From the NCBI GenBank assembly GCA_008632985.1, contig QPGO01000022.1, forward strand, positions 186,001 to 250,000: a stretch of 64,000 bases of DNA, read 5' to 3'. This DNA is from Psammoneis japonica (lineage: Eukaryota). The first letter of the stretch is position 1; every line of letters begins with the position of its first letter. The notes beneath the pieces were generated by a model. It did not search any database, had not been told where the DNA came from, and worked only from the letters and a program-made list of their open reading frames with translations. Below, piece by piece: positions 1-64,000 of the stretch. The translations under genes and the position numbers were made by a program.

Positions 1-1
1 G

Positions 2-1382
2 AATCGTTTCCAGGAGGACGCCTTTGCAACAGCGTCATATCTTCTCCAGTGCGCTGCAGCTCTGCCCGACGCCGAGGCAATTTCAGCTCAAATAGTTGGC
101 GAACCAACGGATGAAGAGAAGCAAGAGCCGGCCGCCAAGAAAACTTTCGGCTCTGATTTTGGCGATGCGATTTCGGAACCGAGTGATGTTTCGTTAACGA
201 CACCTCGGGCCAAGTTTCAGTGGACATTTCACGAGGAAGGTATTCACTTTGTGAATGCGAAAGAAGAACATCTTCTCGTTCCTTCAAACTCCGTCGAAAG
301 GATGGTGTTGTTTCCGAAGCCTGAGGACTGTCGGAAACATCACGAGTCTGTTGGGGACATGGTACTTTTGATTTTCAAAACGGGGGAAGACGATGCCCGT
401 AAGGACGTTCTCTTTAGGCAGAAGAAGTTGAAACAAATTTGCCTTCAACTCCCGACATCCTCACCGACAATTGACCAAGGAGAAGAGGACGAAAGAGATT
501 GGACGGAGCTTCTTTGCACCAGTCTTGATTTGGATCCACAAGTCCAAGTGGCGCGAGTCTACAACCCAACACTTGAAAAAAACAAACGAAGCGGGTATTC
601 GTTCGAATCGTATCAGGAAGATAACGTGTCCACAACCACGGGGTGTATGCCTTTCGTCAAATGCCATAAAGGGGTTCATGATGGGGCTCTATATCCAATG
701 AAAGAAGGTATTCTCTTCTTCAAGTAAGTTCGCTATCACTTCATATACATAATACTTACGTCACGTTCTTCTCTCAATTCTGTCCTCACTTTTCCTCTAA
801 CTTTTCAGGCCTCCATTTTTCTTGCATCGGTCTGAAATGCACTCCATTGCCTGTGGCCGAGGCTCGGGTGGGTCCCGTTATGTTGATATGGTTGTATCTG
901 TAGTTGATGGAGATTCCCAGGAGGAATTAGAATTCAAAAATATTCACCGAGATGAATTGAAGCAGTTGAACTCCTACATTCATGGGACTTTGATCCCCGC
1001 AATGACAAAGGATGCCGGTGGAGAGATCGTGGAGGAACGTGTCGACGGCATTGACAGTGACGCTTCTTCAACTCCAACTGCATCCTCTCAGAAACCACGT
1101 TCGAGCAAGCGAAAAGCCTTAAGAGCAGCTAGGGAGCGAAACCGTATTGAAGTCGCTTCCTTGCAAGCCACTGAATCTGACGAGGAGACGGAAGAAAATG
1201 ATGACAGGTGGGATTCGTCAGAGGAAGATCATTCAGTTTCCGAGGAGGACATGTCGGTGAATGGTGTCAATGATGTCATGGTCGATGAGTCTGAGGAAGA
1301 TGATGAAAACTACGACGGTGCTGAAACAGAAAGCGAGGACGACGACGATGAGCCCATTCAGAAAAGAGCTAAAACATACTAA
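2..1382 (+). CDS. SSRP1/Rtt106-like histone chaperone (PH-like middle domain plus acidic tail), 5' partial, one intron 724-808
   Basis: Frame is open from base 2. A GT-AG intron at 724-808 joins ORFs 251-727 and 822-1382 in frame (FFK|PPFFLHR). Motifs SLTTPRAKF, DGALYPMKEGILFFKPP and ELEFKNIHRDEL resemble SSRP1/Rtt106. The C-terminus is D/E-rich. Confidence 0.6.
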
Positions 1383-1462
1383 TCCGATGGACTGCAACCT
1401 TTGTTCACATGAAATGTTTTGGCGAAAGCGGAGTAATGGATGGCACATTATTGTTGGGCACA

Positions 1463-4400
1463 TTATTCACTAGTCTCGTTGCCTTTTTCTGACACCTTGA
1501 TGTTTCGTAACGAGCTCCAGCAGCTGTCAGTGGTGCAGTTTTCGGCTGCACAGCAGTCCACTAGGTTCAGCTTCAATGGCGGTAATGAATAGCTCATAAC
1601 GTCGTGAATCGAAACGCCCATGTCATCCGTCATGTCTGCGGCAATCATGTCGATTTGTGAACGATTCAAATGTTGCGTTTGATCCAATAGAGGTTTGCAG
1701 CGACAAAAAAGGTGAAGAAGCCGAGATGGCTCTTCAGACTGACGGCAGTGGCGGTGCAGCAAATACTCAGCTCGAGTCTTGGGGGTGAGCACCTTCAGTA
1801 CATCGTCCTCTTGTAAAACCCTCCTTCGTTTTCTTCCTTTGTCTTGTCCAACGAGCTGGGTAGCCATCCAACGCGCTTCTCGAACCGCCTCTTTCAAGTA
1901 GGACTCTGGAGGCGTTGACCTATGGAATACGATGCCAGACTCATCCAACCACGCTCCTTCTTCTATTGCCTCGATGTCAAGACCTTTCCCAAGAAGAGTC
2001 AAGGCCGCATCACGCTCGGCATAGAGCTTCGCTTGCCCCGTTTCGTCATCAACAATACCACTACATTCCCACTTAACGGCAGCGTATCGTATAGGACAGT
2101 CGTTCGGACAACGAAGGTCAGAATGTTCCCGGCACAAACTCGGTCTTCCCCTTTGTTCCATTTCTTTTCGATTCGGTTCAGCAGTGGTCGAGCTAGGAGA
2201 TGAGGTGCGAACAGGCAGTGGTAGATGCCAGAATCCGTTGTTTCTGTCTCCATTCTGACCATTTTTTGTATCGTTGAGGTTTACACTGCTCACTACTCCA
2301 GTTGTACGCTTGCTGTAAGCCTTGCGATTCCCAATTTCGTCTTTGGTGCTGGGTCCGCGTAATGCCTGAAAGCACCTCGTACATTCAAGCTGTGCCCGAC
2401 AAAACGTCACGGCCAGTAGCCGAGCGTCAGAAATTAATTGGACAAGTGAAGGATGCAATTCAGATTTCGATCGCTTTCTCAGGTTTGCACAAACTTTCCC
2501 ATGTAGTTGTGAAAGCGTCGAAAGCGGAACTCCCCAGGATTGGTGTGGTGAAGACAGCATCTCGCCAGTAAAGGACTGCTGTATTTCATTTCGATTCTGT
2601 TGAAGCTCTCTGCGTCGAACCCTTCTACCTAGCATCCCTGGCAAAAATTTTCTCCCTCCAGTAGTATACACTATCGAAGGCACGAAATGAAATGACGAAC
2701 GGGGCAACGCGCGATTCGCGTCCTCGCAACACCGGCCTACATGATTTAACCAAGATGCACATAGGTCCTCTATGCCGCATTTCATGCGAATGTAACCTTG
2801 TTCGTTTTCACTGACTGCGTTACGGGGAATTCGAAGTTGTACCGCACAGAAAAGATTGGGCAATCTCAGATGTTCTTTGGTGTCAGTAGAAAAATCTAAC
2901 TCATCCCACCCACCCGCCACGACTGCGCAAGAATTAAGACAGTCAGCGATCCGCCACCATGCGCAGGCTAAAGATAAATGTTCCTCAACCAGACCGGATT
3001 CCACTACTTGCAACTTTCTCATGGCCGCTTGCATTAAAACTCTCTTTTCAAACGGAATTCGCACAGATAAGTTGACATCTGTCGACTGAACGGTGGATAT
3101 CTTATCAGCTGTAGGTTGCTCTTCCTGGATAGACGCCGCCCGTCCCAGGGGAGCATGAGAAATAGTCAGCACAACGCCACTATAAATGCCATTCCGGATC
3201 CTGGAGAGCTTGTATCGCTGACGACAATGTAGGCCTACCAAATAGTCAACATTATGTAACGAAGTGTCGGAAGGAGCATTCGATGATAGACACTGCTGCA
3301 CGCCGACGCACTTTCCTACAGGGTGGATGTCTACATCCTTGTCGTCTTCTTCCTTAGCTTTCATCGGCTCGATAGATTTGCATCGAAGTTGTACAGATGC
3401 AATGAATCGCATACCCTTACAGTCAAAAAGCGACGTCGAGCTGGTTACCTGCATCGAGTTCAAGCCCTTTATGGCTGATCCCTGACCCGTATCCGTTAAA
3501 GCAGAATGCCGTTCATATGGAGCAAATGGAGGGAGAAGAGCTTCGACAATGTTGCTCCTGGACCCTGCTTCTTTGTCAGCTATAGAGAATTTAACCCCCG
3601 GGGTCTCGCCCAAGCAGATGCACGACACAATCGACGACTCTATCGTTACAAAAATGAAATCCCCGGAAGAAATCGGTACAGAAGTACCACCATCAATGCG
3701 ACAAGGCTTAGACAATGGGAGCTGACATTGCCCATCTGAGACTGACGTCGATTTGCTCATAGAGACTTGTGTTGCAATACCAGCTGAGACTAGTCGTCTT
3801 CTATTAGAATCAGCATCAAGACTTCCCCAAATTACCGAGCCACGTGATGACTCGTCGTTCCCTTCTCTAAGTTCTTCTATCAGCACATAGTGCGGGATAT
3901 GGATAGACGCAGTCCATCCTGCCTTTGGTATATCACGATCAATGGACACTCCATCTTTGTTTGAGCGAGTGCGCTTGAGTTCTGAATGCATTCTGCGCCA
4001 CAAAATCCTTGTAGAAATCTCTCGAACTGCATACAGCCCGACCACTACTGGCCAAGATTCAACCTGTCGACTCCAATAGGCCCTTTCGATGTTGCACCCG
4101 TGCGATTCAGATGGCTGGTGCAGATATTCCGCGGGTTCACCGCATGCATGGTCGAAAAATTCAGCGTATGGGTCCCTTCGTTGGGCCCGTGGCTTTGTTG
4201 TCTTCGAATCTGAGGCGGTGTCATTAACGCCCATCAACACACGTGCCATTTCATCAACATCTGGCAAATACCAGTCCTTTAAATTGCTAACGCGTTTGTT
4301 GTCGGTCCAAAACGTTCTGAGACGACTCGTCAACTCTTTCTCAGGGCTGGACGACTCAATCCGAGAAAAAGCGTATGGCCTCAACATGTGCAAAGGGTGT

Positions 4401-5695
4401 CGATCTGTGTCGTGACGCCAGTAATCGGTAGATTCTTGGTAGTAGCAGTCTCCCTCTTTTGTGCTCGTCGGGCTACTGGACTTTGCTTGCAGCTCTTGAA
4501 AGCTTTCGGAACCACCGGTGCAACTGCTGCATGTAAGTATAGTAACCGTGGATCTAAGGCAAGCAGCGAGTAGCAAATAGTTGTCTGGTGAGTCGTTCTG
4601 CTTTGAAGGATGAACGTTCACTGCTCGAAAACGTGCGCCTCGTCTTAGCCCCAACTGAAGATTGATCGACATAGGGAAGTAATCCAAGTTCAACGTCATT
4701 GGTTTACTGTGTTGAGAACAACCATTTGTGTCCACAGCAAAAAAGTCGATCTTCCTCAAAGTGAGCAATCCTGGGGTGCTGGAATGCGAAAAGTGATGCG
4801 ATGTCACCTCACCTTGAATGGAGATTAGGGGGACCGGAGTGGACGGCAACGTTTTGAACAAGGATGCCGGACAAGTGCTACTCTCATACTCCCATTCTAT
4901 AGCATGAGACGTATCAACAACGAAAACATGGGTTGGTGATCGATTGCGTAGTCTATGTATCTTCTTCTTTTCGAACGATTGGGGGACATGCCATCGCTTT
5001 TTTCGCACGTGGCGAAATGAGATGAAATCCGAAGGCTGAATGCCTGCGTGGCACAAAAGCGCACGGTGACCTTTGAGCACCACGACAGCACTCAAAGGAC
5101 CAGCGCCACCAGAGATCTCTTCATACACTTCAGCTAAGGCAAAGGGATCTGATGGGACAGCTGCAATAATGGGCGATATCGCATCCACTTTAGCTCGAAA
5201 AGAGAATAGATCCCCTGCCTTCCCATCGTTACCTTGATTTTGCTTCGCTATCTTTCCTTCCAATTGCGAAAGTTCCAGAAAATCAACTCTATGAAGCAAT
5301 GGTATATCAGTTTGCGAATCAAACACAAGGCCATCGACGTTGATTTCAAGCAGAAAGCGAAAACCTTCCGAATGAGGACCTCTGAAGTCAACCACTGAGA
5401 AATTCGTAACTCTAACTGTACGTCGGAACCGAGCAGAATCGCAAGCTACTTTAAGCGCGCCATGGGTGACAATCAACAAATACTCTACGCGAGTGTCGTT
5501 TTCTCGCAGAACGAAACTTGCTGATCGCAGTGACGTATTCGCTTGCGATAACAAATCATCACTGGTTGTAGCATTCGATTGTTGGTTTGTGATAGAATGC
5601 TCTCCATCGATACCTGGAAGGAAATATCGGTGCTCTATAATTCCAACTATGGGTGAGTTAGGTACAGTGCGGATCATGATCTCGAACGATGTCAC
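1463..5695 (-). CDS. CTC1: Large OB-fold protein, CTC1-like (CST complex); start codon uncertain
   Basis: 1410-aa ORF. LGLRRGARFRAVNVH, LAACLRSTV, Cys pairs (CTRC, CPNDC) and IVDDETGQAKL resemble conserved plant/animal CTC1 blocks as I recall them. Confidence 0.55.
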   Translation of the reverse strand: MTSFEIMIRTVPNSPIVGIIEHRYFLPGIDGEHSITNQQSNATTSDDLLSQANTSLRSASFVLRENDTRVEYLLIVTHGALKVACDSARFRRTVRVTNFSVVDFRGPHSEGFRFLLEINVDGLVFDSQTDIPLLHRVDFLELSQLEGKIAKQNQGNDGKAGDLFSFRAKVDAISPIIAAVPSDPFALAEVYEEISGGAGPLSAVVVLKGHRALLCHAGIQPSDFISFRHVRKKRWHVPQSFEKKKIHRLRNRSPTHVFVVDTSHAIEWEYESSTCPASLFKTLPSTPVPLISIQGEVTSHHFSHSSTPGLLTLRKIDFFAVDTNGCSQHSKPMTLNLDYFPMSINLQLGLRRGARFRAVNVHPSKQNDSPDNYLLLAACLRSTVTILTCSSCTGGSESFQELQAKSSSPTSTKEGDCYYQESTDYWRHDTDRHPLHMLRPYAFSRIESSSPEKELTSRLRTFWTDNKRVSNLKDWYLPDVDEMARVLMGVNDTASDSKTTKPRAQRRDPYAEFFDHACGEPAEYLHQPSESHGCNIERAYWSRQVESWPVVVGLYAVREISTRILWRRMHSELKRTRSNKDGVSIDRDIPKAGWTASIHIPHYVLIEELREGNDESSRGSVIWGSLDADSNRRRLVSAGIATQVSMSKSTSVSDGQCQLPLSKPCRIDGGTSVPISSGDFIFVTIESSIVSCICLGETPGVKFSIADKEAGSRSNIVEALLPPFAPYERHSALTDTGQGSAIKGLNSMQVTSSTSLFDCKGMRFIASVQLRCKSIEPMKAKEEDDKDVDIHPVGKCVGVQQCLSSNAPSDTSLHNVDYLVGLHCRQRYKLSRIRNGIYSGVVLTISHAPLGRAASIQEEQPTADKISTVQSTDVNLSVRIPFEKRVLMQAAMRKLQVVESGLVEEHLSLACAWWRIADCLNSCAVVAGGWDELDFSTDTKEHLRLPNLFCAVQLRIPRNAVSENEQGYIRMKCGIEDLCASWLNHVGRCCEDANRALPRSSFHFVPSIVYTTGGRKFLPGMLGRRVRRRELQQNRNEIQQSFTGEMLSSPHQSWGVPLSTLSQLHGKVCANLRKRSKSELHPSLVQLISDARLLAVTFCRAQLECTRCFQALRGPSTKDEIGNRKAYSKRTTGVVSSVNLNDTKNGQNGDRNNGFWHLPLPVRTSSPSSTTAEPNRKEMEQRGRPSLCREHSDLRCPNDCPIRYAAVKWECSGIVDDETGQAKLYAERDAALTLLGKGLDIEAIEEGAWLDESGIVFHRSTPPESYLKEAVREARWMATQLVGQDKGRKRRRVLQEDDVLKVLTPKTRAEYLLHRHCRQSEEPSRLLHLFCRCKPLLDQTQHLNRSQIDMIAADMTDDMGVSIHDVMSYSLPPLKLNLVDCCAAENCTTDSCWSSLRNIKVSEKGNETSE

Positions 5696-5964
5696 GCTGC
5701 GAGAGCCTTGAAATCGTGGAACGGCATAGGTTCATCGTTCTCATGGTGAAATAAGAAAAATTGAAATTATGAGTTACGCACGACTGACGGACCGAGTTTT
5801 CGTACACCTGATGGGCGGACGGACATCGCGTCCGCGCGGGATGCGATGACGCGCGCGATGACACCAAAAACACAAAAGCAATTTTGATGGATGGTTCCGC
5901 TCCAAAGTGAAAGTATCACATACAGTAGTTCCTACTGTAGTGTTCTCGCGAGATTGATTTGACC

Positions 5965-7458
5965 ATGACACTCACTGTATGCGTCGGGGCTTCAGGCTCT
6001 GGAAAGACCACTTTTCTGAATGATGTTCACAAAAGCCACAAGTGTACGTATGTGCGCCAATATCACACGGCCCGACCGTACATTTCTGTTTCAAAAATTC
6101 CCAACTTTGATCCCACAACGCTCCCATTCTGGAAGATTTATGAAGAAGAGGGGACAGCCGATACAATCAAGGTTGGAGGTACAATGGCCGGTGAATTCAC
6201 TGCGGGCCTATCTGGAGGACAGCGAAAGATGCTACTCTTTGAACTCATCTACCAACGGACGATGAACCAGTCCGAGTTGCTCATTTGTCTAGATGAACCA
6301 TTTGCTGGTGTTACAGACGACTTTGTAGATTTCATTGTCGACCGCCTTAACAAGATGAGAGAAAAGCACAATATTTTGTTGGTCACAAATGATCACGTTA
6401 ATACACTTACTAGCATGAGTGACAACACCATTTCGGTGTCAGCAATCGATCGCTCGACGGTCAAGATCAATGAGCATGAGAAGGTTGATCGAGATAAGGC
6501 TCTACTGGCGTTGTCTCTTGGAGACGACTACGTGTATGACGCAACAAGTGGTGACTTCGCTTTCTTCTGGAATGTGGAGGTTGTACGAAACAGCGGTCTT
6601 ATCGCCATTGCAGTCTTCACAACGATTTCTTTCGCCCTTTTTCTTGCGACGTTTTGGGATAGCGACCCGAACAGTGCAGCGCTCGTATTGGTTGCTTCTC
6701 AGATTGTTTCATACTTCAGCATAAATCCATATCTACTGTCTTTGGTTGATTGGCGAAACATGATGGTGGAAGAAGCGGAAGCCCTTATGCATAGTTCCAA
6801 GCGGATGAACAAGGCGCTCAAGTCTAGCTTGGCCGTGTCAATGATCCTCTTGATTTCTCTCATTGCCTATGGATGTGTCAACGGAGTTATTGATGGGCTT
6901 GAATCGGGCTACTATCTTGTTGCCATGTTCTTTGACTCAGGCTCAATGACTTTTCCTGTCATATGTTTGGGCATCTACTCACCTCTTCCATTTCAGGCTG
7001 TTCAGATTCTCGGCAGCATGCCGTTCTTGATGATGATATTCTTCAGCACCACGTTCAGTCCTGGCGCCGGTATTGAGTTCTTCAAAGAGTTCCGCTACTT
7101 ATTCAGTAGGTTCTATTTCTGGTGTAAAGTCCCGGTTGTAGAAGACCTAATGGAGGGTTGTCCTGATGACGACATCAACATTTTATACTTGATCCTTAGT
7201 GGTTTGCTGGGACTGTTTCTCTTCGTTTGTGTCAAGGCACTGATGCAGTTTCGATCCCGAACAAGCAAAGCGAAGGACAAGGAGCGCAGAGAATCCTTCC
7301 ACGACCGAGAGTTTCATATGCTTCAACAAGAGCTGTATGGTGAGAGGGTATTTCGCAAATTACAGCACATGGACAGTGCAGAGAACCTAAGCAAGCTTTC
7401 GAAGAGCCACGAGAGGGAGCCCGAAATCAGAGACAGCGATTCCTCTCACCAGATTTAG
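5965..7458 (+). CDS. ABC transporter half-molecule (N-terminal ATPase plus ABC-2/ABCG-like membrane domain)
   Basis: Walker A GASGSGKTT, signature LSGGQRK, Walker B ICLDEPFAG, H-loop-like VTND, followed by about six hydrophobic segments. Confidence 0.8.
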   Translation: MTLTVCVGASGSGKTTFLNDVHKSHKCTYVRQYHTARPYISVSKIPNFDPTTLPFWKIYEEEGTADTIKVGGTMAGEFTAGLSGGQRKMLLFELIYQRTMNQSELLICLDEPFAGVTDDFVDFIVDRLNKMREKHNILLVTNDHVNTLTSMSDNTISVSAIDRSTVKINEHEKVDRDKALLALSLGDDYVYDATSGDFAFFWNVEVVRNSGLIAIAVFTTISFALFLATFWDSDPNSAALVLVASQIVSYFSINPYLLSLVDWRNMMVEEAEALMHSSKRMNKALKSSLAVSMILLISLIAYGCVNGVIDGLESGYYLVAMFFDSGSMTFPVICLGIYSPLPFQAVQILGSMPFLMMIFFSTTFSPGAGIEFFKEFRYLFSRFYFWCKVPVVEDLMEGCPDDDINILYLILSGLLGLFLFVCVKALMQFRSRTSKAKDKERRESFHDREFHMLQQELYGERVFRKLQHMDSAENLSKLSKSHEREPEIRDSDSSHQI

Positions 7459-8161
7459 CTTGTACGGTAAAGATCCCTTCATTTTTTAATGTGTACAAAG
7501 TCATTAACTACATAAAAGCGCTTCTGCACCCACATTTCCTTGCCGATTTCAACTTCTTCTCTCGGTGTTGTTATTCATCCTAAGTAGTGAAAGCTGGATA
7601 AAAGACAGGCTTCCTTCTCCTACCGGTGGGGCCTAATGACATTTCCCTTGGTTCAGTTTGAAAGAATGACGTCGAATGCGTCACACCATAGCTTGTAATG
7701 AAACAACGCTTGGGAATGCCATTTGAAACTGCAGTTGCTGAGGCAGCGCTCTTCGACACTTCGGCAAGGCACATCTTCATATCATTTGCAGGTTCCCGGC
7801 TTCATTTATCACACTGAGCACAGGCGTTCTTAGCTCGGACAATCCGAATCGTATCTTACATTTGGTAGGCAGGGAAATGACCACGTGACAGTTCTCTCTC
7901 TGTAGCTACTTCTACCGTACAATAGTACCGTAGGTGCCCCTATCACCCCTGAATGAGGACCAACCTGAAAGGCGAGCGCACGACGTACGTACAGCGCTCC
8001 ATACCGGTAGGACGACGGACGTGCGGACGATGATTTCGCGATCTTTGATCTTTTCGTGCTCTGTTGTGTGTTCGCCATTCGCATCATCTTCAATCTGAAA
8101 TCTTCTCTCTTCTTCTTCTATCTCTGATATCTTCTCAATCATAAACCCTATTGAGAACGGC

Positions 8162-9611
8162 ATGATGAAGGACTCGTCAATTCTCGCGTTTGCTCCGCCA
8201 TGGAGCACAAGTAGCAGTGTGGTGACCACGGTTACGTGTGCCGCTGTCGGTACGGCTGTTTGTACTTTGCTGCGCGAAAGAGATCTAGCAGGTCCTTCCT
8301 GTGGCAATCCAAGTCCGATGATTTGGAGTCACTGCTACTTGAGGCTTCCCAACACCAGACGAGGAACAATCTTGCATCTATTTGGATTACAATGCAACGA
8401 CTCCTGTTCACCCTCTCGTTCTGGCAGCAATGATACCCTTTCTGACACTGCATTTTGGCAACCCGTCGAGCTCTCATTATTACGGGCGAGAGCCGAGCCG
8501 CGCAATTCAACAGTCGCGACGATCGCTCTTGAAACTGATTGGATCAACGGACGCCGAGGACTCAATCTGGTTCACAGGCTGTGGTACCGAATCAGATAAC
8601 CTTGCCATTCATTTGGCCCTCCAATCGAGCGACAACACGCAAAAGAAGCATATCGTCACATGCAACGTCGAACACCCAGCGATTGAAGCATGTTTGAAAA
8701 ATCTTGAAGCGCAAGGTCGAGTAGAGGTGACATATGTACCCGTGGGGACGGATGGCAGGGTCCTAGCCTCGGATATTATTGCCGCCATCAATTCCAACAC
8801 TGTTCTAGTTACTCTGATGCTTGCCAACAATGAATCTGGCGCGTTGCAGCCTGTCGCGGAAGTGGCGAACCACTGTCGAAGACGATCAATTCTTTTCCAT
8901 ACCGATGCTGCTCAAGCTGCTGGCAAAGTTTCAGTTGATCTACAGGAGCTTGGCAATCCTGACATGATGACTCTCGTAGGCCACAAGCTGGGTGCTCCCA
9001 AGGGCATTGCCGCACTCTACGTGAGACCGGGATGTTTAACCGAAGGTGGTCGAAAGTTGCCGTCTGGTATCGGTAAAGGAGGTGTCTTACTTGTTGGTGG
9101 TGGTCAAGAAGGGGGGCATCGGGCTGGTACCGAGAACGTTCCATACATTGTTGGTTTTGGACGGGCTGCAGAACTGGCACGCACTCAGTTGAAACAGCAC
9201 GCTGCTCATATGGAGAAAACGAGAAACAGATTATTGCACAACCTGACATCTCTACTGGAAAACAGAATAAAGGTGCGAGCAAACGGTCCAGAATATCCGT
9301 CCTTTCGACTTCCCAATACATTGAGTGTAGGTCTGGAGAATATTCACTCTGGACAATTGCTCGAAAATATTAAAGATCAAGTGGCGGCGAGTGCCGGTGC
9401 CGCGTGCCACTCTGGTGGAAGTGAATCGGTATCTGCCACGTTGAGAGCAATGAAAGTTCCTCAAGAGTTCGCGGCTGGGACACTGCGTCTGAGCGTTGGA
9501 CCCAACACCACTACGGAAGATGTGGACAAAGCCGCAACCATTATTGCTCGAGAAGCGAGAAAACAACTTGAAGTCCGTAAATCTCAAACGCAAACACCAG
9601 AAGAGTCGTAA
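8162..9611 (+). CDS. Class V PLP enzyme: NifS-type cysteine desulfurase / selenocysteine lyase-like, with two apparent 1-nt frameshifts in the N-terminus
   Basis: IYLDYNATTP, FGNPSS, HTDAAQ, PLP lysine motif GHKLGAPKG, RAGTEN and catalytic SAGAACHS (closer to SCLY than to IscS SGSAC). The N-terminus becomes continuous if one base is added near 8258 and one near 8349. Confidence 0.85.
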
Positions 9612-9698
9612 GCAATAAATAGTCTGACTATCGTTTATTGAAACTACAGTTACGTGCCTACAACGCAACAAAGAGAAACCAAGCTGCTGCGCACCATT

Positions 9699-11321
9699 CT
9701 AAATCAGAGGCAGAGTCTCGTCATAACTGTCCGTCCCTCTGTTTGGCGGCACAATCTTATCATCGAAATCGTAATTAATCGACGAGCATCGCACAACTTC
9801 ACGATTATTGGCTGGCTGGATAGGTCTCGCAGCCTTTCGGTCGAAATGTACCGACGTCCGCCTGCAGTTGGGATCGACGTGGTTGAAAATGAGCGTCTTT
9901 AACTGTTCGAGTTGTTCCATGCTGATGAGCATCGGTCTTCGAATGATACGCCACTCGACGAGCTGTGAGCACGGTGGCTCTGTAAGAGAACCAGAGTATG
10001 CATAAAAGTAAGGACTCGGGACAAGCAAGGGATGGTAGGGAAAGAACTCAGCCTTTAGGTTCCTCGTTGCGTTGAAAGATGGCTCGTCGCTCAATAGAGA
10101 GTACTGCCACGAAGCAGCATAATCGACAATGCTATCCCATATTCCCTTTCCTTTGAGAAGCTTATGGGCCTGCGCCAGCTTTCTTCGATCGCGTCTACGC
10201 TTCTGGTCACACTGCAGTTGATGACTGTCAAAAACGTCTTGAAACAAATCAAGAATCTCTTGGAACTTTGGATTGTGTATCGCTGGAAGTGCCTTAACGA
10301 CAACCCCCGCCGTCGGCATACGTCCACGTGACTCGTGTCCGTGAAATATCTGCATTTCCGCGTCATAGGCAATCCCATTGACCCAGTGCTCACTCGGCAC
10401 CTTGAAATCAATATTCAAAACGTCTGCCTTGCCTCCCCATCCATTCGGGAAATCGCCAAAGGCTGGCTCGGGATACAAGCACGCGTCGTTGTTAAAGTTG
10501 AGACAGGGCCGACGGTCGTATACAAGGCGTAGCTTGTTGGGCTCGATCCTCTTGTCCACATCATCGCTGTTTAGTTCCATGTCTGTCCGTATTATTTGAG
10601 AAAGAGCATGTAAGAAACGTGCCAAGGCGTTTCATCAAAAACACAATTGAACATACCTCCGTAACCCGCAAGGATCTGATGCCCAAAATCCCGACAGCTG
10701 GCAAAATGCGTTCCATTAAACGATCTCTCTACATTGATTGGACTCTGTAACGTTGAACCACAAATATTCTTATCCAAGGCACGAGAACGAAACGCTCCTT
10801 TCCAGGGACCAAATCCGTCATTTGTGAACTCTCTGTAGTAGTAATTCCGAGGTGGAGGCCTCCAGAAGTCCTTCCATCGGTTGGGACCATACTTAGAGTC
10901 GGGTTGTAGTTGAAGTAGGAAGAGGGAGCGTTGGGAGGAGGCTCATTGTAGGGATAAGGGTCGTCACTCGGAGCAGCCGAGGGGTTGCAGTTGGTGCAGG
11001 TGAGATAGTAGGAGAGCTCGACGGAGAAGACGTGGAAGGAGATGCCGAAGGGGAATACGTAGGAGATTCAGATGGTTGTGTTGTGGGACGTCTCGTTGCT
11101 GTTGGCTCAGGGGTTACAGTGGGAGACAGAGTCGGACTGGAACTTGGTTCGGCTGTGAAAAACAGCCCATTGAACTCGACCTGAACCTCGGCAACACTGA
11201 ACGACGTGTCCTCGGGACTTAACTCGTGAAACGTATCAACATCGGTCCAATGACGAGCACTACACACACACACTAAGCTTGTCCATGAAAGGACTGTCAG
11301 TATCAGCGACCAGGACGGCAT
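9699..11321 (-). CDS. Secreted alpha-carbonic anhydrase-like protein with Ser/Pro/Thr linker (frameshifted in this assembly)
   Basis: Signal peptide MPSWSLILTVLSW..CVCSA, SPS/PT repeats, then QSPIN, PSEH, YFYAYSGSLTEPPCS..VEW and RPIQP, spread over ORFs 10893-11372, 10592-10777 and 9699-10625. Confidence 0.75.
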
Positions 11322-11706
11322 GGTCAACGTCTTATTGTTCTGCGGAGCAAACAGTGGCAATGGCCTCCGCACTCTTGGAAAAAAGTTGTGTGATCTGGCG
11401 CGCGCCGTTGATTCTACATAGATTCAATACTGTGCGTTGGATGGGTATCTTCCCACCTTTTTTGCCGCACGATTGGAAAGCGGTCGTGCAATATATATAT
11501 TGTTGTTGTATGTTTTCTGATCGTGCGTTAGATGTATAAAAGTATAATTAGTTGAATAATGTTATAAGTTTTGGATCGTATCAAATAGTAATATAACTAT
11601 CCGAACACCAAGATTGGTTTTAGGCGCCAAAAAATTCAAAAATCAAACCGCGCATTTACGCGAAAATACCGATCTTCCTCATTTCAACACAAAACTCACT
11701 CTGACC

Positions 11707-12560
11707 ATGACGGCGGCCCAATCACACAAACTGTGTGACTTACTACTTGAACCATCCAAAGTGAAAGCCTTCAATAGACGGGGTAGCGTGTCAATGTGCG
11801 AAATTCACGAGATGGGTGACGCGACGAATCCAGCACACGAGAGTTGCTTCAACAAGTGGATTGTTCGCATGTACAGGATGGTAACAACATGGGGACTGCC
11901 TCGTCGCTCTTGTCTCGACTCTAAAGAAGGAATCCTCGAAAAGAAATAGTATCATTTTCACAATGCTATTGAACTGCTGGGGCTTCTTGGGGTGGGCAAG
12001 ACACAATTCGCCATTCGCCATGCAGCTTTGTATAGACACTCGGCATCAGACACAACAAGGTGGAGTGCAGGGCGAAGTTGCGTACATTGATGCCGAAGAA
12101 ATTTTAGTGCCGAACGGTGTCACGTCATGGCTGAGGTGAGAAAACAAAAAGCATTATCGTGGAATCCCCAAGCTTTGTAAAGCAACATCCGCTTATACTC
12201 TTCTCGTTGACCGATGCAGGCATTGACGTCTCATGTGCGAAACAAAGTGCATCATAGATCTTCAGTGCCTCGTGGATTCAAACGGGGGCCATTTTGAACG
12301 GAATCCGCGTCTTTCGGGTCTTTGATCAAGATGCCCAAACGGCTACAATCAACTTGTTTCATTAGCGGGGTGGCAGTCAAATCTCATATCTCCATTATCA
12401 CGGTCAATCAAGTGACTACCAAGGTGGACTCCGCTAGCACCGGCAGCTCAAGAGCAGTTCCTGTCTTGGGGGCATCCTGGGCACACGCTTGTACCAATCG
12501 AATTATGCTTTATCGAGTCGGCGAAGAAACATCGACTAGCAGTGCACGGCAATGTCATCT
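11707..12560 (+). pseudogene. Fragmented RAD51 paralog, RAD51C-like
   Basis: Walker A IELLGLLGVGKTQFA (~11968-12015), then MQLCIDT..GGVQGEVAYIDAE and FSAER across frame changes, and C-terminal VNQVTTK..VPVLGASWAHACTNRIML. There are several frameshifts, a 7-nt duplication (ttcgccattcgccat) and no recognisable Walker B. Confidence 0.6.
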
Positions 12561-12949
12561 TCATTGGAACTGCTTCCTACACGGTGGGAGAATTCAGCAT
12601 TCGTGACATTCGACAAAAACCAGTGTCACCGGCTCGTCATACTGACTATCCCGCAAAACGGCCACGAACACTGCACTACAGTAGAGACAAGAGAACAGAG
12701 GAAAGCAACTAGAAGTGAATTTGACATTCACAAAGCTGCCAAAACGGTGTCCTACTCTAGTTGTTATCACCTTAGATTCTCGACTGTAGGTGCGCGTGTG
12801 TGCAACAGTCCTAGCCAGCTTATCCTGGTGAAGAAGAGGAAATCTCGACTTAACTTGTTGTTGCTGTGTAGGCCCTACGATGACAACAACCGGGTTGTCC
12901 GAATCATGGATGTGATTGAGTAGACTAGACGCACGATCTAAGCATAGCA

Positions 12950-14600
12950 GCACCCCCTCCTTGGCCGCAGGCCTAGCTTCTCCCCACGATGTGTGGGGCA
13001 CCTGTTCCATGTTTAGGTTGTTGCATGATTAGAAACTTGGATTTTGAGCTTCTTCTTGGCCCGTTTTGCGGTCAGGCTGCGCAAGGCTGCATCCATCCTT
13101 CGCGCTGTCCTCGCGAATCCCTTTCATCCACCAGCGATGCACTTTGTGAATCCCAATCCACTGCACATGACTCTCATCACTTTGCAGTCCCAGGTTTTGT
13201 TGATTCTGGCTTTTTGAGTTTTGCAAAACCGCATTTTTGAGTGCAGGCATGTGTTGGTTGTGCGCATGTTCCGAGCCACAGGTGCCACGAAGATTCTGGG
13301 TTGAACATGTGATGCTCACCCGACCCACCATTCATGCGTGCAACAGTCAGCACCTTGGTCACTCAAAGACATGGCAACAACAAATTAAATTGCACCAACA
13401 ACAGCGTCAATTTTTCCACATCTCCAGAAGCCAAGCCATGTCATCTGCCTGAATGCAGGCAGTGTTGTGCACGTCAATGTGCCCAAACTGCGGGCGACAC
13501 AAAGGCTCTTTAACCAAACATCGCCGCTCACCCAAACCTTGCCAACCACAACTTGCAAAAGCAACAACACAACCTTGTTCATTCAAATGAATGGAAGCAA
13601 CTTGGGCAGTTGACAAAACTTGCCGACAGCCATCTGGAGCCAGCAAAGAATCAAGAGCCAGTGCACCCAGCCTTCCTCCTCTTCTTCTTCTTCTTGCCTT
13701 TTCAGTTGACCGTTTCCTCAATTTCTCTTTGTGTTCTCTCCAACTTTGCTCTTTCTGTCAGTGGACCATTTGCTTGGTTTCTCTCTTGATCTTTGGCTCT
13801 CTCAATCTCCAGCCCTCTCGAACGATCTTGAAGTCCACACCACCTCTCCACCAACTGAAATCTGCAATGGATGTGATTGTGCCAAATGCGAGAAATCCCC
13901 ATCATTTTCTTCTGCCACTGCTTTTGAATGGAAGGACACAGAAAACAGCGAGTGAGTGAGATGCGACAACATGGATCAAGAGCAGGTCAAGAAAGTCTGA
14001 AGTGCTGCAGAACCTTCATGAAAAGGGCACCATTGAGAGCACCTCCATCGGTCACCAGACTGGAGAAGAAGCACTCCATGTGCTTCAACACTTTGCAGAC
14101 AAGCAGCCCATCATCAGTTGCACGTCACTGTCTGTGAGCACTTGGCCCAAATGAAACAATCCCATCGCACTTCCATGCTGCGTTGCAAAGCATCATTCTT
14201 TTCATTTCAATTCGAGGCATGCTGTTGCACTCACACAAGAAGAAGCACACATGGGGGGGGGGATGCAAAGAACAAATTCCCATCACATCTTTAATTCAAT
14301 GAGAGCCCAATGTCTGATGGGTGTGCAAGGGTGTGCAAGAACACAAGATGACTCACTTTTGCAGAACAACTTTTCGCCAACAAACCCACGAAGTCAAGTG
14401 GAGGGGCAAACAGCAATTCGTGTGCCTTGTGAACACGTGGGCGCAGTCAGTCTGGTTTGATGTGACAGCCATTTTGAAACCGCCGATTTTGCATTTTGAA
14501 CCGAAATTGTGGGCGTTAGCAACGACTTTGGATGCATGTACCGGCATGGTAAATGGCAAGCAGGGTTACAGTGCATGTCTTGTCCGAACCATGCGACGTC
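12950..14600. mobile_element. Degenerate repeat-derived segment (TpA- and CpG-depleted), family not identified
   Basis: Abrupt switch to TG/CA-rich, TA-poor sequence, like the Copia block. No intact ORF or termini recognised. Boundaries are approximate. Confidence 0.45.
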
Positions 14601-15737
14601 AGCATTTCATTGTGTTACTTCTAGAGAGAGAGTACACCGCATTGAGTATTTCACATGCGAAATCGATTCTCGCTCCTTTTCGCGCGCGGAGCGACGCGAG
14701 AAGAGAGACCAAAACGCCGACAATGATCGTCACCCTCCAACGTCGCAGTCATTACTACCGGTAGCATAAGGATTGCACCCATTATCTCCGTGTTGAAATG
14801 GCGCATACGACGAACCCCAAACCATGGAGTTGTAGACTATTGCTAATTCAGCGTACTTAGGTCTAGTAGAAATCCCCAAGTCTGCGCCAGTCGGATTGCC
14901 GTCGTGGGCCGCGCAGACGAAGTTTGCATGCCATGAATTCGATATCACTGCAGAGCTTCATTAAGCAACTTGCTTGGATCGATGGTGCTCTTGAGTCTTT
15001 CACAAGCAGATGTGGAGAAGCTTTCGACTTCTCGCACACTTTGTATGGAAATGGTGGAACGGGCAAGGACGGAAATTTTGGGCGTGGCCCTTTAGATGGA
15101 TACGAAGGACGTCTCGAGGAGTACATGGAACACTGCTTGAGTACATCCAAAGAGTATGAGCTCTAGTCTGGCCAAGCCTTGTGCACATTACCGGGACACT
15201 ATTGGAAGAGTCCCACAAGAAATGCTGAAACTCGTTTACCCCAAGATTCTCCCTGCTCTCCCTTTTCAATAGTGGAGACTCCCGCTGCGAACGCTTCCAT
15301 GGCACCTGCTGCGTACTTCATGGCTTGGCTGTGCAGATTCTTTGGCACCCAGGACAGGCACATTTCGCGTAAATACGTCGGATGTTGCAGTGCGGACGCC
15401 TTTATTCCATTTGTGTTTCAACACCTAAATGCTAGTAGAAGCATGTCTTTGTCGTGAACACAGTAGAGAACAATAAGTTTAGTGAACACTTTGCAACTTA
15501 CTGCAGTCTCCCCTTTGATACAAGTATGCACAAGCTCACCAAAACAGGTATAGAGAGCTGTTCTAGTTTTCGAGACGCGAGGGGCCGTTGCCCTAGCACC
15601 TCCAAATTGCACGGGTCTCCTCGTACAACCTTGGGGGTACAGAACGTGGGCGCACCGTTGGATAGAGCCGTGCAGTAGCAAAGTGCTTTCTGCTGGTCTG
15701 GACGAGCTTTTTCTAGGAGAGAGAGAGAGAGAGTCAT

Positions 15738-18700
15738 TCACTTTGTTGTGAGCTGATTACTGTTTCTTCCGTCGATTCGCCACTGTCCACCCACGACCCC
15801 GGCACCAATTGCTACCGCTGCTGCTAGTCCAAAGGTGTTCTTGGAACGCGACAAACCATACATTACACGAGGCAACAACGTCCGCTTGCCTTTGCCACTG
15901 GAGCGATCGAATGGTTTCAGTCCTTTGCGGAGCGTCAACAAGTCGTTCAAGCTGTTTACTATCCTTCTCGTCGAGCCCACAGTCGAATCTACAAGTCGGG
16001 TGGAAGTCTCATCCAAAGGAAACGTCTTACCGTATACGCAAGAGACAACACGGCTTCGTTCCTCCTTTCTCGAAATGACTTGATCCCAGGTTTCCACCAA
16101 GTCACGTCGGTTAAGAGATCGAATAGACCCTGCAAGTGTCTTTGCACTCTCCCAGGGCAGTTCCTCCGCTCCTCGACCTCTGGCTAGCACTTCCGGTCCG
16201 TATCGACGTATTTTTGTGAAATGAATGGACGCTTCTGAACCAAGATTCTGAATAGGCTTTAAAAGCTTTGTACTCAAAGCGTCCGCATGGTCGGTGATTT
16301 CTGACGGTGGCATGTGCAGCAGAATGCTACGGAACCCTTCTAGAAACTCGTCAACACGAGTGGCGACTTCAGTTGGCGACACCTTGCGACTCAGAACATT
16401 GATCACAATAAAGTCGACAGGAACTGTCCAAGGAAGAGCATCGTCTTCTTGGTTTTGCGGGCGACAAGAAACACCTACATCATGGTACGAGTTGACAATA
16501 TACCCCAGCTGTTGTTTTGTTCGTAACTCATCGAACAGCGGCTCTCGCAACATGTGACATATCAAACGAATGGAAGCTGACCGTCTGAGGCTAGCTGGTG
16601 AGGAAAAATGCAGCCCTTTGAAACTTGGCAGTTGCGACTGATATGTTACAAGCACCGCACCATTTTCCTCTTGCGGGTTCTTACTCGCAAAGTGAAGCTC
16701 CAAATCTTCGCCAGGGATGAGTCTTCGCTCGTTCAGGCCTGGTGAATTAATACAAGTATGAAAACAATGGGGTGAGACATTGGATCCTTTCGTTCTTCCA
16801 ATAGACAACCTCGAAAGCTCTCACCCGGAATCCAAGACATGTTCGACTTAATAACGTCACCGACATTTTTTGCTGACGCTTGTCGAACAATTTTTGTTGC
16901 TTTTTCAAAGAATTCCGTAGCCTCGTCAGATGATACATTCCCCGTGAACAGACAATCAATCTCACGTTCTTCATTGAGAAGCAAACCTTCGTGATGACCA
17001 CGCAGCGATTCAAGAGTCATCATTTCTGCGGCCAACAGGACCTATCGAGGCCCTCCTCCTTGGACGAAACAAGTAAGTCACGGTAGTACATGGCATGGGA
17101 ATCTGCTCTCCTAGACTGGAAGTATGTTCTCAAGTTTCGCTCGAGCCTATCTTTGCTGGAAGCGAAGTAGGACTCTTTCAGAAATGTGTCGGAAGATTCA
17201 AGCGAGCAAAAGCTTTCCAGAATTGTCAATGCTAAATCTGGAAGTCTATCGGAGTACCCGCTGCAACTGATATGAATTCCAGTTGCCGAATTAGATAGAG
17301 ACCAATGCAAACCGGCAAGGCTTGCGTCGTACGTCTCCTGAGCCAATGCCTCGGAAAAACTCCAGTTAACATTGCAGATCGGATTCCAGCGTCGACATTA
17401 TACTCCCATGTACCATCGCTTTCATTACGAACATTCTCCACAGCAGCGTTTCTAATCAAGAATGTCAAAGAAGCCTTGGGCAATGCATACCTGTCATCCA
17501 GTCGGTGCCAGAGACGATCTGAACGAACGTTTTAGATAACGGTGCTCAGCTGTGAGCGTCAACTGTCCAATCGATCGATAAAGGAAAGAAAGCAAGTACC
17601 ATAACTCACCTGGACCGTCCTGGCCGACGATGAGATTTGGAGGGCTGATCTCCTTATCAATACGAGGGCCTAGCGTTGCTTCTTTCGGGAGATCTTTGCA
17701 GAGCTCAAGCGATCGTGGTATGAATCGATTAGGTGAAGGTAGAAATAACTTTTCGTCGGCTGGTGACGGGACTCTCCCACTCCATTTTTGCACAACGTCC
17801 TGCTCGATCTCTGTAACATAGTACTCCACACCGTACCACTTTTCTGTCTTCTTTCCAAACGGAGAGCTTTCGCCGTTCGTCCTAGAAACATCCTCGGCGG
17901 TCTGCAGTTCGTCCCATGCCGCCTGACTGCAGCGTTCAACAATGCAGTTGCTGGGTACAAGTCTCGATGAAAAGTCCACAAACTCATCAAGTGGTAGTGT
18001 TTCGTCGGTTTCGTTTAGCATACTCCCAGCACTGATACAAGTGGTAGTACCTTGTGTCACAATGCTTTGAGCCAAACTTGGTGCAAATGAATAGGCTTGG
18101 CCAGGCGACGTCATATTGAAATGAACCCTATCAAGCTTAGCGTTCTCACCCCAAATCCGCCGCAAGGCTTCGTGCTCGGTGCCGTTCTTTCTCTCTTTGG
18201 CCAATACGGCTGTGTTATGCAACAACCGACAGTGCGCAAAAAGAGCATCAACAACGTCTTGCCAATGATTTTCACCATGTTCGGTGAGCGATACGCTAAC
18301 TTGAAACAAAGAATGATCTGGTCCCGAGACGCGTGGCCCCGCCGTCAACGAACTTATGAAGCCATCGTTCTGTAATGCTGCAAATGACGATCCCGGACCT
18401 TCGTGACCTAGCAGATGGCTCAGCAACCGAGAGGGGGACTGGTCTGGAAACCGCCGTGTTGAAGGTAACGGAAACATCAAAACGAGTTTTCGCATCGAGC
18501 GCACTGGTTTTGACGTGAGTAGAACCGGCCACTTTCCGCCCTGCAGTTCGGGACGGAACGCAGGATTGAACGGAGGTATTGGCTCGTCGTAAGCATCACT
18601 TGACACCTCTTTCGCAGCCTCTTCAACGAGTTTCTCAGCTTCTGTCCAATTGTTCTTGTCAAGTGGAAAAGGCTTTGGTTGAATACAGGCAAATCTGGGT

Positions 18701-19455
18701 ACCACCCATTCTTGAAGGGTGTCAAGAGACTGCGGCCCAACAATGACAACTGTCATGTTGGTGGGTCGGTAGTGCCGACGATGAAATGTGAGCAAAGCAT
18801 CTCGGACCCACTTTGTCTGAGCAACATCTTGTGCCGCATTCAAGGTAGTCTCATTTCCTGTGCTGAATTTGGAGTAATAGTGATCTGGATCAGCCAGGGC
18901 TTTCATGATTTGAAGTCGACGTCTCCCATCGGCGGTGCGGTTCTTGGAGTCTTCACTGTCGACCGCCTGTACCTCTCGGCTCGTCCCGGATTCTGTAAAG
19001 AGAGGCGAAACGAAAAAGTTGGAAAACATATCCACCGCCTGTTCTGCGTGTTCGGCGAGAACATCGAATTTGTATGTTGTGAGATGCATTGATGTTGAGG
19101 CGTTGGACCTTCCCCCGTGGCATGACAGATAGTGCTTGTACTCGTTCTCTCCCGGGTATTTCTCGGAGCCAAGGAAGCACATATGTTCGGTGAAATGAGC
19201 CAGACCACTTAAGCTTCTCGGATCCGCGGCTGCCCCAGTATTGACGCAAGCAGCCATAGCTGTAGTCTTGCTTTCCTTGTCGTTCACGAGCATGCACGTA
19301 ACACCATTCGGGAGTTTCAGTGGTCGGTACTTTCTCCAGTCAGCCGTACCTTTGACGACATTTTCAGTTGGAGTGTTGAGCCCCTCGCCCTCCAGGTGTC
19401 CCACCGATTGCATATCCTTCATCTTGGTCGTACTCGTAGGTATGCAGCGTTCCAT
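15738..19455 (-). CDS. M16A metallopeptidase (insulin-degrading enzyme / nardilysin-like), multi-exon
   Basis: HXXEH motif GLAHFTEHMCFLGSEKYP, LLGHEGPGS, LPSPNRFIP, GYSDRL and FDELRTKQQLGYIV. Introns near 17535-17610 and 16735-16825, plus apparent 1-nt frameshifts. Confidence 0.9.
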
Positions 19456-19724
19456 ATTCACTGGTCGTTTTTCCGCATCTATGATGTGGGGCCATGGTGT
19501 TGTCGGTGAAGTGTGTTATTGGACATTAAAGAGGGGGGGGCATTTTTCTCTGTTGGACTGGGTACTTCATCGTAATCGTCCGTTCGTTTCAAAGAGACGT
19601 AAACTATGGGGGGAATCGTTTTTCCGCTGATGTATCACCCTTCTGTCCAAACACAACATCCGGGTGGTTTTGACAGCGAAACAGCGACAAAGTGACAACC
19701 AACACCAAAGGCGAGGACGACGCG

Positions 19725-20756
19725 ATGGCGTCGAGAGACAAAGACGACAAACGCTTTACCAGCAAGTTCTTTCAGTCACATAAAAAACGTCCCTTGGAAG
19801 AATGTATCCAACAAAGCAAGCCATGTCCCAAAACAGCTCCAAGAAGTGAAATTTCGGAAGGAAGCGGCTCCTCTGCACCGAAAAAGAACGTCGAACACTC
19901 ATCACCCGAAAACTCTACTCCAAGCAAAAAGGCTCGTTCAGAAGGCTTGTCGTCGAAAAATACTACTTCTAGGGAAACTGACAACGATTTCGAAGATAAG
20001 ACAGCCATGACAATGGACACTCTCACTGGTTCAGCCGACGAAAACTGCGAATCGACCACGCAACGAAACGATCTGATTTCACAGAAGAAACGTAATCCGT
20101 TTGCGCAATTTTCTTTTCCTTCCAATTCTGCTCAAAGTGATGGTTTGAAAGTCGCCTGGAAGAAGAAGTCAGGCTCTGAAAGAAATGCAGGGAAGTCGGA
20201 CGACAAAAAATTGCGACACGGCGAGAGGAAAACTGAGTCTTCTTCTAAGAAATCGGAAGCGTCCTCAAGCAATAAGGGAAAATCTGGCTGGGTTAGAATG
20301 GCAGATATTGACCAGGAGGAGCAAGAAAGAATCAAGCGTAAATGGCAGAGCTTGGCTGATCCTGATGCGCCACTAGAAGTTAGGCGTTTTCAAGTGTTGG
20401 TCGCAGCACGACTACATGCAAGATGTCAGGAACCTGTTGTACGAAAAGCAATGAAGGCTCTGTGCGACGTCTTTGAAGCAATAGACGAGTCGCCGGGCTT
20501 GTGTGCAGCAGCGGTTGCGAAAGCGGATCCAGAAGTTTTGGCTCATGTTATTTCATCAATTCAGTATTTCAATGTGAAGGCGAAGCATATTGTCAAGGCA
20601 GCTCAAGAAGTCCAAAGTAGCTTTGGTGGGGTGGTACCGGAATCAGAACATTCTTTGAAACAATTAACTGGAATTGGACCAGTGATGGCCGACTTGCTGG
20701 CCTTTGTCAATGCCCGAGCCGCATACCTCGATGACAAAACCGAATTGCAAAATTAA
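19725..20756 (+). CDS. HhH-GPD (endonuclease III/NTH-like) protein with long disordered N-terminus, ending just after the HhH motif
   Basis: RFQVLVAARL, IQYFNVKAKHI, FGGVVP and HhH LKQLTGIGPVMADLL. Confidence 0.7.
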   Translation: MASRDKDDKRFTSKFFQSHKKRPLEECIQQSKPCPKTAPRSEISEGSGSSAPKKNVEHSSPENSTPSKKARSEGLSSKNTTSRETDNDFEDKTAMTMDTLTGSADENCESTTQRNDLISQKKRNPFAQFSFPSNSAQSDGLKVAWKKKSGSERNAGKSDDKKLRHGERKTESSSKKSEASSSNKGKSGWVRMADIDQEEQERIKRKWQSLADPDAPLEVRRFQVLVAARLHARCQEPVVRKAMKALCDVFEAIDESPGLCAAAVAKADPEVLAHVISSIQYFNVKAKHIVKAAQEVQSSFGGVVPESEHSLKQLTGIGPVMADLLAFVNARAAYLDDKTELQN

Positions 20757-21146
20757 AAAGCAAGCTAACACAGATAGTTACGGTTTACTCGTTTCCAATA
20801 GTATACTAAGTTCTTGCCGCCGTTGCATTACGTACTAGTACATCAAATCGATCGACTGCCGGTTTGTCGTCCTCTTCGCAATAAGAAAAACAGCGAAAAT
20901 GCCAACGCGACAAAGTTCCCTCCGACAGGTACGCCGCACGTCGTACATCTTCTACGGCCCAAATTGACAGCTTTACTCTCTGTGAACTTTGAACACTGTG
21001 AACACATCAAAACCTCTCCACTCGCTACACTGTATAGTAATAAGGATCGACATTCCCATTGTTGGGTTGCTATGCTCACTTCTTGTGGCCGTAATATCAA
21101 AAGGAGACCGCTATAGCACGTCTGATAGGTATCACCCGAAAATATT

Positions 21147-23209
21147 ATGCCTACTATCTTCGAAACAGAAAGCAAGTTGTACAATAACGAGCACAAAAGT
21201 GCCGTTCAAGGAGGAGCTCCCGAAGTACCGGTAGTGTCCGCTCAAATGGAAAACGTTTCTGCTACAGCCTCTGCGCTTGTCATTTCTGCCGCAGATAAAG
21301 CAGGCATGGAAGGAATTGATCGAGCCAGAATTGATGCGATTATCCTCCGAGAGAGTGGCAATTCAGCCTTTATGAGACAACAACGAAAACGTGACCAGAA
21401 TGTAAATGAGAAAATCGAGCAAATGAAGAAGCGTCTTGCTAAACAAGACAAGAGATATAGCGCACAAGAATGGCGGCGGAAACAAGAAGCTGAGCTCGAG
21501 CCAGAAATCAAGGAGCTTCTCTCACGGAGAAGGTGTCGATCCACCTGTGTGGTCGTAGACATGGATAGCTTCTTCATTAGTTGCGAACTCCTCTCACGTC
21601 CAGAACTGAGAAGTGTACCGGCTTGCGTAGGTGGTAACATGATATCAACCAGTAACTACTGTGCCAGAAGATATGGGGTGCGATCAGCAATGGCGGGTTG
21701 GATTGGGGACAAGCTAGTTTCGGAATTATCAGGGGGGAAGGAGAAGCTCATTCATCTTCCTTCAAACTTTCAGTTATACACAGAACTCGCCCATAAGGTG
21801 CGAAAGGTGGTGGCTGAGTATGATCCCAATATGAGGGCGTACAGTCTTGACGAAGTTTATCTTGATATTGGCCCTTACGTAGCCCTCAAGCTTGGCAAAC
21901 GATTACCACATCAAGATATTGTTGCTGTTCTGACGTCCCTGCGCGATGGAATTGAGAATCGGTCTGACGAAGCGAATGTAAAAGAAATTGATGACGATGA
22001 TGAGCACGATAAATCTGTTGAGGATCTTGCTGGGTTTTCTGTGGAATTGTCGTTATCTACCGCTGCGTCCGTCGTTGCAGAAATGAGAAGGCGGTCCACG
22101 AGGCGACCGGGCTCACGTGCTCCGCAGGACTGGCCTCCAATTTCATGCTTGCAAAGATTGCGAGTGACCGAAACAAGCCCAATGGGCAGCTAGTAGTGCC
22201 TCCGTCTCATAGCGATGTGCTCTCCTTTCTTCACAAACTTCCAATACGAAAGATCCCTGGCGTCGGTAGAGTTACTGAAAAGACCCTCAACGCGTTTAAG
22301 ATCAACACGGTCAAGGATTTGTTTGATGAACGGGCTTTGGTACGTTTTCTCTTTAAGCCAGCCACCGGGCAATTTCTTCTACGGGCGTCATTGGGTTGTT
22401 CCAGTAGCGATGGAGCCTCCCAAGATGACGAACCGTCGGAGCGAAAGGGAATAAGTAGAGAGCGGACATTCCGGGCGGGAGAGTGCTGGGCGCAAGTAAA
22501 TTCTCGTTTAGAAGACATCGCCAGAAAGTTGTCATCGGATATGAAAGAGAAGGACTTGAAGGCTCACACGATTACACTCAAGGTGAAGCTTGCTACATTT
22601 GATGTTATGAATCGTTCTCGAACGATGCCCCGAGGCGTCCTTCTTCAAGAAGCAGAGACGATGGTATCGCTGGCGACGGAAATGCTTTTGGAATTGAAAA
22701 AGCAACACAAAGGAGGACAATTTTCTGTTCGACTGCTCGGGGTTCGATGCTCCAACTTCCAAGGTGACGATGAGAAGGTTGACGCAGGTCAAATGAATAT
22801 TGACAAGTTTTTCTGCAGCCCCATGAAAGAAGCTGGGCCATCCCAACAAGTCAAACGAGCAAGGACACCCGTGAATGCGGGAGAGGATCCTACTTCTCTT
22901 ATGAGTGACAGCTGCGTTGCTCCGTCATTTGATGTTGTAGGCAGCACTGAGGTTGATCCTTCAAATCCAGAGACAGCCCCGGCGGCTGATTCGTTGGAAA
23001 GTGCGACCTCGGCTTCGTCCCATGCCACGTGTCCAATGTGCAATCAAGTTATTGCTGGTGGCGATAATGACGCATTGAATCGTCACATCGACGCCTGCTT
23101 GAATGCATCCTATGTTCGAAAAGCTATTCGTGAAGAATCCGCTGCAGCAAATGAACGCCAGACGAAAAAGAAGCGGCTGACGGATTTCTTTGGAAAGAAC
23201 AAGGCCTGA
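21147..23209 (+). CDS. POLK: Y-family DNA polymerase kappa (one apparent 1-nt frameshift near 22090)
   Basis: N-clasp KAGMEGIDRARID, VVVDMDSFF, STSNYCARRYGVRSAM, SLDEVYLD, LAKIASDRNKPNGQ, IRKIPGVGRVT, VRLLGVR, UBZ finger CPMC..LNRHIDAC and a PIP-like end LTDFF. Confidence 0.9.
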
Positions 23210-23262
23210 ATGCTTTGTCAAGTAAGACTAAGCTATTATACGCTACACTATTTCACCACCGC

Positions 23263-24378
23263 TTACTGTTTTTCAATTTTTGTGTCATCCTCCGGCTTTG
23301 CGTCAGCAGCTGTCTCTTCTTTCTTTTCTTCCTCTTTGGTCTCCTTTTCTCCAGTCATAGCACCCACCTCATCGTTGTATTGAATTTTGTTGGATACCAA
23401 GTCGTGCAGCGCAATGACACTCCGAATGAGCGCACTGAGGTAAATCGCCATGTGCATATCATTGGACTTGATCAGCATGGCTTTTACCAGCTCGTCCGTG
23501 TTTAGATTGGGCAGGAGGTTGAGAATAGTTTGCATATTTGCCGAAATGTCCTGATTGATAACTTTGTCTCCCCTGACACAGGCTTCCAAGTAATCCTTCA
23601 TTTCGACAAGCTTCTCTGTCAATGTGGCCAGTCCGGCCATTTTCGCCTTGATAAGACTGGCTACCGTCGAGACTGTGGGGTCGTTAATGTCTCTCAGCAA
23701 GTGCTCCACGCCGACTTCTTCGGCTTCCATAGCCCCAATGAGAGACGGCACGTGCGCAAAGGTCATTCGCACCTGCTGTTGTCTCTGAGATGTCTTTCCG
23801 GCCTCCACTTCTTCTACGGCACGATATGCTGTCGTGGGTATGGAGGGTCGGTCCGGCCTAACGTCGACAATGCAAAAGACGGGCGGAGTCAATGCTCCCG
23901 CTGGTACAAAGCGCTTGACAATGTCGTGGATGCGCATATCGTTGGGGCGAATTTGAGGCCCCGTTGAGTAGAATCCCACGACCCGCTCCTTGGCGTTGAC
24001 TTTGCGAAACATCACCAGCATGTTCTCCACGTAGTTGTGATCAAAGTAAAACACCGCCTGAAGTTGCATATGTACAGAAAACGACATCGTCAGTAACAGA
24101 ACTGAGAGCGCTCGATTGAGACAAGCCACACGAATTAGACTTACAGGATTGCGGGAGTCCTCTTCAAACGGAACCGCAAAAGAGTTACTGGCATCGACTC
24201 TGCCCCGATGAACGGTTCCCAAGAGGATCCCGACGACTCGCTTTCGGGTGCCGCGTGCTACTCGATGATAGTGATCTGCGGCGCTTAGAAGAACGAGAGG
24301 GTGCACCGTCACATCCACAACGTCACCTAGCATGGATGCTTTGGGGGCTGGTACATCTTCTTCTTCTGTGGACGACAT
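23263..24378 (-). CDS. RPN8: 26S proteasome lid subunit RPN8 (MPN domain), in-frame intron 24058-24144
   Basis: VHPLVLLSAADHY, RVVGILLG, NSFAVPFEED, EAEEVGVEHLLRDI and YLSALIRSVIALHDL. Confidence 0.95.
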   Translation of the reverse strand: MSSTEEEDVPAPKASMLGDVVDVTVHPLVLLSAADHYHRVARGTRKRVVGILLGTVHRGRVDASNSFAVPFEEDSRNPVSLIRVACLNRALSVLLLTMSFSVHMQLQAVFYFDHNYVENMLVMFRKVNAKERVVGFYSTGPQIRPNDMRIHDIVKRFVPAGALTPPVFCIVDVRPDRPSIPTTAYRAVEEVEAGKTSQRQQQVRMTFAHVPSLIGAMEAEEVGVEHLLRDINDPTVSTVASLIKAKMAGLATLTEKLVEMKDYLEACVRGDKVINQDISANMQTILNLLPNLNTDELVKAMLIKSNDMHMAIYLSALIRSVIALHDLVSNKIQYNDEVGAMTGEKETKEEEKKEETAADAKPEDDTKIEKQ

Positions 24379-24678
24379 GGATAAATGATTGAAACGATAG
24401 ATGCAATGACGACGTGGCGGTGCAAAACGGTGTGTTGCTCATGGTTGTGTACCGTAGACGCGCCTGCTTCTTGCGCCCGTGTTCCGTGCTTCGAGCTCGT
24501 TCTTTCGGCTTCGGGGCAAACAAAAGATTCTCATTCATTTGGATTCCAGATTCCTTTTATTTGCGCGAGAACAACGCGCGACAAGCTCATCTTCACATAC
24601 ATCACCTGCCACAGAAAGAAACTGGAGTGCAAAAAAGGGACACAAGCAACTGGATGATTTGATGGGTGTTGGATAACC

Positions 24679-26522
24679 ATGTCGTCATTTAAATCATCGT
24701 CCGCGTTGCAGACGCGCTTGCCTGGCGCATCTTCTGTGACTTTGGGTATGGAGGGAACGTCCGATCCCGGAGAAGCACGGTTCTGGACGCAAAAATACGG
24801 GTTGGGAAACACTTACGGGACGACGCCGAACAAGTTCAGCCATCCTCGCGCACTTTGTTTCAAGACGTCCTCGAACTCAATTGTAGATCAGGTTTTATTT
24901 GGTCCTCCCATTCAAACGAAGTCGAGTCCACTGGCGGTGGTGAGTGGACCTCGTGTTGGATTGTATGGGACAGCGCCCGTCTCGGCATTTCATCGTGCTC
25001 TTGCGCGACACACCTTGGGACTAGATGAAAATCAAGATATTGATGCCGATCGAAATATCGGAACTGGCGGAATCCCGGACGATGTGCTGCCTATAGACAC
25101 GATGGTCGATGCTCGCGGTCGGTACGGACCGTGGTGGAGTCCGTGTGTGTGATGTTACGAGCCGAGCGATTCTTTGCACCTTTCTCGGTCAAACGCAACA
25201 TGCGGTTCGTACAGTATCATGGATGAAGAGTGGAAAAGAAATTGTCAGTGGCTCTGATGATGCCATTCTGAGAGTATGGAGCTTGTCACAAGCCGCGTTT
25301 CAGTCGTCCACTCCCCTCTTGACCATGACTGGCCACGGTGATGCCATTCGATGTGCTGTCGTGTGGGAACCGACAAAGGATCAAAAAGATAATGTGCCTT
25401 GGACCGCATTGGCCATGACAGGCAGTTATGACCATACGATTCGGGTTTGGAACTTGGATATTGACAACAACAAACAAGGCGAAAACGAAATTAGTCGTTG
25501 TCTTTCGGTGCTTTCCCACGGAGCACCTGTGGAAGCTTTGCTGCTCATGCCAAACTCGGCGTCGCCGTCTTCTCCTCCGTGGCTGCTGTCCGCTGGTAGC
25601 AATGTTGTCAAGGTATGGAATCCGCTAACGGGTGTCTGCTCTTCAACTCTGCATACACAACATAGCAAAACGATTACTTCATTGGTAGCAATGAAACGGA
25701 CAGAGGGTGAGCAACATTCAGAAGCATGGCGGATTTTGACTGCCGGGCTAGATGGTCTTGTCCGTATCCACACCTGGGACGATGAGAATGGAGAACTTCA
25801 ACATGTGCACGGCGTTAAGCTCCCACATCCCATTACAAGCTTGGCGGTCAGTGAAAACTCGGAGCGCTTGGTCATTGGAACAGCCACTGGTCACCTACTC
25901 GTGCGAAGTCGAGGACCAAGTATCACTTCGTTCAAGCGCAAGCGCGAGCCCCGTGCTGGAACATATGCATACTTCATGAGGGGCATGAATGCAACAGCGG
26001 ACGACAATGACTACGTGGCTCAGCAGGAAAAGAAACGGAAACTCAAGTCCTTTGACGTTGCCTTGAAGCAATTCAGATACCAAGACGCACTGGACGAAGC
26101 ACTGTATTCGCGACAACCGCAAGCGGTGAGTACAGATCCATCTCTCTTCGGTCGCCCAGCTGAAGTCTAATTCTTTCCCTCATTTACAGGTTGTTGCTGT
26201 TTTGGAGGAACTTGGAAAACGCCGCGGCCTTGTGATTGCCCTCTCGAATCGAGACGAGGAGTCCCTGGAACCCATTCTTTCTTTTACTGTACGCTATATT
26301 GCTCGACCGCAATTCTCCTCTTTGCTAATAGATGTTGCACACAAGCTCTGTGATATATACGGTGGCGTGGCAGGTCAGTCAGAAACTATTGATGAGTTGT
26401 TTGATAAGCTTCGAAATCGAGTTAAAGACGAATGCAGAGTACAAAGATCACTGTTGAGACTCATGGGGCAGTTGGATGGTATTTTGACAGCAGCGGAAAT
26501 GGAAATTGCGTTACAAGAGTAG
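24679..26522 (+). CDS. UTP15: U3 snoRNA-associated protein 15 (WD40 plus UTP15 C-terminal domain), intron 26126-26189, frameshift(s) near 25075-25108
   Basis: WD40 repeats (GSDDAILRVW, GSYDHTIRVW, GLDGLVRI). The C-terminal LKQFRYQDALDEAL..LEELGKRRGL..ALSNRDEESLEPILSF joins in frame across the intron. Confidence 0.85.
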
Positions 26523-26600
26523 AGCGAAAACAGATACAAATTACATATAATAATGTTATGCAGTACACCAGTATGAAAGTAACCACATTTCAAAACGTTC

Positions 26601-29264
26601 TTATTCCCCAAAAGAGCGCTTGAGCACCTCGTCAGAGGCTGAAACTACATCGCTTGCTGCTTGATACCTGCCAGATAGAATATGATTCACTAACAACCCC
26701 GTCTCTCTCTTTCCACATATTGCAGCAACAAGGGAATGTACTTTTTCCCAGTACGGTTCTACCCAGTCCGCCCCACCTCGGGCTTGTGACCATTTGAAAA
26801 CAGCGTCTTCCAATGATTTCGCTGCGGAGTCCACGTCGACGGTCCCTCAGGAAACATACAAGCAGCCGTTTGGAGAAACTCCAATGCAAATGCCCTATCT
26901 CCATCCAACGAGGCCGGACACGTTGCGGGTGCTGTCCTCACCCAATTCGGTGGACCCTGCGAAGCACTGCTGTGCCTATCACTTGTACTGGTGCGGTCGC
27001 TAAAAGGTGCGGAAGCAGCACCATGCGAGACATCATCGTCCAATTTGCTATCTTTTCCTCTCATCAAATGGCTTAGAGAAAAAGTCTTTCTTTCCGATTT
27101 CGCCTGTTGGGTGCTGGACTTGTACGGTGAATCCAGGCCGTTCTGGCTCGTCGCACGAGAGAGTGCTGGCGATGCTGGTCCCGCTGCTTCGGGAACTCGC
27201 GTCGATGCGAGATCAACAGCATTGTGTCCCCTTAGTTCTGAATCGTTGTTTTCATTCTTTTCGCCGCCCAACTTTTCGGGCTTGTCCTCTGACCCTGGTC
27301 GCCGAATCTTTGTCTCGCCTTTGTTGCTTGCCGACGCCTGCTTGCTGTCGACGGCCTTTGATGCTGACGATCTCTTTTTCTTCGTGGGAACAAAGCCTTC
27401 AGGAATTTCCCCTTGCCAGCCTGATACAATTCCTTCATTGAGTTCCACACCGTCTTATACACTCCGTATTCTCTCTCCATCTTTTTCAGAATAGGTTTTG
27501 ATTCCTTCATTAGCTGGGGGAGTTGGTAAGTCTCGATGAAGGAAGCCGATAGTGAATCGACGAATTGTGAGAGATCAGTGATCACCACAGCAAGATCTTT
27601 GCCGTCTCCAGTCTTGAGAGATGATTTCCAGCGCTCTTCCAACGGAAGGAATTTCTTTTCGCACTCTTCGAACCTTCGTTGTTCTTCTTTCAGAGCTTTT
27701 GTAGCCCCCTTGCTTCTCTTGCGCTCGATCTTCGCTTTCTTTGGCTTTTTCTTCTTCGGTGATTTAGCGGGTGAGTCGCTTCGTTTCCGCTTCTTCGACT
27801 TGACGCTTGTGTCCGGTTCGTAGTTGAGATCAGCGTCATCGTCCTCGCTCGTGACAACATCTTCTTCGTATTCCTCACCCGAAGAGACTTCGTTTTCCGC
27901 AAAGTCCTCTTCTACTGCCTCTGCCACGCTTTCTTCTTGCTTTTGCGTTTTCTGTGCTTTTTTCGATCCTTCCCCGTCGCTTTCTTTGGCGGAGGCGGTT
28001 CTTCGTCACTGCTTATAAGCTCCTCATCCACTTCCTCGTCTCCTTCAAATTCGAAAATCTCATATTCTTCGACAAAGCCAGCAAAGGGTAGCTTTCTGTC
28101 CGTTGGATCCTTAGGAGCGTGAGCGTTGATCTCTTCTAACCCTCTCACCAAGTCCTGCTCGGCTTTCGACATCTTCTTCCCTTGGTCGAGTTTCTTCTGG
28201 ACGGACGCTTTCAGTTTGTGATTCCCCTTCATAACCCCCTCCTCGTACGTCATACAGCTTTTCTTGGGTACTAATGAGAATGCCTTATTCATATTTTGCT
28301 CTCCATACCAATAGACAAGTCTCTCCATTCTGTCTTGATGGCCCTTGGTCTATGAAAAACGAAAAAGAGTTTTGGAATCGGTGAACGAATTCGGTGTTGT
28401 GACTAAAGAAGAAGTATTGCGAGGTTACCTTGTGTTCACTCACCTTTTCGTAAGATGCCATCCATTTTTCACGTACAGCCCCAGGGGCACGTGGTATGGA
28501 CTCAGAAACATAACCGGCAGAACGCTTTTGCTCCACTTCGCAAATCCGATTTGGCCAAACTCTGTACGCACATCATCCGGTATTTCTGAGAGAATTCTCT
28601 CCTTCTTTTCTTCGAACTCTCGTTTCATAGCGTCTCGTTGTTGTAAGAGAGCTTGACTCTTTCTGACGCGTACTGGTTCCGCCTGTTTCCTTTTCTTACG
28701 ACCTTTGCCCTTCTTGGGTGCTGAGGCTGACTTTCCCTTCTTACCAGCCTTTTTCGGTTTAGATCCCCCCTTCTCGTTGACATTGCCTTGGGTCCCCAAA
28801 CTCAAGGACTTATCCTGCTCCTCAGGAGGATCTTCCGCTCCAGCTGCACTCGACTTTGCTCTGATTTTCTCCCCCGTCTTTGTTTCGAGTTCTTCGCTAG
28901 CAGTAGTGTTGGGCGTGGCACCCTCCTCCTCGATATCCATGTCGCTTTCAACTTCATTGTCGCGATAATGTTTTATTTCTTCAACCCAATGGTTACGGCT
29001 CGATTGAAGCCTATCGAGTATCGCCCTTCGTTCCGATTTGCTTCCGTTTGCGAGGTCTCTCGCCACCGCCGTCAAGAACTTGTTGAACACGTGTTTCTTC
29101 TCTGTTATGGGTGGCAGATTTCCGTCCGAGTCAAGCAGCTTATCAAAGTCGTCCTTCCCAAACCCATGTACAAACATGTCCCCTTGTCGAAGCTTCCTGA
29201 GATATTTTCGGATATGCCGTAGCGTGGCGGAGTCTCCCGTCGTCTCGGCAGAGGAACCGCTCAT
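26601..29264 (-). CDS. Large K/E-rich nuclear protein with a divergent PWWP/Tudor-like block; multi-exon and frameshifted
   Basis: Collinear minus-strand ORFs 28440-29264, 27912-28328, 27232-27927, 26759-27448 and 26601-26834. FGQIGFAKW..LPVMFLSPY and LVYWYG resemble a PWWP-type fold. NLS-like basic runs are present. Confidence 0.5.
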
Positions 29265-29517
29265 TGCTGTGGTGCTTTCTCTCTAGAGTTTTCTCGGGCG
29301 TTCTCTGTTGTTCAAACGCGCCCACAGAATAACGGGTTGGTAACTGAAGCAATACGACGTAGCTTATCGACTGGTGGTGCAGGTAATCTCTCTAGATCTC
29401 TATGAATAGCGTACTGTACAACCGCCCGGGTCACTTGATCATCTCATCGTCATCGTCGTTGTTGCGCGCGTTTCGAACATACATACGGTCTACCATGATG
29501 TACCCCCTTACATAGAA

Positions 29518-29933
29518 NNNNNNNNNNNNNNNNNNNNNNNNNNNNNNNNNNNNNNNNNNNNNNNNNNNNNNNNNNNNNNNNNNNNNNNNNNNNNNNNNNN
29601 NNNNNNNNNNNNNNNNNNNNNNNNNNNNNNNNNNNNNNNNNNNNNNNNNNNNNNNNNNNNNNNNNNNNNNNNNNNNNNNNNNNNNNNNNNNNNNNNNNNN
29701 NNNNNNNNNNNNNNNNNNNNNNNNNNNNNNNNNNNNNNNNNNNNNNNNNNNNNNNNNNNNNNNNNNNNNNNNNNNNNNNNNNNNNNNNNNNNNNNNNNNN
29801 NNNNNNNNNNNNNNNNNNNNNNNNNNNNNNNNNNNNNNNNNNNNNNNNNNNNNNNNNNNNNNNNNNNNNNNNNNNNNNNNNNNNNNNNNNNNNNNNNNNN
29901 NNNNNNNNNNNNNNNNNNNNNNNNNNNNNNNNN
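29518..29933. other. Assembly gap (416 N)
   Basis: Run of N bases. Confidence 1.
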
Positions 29934-30047
29934 GCTTGTTGCCAACACTTCTGTTTTTCAACGAACAGCTGAACTGAATCAACTGAACAGCGTGAACTGC
30001 ATCCAATCGACATCAGTAGAGAAGAAGTTGCCCGTCCCAAGAAAAAC

Positions 30048-32213
30048 ATGTGGAGCTTTCGCCCCTTCAGACGACATACTTATGCAACTATACGATTCTG
30101 CTTGATCTCATTGTTTCTTGTTTCGGTTGATGGGTTTTTTCACGCGTCGCAGGATCCAAGACGCCCCTCGTTACAACGCAGAGTAGATCATAGATCTGAT
30201 TCAATCTTTCGGGTGCCGTTTGTGCTGTTCTACGGGAGTCAAGATGATAATGATGACGATGATGAGGACATAGATTTGTCAGGTCAAGATTGGCGTGCGT
30301 TTCGAGCCAAGCTTGTAATGTCTGAACCTGATGAAGCCACTGCGGCCGACAAGGCTGCCGCTCCCGTTGCCGAGGAAGACGACCTGGATGGTATCGGGGC
30401 AGCGTTTCAGTCTCAGAGAAGCAGTTTGGATGAGGGCACGAAAGCCGTAGAAAAGACTTCGGCATCTTTCAATGAAATGACTCCATTAGATCCGTCGCAG
30501 TGGGCCTATGATTCAGGGAAGGTAATTGAAAAAGGAGCTGTTATTCTTGGAGGGGTCGAGCAAGATTTTGGATTTGGATTACGCCAGCAATACTTTCATA
30601 AAGCGGCCATTCTGGTTTTAGATCACGACGAAAACATGTTTACAAAGGGGATAATACTTAACAGACCATCTGATCTCATGTTGGAAGAGAAATGGCGAGT
30701 TTGGTTCGGAGGGGACGTGCAAGGTCTCAACTCAAATAATCCTGAGATAATTTGCCTTCATTCCTTGAAGACCGAGAAAGTTAGGAATGCAAGTGTGACA
30801 GTAATGAACGATATCCAGGTGAGTGTAGCGGATGTAATTGCTATTCATTTTCAAGTCCCGCACTGAGATGACTTTTCTTATCTTGATGCGTGGTCATACA
30901 GTGGACGTCATTCGACAACGCCAAGCGGCTGGTAAAGTCCGGTTTGGCGTCGCCATCAGATTTTTGGGTCTTTAGTGGCTATGCTGGTTGGTAAGATAAT
31001 CTCGTCTCCTGCGCTGTGCTTCGTTCAGCATTGACTAACGTCCACCGCTTACTGCAGGGGCCCAGGACAGCTAGCATCTGAGCTGGATAGGCAGTCTTGG
31101 TATATGGTCTCAACTGACTCGAATACTCTTTTGAAAGAACTTGCCAGGCAGAGCTCCGGCGCTGATCCGCGAGATGCTGGACTTGACACTTGGGATCTCT
31201 TGATGAATATGATTGGCCGCGGTGAGACAGCAGAGGAGTGCTCTGGTGACTTTGACGACTTGATACTCAAAGAATGGGCGAGGGAGAATCTTCTTTCACT
31301 GGAAGCAGGGGGGTCTGCAGAGATTCAGAATGTAGACAACGGCGCGAAGCAGCTACTGCGAGCGGATCCAATAGACAAAGTGATGAAGCAAGTGTCCGAT
31401 GCTGTCCGTGGAGAAGCAATACGCGCAGGCTCACTTATTCGTGCGTGTGCAAAGGACCGATCACCGTTCCTCCTAGAGAACCAGGAGTTTCACAAAGCTG
31501 TCATCTTGGTTATCAATGATGATACAAATGCTTTCGTCGGTGTCATTTTGAACCGCCCAGCTCAAGGAGGGCTGAGCCTGAAAATATCTGACAAGAATAC
31601 TGGGCTTACGAATATCACAGAAGTGCCACTTCGATATGGAGGTCCTTACGCAGTAAAAGGCGCAGATCCCCTGCTTTGGTTACATTGCGATGCGCGCCTC
31701 AAAGAGGCGAAAGTTGGGGATGAAGTCGGTGATGGCACAAGCTGCGTATGGAAGTGCACGGGAGATGACGCGAGCGCCGCCATTGCCAGCGGGATTGCCC
31801 GACCAGACGATTTTATTGTCGTTAGCGGAGTTTCGATATGGGCGAAAAGTGGGGCGCAATTAGGTTTGGGACGTTCGGAGGTCAGTAATGAATATTTCGA
31901 GTTAATAAAGGAAAGCGCTACGGACAATGTTTGGAAAAAGCTTCTGCAGCAGAAGTCACTCACAAAGTTGAACCTAGTTCGGAGTGTTGAACTAGCAAAT
32001 GAAGCGTGGGAGGAGGGAGTAGACAAAAGTAAGGCCATGTCGACCGATAACGCAGAGTCTGTTAGCATTGGTGGCATCGGGGAGGGTTTTGATGAAGAGG
32101 ACGACTCCCTTGTGTTCAAGAGTGATGTGAAGGTCGCAAAACTTTCAGATGATGCGTTACGTAGTTGGATAGCGACGTTTTTGTTGGGAGCACCAAGTTT
32201 GGGAGTGCTGTAG
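30048..32213 (+). CDS. Tandem DUF179 (YqgE/AlgH-like) protein, probably plastid-targeted; introns 30819-30901 and 30991-31057
   Basis: Hydrophobic signal ending VDGF, DWRAFRAKLV, YFHKAAILVLDHD..GIILNRP, FGGDV, spliced GYAGWGPGQL, and a second copy FHKAVILV..GVILNRP..YGGP. Confidence 0.85.
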
Positions 32214-32608
32214 GACAAACATGTTTACTTTTTAGGTATTTCATGTCTTCTGTTGCTCTCTACTTTAAATCGCCGCTGCTGGCAGGATGGTAGAGGTAGT
32301 CCCAACCTACTTATACTCGTGCTACGAATAGAGGTCTCTAAAACTCTATCCGAGCATGAGCTTCATTCTGCTTCAGTTCAGGAGCCACCCTTGAACTCTC
32401 TTAATCAGTCGCAATAGCTACAGTGCATGCCACGCAACACTCTCTAAATACTAGGGCTAGCACACGAGACCACATCTGATTTGTTCGACACAAACTGCGC
32501 AACACACAACTCATCAACGCAACACACAACATCAACGAACATGCCGCACCGCACAATGAGCATGAGAAGCTAAGTACAGTAGTTTGGAAAGCAGCAAGCC
32601 ATAACTGA

Positions 32609-34455
32609 ATGCATTCGGAGTCTCAAGAACGTTCTGAAGAGGGAAGTGACTCGGAGGAGGAAGGATTTCGTCTCCTTTTGGGTGGAATATCGACATCAGA
32701 CTTGGCATCATCCGCTGCGTGGGAAGCAAAAGGAGGAAACGAAGTCAAGACGGATTCTCCAGAAGCGCAAGCAAAGCCCATTTCCAATCAACACGGAAAA
32801 CAATGGAACCCACCTGCAATTCATCTTCTGGCATCCTCTAGTACTGAGGCGCCACTGCCCACCACTTGCAACGACACCAACAAGAACGAAATCTTTAGCA
32901 ATGCCTTTCATATGTCTGTCGATGGGAGATGTGTCAACCCTCCCTTAGTCATTACTGACATGGTAAGGCTTGATCGCCGAAATTTGTAATCCATCGCCAA
33001 AGTCAATGAGTCAACCAATACTTTTGTTTATTTTCTTGTGTTTCACTTTTTCGTCACTAAACGAAATAATAAATTTCGGATGTCGCAAAGTCATCGGTCA
33101 ACAATCGTGGTAACGGGCTGGTGGCGTCACGGTTCATCCGTGAGGGAGAAATCATCTACACCGAAAAGGCTTCCGTAGCAACTCAGATACCATCGCGTTA
33201 TCCCTCTCACCGATGTTTTCGTGTCCGAGGCTGTCAATGCTGTTTTCGGTCGCTTGAGCCAGTATCGTCCTGTACTCTGCAATCTACAGACGCACTTGGC
33301 AAAGACTTGACGCTTCCATTTCCTCACCTATGGCCCGTGCCAGAATACAAAGGGTATCAGCCTCTTGATCTGCAGAAAAAGACACCATATCTCAAGGACG
33401 ATTATGGGAGAATTCATTGCAAGGAATGTGGGGTGTTGTTTTGTTCAATCAACTGTAGGGATGCGCACAATAGGGCGCTGGGGACTTGTTGTGATTTCAT
33501 GGCTGCAATACAAGCCGTTGCACATGCGTCATGTAAAATCAACAGTAACGCCTTATCAGACACTGAACAAGAATCAGCAAACGAAACAAGCGGCGTTTCT
33601 GACTTGATTCTCGAGAGTGAAATCGATCCATCCGTATTCGTTGCGACTCGCGTATTATGTATGGAAGTTCAAATGCATCGTACTACCGGGGAGAACGAAA
33701 ATGCAAATAGTCCAGTACGTGGCATGTGCGGCAATCCTGAGAACGTAACCTCTCTTGAGATTGGGTGGATGCACCGGAAAACATCATCCCACTATGTGTA
33801 CACCTTGGAACCAGCATATGACGCCGTGAGCACAGCCATGCAACTCACCCCGACTGAACGGCAGCTATTCCCTCTGAAATACTTCCACCGTCTTGCAGCA
33901 GTAGCAGCGAGGAACTCGTTTGAAGTCGCAACACAAAGTCCCTTTAAACTCTACTATTCTTCTCTAATGCGTGCCGTTGGCGGGAGAGGAACCGATCAAC
34001 ATACGGATGCCATGAAGAGAATCGCTATGGTACTTGGATCAGAAAACGGCACTCTCTGTAGGGATATGGACGAGCAAATTTCGGAGCGAGTAAGCATGGG
34101 AAGAAAAGCTGTTGTTTCCTCTTGGGGTTCGAAACTCACGCTTTCGTTCCTTTTCCCTGCCTGATGTGCGGAAACCAAATAGTGTGTAGTGAAGGCTGCG
34201 TGTTTGTTCAAGTTGACCGCTCGCGTAAACCACTCGTGCGATCCCTGCGCCGAAGTTCGACAACAACAGTTTGTCGACTGCAACGTAGACCTCGTGGCAA
34301 CTAGGGACATTTTGTGTGGGCAAGAGATATCCATCAGCTACATGAACTTTGGCCGCATGTGTGGTCGCGCCCACGACACAGCTAAACGCAGAAGAGAGCT
34401 TCAAGCTAGGTACTTGTTTATTTGTGATTGCAACCGCTGCACCGGCAACGACTAG
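32609..34455 (+). CDS. SMYD-type SET/MYND lysine methyltransferase, multi-exon; start approximate
   Basis: GNGLVASRFIREGE, Cys knuckles CQCC/CKEC/FCSINC, VNHSCDP, GQEISISY and post-SET YLFICDCNRC. Confidence 0.8.
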
Positions 34456-34479
34456 AGTAAGCATTATTCTTCCGGTTGC

Positions 34480-35538
34480 TCACTGCAGCGCTCCCTCTTC
34501 AAGAACGTTAATCATGGAGAACACCTTTCCCTCTGATTCTGTTCTCAACTTCTTCGCCAGAAACTTGACCGCGTCAGCGGTCCCTTCGGCATAAACAGTG
34601 CGACCAGCGACGTTGTGTTGCAACTGGAAATTCACGGATCCGTCCGCACTTGTGAGAGTGTAGGTATGAAAAGCATGACCCATTAGAGCATCCTCTGGAA
34701 CTCCGAATTTCACTGCCTCCTCATCGTTACGTATCATTTCAATATCGTCGTATTCGAATTCGTCATCACTGAGTTTCTTGAGCGAATCGATTACAGCCTT
34801 GGCAGTCCCCGATGTGTCGGCCTTTGTCTTTTGATGACTCTCTACAACTTTGAGTTTGTACCCCGCAAAAGCCGAAGGGTACTTGGACGCCAATTCCTCC
34901 AATGCCAACTGCATGGCAACAATTTGTTTGCCCATGTTTGGAGCGATCACTGCAAAGTGTTTTGCACCCTCCACATCGGCCATTAGCTTTTCTCGGTCAC
35001 CACCCGTTGTTCCCATGACAAAGGGCAGTTTATTCTTTACGTAGAACAGAGCATTCCCGTTCACCGCTGAGGGATGTGTGTAATCGATCGCCAGCAAATT
35101 GTCTGGACCAGCTGCTGTCATGAGTCCCTCAATGGCTGATTCCATCTCCTCCGTTTCGGTGGACGGCACAAGTCGAACATCAGCTTTCTTCTCTGTCACA
35201 GGATCAAACACTGTAATAGTGCATGGGTCAATATCAGGTCCTGTCATGGCAACGGGAGAAAGCTGAAGACCCTTGCGCAAACAGGCTTCAGCGGCCGCCG
35301 TTGCCATTGGACCTGGCATGCCGTTCACCATGATGCGCACCTCCGACAAGTCTTCTGAGGCGCTCATTTGCAAACCAGTCCTTGTCGACCTGGAGAAGGG
35401 ATTTTGAGAAGGCGACCACGACGACAGGAAGGCGCACGATTGTTCAATGATCAGCATTAAACACGCCGTAAGGACTAAAAGTGAACGGTTCGTCATGGTA
35501 GATGTCTTCTTTTTCACCTCTACCGGTAGGAACGACAT
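34480..35538 (-). CDS. dapB: 4-hydroxy-tetrahydrodipicolinate reductase, plastid-targeted (start may be 35496)
   Basis: Signal peptide plus SCAF motif, IMVNGMPGPMA, DYTHPSAVN, FVMGTTGGDRE, ESHQKTKADTSGTAKA and GHAFHTY. Confidence 0.92.
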   Translation of the reverse strand: MSFLPVEVKKKTSTMTNRSLLVLTACLMLIIEQSCAFLSSWSPSQNPFSRSTRTGLQMSASEDLSEVRIMVNGMPGPMATAAAEACLRKGLQLSPVAMTGPDIDPCTITVFDPVTEKKADVRLVPSTETEEMESAIEGLMTAAGPDNLLAIDYTHPSAVNGNALFYVKNKLPFVMGTTGGDREKLMADVEGAKHFAVIAPNMGKQIVAMQLALEELASKYPSAFAGYKLKVVESHQKTKADTSGTAKAVIDSLKKLSDDEFEYDDIEMIRNDEEAVKFGVPEDALMGHAFHTYTLTSADGSVNFQLQHNVAGRTVYAEGTADAVKFLAKKLRTESEGKVFSMINVLEEGALQ

Positions 35539-36037
35539 CCATCAGACATCACAGTTTCGAGTGTCGGGTGTCTGGTGTCCCTGCGGTCGTGGTCGGCGGC
35601 TGACTTCCTCCTCTTGGTACCGGTAGGGGGATTCCCATCTCTGAAGTGATTATGACGTCAGGCGTAGAATCACGTAGCCTCTGGTATAAAATAGATTGAT
35701 GATCACTCGACCCAATTCTCCTTTTATCATACCAGGCATCGTAGCTTTCTACAGAATTATCATCCACTGGATTTCCGCTACGCGATTTTTCTACGTGGCT
35801 TGGTACAAGTGGGTTGAGCAGACAGCTGGCACCGCACAATCAACCGTTACGATAAGAAAATAGCCGTTACGTAACGGACGTCTCTTCCATAAGTGCAACA
35901 TTCTTTCGTTGCGAGGTCCTTTATCAAAAATCACTTGACACATTTCTCCTCACAAAAAGTTAACGAAATTTGGTTCTCATCACAACCGTTCATGAAAATT
36001 CACACAAAGTGTCTAGATGATGTAGACGATTATTCAT

Positions 36038-39000
36038 TTAAAGCAATTCTTCTTGGTCTTCGTCGTCAGAATCACTATCAGCCGAAGAGTTCTGAAGCTT
36101 TGATTTGAGGTCATCGAGATCGCGCCTTTTCTGAACGTAAATAGAGTCGAGATATTCTTTTGTAACGTTCCGCTCTTTAAGCTCCTTCTTCTTTACTTCA
36201 ATGCTCTTCCCTAACAAACCGGCGTTTGGACAAACCAGCCGAATCAAGATCTTCAGCTCATCTCCCTTCAACGTCTCGTACTCACCGTACTGAGGCGTAC
36301 TGGAGCGAAGTGCATCAAACTCGTCGAGCGCTTTCGATTGCTTGGCGATGTCAGCCTTCAGTTTCGTTTGCTCTGCCTCTCCCACCTCGATCATCCTTGT
36401 CTTGGTACGGCGCACAGCAACAATTGCATTCTCACCTCGTGCTGTCTTGACAACGGCTCCACGTCTCTTCTTTTTGGGCGGTTGTTCGGAAGCACCCGCT
36501 GCGCCGGCAACCGCATCCTTTCGCTTGAAACCGGCAAGCACGTTCGATGTCGTTGTACGCGTTGCGACACTGATAGCGTTTACACCACTGCTATTCACCT
36601 CTACTTCGAAGACATCAATCATGGCGACATGTGGTTTCTCAATCATCTCTTTCAATTGCAAAAAATCCTGAAAAGAAAAGCTCTCACCAATTGTTTTCCC
36701 TTGTTGTTGTTGACACCAGACTTTAAACATTTCGTCGCGCTGTTCCGAAGCTTTCCGTTTTGCAGCCTCGATTGATGCTGTCTGCTCTCTCTGTCTCTGT
36801 TGCCTTTTGTGGAGATGCTCTCTTCTGGTTGCAGCAGGATCTTTCAGAAATTTTTTGGGGTCGACGCGGCACTTAGAAGCATCCAACAAATCGCTCTCGG
36901 TCACGATACGCTCAGTCCCATCTTCCAGCACCAGCTTCCAATTCGGATTGGTTTGGAGCGTAACAACTCCATCAAAGGTTGCACCAGTGGGATCAAAAAA
37001 TTGCACTTCAATGGCATCAATGAAAGGTCGCACCGAACGCAGCACCGTTGCAGTCCAATCTCGCGCGCGCTCCTCTTTCGTCTTTTCCGCCGCACGAGGC
37101 AGTGACGCCGCATCAGGCAAGTGATGTTGTACAAGTTGCATGGCCAGTTCTTCTTGTTCGCTTGTTGGCTCTGGTTTCTCACTCTTGCACTCTGTGTCCT
37201 CTCTCCATTTTGCCAACATTGATTTTGCCACTGGCATCGCGACATCCAAGTCGTGAAGCAGTGGGTCGTCGTCGTCGTCGTTGTAGCCCTCGCAGAGAAT
37301 ATTTCTCGATCTCTCAACAATGGCAATTCGTTTGTCAGGTGGGAGAGGCTCAATTTCCCACTCTTGTTTTTGTTGCTCTTGTGCTTGTTCCTCCTTTTCT
37401 CTTTGCGATTCCAGGGCGAGGTCGTGTGCGGTCCCCATTGTCTCTAGCACTTCCGTCCACGCCACGCAATCGGGGTTGATTGGCTCGAGTCCGGTTTCCT
37501 TCCAGGCACTTGTGCAGACATTGCTTCCTTTAGACAAGAGCTCAGCCTTCTCGGCTTCAAGGCAAGCCTTCCAAGCAGCGAGAAAAACTCGGTTTATCAA
37601 CCGCACTCCTTTTGCAAGACCGCTCTCGTACCTGACCCTCTTTGCCTCTTCCTCGATCTTGGCATGCAGGCGTTTGTTGACACCTCGATCGTTTGGTTGC
37701 GTCCAGATGGATGTGTGAGATGGTAGAAAAAAACAATGGACGTTGTGATCCCAGAAATGCTTGAGAGCGGCGCAGCACCAACGCGAGGCGTGTCCGTCGA
37801 GCAGCAGCATCGTGGCGTTCCTCATTCGTTCCTCGTCTGTCGCGCAACTTGTTTTTCCTTGACCCTTGGGAAGGTTCTTGCAGTGATGAATGGCAAAGTC
37901 GAGCATTGCATCTTTTTCCATACTTCCGTTTGTGGTTGTCCGGACATCAAAGCCGTGCGGGTTGTCGCTGAACTTGGCGTTGGGGTTTGGATTTGCTGGG
38001 GCGAGGCCGTCAAGATACATTTCACCAACAGCAGTCTCGTCTTCTGGAGCATTAACGCGGTTGGAATCATTGGTCTTCTTCTTGGATTTGGAGGCATGTA
38101 CAAGGAACGGCGGCGGGGCACCTTCAATTTCTTGGCACGGAATTGCGTTGACGCCTGCGGAGGCGGACGGGCACAAGGCAAGTGCATTCAACAATTATCC
38201 AGAGCAAGGTAGCAACAACAAATAAAGTAGCACCCCTTTACTTACCATCTGCTCTAGAAGTGATACACATGGTAAGATGATGGCTCATCTTGCCGTCGCC
38301 CTCGGGAGTCCTCTGAAAAATGCGTGACTTCTTCATGACCTCCTTGAAGACTGGCACTTTCTTGCGGCGTTTCGCAGCATCCATTGCAACTTCATCCATG
38401 TTGTATTTTCTAAAAGCCTCAAGCTTCTCAATGCAATCAACATCAATTTTACCTGTGGCATGGAGATGCTTCACAAAAGACTGCAACTTTGCAAAATGTG
38501 CGTCCCGAACCTCTTTCGTCCCCTGCTCAGCACGAATTGGGTCCAAACTTGAAGCTGAAGCTAGTTTTGCTAGCTTTGGATGGCGTTGGAGCATGGAGTA
38601 CACAAAATAATCAGACACAGATGGTTTTTCACGCTCATCAATGTGCTCATTAGCCAAGTCATTCACAATGTCAAGAATGGTGTCCTTTGATGCTCCGCAT
38701 CCCATCTGACCCAACCAGCAGCAAACTTCAACAACATGCTGCTCTTCGTCGTCAGTAAGAATTCTATTCCCCTTGTGCAAGGCAGTGATTGCCTCCTTTG
38801 CCTTCTTATCTTTCGCTCCAAAACAGTTGCAAATGGCTTCTTGTGCTTTCTCCACTGAAGCACTTTCTTGATGAAGACGACGAAGTCCACTTTGTCCCCA
38901 TGCCCGATTCAGGGTGTTGTAACGGGTGCTGTGCTCGGGGTGGACATTCTTGCAGTAATAGCTTAAAGAAACTCCATTGCCGTTTGCATAGAAGTCCATA

Positions 39001-39173
39001 AGAATATGAAACTTCAAAGACTTCTCCACACGTGGGCATTTCGTTCCCTTTGCTCTACCGGCAGGGGCCCTATGGTAGTAGGTGTGCGGTGATCGTGGAG
39101 CCGTGGGGAACACGAAAGCAAGGTTCCGAATGCCATCTGATGGAATGGGCCGGTGAGGAGTCGGGATTCCCAT
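36038..39173 (-). mobile_element. pogo/Tigger-type DDE_1 transposase gene (about 1015 aa; intron 38155-38245); termini not found
   Basis: CENP-B-like HTH region (LTDDEEQHVVEVC), triad YNMDE / LLLDGHASR / TQPNDRGVN and FLPSHTS. A GT-AG intron joins ORFs 38238-39173 and 36038-38194 in frame (ADG|VNAIP). Confidence 0.8.
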
Positions 39174-39340
39174 GTATCTTTCTTCTACGTAGGCGTCAGT
39201 AGTAACTTTCGCAAGTACGTCATTCAGTTTGGAATGTCAACAAAGATCCGTAAATTTCAATTCTGGAAAAGACGTGGTCCTGGTGGTCGGTGGCGGTGCG
39301 GTGATTCATTGCCATATTGCCGTCACTTTTTGTCGTCGCC

Positions 39341-40338
39341 ATGAAGATTTCAGCGCTTTCTCTCTTTTCCGTTCTCGGCGGTGCCGCAGCGTTTGCGCCA
39401 TCCTTTGGGATTCCACGGGCTGCGTCCACCGAGCTCTCCATGGCCAGGAAGCCTTTCATTTCTGGAAACTGGAAGCTAAACCCGAAGACTCGTGACGAGG
39501 CTGAGACGCTAGCTACCGACATTGCTGCTGCCATTGGAGACGACTCCCCTGATGCCGATGTTGCTCTCTTTGTCCCGTATGTGTTTATTGAGGCAGCCAT
39601 GAAGGCCGTTGACGGAAAGATTTCCATTGGCGCTGAGGTGCGTTGTTTCTGGTGTGGTATTATGGGTGTTTCGTGGAAAGCCGGATCGGTGGTTCTGTTG
39701 CTGTTGTTGTCGCTACCCTTGTTGCAATTCTTGGACCTTTCTCAACCATTCTTAATTTCATTACTTAGGGTGTCTGTCCTGAAATTGCTGGAGCCTTTAC
39801 CGGAGCTGTTGCTGCTCCAATGCTCAAGTCCATTGGCGTGCAATGGGCGTTGGCCGGCCATTCCGAGCGCAGGGTTATCTTTGGTGAATCTGACGAATAC
39901 ATTAATGGACAGTGTCTAAAGCTCATGGATGAGGGCATGTCCGTAATGCTTTGTATCGGTGAGAGTGAATCCGAATATGAACAGGATTTGGCTGGAGCCG
40001 TCTGTGCCGTTCAGCTCAAGAAGGGACTTGCTGGTATCAGTAAGGAGGACATGTCCCGTGTTGCCATTGCGTACGAACCCGTTTGGGCCATTGGAACCGG
40101 AAAGGTGGCCACTCCCGAGACGGCCCAAAGCGTTCATGCTACATGCCGATCCATTCTCGCCGACATTTACGATCAGGAAACAGCCGACAGCACTCGTATC
40201 TTGTACGGCGGGAGCGTCACTCCCGATTCGGTGGACGAGCTCATGGCACAGCCTGATATTGACGGCGCTCTTGTTGGAGGAGCGTCCCTGGATGCGTCCA
40301 AGTTTGGCCGCATTATTAACTTTGAGACTACGGATTGA
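39341..40338 (+). CDS. TPI: Triosephosphate isomerase, plastid-targeted; intron 39638-39768
   Basis: Signal plus AAAFAP, FISGNWKLN, GAFTG, GHSERR, AYEPVWAIGTG, YGGSV and DGALVGGASL. Confidence 0.97.
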
Positions 40339-42457
40339 TCGTGTTAGCTACGTTTTTGCATGAGCAAGGAAGCTATCCAAGCCTGTAAACATTTTCACAC
40401 GAGTCTCCAACGCATTTCATCCTGTAGTGCTGTACCGTACTTGTGTTTCATATCACTGCTTTGTGCTGTAGCACTCTTTATCGTGTTCTTGACGCGTACC
40501 TAGTTGTTTGAGCTTGTAAAACACACGATAGGTACGTTCAATTTTTTTTTTGGTGGAATTGACTCAAAAGTAAAGGATTATGTTTGAGAACAAAGCAAGA
40601 CAGTTTAAGACATGACTCGTTCCAATCAAATCTGCTCCGTGCTGGCGTAAATTCCCACCGCGGTGCCGGACTCGAATGCCTTTTCCTTCGCAGGTGGTGT
40701 CCCTCGCGGCCATCACTTATACTGTCACAATCACAAGAAGGCAACAAGCAATGCACCGTGATGCCACACGTGCGGCGCCGGGTCATTGATGGTTGTCATG
40801 ATTTCCTCTCACTGCTCTGTGGTTTTCTTCCTGCAGACCCAGACATTGTCACACCTTGTCAAGTGGCACACCAACTCCAAGATGGCAAGAAAGAAACCAC
40901 AGGTTGCACTGGGAGGTGCGAATCATGCTGTCTCAAGACTCCTGAGGCCCCACCAAGATGCTGAATGATGGTGTTGACAATCTGCACTGTTGGCCTTGTT
41001 TTGCAGCTTGTGTTTTGCCTGCAGCACAGCAACGATGTTGATTGAGGCTGAAAAAAACAGATGACTCCAACATGAGTGCAAGAACAACAAGGACAAGCTT
41101 CACAAGAAATGGTGGCAGCCAGCAACCTTGGCACCAGACAACGAGGTTGGCATCTGAGTTGTTGCCAAAGCAGATGGAAAAATCAAGATGGGAGTGTGGC
41201 TCTCCACAACTGCTTTGTGCATGTGCCAGAGGAGAAAGAGTTCATTGACACCAAAGCTCTGGATCTGGGTGGCCTGGCCCCATGCACCCCAGCCAGCTGT
41301 TCTTGATGACAGGAGATTGGCAACCAACCTTGCCATGGTGGTGCAAGTGGCATGAAAAAGCAGCAGCAGCATGGCCACCACTCTTTGAGCTCAAGTGTGG
41401 GATGTCATGTCACAGAGGCAGCAACAGAAGTGGTTGATTGCTTTCTTGTCCTTGAAAGTCCCAGATGCCTTGGCACACAAGCTCAAATTTACCACTTGCT
41501 TTTCAGCTTGTTTCTTGGCCCATCACCTCATCATCAAAGGGAGGCTTTGTCAAGGACAATCAAGCTGTTAAGCATGTCAGGGAAGACTGCTCTCTGACAG
41601 TCTTGAAAATTCCATGAAGACAACCCCACACAACAACAAGCCTCCCAGCAGCAAGAAAAACACTTGCTGCCTTTGCCACTTGCTGAGTTCAGGAAATGTT
41701 GCTGGTGGTGGGCAAGCCCACAACAAATGAAAGCCAAAAGGTTGTTGGAAACACTGCAGCAAAATTGTGCAGGTGAAACCAGAGCCATCACCAACCACAG
41801 AGTCCATCTTGCAAAAGGCGCATGTGCAATGTCCTGCAGCAGCTGCTGGGCTGGCTTTTTTCAGTGTGAGCCAACAACACACCATTGTTGCAGCTGAGCA
41901 CAGCTCCACTGCTGCTTTTAAAAAAGGGCACAGCAAGCAACTGGTTCCAAGAAATGGCCAATGCAGATGAGAGCATTGACAAACAACCTTCCCCAGCCAT
42001 GTTTTGTTTCTTGTCTGATCTCAACTGAGTGAGCTTTGCATCATCATGTCATCATGTTGTCATTTGTCACTGCTTTTGCCAAAGAGATGTTGCACCAAAG
42101 TGACACTTCAATGCCATCAAGGCAGAATGTTGAGTGTTTTTAGAGCTCTTGTTGGCACACAGAGCTGTCTTGGCAAGCAATCAACAGAGCTGCCCTGGTG
42201 CTCTTGCCATTGCTGGCATTTTCCTGCCACAGTCTGCCCTTGGATTGGCGACAACAGTGACATGGACGGTGACTCTTTGGCCATTGTTGTTTGTGTGAGG
42301 TTGATTGTGTGGGGTGACAATGGTTGTGCTGGCTGTTTTGTTTGTCAGCAATGCCATCACAAAATGGAGAAATGCAAGTTGGCTGCCACCTTCACAGCCT
42401 GGACAACCTTGCTGATGAGTGGCATGAATGCATTGACAACCTGGGAAGGTTGTTCAT

Positions 42458-42776
42458 TGTTGAAACAGCTGGAAGATGGGAAATTTGTGAGACCTGGACA
42501 TGTTGAAGAAAAAATGCTGTTGCTCCTGTGATGTGGAAGATGCAGCAACTCTTCATCATTGAAGTTCTTGCATCATCACCAATCTCTCCTGTCTCTTTGT
42601 TCATTTCATTCTTTGAAGTGAATCATGTGCTTTGTTGCAATCACATGATTCTGTCACATTGGCGCCACTGGGTGTCCATTGCATTGCAAGTTTGAAGTTT
42701 GCATCAACAACTTTGGGGCAACCTGCACAGCTGCTGCAAGCAGCCAATGCAAGCACAACAAGTGGTGCAGGAAGCC
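42458..42776 (+). repeat. 5' LTR-like direct repeat (partner 48964-49284)
   Basis: Starts TGTTG. Shares ctggaagatgg, gatgtggaagatgcagc, gtgaatcat, gccactggg.gtccattgca and caagtttgaag with the 3' copy. Confidence 0.8.
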
Positions 42777-45700
42777 TTGCAGGACTCCCTTGTCATGGTG
42801 GCATTAAATTGCTGGTTTAACCCACTCCAAAGAGTTGTTGGCACAACATTGGTGGTGCTCAACAATGCCACTCCACCTGCAGTTGACTGATTGCTCAGAA
42901 CATGTGCAATGAGTGGCAGAGGAAGTGGCAGAAGTGAAGCTGCATCCTCTGCCCCCCATTGACTGCTGCACCAAGCAAATGAAGCAGAAAGTGCAAGGCA
43001 GTCCTGCTTGCATGATGATTGGGGACAAGCCAATCAAGCCATTCAAGCTGATCCAGTCACAAGCTTTTAACTCAATGAGAGGTCAACACAAGCTTCGCAC
43101 ACTTGCCAGGTCCCTGCAGAACATGCTCAACATGAATTAACAAGAGTGCAAGTTGCTGAACAACTGCCTGTCAATGTTCAAGAACCAGCAAGATGCAATG
43201 TCTTGGCAAGGAGATGCCAAACACCAAATTCATTTTGAAGACCAAGGAACACAAGGATGGTGCAAAACAATGGAGCAGCATGAGATGAAGGAGGCAGCAT
43301 TCAAGACATGGATGACATGCCTGTTTGTAGAAAAAAGCAACAACTGCCATTGCAAGAGCTTGAAGAAGAACTTTGTCAAGGATTGCAGCATGAGATGGGA
43401 TGAATGTCCAAAGACCCTTGAGAATTCAATGGATGCACTGCCAGATCACCTGAAAGACAACAATCCTTGAAAGAGACACAACAAGAGGAATGATGAATGC
43501 ACGAATGTCAAGAACAAGAACAAGAGGTCCAATCATGTGAAGGACCAAAGCCATGCCCAGAGAGGCAATTAAAGTGACACCATGGTGTGCCGCTGTTGTG
43601 GGAAACTGAGTCACAAGTCCCCAAACTGCAAGCATTGAAGTGACATCACATTTGACAATTGGCTCAAAAACACTGGCAAGAAACTGGATGCCACCAGGGG
43701 ACAGAGTCATGCACAGAGATAAGATGAGGACATCTTGTTGGCAGACAGCAGCAGTGCTGACATTTGCACCAGCTGATGATCCAATTGACATCAACCCGCC
43801 CATTCAAGCCAAAGCAGAAGTGCTGTGTGGCACGCCTGACTGCAGCTGGCAAATGAGAAACCAGAAGCAAGCACAAACCCAAGTCAATTGAGACATCAGC
43901 ATGGATGAGATCATCCTTGACAATGGCTCTGCCCTCAGCACAGCAGCAAGCTGGAGATCAGCGCACAATGTGCGGCTGGCCAAGGTCAAGATTGACCTGT
44001 CCATGAGTGCAGGAGAGGGCACTCCAGACAAAGACTGCACCATGCCCAGATGGAGGGAGTGAAGCTCAGATCACAGAGTGCAACAGCCAAACATCCTCAG
44101 CTCAAAGGACATCAACAGCAAGCACTGCATTGCATGTGACAACCAAGCAGCAGATGAGTTCCAACTGCCAGACAAAAAGACTGGCAAGCAAGTTACGGTG
44201 TTCAAAGTTCACGACATTGGACTGCACACATTTGCACAAAGGCAGAAGGTCTTTGACCATGCAAAAGATCTCCAAGAAAGTGAGGTGCATGTGAGCATGC
44301 TGTTGAAGAAGAAGAAGAAGAAGAAGAAACTGGAGAGGAGGAGCAACGTGAAGCACAGGAGTGCATCAGCAGCTGTTGTTTTGATGGTGGAGCAGAACTC
44401 AGCAGACCACATGAAGATGCTGCACAGCAAAGCTGGAGCCCCCAGTGTGAAAGATTTCAAGTTGTTTTTATGATCAAACTAGGCAAAGAACTTGTCCATC
44501 ATGCTGGAAGACCTGGACAGAATGGCAGACATTTGGGGACCACCTGGTGATGCAACAAAAAGAAAGGCCAAACAAGTGCATCAATCCCATGAGAGGAAGA
44601 ATGACATTGTTGCCACACCACCTGAGATGCATGAGAAACAGTGAGATGGTGAAATCCTCTGTGTTGATGTCACACTTGGAAACACATCAACACACACAAT
44701 GCATTGGACACAATGCTGTGCCAGTGCAACATGGCTTTGTTCAAAATTGACTTTGTCAAGCATTGAGATCCCAAGTTCAAGGACATGCTGGAGAGGAAGT
44801 CACAGATGGTGTGAAACTGGAACTGACATCTACAACCACTGGTGGCCATGTTCCCAAAGTCCAATGCTGAAACATTGTGAGGCCTTCAAGGAACAAACTT
44901 GAGCCATGTTGTGCCACCTGCTGTGCAAGGTGATGCCCAAGCTGATGTGCAAGCATGCTGTGATTGAGAATGCCATGATGGCATGCATGCACTCAGAAAG
45001 AAGAAATTTCCAACATGTGCAGTCCACACACTGAAAACAACCTGATGAACATCACATGGGCATGTGTGGCATCATTGACAGAACATGCCTGCAACAACAT
45101 TTTGACATTCCCAAGGGTGACCACTGCACTGTGAACCTGCACGTGGGGAAACTGCTGAACCCCTGCAAGTGTGCTGCCACAACTCTGATCAATGCATGCA
45201 CACAAGGCTCAAGCAGTTGAGAAGATGGTCTCATCACAAGGCATCAAAGACTTCAAATTTGTGAGCAAATGTAGAGACAACCTGTGCAATGCCAGTTGGA
45301 CTGCAGGAGTGGACAACAACAAAAACTGCAGCAACAGCAAAGATGAAAGCAAGGACAAAAACAAGAATGAGCACAACAATGCCAACTGCACAACCAAGTC
45401 AGAAGACAAGGACTGCAAAGATGAGCCTGGCTTAGATGAAGAATGTGAAAAGCAAGCAAAATGCCAGCAGACAACAGATCCAGGCCTGATCAATGGCACA
45501 AGGACTGCAAAGACAAAGAACAAGAAGACTGCAAACAAGTCAAAGAGTCAGAATGAGACAGTGCACCTGCAGATGAGAAAAGAAGAGAAGCAAAACTGAC
45601 AGAAATTGCAAGTGAGATGCCAAGAAGAGTGAGAAAGAGCAGCACTGAGCTCAGCACATCCACAATGTGAAGTCACATGAACACAGAGAATGGAAAGTTC

Positions 45701-47529
45701 AATTTGCAGGAGAGCAGCCATCACAGAAATGCAACAACAGCAGAACAAACTTGACTGCTGCCATCACTTGAGGACAAACATCAGCCTCAATCCAGATGAC
45801 TGCATCAAATGCAATGCAGAAACAGGAGCGGCACTGGCACAATTCATGTGTGAGATGAATGGCTGGCTTTGATTGGGAAAGGGCATTTTCTTTGCCCAGA
45901 AGCACCTGTTGCACAAAGGCCTGAAAGCATTTGACCAGAGGGGGCATGTTGCATTGGAGAAGGAGATGAAACAACTCCATGACAGAGTGTGCTTTACAAC
46001 AACATTGACTGAACATGTGACTCTGACTGAGAGGACCAAGGCTGTGATCACCTCAATGTTCCCAATGGAGAAGCAAGACAGCCACACAAAAGAGCAAATG
46101 GCCTGCAATGGCAAACCAACCAGAGAATGGCTGGACTGGAATGAATCAGCTGGCCCAACTGCATCATTGGAAGGAACACTGATGACAGCTGTCATTGATG
46201 CTGTGGAAGAGTGCAACACAAGGAGTGCCAGTGCATTTGTGCAGAGTGCAGAGTGCAGACACAGATGCCAGAGCCCAAGGAAGGCAAAGACTGGATCATG
46301 ATGAAGATTGCAGGAGTGTTGGTTGACATGCCAGTGAGCATTGATCCCAGAAAAGTTCTCCATGTGCAAGTCATTGGAGACACATGTGGCATGTTGATCA
46401 CAGCTCTGCTGTGGCACAAGCAATTTTGGAAGGAAGACTTGGAAAACAATTGGGTTTGAGTTCAACCCATGCAACCCATGCATTGCCAAATGATTGGCTC
46501 AACAGCAAGCAGCACACTGTCTCTGTTTTCATGTCGACAACCTGTGTTGTCAAGCCACAAAAATTTCAAGGCTGGCCTGACAAGGTGTGCAGAAACCATG
46601 GCAAAGTTGTTGCACCAAGAGGAAAGAAACATGACCACCTTGGCATGATTGTGGACTTCAGCCACAAGAGCAAGGCAAAGGTTGACATGACCAGCTGCAC
46701 ACTCACAAGATGGTTGGTCAGTTTCCAGAAAAGATCAAGAGCACAGACACTGCCCTGACACCAGCAGGGGAGAACCTGTTTGACACTGGTGGCACTGGAC
46801 TGGCCACCAACAGAGAAAGTAAAGACACCCCACATGTGGGCAATCAAGGGGCTGTTTCTTTCCAAGAGGGCCCATGGACACACACCCAATCATTGCAGCA
46901 TCATGCACACAGGTCAGAGAGCATGCTGACAAGGATTGGGGAAAGCCAGTCTGTTGTGTCAAGCATTTGAACCCAATGTGAGACAAAGCAGCTGCATTGG
47001 TGAGCACAAAGAACTGCCAAATCATCAACAAAGATGGTGTGTGGATGCTTCATTTTCAGTGCACCTGGACTTCAAGAGCCACACAAGAGGAGTTGTGACC
47101 ACATGGGTGATGGAGCAGTCATGCAAGCCACATCAAAGTGCAGCAGAAGCTCAACACCCAAAGCAGCACAGAAGCTGAACTTGTGGCAGTCAATGACGCC
47201 ATGTCTGTGATGCTGTGGATGAAGCTGGTCATTGAAAACCAAGGCTGTCCAATTGGCAAGAATGTCCTGCAACATCAGGACAACAACAGCACCACACTGC
47301 TGGAAACCAACAGGCAGAGGAGTGCCAGAACAAGGTCAAGAGCACTCAACATTTAGCATTTCTTCATTGCCAATCAGATCAAGAAGGGCAACCTTAGAGC
47401 ACAGCATTGTGTCCAACCAACGACACAATGCTTGTTGGAAACTTCATGACTGAGCCATTGCAGGGCAAGAAGTTTTAAAAAAATTAAATGAGCCATCATG
47501 GGCTGTGGATGTCAAGCATGACGACAGAA

Positions 47530-47940
47530 GCATTTCCTGTTTGTGATGTCAAATGAGAGTTCTGACACATGTGGTTGAAAGATCCCTGCAACCCAGAAGA
47601 TGTGGCCAACCCTGTTGTTCAGCCAATCACAACCCACAGCAACCATGATGTTGACAATTGCACATGCTGGCTTTGCAAGAGAGCCACCAGAACATGACGT
47701 CAGTGAGTTTGATGAGCTGCGGGATGCATTCCAGGAGCATTTCCTGTTTGTGATGTCAGATGAGAGTTCTGACACATGTGGTTGAAAGATCCCTGCAACC
47801 CAGAAGATGTGGTTGGCCCCTGTTGTTCAGCAATCACAACCCACAGCAACCATGATGTTGATGACTGCACATGCTGGCATTGCAAGACAGCTGCCAGCTG
47901 CCAGAACATGTCAGCAAGTTTGATGAGCTGCACGATGCAC
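47530..47940 (+). repeat. Tandem duplication, period about 207 bp
   Basis: gcatttcctgtttgtgatgtca.atgagagttctgacacatgtggttgaaagatccctgcaacccagaagatgtgg occurs at 47530 and 47737. Confidence 0.9.
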
Positions 47941-48963
47941 TCATGCAATGTTGGCTGCAACATTGTTGGGGTGAGTTCAAGAGATTCTTGAATGAGGTGT
48001 CAGAAGATTTGACACTGGAGTGGTGTGGAATGTGGATGGCATCTTTGCACACATTGCCACCACTGGACCCCCGAGCATTTGCCAAGAGGTGACAGATGAA
48101 AACCTGCTGATGCTTGAACTCAGGAAGGATGGAAAGGTTGTCTGGACCATTGCCTGCAGAATGACAGAGAGGTGCAAGAAAGAACATGAAAAAAGATGGC
48201 ATCAGTTGTGGGCAGTGATGCACAAGAGACAATGCAGCATGTGCACACAGAAAAGTTGGGGCAGGCCAATGAAGCACAACATCAGTGCATGTCGCCACTG
48301 TTGTGCCAATGATCTCCCCACTTGACAATGAAGAAAAAGTGAGGACCACAGCCATGGATCATGCAAGAGAAGCACACAAGACCAAGAAATGTTGGCAGAT
48401 TGTTGGAGGTCAAGGCTTGGAATGTCACAAAAGGAAGGAACTCAACCATGGCAGCTCATCTGCAGCATTGATCACCATGGGACATGTGGAGTGCTTGTGG
48501 AATGCACTTCCAATCAACCCATGGAGATTGAAGAGTGGCAATTTGACCCAATGCAAGACAACAATGGTGCTGTCTGTGATGCATTAAGTTGGTGCAATTT
48601 TTTTAATGTCAAGTTATCAAGGTAAACCCAAACAGGATTGGACATGTCACAACATGGAGCCCTCTAATTTGGACCAATTGTGCATCAACAATTGGGTGAA
48701 AGCCCAATCAGAGATGTGGGTCTGCATGGCAGGGCTGTGAAAGAGAGGACTCATTGTGCTTGTGTGAAGTAATTTGTGGATTGGCAAGCAGGATCACAAA
48801 TGTGTTTGATGATGTGCTTGATGACCGTCACTGCAGATTTTGTGATCTGGAGGACAGCAGCATTGAGATGGCTGATGCACCTGGTGAGTCTGTTGTTGAC
48901 ATGCCACAAGGAAGTGCAGCACCTGAGCACTTTGGCAGAACATTGATGCAAGCAGCAGGAGTG

Positions 48964-49284
48964 TGTTGGAATCATGTCTGGAAGATGGTGGGAAACACAA
49001 GAGACCCAGATGCACTGAAAAAAGACATTGGCCATTGCTCTTGATGTGGAAGATGCAGCGACTCTTTGTGGTTGAAGTTGCATTGTCACTGATCTCTCCC
49101 ATCTCTTTGTCTGCCTCACTCTTTGGAGTGAATCATTTGGTTTGTCATGATTGTGCAATTCTGTGTTGTTGGTGCCACTGGGGGTCCATTGCACCACAAG
49201 TTTGAAGCTTGCATGGACAACTTCCAGGCAACCCACAGCCACTGCAAGTGGCCAAGGCAAGCACAACGAGTGGCACAGGAAGCC
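48964..49284 (+). repeat. 3' LTR-like direct repeat (partner 42458-42776)
   Basis: Follows a PPT-like motif, starts TGTTGG and aligns with 42458-42776. Confidence 0.8.
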
Positions 49285-51914
49285 CTCTGGTGACATTTTA
49301 ACTCTTTGTTTGCCAGAACGGATTAGAATGGGTTTTTTCACATGGCGTGCGGATGCACACAATTTTTCACGACATGCACCCACCACACACCACAATGGTG
49401 GTGACGCCAATGGCCGCAACAATGCAGCTGCACTCACCGTTGTTGCAGAACCACCATGGTGGTTGATGTCCTCCAATTTCCAACAGTGTTTTTGATTTCA
49501 ATGTCGTGGTTGCTGTCATTGCCAATTTTTCCTCTGCAACAATTTGACTGTGTTCACATGCGGCTGCTGTTGTTGCCGCTGTCTGAGACATTGCAGCCGT
49601 GAGTGTGCCTTGAATTGCAGAAGGGGGGCAAAAGAGATGCAGGTGAGCTTTTTTTTCAGCATCAAAGCAAGTTGCATTGCTGTCTCTTGCATTGTTGTTT
49701 GTCACTCAATGCATTTGAAGCAATGCCTTGGCATTGCGTGCCAACAAACATTGTCTGTCTTTTCATTGTTTGCTTGTTGCATCAGAATTTTTTCAGAGCA
49801 CACCGTTGATGCCATGGCAGCATCACAGCATTGCCTTTTTCTCTGATTGATGCTTTGGTGTGGATGCCAAAGGAATGGCGAGGGTGCACACAGAGCAGCC
49901 AGCCACAGCATCCTCAGTTGCAGCAGCGGCTGAGCAGAGTGTCAGCAAAAGGGTTTTGTGCTGTCTCTAAGAGTCCACAGCTTGAGATGAAATCAGGCAA
50001 GTTGCCTTTTTTGTTCTTGACAAACTGTCAATCACCCACCCACAAAATGTGACAAAACACAGAAGAAGAGAAGAAATCAGAGTGCATGCTGCGGTTTGCC
50101 AAAAAGAAATGCGTGGGCGGGATGCACGCGTCATCACTGACACAACTGTGGTGCGCAGGGACTTCGACTCACCTCCACAACTTGCTGTCATCTTCCCAAT
50201 GCCTTTAAATTTGTGAGTGACAAAAACAATTGTCAGCATTGATGAAAAAGCCAGCACTCTTGCGCACCTGAATGTCCCATCGACGGCACTTGGCCGTCAA
50301 ATTGTCAAGCCCCCAGCAGGATTGCCTGCAAGAATGCGTCGACAGGATGAACAGCACATTGGCAAACAAACATGACGCGCCAATGCACCAAGCAGCTTCC
50401 ATGCCGTAGATTTGCTTGAACTTAAGCAGGCATTTGAACACGGTGTTCCAAATGCAGAAACCACTCAAAGCCAAGCAAATCTAGGTTCGCCTCACGGTCA
50501 GACAACAGATTCTTTCTGGGGCCCTGCGTTTCTTGTCGCATTGCTGGGTCTTTGCCAATTCTCTGCATTCACAAAAGGAGCACGTTGTGTGACTGCCAGA
50601 ATCTGTTGTGGGATGTCCTGATGAGGCATGAGCCTCATGTTTTGTGGAGAGTGCAAGGCAACTCGTCGGTTGCTCATAGTCTGAAGACAACTGTTCCCTG
50701 CTGAAAAGCCAAAACAAGTGCCACGACAAGCAATGTCAGCTGAGGGAATGTGCAATGCAAAAAAAGACATCCCGACACAACAGAGCAACAGTTCTGTGCT
50801 GCACTCTAACCCATTTGTTTAACATCCCACCAGATTCCACCAGTGGGACATTGAAAATGACAGCACCATTTCTGTTGACATTGGTCCTCTGTTGCAATGC
50901 ATGAAAGCTGATGCGAGCCGGTGAGAAACCACAATCAAAAGCAAAACAAGAAACCTGTCCAAGCTGTCACAGTGCACCTTGCCACATTAAAAATCACACC
51001 ATGTGGTGCACAGAGACATGCTTGCTGTCATCCACGTCCATCATGCTCACACCACAAACGACCGTGGTTGCGCACTGAAAAGCATGAAAAAGCAGCATGA
51101 CAAGTGAGGGTTAGCTGAGGGATCATGGCACATGAAAAATGACACTCCAATGCAACAAAACAATGCTGTTGTGTTTTGTGCTTGCACAGTCATTTGACAC
51201 TCCACCAGATTCTGTCCTGCGGATGACGAAAACGACAAACCGATTCTGTTGCTGACAGTCGGTCACACTGTTGCGATGCAAGAAATGCCGCTGCAACAGC
51301 AGGTGAGTGAAGAAGTGAAAAAACAATGCCAACACAACAACAAATCAAACCAAGCTGTCATGTGACACCTTGCTGTGTTGATGATCACCCCGCATGGCAT
51401 GGGGGTGCCATCCATTGCAATGACAATGGCAACACCCCATTTGTTGTGTTGTTGATGGTGGTGATGTTTCGCCGCACGCCAAAAAAAAATCGCACGCGTG
51501 TCGCTGTGGCAAAGAAAGAGTTAACTTGCCAGCTCAACAGTCATCTGTCACTGTGTGGATGCACACAGCAAATGCAGCCTTGTTGACAGACATGTTCCAG
51601 CTCTGCTGTCCATTTGGCAAAACAGCTTCCAAGCTGAAAACAGCAGCGCCATCTGTCTCACAGCTGCCTGCAGTTCTTGGGCACTGAAGCTTCATCAGCC
51701 CATGCACCTGAGAGAGTGACTTGCACAGATGGTCCAGGAGGAGGCAGCACTGGCCCCATTCATTGTGTGGTCATCAGGAGATGGAAAGAACTGTCTCAGC
51801 AGAATTCATGCAGACACCATCATTTTGCTTGGGAGACTCAAAAAGTTTGTTGTTGAATGTTTTAGCAGGAAAACAGCTGGGGTGCATTCCAGCCCCAGGC
51901 AGAAGGGCTCCATG

Positions 51915-52795
51915 TGACATTGAGCTGACAAAGTTGCATGTTGGTGAACAAGCCAACAATTGACAACAGAAAAAGAGGCAATTTTGCAGCTGAACAGGCT
52001 TGCCCATGCTCAAAGTGTGTTGTTTGTGATTTGCCTGGGTGTGCTCTGCAGACATTGAAAAATGTGCCCAACACCAAAGCCCTTTTTGTTCTCATGAATG
52101 GGTGTGACAAAATGCCTTGCTGGCTTTGCAAGGAACAAAAACAGCTTTTCTGCAAAAGAGCAACCACAGAAATGCACACAACACAGAGTGCTTGGTGTGC
52201 AATCTAAAAATGTTCATGTCACACAGTCTCCAGCAGTGCAAAACCCCACCCAGAGCTGGAGCTGGAGTGCGTGTTGCTTGTGTGTCCCACAAACAATTGA
52301 TCTTTAGAAAGGATGTGGAAGACTCAATCTTTTGATGATGAGAGTTGGCTCTCACTCAACCAAGTGTGAAATTTTGTCCTGGAAATGATTGTGCATGACA
52401 AGCTTTCCTCACATGATGGGTGGCAAAAAAAGCAAGCAGCTGTTGCCAAATGGGTGGCAGGCAAGACCTCAGTCACACTGGCTGCTTTGTTGTGACATGA
52501 ATGTTTTTGACAATGTGCTTGTGCACACACACACCCATGTGCACTCTTTTGTGAAATTGTTCCATGCTCCCTGTTTTGTGAAGCCAAAGGCTTTTTAGCA
52601 CCACCATTTGCAAAAACACAAATGGGCTGTGGGTGCATTCTTTGGTGTCTTCAGAGTGTGCCTGGGCAAATCAGCAAAGGCATGCTTCAAGCATGGGTGA
52701 GCCCACTTTGTCACATGGCTGCTTCTTTTCTTCTGTTGGTGATCATCGCCCCATTTGCCACCTTTGACAACTTGGCTGTGGGAGCTCATGTGCGC
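51915..52795. repeat. Diverged inverted repeat, arms about 51915-52240 and 52470-52795
   Basis: The reverse complement of 51963-52072 (..cagagcacacccaggcaaatca..ctttgagcatgggcaagcc..) aligns with 52630-52738 (..cagagtgtgcctgggcaaatca..cttcaagcatgggtgagcc..). Confidence 0.75.
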
Positions 52796-53970
52796 TGTGC
52801 TCGAAGAACGAGTGCAAACAAAAGTGGAGCAAATCACAAAAAGTGGAAAATTGTGAGGTTGAATTTTGTTCTTTGATTTCTTTGGGTTTCTCTGAAGGAG
52901 CTCTCAATGGCCTGGACTGTTTGCGCTGCTTTTGCAGACAACAAAAGGCCTCATGGAGAATCGTCTCATCATGAAAACAGATTTGGTCTGGGTGTGGTTG
53001 GTGTTGACATCTCATGTGTCAAAACATTGTCTGCCGCCAATTGTGTTTGCAATTTTTGACATCTGATCAAATCTGTGTGACCAATGCATCCACAATTGTG
53101 GCATGATTAACACACACAATGACGTGCAACTGTGAATGTGCACATTGCTTTCTTTTCTGTGCGCGACAACGCACGCTGCACATGTGCAGACTTCTGTGGG
53201 CACCCAGTGCTGGCCCCGTGCACAGCTCCACCTGCTGCAGCTGGAGGCAGCGCATCACCAGCACTGAGAAGAAGAAACACATCATCAAGAGCCAGCATCA
53301 CCACGGCCAGTGTCAAGAAATGCACACACACGACTGATGACGACCCTCAGCCAAAGAAACAAGCAAAAGAGGAAGAGGGCTGAGAGGAGGAAGGAGCAAG
53401 GCTGACAGAGTTGTGGAATTTTTGAAAGTCAACCAAAGAAAGTCAAAACATCTGAAAAAAAGCTGAGGAGGGCAGTGATTGATTTGGTGAGTTGTGTGGT
53501 TGGCCCTCCCTGCTTTGCTGGGCTCGCCCATGTGGCGGCCACACAGCCACCCACCATCCCCTGCTGGAAGAGCGGCGCTGTTGCGCCTGGTCAACATTCT
53601 GCTTTAAAAAGGAGAAGAACATTGCCATGGTGGAGGAAACAAAATTTGCCAAGGCCAGCAGGAAAGCCAAGTGTTTGAAGTGGCAGCGCTGCGCAGCCAC
53701 AGAAAAGTGCTTGGTGCCAGATGGCAGCCAAGACAAGAGTTGGCCCACTTTCCACTTGGGTCATTCTTCATGAAAAGCACTGGGTCTCTAACAAAGAGCT
53801 TGCAGCTGGTGGCAAAGAGAAAATGAGTGTGTGGCACCACTTGTGAGGTCCCTTGCTGACAGCCTTGAAATCCTCAGTTGCGACCTTGCGCTGGAAAAGC
53901 AGCCAGTCAAAGACTGTCTGACAAATGTTTTCAGAGAATCAACAATTACTTGACCATCGAGAGGTATCCG

Positions 53971-54043
53971 AGGGGTTTAGCTCAGTTGGTAGAGCGCGTG
54001 CTTAGCATGCACGAGGTCGGGTGTTCGAATCATCCAATCTCCA
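53971..54043 (+). tRNA. tRNA-Ala (anticodon AGC)
   Basis: D arm GCTCagttggtaGAGC, anticodon arm CGTGC-ttAGCat-GCACG, T arm GGGTG-ttcgaat-CATCC, acceptor 3' AATCTCC-A with G3:U70. The first pair is mismatched, possibly from a lost G in the homopolymer. Confidence 0.93.
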
Positions 54044-54045
54044 GC

Positions 54046-54050
54046 TTTTT
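54046..54050 (+). terminator. RNA polymerase III terminator (T5) of tRNA-Ala
   Basis: TTTTT begins three bases after the discriminator base. Confidence 0.7.
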
Positions 54051-54544
54051 GGTGTGGCATTTCCACTCAAAATTTTGGCAATTGCGACTGTCGCGCTTTA
54101 CTTGAAGCTGCTGCGCATGCATGTATTGTAGTGCTGTGCTCATTTTTTATTCCTTTCATTTGCGACACGATTCCTACGTCCTTCATTATTTTTCGTCAAT
54201 GCTCTCTCACACACCGGTACATACTCCTTACCTTTGCCTTCCTTCTGACTACAGTATGTATGTGGCAAGCGCGATTGTCGCGCAGATTCTCACGGGCCGT
54301 GCGGTTGGTTTCAGGCGTCTGTGCTTTGCGCTTCAGGTAGCGCGGTAGCGGTGCGGCGCGGTACAGTATCCCATACAGTGTAGACTACCGGTAGGCAGTG
54401 CGTGTACTGTACTCTAATCTCTTCTCTCTAGAGTAGTAGGGCCTACGGTACTCTCTAGAGAGTAGAGAGAGTAGAGGGTAGTACTCTCGCTCTGCAGAAC
54501 ATAGAGTAGGTAGATAGATAGATCGCGTGAGTATCCAGTATGAA

Positions 54545-54723
54545 TAGTAGTCGCTTGCTTACTCTTGTTGTGGCACAGTAGACTACTAGAGTAAGAGTGT
54601 GAAAGCAACAACATATCTTTCAAGGACATGTATCATTCAGTTAGCTGGTATGTAGTAGTCGCTTGCTTGCTTTTGTTGCGGCGCAGTAAGATAGTGAAAG
54701 CACGACATATGTATCAAGGACAT
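54545..54723 (+). repeat. Short direct repeat pair (54545-54629 and 54653-54723)
   Basis: tagtagtcgcttgctt.ct.ttgttg.ggc.cagta...gtgaaagca..acatat.t.tcaaggacat occurs twice. Confidence 0.85.
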
Positions 54724-54872
54724 TCCCATCACGCTGAAAAGGAAATTATTGTTCAACGGCGTTCATTTTTTTCATTGTTAGGTGTCAGATAACCTGACAC
54801 TTCAAGCCCACATCGATTTACTACAAATTGCTTCTTTTTCTACACGTATTTATGTTTTGATCCCTCACAAGT

Positions 54873-57290
54873 TCACACTCTGAATGAAACTTGCATAGTG
54901 TTCCCATCTGTCTCGCCCGGACTCTTTCGTAAACTAGATCTTCTACCTCCTGGTGGAGGAGAATACGGCAATGGAGTGGAATGGTCGTGAATCTGCGGAG
55001 GGAGGAAGCGCAGTTATCGTTAGACGGTACAGGCCAAAGATGCACGTCGAAATCACGGATCTCACATATTATTACGTACCGGGCATCCAGCGCATAAACA
55101 ATTAGGTCCACAGTTGCATTCTCCACCGGTCATCATAGCACAGCCCTGCGTATCACAACGAGAAGAGAACATGTAAGCAGGGTAGCAAAAGGAACATCAA
55201 TTATCGACCTCATACTCACCGCAGCAATGCCATCTTTCTCAACGTCTTGAAGAGGCGCTGCTCCCTTTCCCGGATTCACTCCATTGTTAATATGGGCACT
55301 GTGGTCGACAGTGACGTCGAAGTCTTCCATATTCTCCCAGTCGATCGACAGAGCAGACAAACCCGACATTGCGCGTCCAAATGTTGTCTCTGAGTTGATA
55401 GACATGTGTCGTCCATAGTTCTGACCATGAGAGAGAATCGAGGAGCTCCGTAGTCCCGACATTCTCGTCGTTGCCGCCAAGGCCTCCGCTTCAACAATAG
55501 AAGGGCTTCTTTGGGCAATTGGAAAACCATCTGATCGTTGGTTACTACTACCCTGGAGCGCATCAGTCGGCCCTGGGGGGCAACAACTCCCCGCAGCAGC
55601 AGTCTGCGGCATCTGGTATTGTGTCACACCCTCCATTGGGGCTTGCATTGAAGTGGATTGGCGCAGCTGGGCTTGCTGATCCTTACAATGTTCCGAACAA
55701 TTCTTGCAACGACAGTCAGGGCCACAAGTGCAAGGCATGCCATACTTCTGTCCGCAACCTGCCATGTACTCCGTTACTTGTCGTTCGCGTTCCTCGAACG
55801 CATCAAAAATGCGAGTGTTCATTTGTGAATGCCTATGATTAGCAAAGAGCAATGCATCAAAATAAAAATTAGGAAAGCCAGTGAACAGCGAAACCTGTAC
55901 TCGCATTGTTAGCGTACCTTGCGCAATCTTCTCTCAGAATTCCATTGTCCGGACAGGTGCAAGGAATAGTCCAGTCGAACACATCTTTTCGATCAGTATT
56001 GGCAACCACGTCGAAGGCGGTACTGAGCCTTCCCAAATCCATGGTCGCCTTTTTGTCTCCGCCAGCATTCACAATGCTCATCTCTTTCGTCTTGGCCGTG
56101 TACCCAACCATGGCTAAATTCCTCGCGGATTCAAAGGCAATCCTCTTGGCATTACCACTTTGGTCGATCTTGATCAAAACGCTAGACATTTCGCGGTCGG
56201 CAGCGGCATCAAGCAGGCCTTCAATCGGTGACTTGTTACCATTGCAGCCTCGGAGGACAGTCTCGACAATTTTCACGCAATGAGCACACGTGATTCCATC
56301 AATAGTCATCGCGATCTGGATATCACCATTTTCGCTGACAAAAACAACGGGCGTCGTGTTGGGGTCGCCGTAACTGGGGACTGTCTGCGGGATGACGGCT
56401 CCCGAAGCAACACCAGGCGCTGTCCCGCGATGAGCCAGCTGTGTAGCGTGGTAATTGACTTTGTCAACAATACCTGGAAGATCAACTTTTCCCGGAACGC
56501 ACTTGCCCTGAATGTTGATAAGCGGCAGGGCATTAATGTCAGAACCGAGGTCTGAGCTAATTCCGCCAGAATCCGCAAGCTGGCGACGTTGAGCGGCGTG
56601 CAATCGTTCCAGAGGCCCCAAGTTTGCTTCCTCTGTCGCAGCACCTGCAACCGTGGTGGCGGGAAGGTTGAGCCCGTGGTCCACCGCTTGAGTGTTTGAA
56701 AGTGCAGCGAGTTTTTCTTGCTCCTCGTCTCTCACTCGTTTCTTCTTTCTTTTGTTTCGTGCCTTCTCGAGATCCCTCATTTTTGTAAAGAGCGTACGTG
56801 GTGGCTGCTCCTTATCATTGACAACAAGACAGTGTGCCAAGTTGAAAAAGTGGCGAGTGTAACCTTCAACGACACCTCTCATCTTGTCCGTCCCAAGTGC
56901 CGCGATAGCAGAGCCACTCTCGCCTTTGCGGCGATGCTGCCACCAAGTGCGAAGAGTTGTAAGACCTAACTGAATCGCATCGTGATCAGCGTCCGGCCCC
57001 AACCACGGGCTTAGAATGGCCTGTACGTAGGGGTGAGCTAGACCAGAGCGGGGCAGCGGTTCATAGGCATACAGCCTGATTCTGGTACCATCGCCGCTCG
57101 GAGAAGGAGCTTCGGGACTAGCCCCCTTGAGACGCGGATCGTGCTCGAGCGGATGAGTCAAAGGATCTAGCTCTGTCACGGGTTTACTTTCAAGTTCAGA
57201 CGGTTCTAACCCGCCAAGGTGCGACCATGCACGGAATGCCCCTTCAAAAATAGAAGTGCGGTGTTCAAACTCTCCCCGACGCCGCGACAT
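54873..57290 (-). CDS. HMA-domain protein with two CxCx3CxCx2Cx2H motifs; introns 55833-55917, 55146-55219 and 54993-55079
   Basis: HMA IDGITCAHCVKIVE. Three GT-AG introns keep the frame and give CTCGPDCRCKNCSEH and CNCGPNCLCAGCPIH, with a stop at 54873-54875. NLS-like RNKRKKKRVR. Confidence 0.8.
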
Positions 57291-57886
57291 GGTGTATTTC
57301 TGGTAACAAAAGTGCTTTTACGTGGAGATGAGTACTGGATCTACGTAGCGCTGCGGGAATTCACTCCAACACACCGCAAAAAGCTTTTACAGTCTCTAAA
57401 CACCTTTTTCAGCTTGGAGGTATTTGCAATCACTAAAGAAGAAGAGTAGAGCCACTGGAGAAGAGAAGATGGCAATGGCTGCTTCGCGGAGAATGCTCAA
57501 GAAGTGTTGAAGCTGCAAACAACACGATGCGCGAACGAACATGATCGATGATTGATTCCAAATTTCCAAAATTCCGCAGAATTTCCCTTCCTTTTTTAGG
57601 GCCGTATGTACTTTTGATACACGTAGAAAATATTTTTCTTGTTTGACATATTATATACAGTGAATATTTTCATTCATTAATACAGTATTCATAATCTAAT
57701 ACTAATAACATATTTAAATATGATTCACATTCACATTATTGTTATTCGAAAATTAATGAAAGATACTGTACATGTGAATATAATTTGTATATAATTTATT
57801 TTCATGCTTTTATTAAATAATAAAACTTGACATGGCTTTGTTTTCCGCGGACCGAAACAAAAAGAACGAGAGACGATGATGCGACG

Positions 57887-59746
57887 ATGTTGCTCTTGTC
57901 GTGGAACGTCGCGGGTCTCTCGAAAACGGTGCAACGAATTGACGAAGCGTACGGATCTGACAGCAGAGTAACCTCGAAAACAGCCGCTAGCAAGAGGAAA
58001 GCAGCTCCCTCCGCCTCGTTGTTGTACTACTTTGAAAAGCACAAAGCAGATGTTGTCTGTCTCCAAGAACACAAGATCCCATTATCACAACTATCCGCCC
58101 GATCAGAACCACGAGGTTGCTCCACTGTGGAAGGATATGAGTCGTTTTGGTCGTGTTGTATCGGTAAGAGCCAGCGGGGTTTCAACGGTGTTTGCACTTA
58201 TGCAAGAAAGGGTATGGTGATATCTGCGAATAGTTCACCTCTAGGGGATAAAGAGTTGGATGATCAAGGACGATGTGTGATGGTTGATCTAATGCTGAAA
58301 GAAGAGGGCGATCTTAATGGGACTATCGTTGCTTTATTCAACGTATATGTTCCTGCCATGGGTGGTCAGTCTCTTTCGTTTAGAATGAAGTTCTTGCGTG
58401 CGTTGCGAAGAGCTATGCGTTATCAACGAGAGGTACTGAAGAAAAAAATCATACTCGTTGGCGATCTTAACATTGCTCATACATCCAGAGATCGATATTG
58501 GAAGAGTCGGACGTTGCACGTGAATAATGTTTTGAATGAAGTCGCCCAAAAACAGCAAGAAGTACTGCCGAAATGGAAAGGAGATTTGGCGACAAGTTGG
58601 AACAAAATTGAATCATGCATGGAAACCAAGGAAGTAGTGTCGACAAAAACGACCAATACATTGACAGGGGCGAAATATGACAAGTTTCGATTGTGTGTTA
58701 CGGTTGACAATAGACGCGTTTTTCTTGGAAGACACGAATCATGTTCAAATCATTGTCGTTGGCAATACGAATTCGGCCAATGCACATATCTGGACAGTGA
58801 TACAGACCAAGAGCTCCCAGCTTGCGCAGAAAATACTCTTTCGGTAGGGATACTTGCGGAACTCATGGCCAAGATTGCGGGGGTAACATGGAGTGAGACT
58901 ACTCTTCGTGCAATCGCAGATACTGACGCAGGTGTTGCCGACTCGCCATCAGTTCGATGGCTTGACGAGGTGACTGAGAAGGACAACATGGTAGACAGCT
59001 TTCGGTTCTTCTACCCTACTGCAGAAGGTCGATTTACATGTTGGGACCAGTTTACGAATCGAAGATACTCAAACGAAGGAATTAGGCTCGACTATACGCT
59101 TGTTGACAGGTCATTGCTACCTTTCGTAGAAAAAGGGGACGTGTCATCCCTTCGCTGCTGTGGATTGGTGGCGGATGATCCCTTGAGTGAAGCCGCTGCT
59201 TTGGTGGCAGCTACAGCAAATGGTCGTTTCAAGCCTGTGTCGTTTGAGGGGGAGGGAATAGTCGAAGCTTCACGGGAAGCCCTTGATACACAGTTTGGGA
59301 CACCTCATTCTGGCATTGTCTACACTCCACCTTCGTTTTCAGATCATGTGGCCGTGACAGTACTCTTCAAGGACTCCACGTTCAGACAAGACTTGGCTTT
59401 AGATGAAATGGACCACAAAACGAAGAAAGCTCAGCCGCACAAATCTCAGAAGAGCATCTCGTCATTTTTCACCAGCAACAATGGCACAGGCATCGTGGCT
59501 ACCACTCAGTCGAAGCCAAATGTCGACAAGAACTTGAAGAGAATCAACTTTGGCGAGAAAGCACGGCAAGGAAGTTCAATCGCATCGTATTTTGCTCAGG
59601 GCCGGGACAGTTCGATCGATTCGCAGCAATCGACAAAGCGCCCGAAGCTTGTCCCAACAAGACAAAAGTCAAAGACCATGGCTACAAAACAAGCGAAGAA
59701 CAGGAAATCTAGTATTCTCCATCATTTTTTGAAGGAATGTATGTGA
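57887..59746 (+). CDS. APEX2: AP endonuclease 2 / exonuclease III family
   Basis: LSWNVAGL, VCLQEHK, LDDQGRC, FNVYVP, VGDLNIAH, FTCW..RLDY, SDHVAV and PIP box QKSISSFF. Confidence 0.88.
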   Translation: MLLLSWNVAGLSKTVQRIDEAYGSDSRVTSKTAASKRKAAPSASLLYYFEKHKADVVCLQEHKIPLSQLSARSEPRGCSTVEGYESFWSCCIGKSQRGFNGVCTYARKGMVISANSSPLGDKELDDQGRCVMVDLMLKEEGDLNGTIVALFNVYVPAMGGQSLSFRMKFLRALRRAMRYQREVLKKKIILVGDLNIAHTSRDRYWKSRTLHVNNVLNEVAQKQQEVLPKWKGDLATSWNKIESCMETKEVVSTKTTNTLTGAKYDKFRLCVTVDNRRVFLGRHESCSNHCRWQYEFGQCTYLDSDTDQELPACAENTLSVGILAELMAKIAGVTWSETTLRAIADTDAGVADSPSVRWLDEVTEKDNMVDSFRFFYPTAEGRFTCWDQFTNRRYSNEGIRLDYTLVDRSLLPFVEKGDVSSLRCCGLVADDPLSEAAALVAATANGRFKPVSFEGEGIVEASREALDTQFGTPHSGIVYTPPSFSDHVAVTVLFKDSTFRQDLALDEMDHKTKKAQPHKSQKSISSFFTSNNGTGIVATTQSKPNVDKNLKRINFGEKARQGSSIASYFAQGRDSSIDSQQSTKRPKLVPTRQKSKTMATKQAKNRKSSILHHFLKECM

Positions 59747-60660
59747 GTCGGGGTACTCGTACATCCTTTAGAGTGAGGTAGTGAGCGCTTTGTACTTTCA
59801 CAATCGTCGTCTTGTGGCGTATTTCTTGCCTCTACAATTATTGTACTGTCGCTTGCGGAGGGCTATGTTTCTTTGTCACGACCAATCAGTTAAGGATAAT
59901 GGAACTGCATTCTGCCATGTTCCAAGTACAGTTATGGGCATCTCTTCATGGTTCATATTCTACTTATCCGTGTTGGAAACCAAAACTTCATATTTCTTTG
60001 ATAGCGAACCTTCAAGCCATTGATCTTCTTGACGTAAACTATCATGTTGGTATAAACGGAATAGTCGAAAAGTGTTTACAATTGTAAACCAGAAAAAAGA
60101 GCTTCGTTTTAGCGACGGGGAAAAAACGCGTTTCCTCTTTTCACAGCACAAACAAGATAGAGGCAATCCAATTTTCCATTTCTAGCTAGCTATCTCCCTC
60201 CATAGTAAACGAGTTAGAGCCCTACATGCTACCAAGTAATGGCCTGCCAGGGCCCTCTCTCTACTCTAGCTACAGTAGAGAGCCTTTACTACTAGCTAGA
60301 GCAAGAGAGTAGTACAACTACAACAACTGAATGGCGGTTGGGGGCCGGCTGGTCTCTACTCTTATAAATCCTTGCCTGATACAAAGAGTTTGTTGCTGTT
60401 GCACTTATTACGGCCCTATGATTTTCCTGTTGGTCCCAGCTATATAAGTGCCGTAGTCTAACCCACTCTTTGTTATTGCATCATGCTGTGACCACCACTG
60501 GCACTTCTTCTACTGTATGTTGGTATGGGAGACTCGATGACATTACCACTATCCGATTGATGAAGAAGATTTTCTGTCATAGGGAAAGTGCCTTGGTGGG
60601 AAGAATGAACGGTGTTACAATTACTACAGAGCCTATTTTACAAATAATAATGTGGTTATC

Positions 60661-61544
60661 TCAAGCTGCGAACGCATGGTCCCGCGCTTGTGTATTTCGT
60701 TTTGCGGTGATTTGCGGTAGAGGACCTACTGCATACGTAGAACTTCCCCTGGGGTGAGGTGACAACTTTGCCTCCATTTCTTTGCTCCTCTTCAAAACTA
60801 CCATAGCTGAGTCGAGGATCAATTTGGCCTTTTCATTTTGAGTCACACCATGCTGAGTGTGAGTTTGTGGAAAACCAAGGAGCATGCGAGCCCGAGCAGA
60901 TACCAAGTTGTTGGTCAGCACCGAGTTGCGAGCCTTCGCAAGTGACAAGGGAGGAGACAACGACACAGGAGCAAGAAGACCAGATAAAGAGAATCCGTGC
61001 GGATATCTTTCAACGTACGGTGTTGACTGCAACGAGATATTGGTGTGATCTTGTCGTGGCGCAGTCAGCCCTGTCGCTTCCTTTTGCTTTTCTTGGGCGA
61101 CGTCTCGCGCGACGGCGAACTTTGCCCGGTCGTTCTTGCAGTACATCTGAGTACATAGGGTTTCATTATCTCTCTGGAAAAACTCATGGTAGTAAGCGCC
61201 TTGATCTGGACCTTTGTTGATCCGAGAAAAGTTCCAGCGGTTCAACTTTCGTGTGAAGCTGGGCCACTTGCTCTGCTTGAAGTAGCGAGGAAGGATCTCA
61301 CGCGCAAACCTTTGACGGTTCACGATCATGAAAGCTTTTCCGTTTGGCAGCCACTTAACCGCATCTTCGTTATCTTCATCTCCAAGAAGTTGCACTGTAA
61401 CGTGACCATTCACCTTGTAAGTATCAACGGAACACTGAAAAGCGACAAAAGCAAAATGACAACAACAGATGATGACTTACTTAAACGTTGCGGAAAGATT
61501 TTCGCATCGTCTCTATCACTCATGTTCCCGTTTTCGTTGTTCAT
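60661..61544 (-). CDS. Heat shock transcription factor (HSF DNA-binding domain); intron 61395-61480
   Basis: Spliced IFPQRLMQLL, then KWLPNGKAF, ILPRYFKQSKWPSFTRKLNRWNF and YYHEFFQRD. Confidence 0.9.
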
Positions 61545-61916
61545 GAAATATGGTTGTTCCGAAACTATTTTTGGGATTTATGAGAATGACCTCGTGGTGT
61601 TTTGTTGCGGGTTGTGTGAGAGAATTGTGATGAGTGTTTGTAAGTCAAAAGTTGGAAGTTAGTTGTACAGTACCCAGTACGGTAAGCTCGAAAAGAAATA
61701 ATAATGACGCGCGGGAGGGGAAAATGTCTTAACCGGTCTTTCCCAAGAAAATCGATTTATGCCCACTTTTCGCATCACCTACGTGCTTACTTGTACTCTA
61801 ATACAACATAATGCTGGAAGCATTGGAGACCGTCATTGTCGAATTATAGGTTTGTGAAATGACATTCTAAAAAAGACTTTTTCTGTACCTATGGAGGTCA
61901 TTTGATATTTCCCTTT

Positions 61917-62107
61917 TGGCACATGACCAATGATCTGAATGTCTTGCTATTTTGGAGCTGGGAGAGGAGTCAGGCAGGTTTCTAACAACGAGTAGGCCCT
62001 CACAGTGTAGGAGTAGTACTCTCTCATCTCTACTAGAGTCAGTCATACGTACCTACAGTATCGTATGTTTCGCATTCTGGCACATGACCAATGATCGGAA
62101 TGTCTTG
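61917..62107 (+). repeat. 30-bp direct repeat pair (61917-61946 and 62078-62107)
   Basis: tggcacatgaccaatgatc(t/g)gaatgtcttg, 29 of 30 bases identical. Confidence 0.9.
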
Positions 62108-64000
62108 TGGAGAAGACCAATGCCTTCTTCCTCTCTCCAGATGAATTTGCCAGAGCAGCAAGAGACACTGTCTTTGGATGCACATGCACGTGCTGCATTT
62201 TTTCAGCACAAAAGTTACGTAAACCACTTCATCAAAAGCAGCGCGTTGTGGGATTGCCAGAGACTGTTGCAGGATGCACTCACGCAGCATCTCCAGAGCA
62301 CAAAACACACAGCACTTGCACGCGACTTCATCAGGGTCATCACCAGTGGCTCGTGGCTCATTTTCTCTCAAGTGTTGCAGCCGAGATCTCCGTGGAACAG
62401 GCGCAGTGATGAAGCTTGCGGTCAACAGACTTGCTTGCACCATGTCTTCCACAAGACGACGACCTGGCTGTCCCACCCACCAGGTGAGGCCAACGAAAGA
62501 ACAACAACGAGGCAGTTGAGCCTCATTGTTTCGATTGTGACATTGCTGTTGCAGTCGAAACGATTTGTTTTCATGACAAGTGGTCATGTCTCTGCCTGTT
62601 GTGGCTGCACCCAACCCCATCAACTGCGAGACCATTTGTGGGTCCATGCCGGACCCATTGGCCGGAGACTGTCAAGCTCATTTAGAGCCTTTCTTGGCTG
62701 AGAGCGCCGAGGCCCCAGCTGCCCTGCGTGATGGCATGCTCATGGCTGGCAACAAGGTTCTCAAGGTCTTTGTGCACCTCGTGGGTGAGCCCACACCCAT
62801 TGTTCATGTGGTGCACCACACGATGTGCTGCACTCCTGTGCCAGGCCTCGCTGTGCCTTGGGACAACCGCTCTCACACTCTGGCTTCAGACATCAGCCCG
62901 AGCAACCAGGAGAGGTTGTGGTCATTGCCTGGACAGTCAACCCATTTGCATGCACACAACTGGTGAGAGTGCCCACCCCAAATGATGTGCAAAATCAGTG
63001 GGCAGCCATGGCTGGAGCAGACTGCCTCGGGCCCTGTGCCGCTGGGGAGCCCCACGTCAAGGAGGTGCGCACACGTTTCTTGGTGCCAACCCCGCCAGCC
63101 TGCTCGTCCCTCACTGCAGCCTGGCAGAACTTCACTCCACAACAGCTCTGGACAGATGTCATCCAACTCATCATTGCTGATGGTTGGGGAGCGGTGTGTG
63201 CCCCTCTGCTCGATTGGGCACACATGCAGCCTGCACTTGTCACACTGGCAATGCTGTGGGTGATCCAGACCAACCACCCACTGCATCACTGGCCATCCCC
63301 ATGGCCCCTGTTGCAGATGCATGTCTCAATCATTGTGTGTCTGGTCATGGCTCACTCAGGACTTGCCTGCTCTTGCCAATCATGCGGGCACCACGAATGC
63401 CATCCTGACCCACAGATGCTTCAGGCCATGCACACAGAGTTTGCCCAGCAGCACACCTGGGCTGCTGCCGCTTGCACCACAGAACATGCCCCAAAGTCAC
63501 CCACCAAAAACTCCCTCAGACAGTTGCTGGCATCCGTTGCATGTGTGAGGTCAATGCCAATGCAGGCTTGCCCGAGATGTGGCACATTCTTGCCGGGGCC
63601 AGCAAAGCGGAAGCTGTTTCCTCCATCCAAGCAATCCTGAATCAATGGGCACAGCAAGTTGGCACCACTTCCAATGCCCCCATCCTTGCACTGGAGCTGT
63701 TCAAGGGCCTGAATGGTTTTCAGCTGGGCAGCGCCGACCCTCAAGACTTCAACAGTGGACTGAGCATCTTTCTGACAATTGCGGGAACGAGCACCCAGTC
63801 CCAGCAAGCACCCACCCGCTCTTTCATCTTCCAGCAGTTGCGTGCCAGTGGAGCCATGCCGGCACTTTTGGACATGGTGCAATTTAACAACTTGGCCCCC
63901 ATCATCTCTGACAGTGCACTGAGTTTCCTGAGAACCTGCTGTGCCTGCGGCATCCTCCTCCTGGAGGTGGTCCCAGGACCAGCTCATCACCTGTTGCAGT
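62100..64000 (+). mobile_element. Decayed TpA/CpG-depleted element, possibly ORF1/gag of a diatom retroelement; runs off the window
   Basis: Same compositional signature as the Copia block. Broken plus-strand ORF with VRVPT..GPCAAGEPHVKEVRTRFLVP..FTPQQLW..ADG..CAPLLDW, reminiscent of diatom retroelement ORF1 from memory only. Confidence 0.5.

Follow-up and report, generated by a model that had tools for sequence, protein, structure and literature searches.

Dead mobile elements in the genome of the diatom Psammoneis japonica have lost nearly all of their TpA and most of their CpG dinucleotides, and the comparisons below show that these steps became TpG or CpA in chromosomal DNA after insertion, site by site and on either strand. 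The DNA analyzed is a stretch of 64,000 nucleotides (QPGO01000022.1, 186001-250000; hereafter the window, with positions counted from its first nucleotide), and what it records is very probably a real, TpA-directed DNA mutation that is confined to transposable elements. The depleted blocks, and the tRNA gene beside the largest of them, are as follows (expected dinucleotide counts are calculated from base composition):

13031..14516, no strand assigned, second depleted block, 3 TA (100 expected) and 41 CG (85 expected)
40781..53945, no strand assigned, main TpA/CpG-depleted block, about 13.2 kb, delimited by TA and CG counts and position lists
53971..54043, plus strand, tRNA-Ala(AGC) gene found by ARAGORN, 25 bp past the right edge of the main block
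62100..64000, no strand assigned, third depleted block, which runs past the window end, 4 TA (93 expected) and 54 CG (146 expected)

Within the main block, positions 40800-53930 hold 49 TA (884 expected), 121 CG (744 expected), 1523 TG (745 expected) and 1590 CA (882 expected). The hand counts of the original prediction for 41041-47520 proved exact (23 TA where 429 are expected and 20 CG where 363 are expected), and the excess of TG and CA that it described there is borne out (716 TG, 335 expected; 838 CA, 465 expected). Between 41 and 49 kb, 1-kb windows have observed/expected ratios (o/e) of 0.02-0.09 for TA, 0.02-0.13 for CG and 1.87-2.09 for TG/CA; in the remaining 1-kb windows of the 64 kb (excluding the three depleted blocks, 36.9-38.1 kb and a window with an N run) they are 0.32-0.99 for TA and 0.65-1.24 for CG. 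The 36.9-38.1 kb region is a further low-TpA stretch, besides the three blocks. The same state had been said to recur at about 12.95-14.6 kb and 62.1-64 kb, which the counts for 13031-14516 and 62100-64000 confirm, and the flanking gene DapB, which had been described as carrying about 2-3 TpA per 100 bp and abundant CpG, does so (27 TA and 61 CG in its ORF of 1062 bp). The second block contains no recognisable ORF, and the third has two long ORFs without a Pfam match. TpA loss is fuller than CpG loss in three to four sub-blocks (those named lie at 49.3-51.5, 13.0-14.5 and 62.1-64 kb). The main block is flanked by a TIM-like gene and the tRNA gene, and its edges are sharp, within about 60 bp: on the left the final TA is at 40720 and the final run of CG stops at 40779, and on the right TA returns at 53947.

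Dead mobile elements lie nested in the main block, which comprises a 6.8-kb Ty1/Copia retrotransposon and other repeats:

42475..49286, plus strand, degenerate Ty1/Copia LTR retrotransposon of 6.8 kb (LTR pair and tblastn of 19 homologues)
42475..42778, plus strand, 5' LTR (BLAST in purine/pyrimidine code)
42967..43760, plus strand, gag remnant (tblastn, homologue residues about 109-426)
43860..44700, plus strand, protease/integrase remnant (tblastn, homologue residues about 400-720)
45200..46835, plus strand, reverse transcriptase remnant (matches to PF07727 proteins at E 4e-34 to 5e-17; also tblastn)
46865..47510, plus strand, RNase H remnant (tblastn, C-terminal 200 residues of the homologues)
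47525..47942, plus strand, tandem duplication of about 208 bp, two copies (87% identical as nucleotides, 94.8% when coded as purine/pyrimidine)
48987..49286, plus strand, 3' LTR (BLAST in purine/pyrimidine code)
50699..51418, plus strand, two direct repeats at 50699-51028 and 51073-51418 (81.9% identical when coded as purine/pyrimidine)
51942..52760, no strand assigned, two inverted repeats at 51942-52180 and 52524-52760 (85% identical when coded as purine/pyrimidine)

The retrotransposon has two LTRs around gag, protease, integrase, an RVT_2-type reverse transcriptase and RNase H, in that order. The label "Copia" given to it originally was right, since gag, integrase and reverse transcriptase, as well as RNase H, stand in Copia order and 18 of the 19 homologues carry PF07727. 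A CCHC zinc-knuckle spacing was recognised by eye in the read-through translation of the gag remnant, and the element itself, read through its stops, gave no Pfam match. It retains 25 TA (453 expected) and 25 CG (378 expected).

The element is degenerate, but was it once an ordinary Copia element with ordinary TpA content? Its homologues have a normal Tyr content (2.9-4.7%), and at the 29 positions where Tyr is conserved (Tyr in 60% or more of the homologues, with a minimum of 5) not one Tyr is left; 12 are now TGY (Cys), 11 CAY (His), 3 Phe and 3 something else, so that the changes are nearly all transitions (23 of 29, with A>T in at most 3). Other residues are kept far better (Phe 27/41, Trp 8/11, His 11/15 and Cys 10/14). 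Arg positions now read CAA (6), TGY (3), TGA (2) and CAT (1). The two LTRs are 77% identical as nucleotides and 93.5% identical in purine/pyrimidine code. Aligned, they agree in 225 columns and differ by 61 transitions, 11 transversions and 10 gaps. Their YR steps are TG in both (22), CA in both (20), TG in one and CA in the other (20) or involve CG (3); the TG versus CA disagreement, at 20 of 62 aligned YR steps, explains 40 of the 61 transitions. Because the LTRs are discordant in this way, the changes must have arisen in DNA after insertion, on either strand. TG/CA discordance is similarly found at 20 of 56 YR steps in the direct repeat pair and 22 of 46 in the inverted repeat pair. It affects 4 of 51 in the tandem duplication, which arose after most of the TA and CG had been lost.

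When all 16 dinucleotides are compared with the flanks, only TA and CG are well below them, and TG, CA and GC are up; TC (o/e 0.84 versus 1.17) and GA (1.00 versus 1.14) fall modestly, and AA and TT are not depleted (1.11 and 1.25 versus 1.16 and 1.13). The bases around TA matter greatly. ATAC/GTAT (0 in the block versus 261 in the flanks), ATAT (0 versus 128) and GTAC (0 versus 146) are entirely lost, and of the 57 TA sites that remain 1 is RTAY, versus 535 of 1731 flanking ones. Measured against the flanks, GTAA/TTAC survives at 0.10, CTAA/TTAG at 0.29 and TTAA at 0.94 (23 versus 65). A flow estimate that takes flank 4-mer frequencies as ancestral and splits CG 50:50 between TG and CA sends TA followed by A to CA only, and TA preceded by T to TG only. 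These data show that the TpA part is an A:T>G:C transition process separate from the CpG loss, which acts on the A after a T; within this window it works most strongly where a pyrimidine follows (RTAY when both strands are considered), less at TAG and not at TAA. Since TAA is not attacked, TTAA survives. Of the window's ten symmetric CpG classes, TCGA survives least (0.11).

A second Copia family, of ten copies from metagenome contigs and polarised by majority, is an independent replicate of this spectrum. TA>TG accounts for 41 and TA>CA for 40 of 510 opportunities, with reverse steps running at 0.4-1.6%, and A>G reaches 4.6-11.7% in the four TAN contexts versus 0.6-3.0% in the other twelve. 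Of its 108 changed cells at TA, 81 are TA>TG/CA and 27 are other, and C>T is at 20.2% in TCG versus 6.9-12.1% in other CpG contexts. RTAY is seen at 3 of its 53 majority TA sites versus 31% pooled over 80 loci. The sparing of TTAA in the window is absent from this family, in which TTAA changed at 5 of its 40 opportunities and TAA at a rate of 7.7%. A third family, a control of 14 loci, gave no TA effect. Four Copia relatives (L047, L028, L044 and L039) have CpG decay alone and keep their TpA and Tyr codons; in L047, 13 of 34 Arg positions are mutated while Tyr is kept at 30 of 33, none having become Cys or His. Deamination of 5-methylcytosine, whose CpG loss matched by TpG/CpA gain in repeats is also seen here, would thus account for the CpG half only. 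The second process that was originally proposed to act besides CpG decay, A:T>G:C at TpA, stands on the change of Tyr to Cys or His, the LTR discordance and the polarised spectrum of this related family.

It had also been stated that no described pathway has this spectrum, which is now outdated: an April 2026 preprint on Bigelowiella natans (Mettrop et al., bioRxiv 10.64898/2026.01.13.699255) describes hypermutation that strikes integrated viral DNA at TpA only. According to its main text, mutation-accumulation lines carried 231 mutations in two regions of integrated virus, of which 230 were A>G or T>C and lay without exception at TpA. The authors propose an ADAT2 homologue as the agent, and over the long term such DNA is depleted of TpA and gains CpA/TpG, a signature found enriched among coding sequences of the reverse-transcriptase and DDE types. 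The two cases, so far as that text describes the alga, share changes that are almost only A>G/T>C at TpA, giving TpG or CpA by strand (with balanced outcomes here), and a restriction to foreign or mobile DNA (judged here within the 64-kb window). They differ in host and target (a rhizarian with viral inserts there; a diatom with an LTR retrotransposon and other repeats here) and in degree, the giant-virus and virophage inserts being mildly depleted (Rho TpA 0.45) and the depletion here being near saturation (o/e 0.05). The rate was measured directly in the B. natans lines, whereas here the process is read from its footprint in sequence. Hypermutation of the B. natans type would bring a GC-ward bias only, unlike the co-loss of CpG here (121 versus 744 expected), which is likeliest a second, separate process of methyl-cytosine decay. 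The preprint's main text makes no mention of CpG loss, trinucleotide context or diatoms; relative to it, the diatom host, the retrotransposon target, the saturation, the CpG co-loss and the flanking-base rule (RTAY lost, TTAA kept) are new.

Which agent could be responsible? The best explanation overall, which we adopt tentatively, is a nest of dead elements that underwent TpA hypermutation by a TadA/ADAT2-type deaminase together with CpG decay. Such a nucleic-acid deaminase would be directed to silenced foreign DNA, and would convert the adenine in 5'-TA to hypoxanthine, which would then be copied as G; the CpG part would be the usual loss of methylated cytosine, perhaps reinforced at TCG. 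We propose an adenine deaminase as the agent with rather more reserve, although the second of the two models first put forward, a TadA-like DNA adenine deaminase with a preference for TA, would fit the spectrum and would agree with the B. natans hypothesis. TadA/ADAT2-3 enzymes and adenine base editors carry out this kind of A>I conversion, which shows up as A>G, and the tRNA target of TadA/ADAT2-3, A34, follows U33. We know of no natural DNA editing at TA shown for an enzyme of this type. TCG hypermutation has reportedly been found in basidiomycetes, and TCG is likewise the most affected CpG context in the ten-copy family. Amphioxus ADAT2 deaminates both A and C in DNA, C at TCG, and its adenine preference, GAA and not TA, speaks against the deaminase (PMC10354150).

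The same footprint might come from the opposite base. A TET/JBP-type dioxygenase or other enzyme could modify, in silenced DNA, the T of 5'-(not T)-T-A; the product, 5-hydroxymethyl- or 5-formyluracil for instance, would sometimes pair with G and give T>C. The spectrum is strand-symmetric (12 Cys versus 11 His; 41 TG versus 40 CA), so A>G and T>C are indistinguishable, and it counts for this reading that 5-hydroxymethyluracil is enriched at TpA and TpC in dinoflagellates and that 5-formyluracil mispairs with G. We nevertheless consider it unlikely: our literature search found no report of 5-hydroxymethyluracil in diatoms, transitions dominate although oxidised thymines also cause transversions, and the only measured precedent, B. 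natans, is interpreted in its authors' main text as adenine deamination.

Less probable again is error-prone repair, the first of the two models, in which frequent T:G mismatches, or base excision, bring a low-fidelity polymerase to methylated repeats, where it places G opposite T at TA. TpA loss in the window is always accompanied by at least partial CpG loss, TA is a Pol eta hotspot in somatic hypermutation, and the ten-copy family has 14 TA>TC transversions in its 510 opportunities, all of which speak for it. Pol eta at WA motifs is disfavoured, however, by the intact AA and TT (WA includes AA), by the predominance of transitions at the Tyr positions and by the Y-family polymerase gene in the window, which is kappa-like rather than eta and has no link to the block; in addition, TpA loss is fuller than CpG loss in four sub-blocks, and TA is retained in Copia relatives despite strong CpG decay (L047). 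Like Pol eta hypermutation and ADAR, the process here appears as host-driven A:T mutation with a 5' T/U preference, and like APOBEC3 it falls on retroelements, but the second phase of somatic hypermutation hits WA with many transversions, and here AA escapes and few transversions occur.

Could TA and CG decay everywhere, with selection keeping them in genes and regulatory DNA and dead repeats simply at neutral equilibrium? The genome is compact by the ORF map, with little unconstrained DNA outside repeats, and the background TA o/e is only 0.58. Four introns (377 nt) nevertheless have o/e of 0.82 for TA and 1.05 for CG, thirteen intergenic stretches have TA o/e of 0.39-1.24 (reaching 1.0-1.24), the codon 3-1 boundary has 0.61 for TA and 0.91 for CG, and the main block has edges sharp to about 60 bp, all of which make a genome-wide bias very improbable. 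Judged within the 64-kb window, the process is confined to the depleted blocks.

It is harder still to credit that the elements were free of TA and CG before they spread. The tandem duplicate at 47525-47942 was indeed copied after most of the loss. The 51.3-53.3 kb region has a summed depth of 612-2242 in contigs at least 90% alike from a second assembly (X1, a public run), versus about 56-63 in single-copy flanks; many copies therefore share TA-free sequence, and depletion there is partly inherited by copying. The inverted repeat pair sits where this depth peaks. For the Copia element, however, the objection of intrinsic composition fails on the Tyr positions and the LTR discordance; a working Copia protein cannot be without Tyr codons.

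Miscalled modified bases or an assembly error can be set aside almost entirely. The window is one assembly with an N gap, and X1 may be the run from which it was built, but the sequence recurs in long X1 contigs. A symmetric miscall would leave TG and CA mixed throughout and fragment the contigs, and no such thing is observed; neither in-frame Tyr>Cys/His changes nor a like spectrum in unrelated metagenome contigs would be expected of an artefact. X1 contigs cover the main block at about 99.5-99.8% identity, and one of 6697 nt spans 39078-42711 with 6 letters different. The window sequence thus stands in a second assembly, which is possibly from the same sample and is therefore not independent proof of the bases.

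Two other candidates were rejected. RNA or cDNA editing before integration, of the ADAR or APOBEC3 kind, cannot make the LTRs of one element differ (20 of 62 YR steps) or hit both strands, which here are hit equally. RIP of ascomycete fungi turns CpA into TpA and enriches A+T; like it, the process here makes dinucleotide-specific transitions at the DNA level, confined to mobile or repeated DNA, and destroys reading frames, but its chemistry and direction are opposite. TpA/ApT is 0.064 (0.64 in the flanks) and (CpA+TpG)/(ApC+GpT) is 2.0 (1.2 in the flanks), the reverse of the RIP signature, G+C is unchanged, and no strand-coordinated runs of change were found. Diatom DNMT4 is related to RID, and transposable-element methylation is documented in diatoms (PMC9998398).

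The process appears to be still running. We examined 36 of the 159 variant rows between the window and X1, and 33 of these 36 lie in 40781-48900, where they touch 4 of 29 TA sites, versus about 0.2% of other positions (in the variant rows examined), and 3 of 29 CG sites. Five further rows have CG in X1 and TG/CA in the window, and one row is an adjacent TG>CA swap. TG/CA discordance pooled over three old repeat pairs, 62 of 164, also exceeds the 20% expected from one random round (p=1.5e-7).

The footprint in P. japonica looks like that of long-term TA-specific hypermutation of DNA, for which a single other alga has been reported to date. A bolder reading, which we regard as doubtful, is that TpA-directed DNA editing is a conserved arm of SAR genome defence, common to a diatom stramenopile and the rhizarian Bigelowiella, in which a single TadA/ADAT2-type deaminase guided by silent chromatin would act continuously on A in 5'-TA(Y) and C in 5'-TCG. 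If so, any new TA or CG in a silenced element would be erased again, and active retrotransposons would answer by avoiding RTAY, as the 3 of 53 majority TA sites in the ten-copy family may reflect.

A 1-kb scan of this compact eukaryotic locus, which is 48% G+C with long and mostly intron-free open reading frames (ORFs), shows that from ~40.8 to 53.9 kb TpA and CpG fall to near zero and TpG and CpA are doubled; for the 1-kb windows between 41 and 49 kb the observed/expected (o/e) ratios are 0.02-0.09 for TA, 0.02-0.13 for CG and 1.87-2.09 for TG/CA. The original prediction's hand count of about 23 TA and 20 CG in 41041-47520 was exact on recount (429 and 363 are expected, respectively). Both edges of this main block (40781-53945) are sharp: on the left TA stops at 40720 and the final cluster of CG at 40779, and on the right TA resumes at 53947. 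The same state had been claimed to recur at ~12.95-14.6 and ~62.1-64 kb; this holds for the loss of TA (3 TA where 100 are expected in 13031-14516 and 4 where 93 are expected in 62100-64000), but the CG loss in these two blocks is only partial. Dinucleotide frequencies in the depleted DNA differ from the flanks in that TA and CG are down, TG and CA are up and the other 12 shift little: GC o/e is raised (1.31 vs 1.02 in the flanks), TC is lowered (0.84 vs 1.17) and GA slightly so (1.00 vs 1.14), all expected by-products, and AA/TT are unchanged. The erasure of TpA and CpG is confirmed. Separately, an assembly gap of 416 Ns at 29518-29933 skews the composition statistics of the 29-30 kb window.

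Other features of the window
19674-23209, + strand: genes for an NTH1/endonuclease III-like (HhH-GPD) glycosylase and a Pol kappa-like Y-family polymerase, side by side
29973-32213, + strand: two neighbouring ORFs, both of the AlgH-like family DUF179
36038-38194, - strand: open ORF of 718 aa with a weak DDE_1 match (TA o/e 0.17-0.37, CpG normal, Tyr 1.0%)
53971-54043, + strand: tRNA-Ala(AGC) gene, 25 bp past the right edge of the main block

The tRNA-Ala gene may lie there because mobile elements inserted beside a gene transcribed by Pol III, or it may serve as a chromatin boundary. The DUF179 pair suggests a tandem gene duplicate. The DDE_1 ORF was considered as a further hypermutated sequence and rejected: it is TA-poor but its CpG is normal, and with its low Tyr content this is read as amino-acid composition. 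It may be a domesticated transposase. The depth of X1, a public sequencing run with contigs that match the window, is ~10x single copy over 38.0-39.3 kb.

What is the DNA of the main block? BLASTN of the window against itself as plain nucleotides gives almost no matches, and Pfam finds no transposable element domain in ORFs of ≥100 aa, in six-frame read-throughs (X at stops) or in 400-aa pieces. Recoding the bases as purine or pyrimidine reveals a ~300-bp pair, 42475-42778 and 48987-49286, that is 93.5% identical when recoded and 77% identical as nucleotides. The reverse transcriptase (RT) read-through frame has 19 matches in a large protein collection (E 4e-34 to 5e-17), 18 of which carry PF07727, and tblastn with these homologues between the two long terminal repeats (LTRs) places gag, protease/integrase, RT and RNase H in Copia order. 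Judged from these alignments, 42475-49286 is a dead Ty1/Copia retrotransposon. Its homologue-aligned codons contain 40 in-frame stops (32 TGA, 5 TAA and 3 TAG), a count drawn from 1861 codons with overlapping alternative alignments included. The rest of the main block contains other repeats, including two internal pairs. No relative turned up in the viral contigs scanned, and when the protein collection was searched for mutated copies of near-identical sequence, the best was at 54%. Among named organisms, the class-V aminotransferase of the window is nearest to those of Cylindrotheca, Nitzschia, Fragilaria and Pseudo-nitzschia (~59-62% identity), so the host is either a diatom or closely related to one.

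Is the depleted state native composition or the product of mutation? Three tests concur on mutation and bear out the original prediction that TpA was erased to TpG/CpA. The first uses the fact that Tyr codons require TA. Conserved Tyr, defined as Tyr in at least 60% of at least 5 homologues, falls at 29 positions, and the element has kept it at none of them; it carries 12 Cys (TGY), 11 His (CAY), 3 Phe and 3 others there, whereas it retains Phe at 27/41, Trp at 8/11, His at 11/15 and Cys at 10/14 positions; the homologues themselves are 2.9-4.7% Tyr. Its Arg positions carry the products of CpG change: CAA (6), TGY (3), TGA (2) and CAT (1). The second test uses the two LTRs of one element, which are identical at insertion. 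They now align with 225 identical columns, 61 transitions, 11 transversions and 10 gaps, and their aligned pyrimidine-purine (YR) steps are 22 TG/TG, 20 CA/CA, 20 TG opposite CA, and 3 that involve CG. A TG/CA swap is the product expected if an ancestral TA or CG is resolved independently on either strand, which places the changes in the chromosome, on both strands, at a time after insertion; RNA or cDNA editing prior to integration cannot account for them. Small inversions could also give such swaps, and two differences (CCAA/TTGG near 47610 and TTTGTG/CACAAG in the LTR) do look reverse-complementary, but the adjacent TGCA vs CATG and CACATG vs TGTGCA differences fit independent dinucleotide changes, and inversions were rejected. 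In the third test, four introns (377 nt, delimited by spliced contigs of X2, a second run) have o/e values of 0.82 for TA and 1.05 for CG, 13 intergenic stretches have TA o/e values of 0.39-1.24, and at the codon 3-1 boundary TA is 0.61 and CG 0.91; because TA and CG are kept in all of these, the loss is not a genome-wide neutral equilibrium.

X1 contains 78% of the sampled words of the window. Its contigs cover the main block at single-copy depth (~56-73) with few differences, and one of 6697 nt spans 39078-42711 with 6 differing letters. A misread symmetric modified base would mix TG and CA at each site and so break the X1 contigs, which makes such an artefact unlikely; the agreement is one of consistency rather than independent proof, since X1 may be the assembly's own source. 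On 51340-53340 the X1 depth, summed over contigs ≥90% alike, is 612-2242 (up to 2242 on 52.0-52.7 kb) where single copy is ~56-63, and thus a repeat devoid of TA was amplified once it had reached its mutated state, or in spite of that state. This copy number speaks against the simple story, in that part of the main block was amplified after TA loss or despite it. Contigs of X2 give no cover on 40.7-49.3 and 50.7-54.0 kb, which is not evidence of silence.

A comparison of 16.6 kb of depleted DNA with 44 kb of flanks shows that the survival of TA in each NTAN context depends strongly on the neighbouring bases. TTAA survives at 0.94 (23 vs 65 in the flanks), CTAA/TTAG at 0.29, GTAA/TTAC at 0.10, ATAA/TTAT at 0.04 and the remainder at 0-0.07; depleted DNA has no ATAC/GTAT, ATAT or GTAC (261, 128 and 146 in the flanks, respectively), and RTAY makes up 1/57 of the remaining TA there vs 535/1731 in the flanks. 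A flow estimate, made with the 4-mer frequencies of the flanks standing in for the ancestor and with an even split of CG assumed, has TA before A going only to CA and TA after T only to TG, and it turns most ATAC into ATGC and most ATAG into ACAG. The trinucleotide balance concurs (TTA/TAA -11.7 per mille, TTG/CAA +24.9, TCA/TGA only +11.2). Most simply put, the process targets the A of 5'-T-A-N, where N is C > T > G and not A, or, read from the other side, the T in 5'-(not T)-T-A. In small numbers, Tyr codons gave 8 His and 2 Cys after G, 1 His and 5 Cys after A, and 2 Cys and no His after T. TG and CA outcomes are not clustered along the block (runs test z -1.4, like the flanks at -0.3 to -2.1), and so give no sign of a processive single-strand event; strand-coordinated events were rejected on this result and on the lack of runs in 10 of 10 copies of a metagenome Copia family.

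That family comes from a homologue-alignment scan of metagenome contigs which found 80 Copia loci, none with a TA o/e below 0.32; because a Tyr/Phe position is part of the selection patterns, the scan probably passed over copies with heavy mutation. Several loci show CpG loss alone (CG o/e 0.22 in L039, 0.15 in L047, 0.12 in L028 and 0.26 in L044, with TA o/e of 0.58-0.76). L047 has 13 of 34 Arg positions mutated but retains 30 of 33 Tyr with no Cys or His, and L028 and L044 are alike. All four have intact Tyr codons; they serve as negative controls, and point to decay of the methylation type in other hosts as well. L069 has Cys or His at 7 of 15 conserved Tyr positions in a still open frame, a TA o/e of 0.32, and 2 RTAY and 8 TTAA among its 43 TA. 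It is a member of a 10-locus family with 84-93% likeness between loci (L051, L054, L062, L063, L064, L069, L071, L073, L075 and L077). When the spectrum of this family is polarised by column majority, a check that the original prediction had proposed, the TA>TG/CA excess is present: TA>TG is 41/510 (8.0%) and TA>CA 40/510 (7.8%), and the reverse steps are 0.4% (TG>TA) and 1.6% (CA>TA). A>G change is 7.7% in TAA, 11.7% in TAC, 4.6% in TAG and 6.1% in TAT, vs 0.6-3.0% in the other 12 contexts, and C>T change is 20.2% in TCG, 12.1% in ACG, 9.7% in GCG and 6.9% in CCG, vs 0.8-4.1% outside CpG. Twelve TA sites are TG in one copy and CA in another. Contrary to the window, TTAA is not spared in these 10 loci (5/40 changed), which speaks against the simple story. 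A 14-locus control family has no TA effect (TAN 2.7-5.2% vs 0.9-6.1%), with subfamily structure worsening the polarisation. The majority state of the 10-locus family has 3 RTAY among 53 TA (~6%) vs 31% pooled over the 80 loci, a fraction that is confounded by codon usage and is a hint only; its Tyr codons are kept. An active element may be avoiding a hypermutable motif, or this scarcity may simply be codon usage.

Is the process still running? Of the 159 window-X1 variant rows, 36 were examined (4 at 38.0-38.3 kb were left out), and 33 of the 36 lie in 40781-48900. These strike at least 4 of 29 TA sites (three TA>CA, one TA>TC) and at least 3 of 29 CG sites (all CG>TG among the rows listed); at least 5 further sites are CG in X1 and TG or CA in the window, at least 1 is TA in X1 and TG in the window, at least 1 is an adjacent TG>CA swap, and at least 18 rows fall elsewhere in the ~8 kb. 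Adjacent double differences occur at 42941-42942, 43261-43262 and 44984-44985 and include one exact TG>CA swap; overall divergence is only ~0.2-0.5%. YR discordance in three old pairs is 20/62, 20/56 and 22/46, or 62/164 (38%) pooled, vs the 20% given by one random resolution of the flanks' TA+CG share (p=1.5e-7), and in a younger tandem duplicate it is 4/51. Under a continuing process, an ordinary transition that re-creates TA or CG would be quickly resolved again, and the excess discordance and the X1 variants fit this. An ancestor richer in TA and CG than the flanks would likewise raise YR discordance.

How does this compare with known systems? Fungal RIP runs the opposite way, as had been pointed out, and its indices are reversed in depleted DNA (TpA/ApT 0.064; (CpA+TpG)/(ApC+GpT) 2.0). 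Pol eta-type mutagenesis at WA, one of the models originally offered, is unsupported because AA is untouched and transversions are few. The window's own Pol kappa-like gene (split across two overlapping frames, with an intron probable) and NTH1-like gene were considered as agents and set aside as housekeeping repair genes with no link to the block found. The original prediction knew of no described pathway with such a spectrum, but one is described in a preprint of April 2026 (Mettrop et al., bioRxiv 10.64898/2026.01.13.699255). According to its accessible text, 231 of 302 nuclear point mutations in mutation-accumulation lines of Bigelowiella natans fell inside two integrated viral regions, 230 of these 231 being A>G or T>C changes that without exception hit TpA, and the rate was ~6e-7 per site per generation in some lines only; DDE and reverse-transcriptase domains were over-represented among coding sequences depleted of TpA, and an ADAT2-like DNA adenine deaminase was proposed. 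That accessible text makes no mention of CpG, flanking bases or diatoms. Relative to it, the present analysis adds a stramenopile host, a retrotransposon target, saturation, the LTR-pair proof of action on chromosomal DNA in place, a flanking-base rule, CpG co-loss with TCG the hottest CpG context, and signs that the process continues. Amphioxus ADAT2 deaminates DNA at the C of TCG and at A, by the accessible text of that report with a preference for GAA (PMC10354150), an adenine context that differs and so speaks against the simple story. The literature searched, as far as its accessible text goes (including PMC2806351, PMC3145265 and PMC9998398), does not describe a loss of TpA from the transposons of diatoms or other algae. 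Inferred rather than shown are the enzyme, any tie to methylation or silencing, and the nature of the target, be it repeats themselves or a domain of chromatin.

For annotators, such elements evade Pfam and BLASTN, and purine/pyrimidine recoding brings them back. Any candidate enzyme must meet the constraint of the flanking-base rule (RTAY most mutable, TTAA spared), and the search for a natural eukaryotic DNA adenine deaminase is now directly testable in genetically tractable organisms. In the sources accessible to us, the sole earlier account of A:T>G:C hypermutation aimed at TpA is the 2026 preprint on one chlorarachniophyte, so the kind was described only months ago. A saturated footprint in a diatom-like genome, together with a milder polarised version in unrelated environmental contigs, suggests that the process occurs widely in the major groups of marine algae and is no oddity of a single strain.

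Follow-up and report, generated by a model that had tools for sequence, protein, structure and literature searches.

Why should the conserved tyrosines of a dead retrotransposon read, one after another, as cysteine or histidine? A reading made from the sequence only had claimed this for a Copia element in the window (the whole stretch of 64,000 nucleotides of Psammoneis japonica DNA that was analysed), together with two corollaries, namely that the change runs from TA to TG or CA and that both strands are hit. The retrotransposon located here is a degenerate Ty1/Copia element (diatom CoDi-like) with its internal region on the forward strand at 42967..47506, with gag at about 42967-43635 and pol at about 43883-47506. 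Relatives match it by tblastn with E-values down to 1e-48, spread over three frames, and the 25 best-scoring ones show 34-46% identity and 14-25 frame changes in a frameshift-aware alignment. Full-length relatives (1100-1460 aa) are colinear with the element from 42967/43357 to 47506. The longest open piece of its reverse transcriptase (142 aa; 45873..46298, forward strand), used as a search query, matches 791 proteins of a representative library at E<=1e-3, of which 146 reach E<=1e-10. The relatives are annotated at source as Ty1/Copia polyproteins, and one derives from a diatom transcriptome. No Pfam family was found in the three forward frames of the element with X at the stops; the long relatives P0149, P0081 and P0021 exceed the RVT_2 gathering score, and RVT_2 is the only family that Pfam names in the full-length relatives. 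By homology to these proteins, through which the RVT_2 reverse transcriptase is recognised, the element is classified as a dead Ty1/Copia-type (CoDi-like) LTR retrotransposon.

The sequence-only reading had proposed a frameshift-aware alignment to such relatives, with every consensus Tyr scored, as a check, and we carried it out. A purpose-written dynamic programme aligned 129 relatives of at least 500 aa to 42701-47700; 127 were used and the two with a score <300 were left out. Columns were scored when at least 40 relatives covered them and the majority residue reached at least 60% (n=397). Sixteen well-covered columns are family-conserved Tyr, and at all 16 the window reads His (nine) or Cys (seven) and never Tyr, so the observation is stronger than had been claimed, and a replacement of Tyr by a random mix of residues is not seen. 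Among the 365 columns with a majority other than Tyr, Cys or His, only eight read Cys or His. Conserved residues are otherwise well kept: His at 10 of 10 columns, Trp at 7 of 7, Gln at 11 of 12, Asn at 11 of 13, Lys at 25 of 32 and Phe at 18 of 23 (78-100% for these six), as well as Cys at 5 of 6 and Met at 10 of 13. The presumed protease/integrase part, with a lower coverage of 3-39 relatives, adds 16 Tyr-majority columns, of which five read His, five Cys and none Tyr; the remaining six read R, S, F, S, M and I. Over all columns, including two in gag, His and Cys outcomes are balanced at 14:14, in agreement with the claim that both strands are hit.

Nine motifs had been quoted against a Copia/CoDi consensus, and all of them are present in the window where they had been placed. 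Eight fall on columns with Tyr as the family residue, as counted in the relatives aligned at the codon: WCVDASF (TGT at 47038; Tyr in 95/123), HDHLGM (CAC at 46636; 123/127), LLWHKQF (CAC at 46415; 123/127), NPCNPC (TGC at 46470; 126/127), KVLHVQV (CAT at 46361; 123/127), CGML (TGT at 46385; 126/127), ACNGKPT (TGC at 46104; 107/127) and *HFFI (CAT at 47357; 117/121). The ninth, DECPKTL (TGT at 43405), is covered by two relatives only, both with Tyr. The consensus used there was right, because the majority consensus of 34 aligned relatives holds the same Tyr motifs (WYVDASF, HDYLGM, LLWYxKF, NPYDPC, KVLYVQV, LYGML, VYNGKPT and NIRYFF). The His of the catalytic motif, HVDN in the window, was considered as a former Tyr of YVDD and rejected: the family motif is itself FHVDD, so this His is ancestral and is no evidence for Tyr loss.

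The relatives do not carry Cys or His natively at these positions. In 269 relative proteins, Tyr occupies 2121 of the 2454 cells of the 16 columns, and Cys or His only 108. Of these 108 cells, 38 belong to ten database proteins with almost no Tyr of their own, namely P0002, P0019, P0032, P0070, P0082, P0130, P0048, P0108, P0029 and P0100, which to judge from their residues appear to be hypermutated too; P0100, with four Tyr retained and ten altered, could represent an intermediate stage. A search for the DNA loci of such Tyr-free proteins found no relative of P0100 in genome contigs and none of P0002 in viral contigs.

Other codons confirm the direction TA to TG/CA. Those containing TA change as the rule predicts, with six Ile>Thr (ACA/ACT), four Leu>Pro (CCA/CCT), three Val>Ala and one Ile>Met, and changes of T|ANN to T|GNN are found at Ser>Gly, Thr>Ala, Met>Val and Arg>Gly. 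By parsimony, one step explains 114 of the 142 altered conserved columns. In this set a T precedes the altered base in 13.8 of 14.8 A>G changes, an A follows it in 21 of 24 T>C changes, and A:T>G:C in the TA context makes up 34.8 of the 114. The few exceptions to the flank rule are two Leu>Ser changes to TCA, at 46053 and at 46901, and one Lys>Glu change, at 47452. The CG context is also evident, as 7.5 of 9.8 C>T changes have a 3' G and 20 of 32 G>A changes a 5' C. Nevertheless, decay of CpG cannot alter a TAY codon, as the sequence-only reading had argued, and methylated-CpG decay alone is rejected in view of the 34.8 TA-context changes and the loss of all Tyr codons. Against 36 intact relatives, the element lost 83 TA+CG per kb and gained 89 TG+CA per kb; by dinucleotide totals, CA accounts for about 70% of what the coding strand gained, a hint of strand bias that the codon count of 14:14 does not show and to which we give no weight.

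The element itself has observed-to-expected ratios (O/E) of 0.06 for TA and 0.06 for CG. The loci of intact relatives (the best 80 of 535 metagenomic matches) have medians of 0.65 for TA (0.45-1.09) and 0.88 for CG (0.21-1.29), and none of their 3024 windows of 500 bp is free of TA. Since these loci are the 80 best-scoring of 535 confirmed matches, mutated copies would rank out of the set.

The signature had been placed at 43300-47470. It is present there, yet it is not limited to that interval: it fills a block of 13.2 kb and recurs in two more. Block 2 (40721..53946), between a triosephosphate isomerase gene (TIM domain at 39305-39916) and a tRNA-Ala(AGC) gene just beyond its right edge (53971..54043, forward strand; ARAGORN and Rfam RF00005, 56.4 bits), was delimited by the normal TA clusters nearest to it on either side, the last one before it at 40720 and the first one after it at 53947. 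It contains 49 TA, 121 CG, 1512 TG and 1573 CA, that is, TpA and CpG at about 0.05 of expectation and TpG/CpA at about 2. Its TpA O/E is 0.04-0.08 at a G+C content of 46-49%, and its 500-bp stretches have 0-6 TA each, where those outside have about 20. Block 1 (13031..14516, 1.5 kb), flanked by DNA with a normal 30-40 TA per kb, has three TA, all in TTAA, and about 40 CG are left, so that roughly half of its CpG is lost. Block 3 (62221..64000) runs past the end of the window and has two TA over its 1.78 kb, of which one lies in TTAA, with about half of its CpG kept. The block edges are sharp to about 150 bp, the adjoining intergenic DNA has 30-40 TA per kb, and ordinary TA contexts are seen in an intact ORF for a DDE_1 transposase at a distance of 2.5 kb. 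By summed contig depth, copy number in Block 2 rises up to about 50-fold at 52175-53108, and other parts are single-copy. The non-Copia parts of the blocks gave no tblastx match to the loci of 80 relatives, and Pfam searches on 61 long block ORFs and the reverse transcriptase piece returned only chance-level rows below the cut-off. We take the element to sit inside a transposon graveyard.

The few TAs that survive are not a random sample. TTAA holds 23 of the 54, whereas its share is 3.9% elsewhere in the window (binomial p 1e-18) and 6.4% in the relatives (binomial p 5e-14). TA survival is 0.94 in TTAA, 0.11 with one protected flank and 0.0175, or about 0.11 squared, with none; the TTAA value depends on the baseline, being 0.94 against the window background and only about 0.35-0.43 when the relatives, which are richer in AT, serve as the reference. 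All ten contexts are fitted by a model in which each strand is hit independently, VTA>VCA (= TAB>TGB): with rates taken from four context classes, the expected and observed counts for the other six are 0.3/0, 0.8/1, 0.1/0, 2.3/4, 2.5/2 and 0.3/0. Because TTAA is largely spared, the target is a trinucleotide (VTA/TAB), with a putative flank order of A>=G>C>>T. Loss of CpG is a separate process, uncoupled from loss of TA, for Blocks 1 and 3 lost about 97% of TA and only about half of CG, and Block 2a lost both. Within the CpG loss, GCGC sites have a survival of about 0.9 in three sub-blocks and 0.16 in 40.7-49 kb, with 4-14 sites per block; an exemption of GCGC parallel to the sparing of TTAA is tentatively suggested.

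Repeated sequences within Block 2 place the change in time. Two LTR-like direct repeats of about 250 bp lie on the forward strand at 42527..42779 and at 49040..49290, the latter 1.5 kb beyond the end of pol (self-blastn 42529-42776 against 49042-49284, 76.6% identity). They bracket the element and are its putative LTRs, perhaps left by one insertion; no target-site duplication, primer-binding site or polypurine tract was recognised around them. They mismatch at 57 of 249 aligned positions, and 30 of these fall in 15 TG<>CA doublets, where column shuffling gives 1.09 and none of 2000 shuffles reaches 15. Since such doublets dominate the differences, the change took place on DNA, on both strands and after the copies had separated. 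A 207-bp tandem duplication just after pol (47525..47942, forward strand) likewise has four TG<>CA doublets between its units against 0.23 expected. As doublets that derive from CG are included in these counts, the flanks provide no test of the TTAA rule. Divergence outside the doublets is about 11% in the LTR-like pair, including 10 transversions, and this value, like the 14-25 frame changes, indicates an old element.

An independent DNA run reproduces Block 2, with 44 differing letters over about 8.4 kb (0.5%; eight contig pieces listed) and contigs at the depth of the flanking genes. This makes a sequencing or assembly artefact hardly credible, and the same holds for foreign DNA that natively avoids TA and CG. 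Beyond the odd composition nothing speaks for either, the changes at conserved Tyr, Arg, Ile, Leu and Val codons follow the dinucleotide rule exactly, and the mass balance against the relatives closes. Selection cannot shape the composition either, as the reading frames are broken. No RNA run was listed as containing the sequence, which has no bearing on its expression. The 35 listed events that distinguish the window from the independent DNA run include three TG<>CA doublets at single-copy depth, which chimeric contigs or conversion between paralogues could also have produced. The residual TA and CG sites are enriched in these events (4 and 8 of the 35), yet make up <1.5% of dinucleotides.

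This last excess would fit a raised rate that still continues, as would be expected if old, methylated, silent diatom DNA gathered TpA and 5mCpG damage or repair errors over a very long time with no dedicated machinery. Because the element is old, a slow process over a long time is conceivable; its many indels and the non-target divergence of the LTR-like pair agree with it, and CpG loss of this kind is an ordinary result of methylation, which is reported for CpG in diatom transposons (PMC2806351, PMC9998398). We nonetheless regard such regional decay as unlikely. Per-strand TA survival is about 0.1 while 78-100% of conserved non-target residues are retained, so that the TA rate must be tens of times the background. 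Loss of TA does not follow loss of CpG from block to block, and neighbouring intergenic DNA is not TA-poor. An equilibrium of creation and destruction would give 2:1; survival as s against s squared fits decay at a finite dose. The mutation-accumulation spectrum reported for a model pennate diatom (PMC6604790) has a 2.21-fold GC>AT bias, and its mutable contexts are CG/CC/TG, not TA. Editing before integration, with the RNA genome (ADAR/ADAT-like A>I) or single-stranded cDNA (APOBEC-like C>U) deaminated and the copies dead on arrival, would account for the very sharp block edges and for the coding-strand CA:TG ratio of about 70:30 in the comparison with 36 relatives, as expected from minus-strand cDNA deamination. 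It is less probable still than passive decay. Hyperediting of this type acts on one strand and is common to both LTRs, and the 14 His to 14 Cys split of the Tyr codons and the 15 discordant doublets of the LTR-like repeats speak against it; flanking repeats and tandem units resolved the same sites differently. TG<>CA doublets also separate two haplotypes or strains at one locus, and the signature is common to a whole composite block of 13.2 kb and two unrelated blocks.

The explanation that we favour, and hold to be somewhat more likely than not, is a RIP-like hypermutation restricted to transposons, which acts on duplex DNA in place and whose A:T>G:C specificity is new. Its direction and context, its action on both strands, its confinement to blocks with sharp limits and its timing after the copies diverged are shown by the data above; from these we infer a dedicated, transposon-targeted defence. 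In such a process, T in 5'-VTA would be changed to C on either strand, equivalent to A in 5'-TAB changing to G on the other, and every TA would end as CA or TG. TTAA would mostly survive, having the disfavoured flank on both strands. Decay of methylated CpG, second and separately clocked, would also supply TG and CA. As a result, Tyr codons would become His or Cys, TAA/TAG stops and other TA-containing signals would be erased, and G+C would go up, not down.

Several known systems resemble parts of this signature. Basidiomycetes have a TCG-targeted hypermutation, a form of methylated-CpG decay, and CG>TG/CA changes are indeed found in the same blocks here; such decay cannot alter TAY, and the losses of CpG and TA are uncoupled (50% and 97% in Blocks 1 and 3). 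APOBEC3 deaminates C to U on minus-strand cDNA, giving G>A on one strand only. It shares with our case the deaminase-driven inactivation of endogenous retroviruses and LTR elements, fixed in the genome, whereas here A:T>G:C is the main change, equal on the two strands and later than the divergence of the copies. In Neurospora and other ascomycetes, RIP converts CpA to TpA and thereby creates TA, stop codons and AT-rich isochores; its trigger is duplicated sequence, it takes place before meiosis, and it depends on RID. The likeness is considerable: a transition hypermutation with a dinucleotide preference, limited to transposon or repeat DNA, acting on both strands of the duplex within sharp limits and killing coding capacity. 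However, the mutated pair is A:T and not G:C, TA is destroyed, TAA/TAG stops vanish and G+C does not fall, and fungal RIP with its excess of TpA is rejected by a TpA O/E of 0.04-0.08 and the direction TA>TG/CA. RID is related to DNMT4, and a RID-like DNMT4 is reported absent from one model pennate diatom (PMC9998398). No precedent for TA-specific erasure in diatom transposons was found in a search of the main text of openly available papers; a term search in PMC2806351, PMC9998398, PMC3239186, PMC6604790 and bioRxiv 10.1101/2025.10.24.684338 gave no description of it.

The most likely chemistry would be enzymatic deamination of adenine, the resulting hypoxanthine being read as G; the deaminase would prefer a 5' T and be either TadA/ADAT-like or derived from a toxin. 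Candidate genes would be those for deaminase-fold proteins, among them a CDD/CDA-like SAM-Tudor group of stramenopiles (PMC3239186), and for additional TadA/ADAT-like paralogues; for a thymine modification, those for TET/JBP-like dioxygenases. Known A-to-I editors with A>G as the outcome are ADAR in animals, TAD2/TAD3 in fungal perithecia and TadA-derived adenine base editors. TadA/ADAT enzymes act on A after U (position 34 after U33; bacterial target UACG), a 5'-U preference in line with the absolute need for a 5' T here, and, as in UACG, a pyrimidine is the favoured base after A. The substrates of all these enzymes are RNA, or R-loop single strands when engineered, and we know of no natural, heritable, DNA-level adenine deamination aimed at transposons. 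Alternatively, a modified or oxidised thymine at TpA may mispair with G. Thymine is hydroxylated at TpA to base J in kinetoplastids and to 5-hydroxymethyluracil in dinoflagellates, natural enzymatic modifications that favour TpA and could yield T>C if the product mispairs. Base J differs in occurring in TTA of telomere repeats, the context spared here, and to our knowledge thymine hydroxylation is neither strongly mutagenic nor known from diatoms. The fuller proposal, a diatom DNA-level genome defence that is the reverse of fungal RIP, in which silenced transposons would recruit a deaminase, or an enzyme that modifies thymine, to convert A:T to G:C at 5'-TAB/VTA on both strands while sparing TTAA, so that Tyr codons, TAA/TAG stops and control signals with TA are lost but the DNA does not become AT-rich, is one that we put forward more tentatively, at somewhat below even chances.

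All heritable transposon-directed hypermutation known to us (RIP, basidiomycete TCG and APOBEC) attacks cytosine and pushes DNA towards A+T. An attack on A:T at TpA that follows so clean a trinucleotide rule and spares one palindrome suggests a novel enzyme activity on DNA, and the proposed defence, if true, would be the first heritable hypermutation system in nature that is directed at adenine in DNA. Genome-defence biology and base-editing technology would both take an interest in a natural adenine deaminase of DNA or in a thymine modifier that is mutagenic. The TA-erasure signature is a directly testable handle, and genetic tools exist for diatoms. Because the G+C of the genome is kept, scans by GC or RIP index miss transposons mutated in this way. 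Pfam no longer recognises them, so the transposon content of diatoms may be underestimated. Tyr-free pseudo-proteins already sit in public protein collections. Since only TGA stops remain, long spurious ORFs arise in all six frames, and in 14 kb we counted 121 that are at least 70 aa long.

The window is gene-dense and eukaryotic, with long exons, 48% G+C, a TA observed/expected ratio (O/E) of about 0.55 and a CG O/E of about 1.0, and its dihydrodipicolinate reductase gene (34480–35538) shows 70–85% identity to Seminavis, Cylindrotheca and Nitzschia proteins, from which we placed the source among the raphid pennate diatoms. Counted in 500-bp steps, three stretches hold 0–6 TA per 500 bp, versus about 20 elsewhere in the window, and have about twice as many TG and CA. 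With limits taken from TA positions, these are block 1 (13031–14516), block 2 (40721–53946) and block 3 (62221 to the window end). Block 2 contains 49 TA, 121 CG, 1512 TG and 1573 CA. Both of its edges are sharp: normal TA clusters end at 40720, directly past a triosephosphate isomerase gene, and resume at 53947, directly ahead of a tRNA-Ala gene. The intergenic DNA adjoining block 1 has 30–40 TA per kb. Because TGA is the sole stop codon left, the two strands of the region 40500–54500 together hold 121 stop-to-stop ORFs that are 70 aa or longer, and these spurious ORFs could mislead gene callers. Directly right of block 2 and the tRNA gene, in sharp contrast, lies a very TA-rich stretch (54400–54730, 34–37 TA per 500 bp), which includes a short tandem repeat whose units have diverged (54538–54629 versus 54648–54723). 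The window also has a 416-N assembly gap at about 29520–29940, in otherwise genic DNA.

Block 2 contains a degenerate element on the + strand (42967–47506). Its reverse transcriptase (RT) open piece (45873–46298, 142 aa) has 791 protein matches at E ≤ 1e-3 in a representative library, and Pfam RVT_2 is present in the long ones. A search started from P0006, a database protein related to this RT, gave 120 relatives, of which one is named a Ty1/Copia polyprotein and one is of diatom origin. In tblastn, the relatives are colinear over 42967–47503 on the + strand, spread across all three frames, and the element's own frames gave no match reaching any Pfam threshold. The 129 relatives that are 500 aa or longer were all aligned to 42701–47700 by a protein-to-DNA dynamic programme of our own (BLOSUM62, gap 10/1, frameshift 12), and the top 25 by score show 34–46% identity to the element with 14–25 frame changes. 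These matches and frame changes show it to be a Copia-type retrotransposon that is long dead. Up to six Copia relatives also match 987–1388 (+) weakly in tblastn (for example, residues 690–810 of P0149, 24% identity, E 1e-4); this stretch has ordinary composition, lies between two genes and may be a chance match or an old fragment.

The sequence-only reading had proposed that conserved Copia tyrosines are read here as Cys or His, and the alignment bears this out. Among 397 columns covered by at least 40 relatives and having a majority residue of at least 60%, 16 are Tyr, and all 16 are changed in the element (nine CAY, seven TGY and no TAY codons). The relatives themselves carry Tyr in 2121 of the 2454 cells of these columns. 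Eight of the nine motifs quoted in that reading lie on them; the ninth lies in gag, where two relatives are aligned and each has Tyr. A further 16 Tyr-majority columns with only 3–39 relatives have five His, five Cys, six other residues and no Tyr. Other conserved columns are largely retained (His 10/10, Trp 7/7, Gln 11/12, Asn 11/13, Lys 25/32, Phe 18/23). Of the 365 columns with a majority residue other than Tyr, Cys or His, just 8 show Cys or His in the element. BLOSUM62 scores Tyr–His at +2 but Tyr–Cys at −2, and therefore the His/Cys pattern is not made by scoring.

The proposed direction, TA to TG or CA, also holds beyond tyrosine, as other residues change in the way the rule predicts. 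Arg is retained in 6 of 22 columns and is otherwise Gln (5), Lys (4), Cys (2) or Trp, Gly, Ser, His or stop (1 each); further changes are Ile>Thr (6), Leu>Pro (4), Val>Ala (3), Thr>Met (4) and Asp>Asn (6), and several T|ANN>T|GNN changes span codon boundaries. For 114 of the 142 changed conserved columns, a single step from one of the majority residue's codons is enough. In these, A>G accounts for 14.8 changes, 13.8 of them after a T; T>C for 24, 21 of them before an A; C>T for 9.8, 7.5 of them before a G; and G>A for 32, 20 of them after a C. Transversions account for 33.3. We also compared the RT–RNase H coding strand with 36 of 80 intact metagenomic relatives, hand-picked for a listed match of about 1.7 kb or longer, an incomplete set in that some unused loci, such as L048, are equally long. 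Measured per kb against these, the element's losses are 42.8 TA and 40.5 CG, and its gains are 26.6 TG and 62.5 CA. All 80 intact loci have ordinary O/E values of 0.45–1.09 for TA and 0.21–1.29 for CG, against 0.06 and 0.06 in the element.

The three blocks retain a non-random set of 54 TAs, of which 23 are in TTAA and 15 in CTAA/TTAG, with none in ATAT, GTAC or ATAC/GTAT. Relative to the rest of the window, density is 0.94 for TTAA, 0.11 for TA with one T-before or A-after flank, and 0.0175 (about 0.11 squared) for TA with neither. A model of independent hits per strand, in which the base 5′ of T determines the rate, was fitted on four TA classes and gives rates of 3.3 (A), 2.6 (G), 1.2 (C) and 0.03 (T); for the six unfitted classes, expected/observed counts are 0.3/0, 0.8/1, 0.1/0, 2.3/4, 2.5/2 and 0.3/0. 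With the AT-richer relatives as a baseline, TTAA survival is only about 0.35–0.43, and the order A≥G>C>T and the model fit are unchanged. The surviving TTAA sites are dispersed across all blocks, and the least inflated product class is TCA/TGA. TTAA survival and the fit of the strand model thus give the target as VTA>VCA, equivalently TAB>TGB. This flank specificity is of an enzyme kind and is violated by a few individual changes.

CpG survival is about 0.07 at 40.7–49 kb, about 0.33 at 49–53.9 kb and about 0.5 in blocks 1 and 3, whereas TA loss is close to saturation in all blocks. TA erasure therefore did not arise as a side effect of CpG decay; it was faster or earlier. In 13031–14516, 49001–53946 and 62221–64000, GCGC is at near-background density (0.90–0.95) and other CpG contexts are at 0.1–0.6; in 40721–49000, CpG is lost in every context, GCGC included. 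CpG loss may thus have a flank rule parallel to the TTAA exemption, on small numbers.

The element lies between the two copies of a direct repeat about 250 bp long (42529–42776 and 49042–49284, 76.6% identity). In the core of their alignment (columns 88–342), 57 of 249 positions are mismatched, and 30 of these form 15 TG<>CA doublets, the expected sign of two copies resolving ancestral TA or CG independently. Column shuffling gives 1.09 doublets, with 15 or more in 0 of 2000 shuffles. A 207-bp tandem duplication shows four such doublets between its units (0.23 expected). The doublets in both repeats, together with His:Cys outcomes of 14:14, agree with the earlier claim that both strands are hit. 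An independent DNA sequencing run (X1) carries block 2 at flanking-gene depth and differs from the window at 44 letters across the contig pieces listed, about 8.4 kb in all. The 35 events drawn from 40 listed differences out of 121 include three TG<>CA doublets, four changes at rare TAs and eight at a CG. By the doublets, the equal His:Cys outcomes and the X1 differences, the process acted on both strands of duplex DNA and after copy divergence, the two bracketing repeats possibly stemming from separate insertions. The process was probably still active until recently; the X1 contig differences may involve paralogues. A (GAA)n run inside the element (44294–44336), translated as poly-Lys/Glu, was left out of the X1 placement as a repeat. 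At 52175–53108 in block 2, summed contig depth in X1 is 2500–3100, versus about 60 for flanking single-copy DNA; this stretch is one of a family's tens of copies, which are at least 90% alike.

Repeat-induced point mutation (RIP) makes TA and AT-rich DNA and is ruled out, as are CpG decay as the sole cause and one-strand RNA or cDNA editing. An artefact is excluded by X1, which independently carries the block. A genome-wide bias is rejected, since neither the neighbouring intergenic DNA nor an intact ORF for a DDE_1 transposase is affected; in PMC6604790, mutations in a model pennate diatom show a GC>AT bias, and TA is not listed among the mutable contexts. That ORF (36038–38191, Pfam DDE_1, E 6e-6, above cut-off) is the first of two long intact ORFs (717 and 331 aa) at 36038–39236 on the − strand, with TA O/E of 0.27 (DDE_1) and 0.48; their CpG is normal and their TA contexts are ordinary. 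At 1.5–2.5 kb from block 2, this transposase-derived gene has not had its TA erased.

The best reading, which we hold with moderate confidence, is hypermutation in place that is restricted to transposons. TadA/ADAT-type deaminases inherently need a 5′ U/T and prefer a following pyrimidine, and for this reason the favoured chemistry would be adenine deamination at TpA by such an enzyme. Uncharacterised deaminase families are also present in stramenopiles, according to PMC3239186. An alternative is mutagenic thymine modification at TpA. The RID-like DNMT4 occurs in some diatoms (PMC9998398) but, being cytosine-acting and reported absent from one model pennate diatom, is a poor candidate for the TA arm.

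Searches of the openly available full-text literature turned up no account of transposons, from diatoms or elsewhere, that have been erased specifically at TA. Ten RT-related database proteins (P0002, P0019, P0032, P0070, P0082, P0130, P0048, P0108, P0029 and P0100) are nearly Tyr-free (0–1.3% Tyr), with Cys or His at Tyr columns. They resemble ORF calls made on further hypermutated copies, suggesting that more such copies exist in public data. P0002 has Cys or His at six of six Tyr columns; P0100, with Tyr at four and Cys or His at 10 of 16, may be an intermediate.
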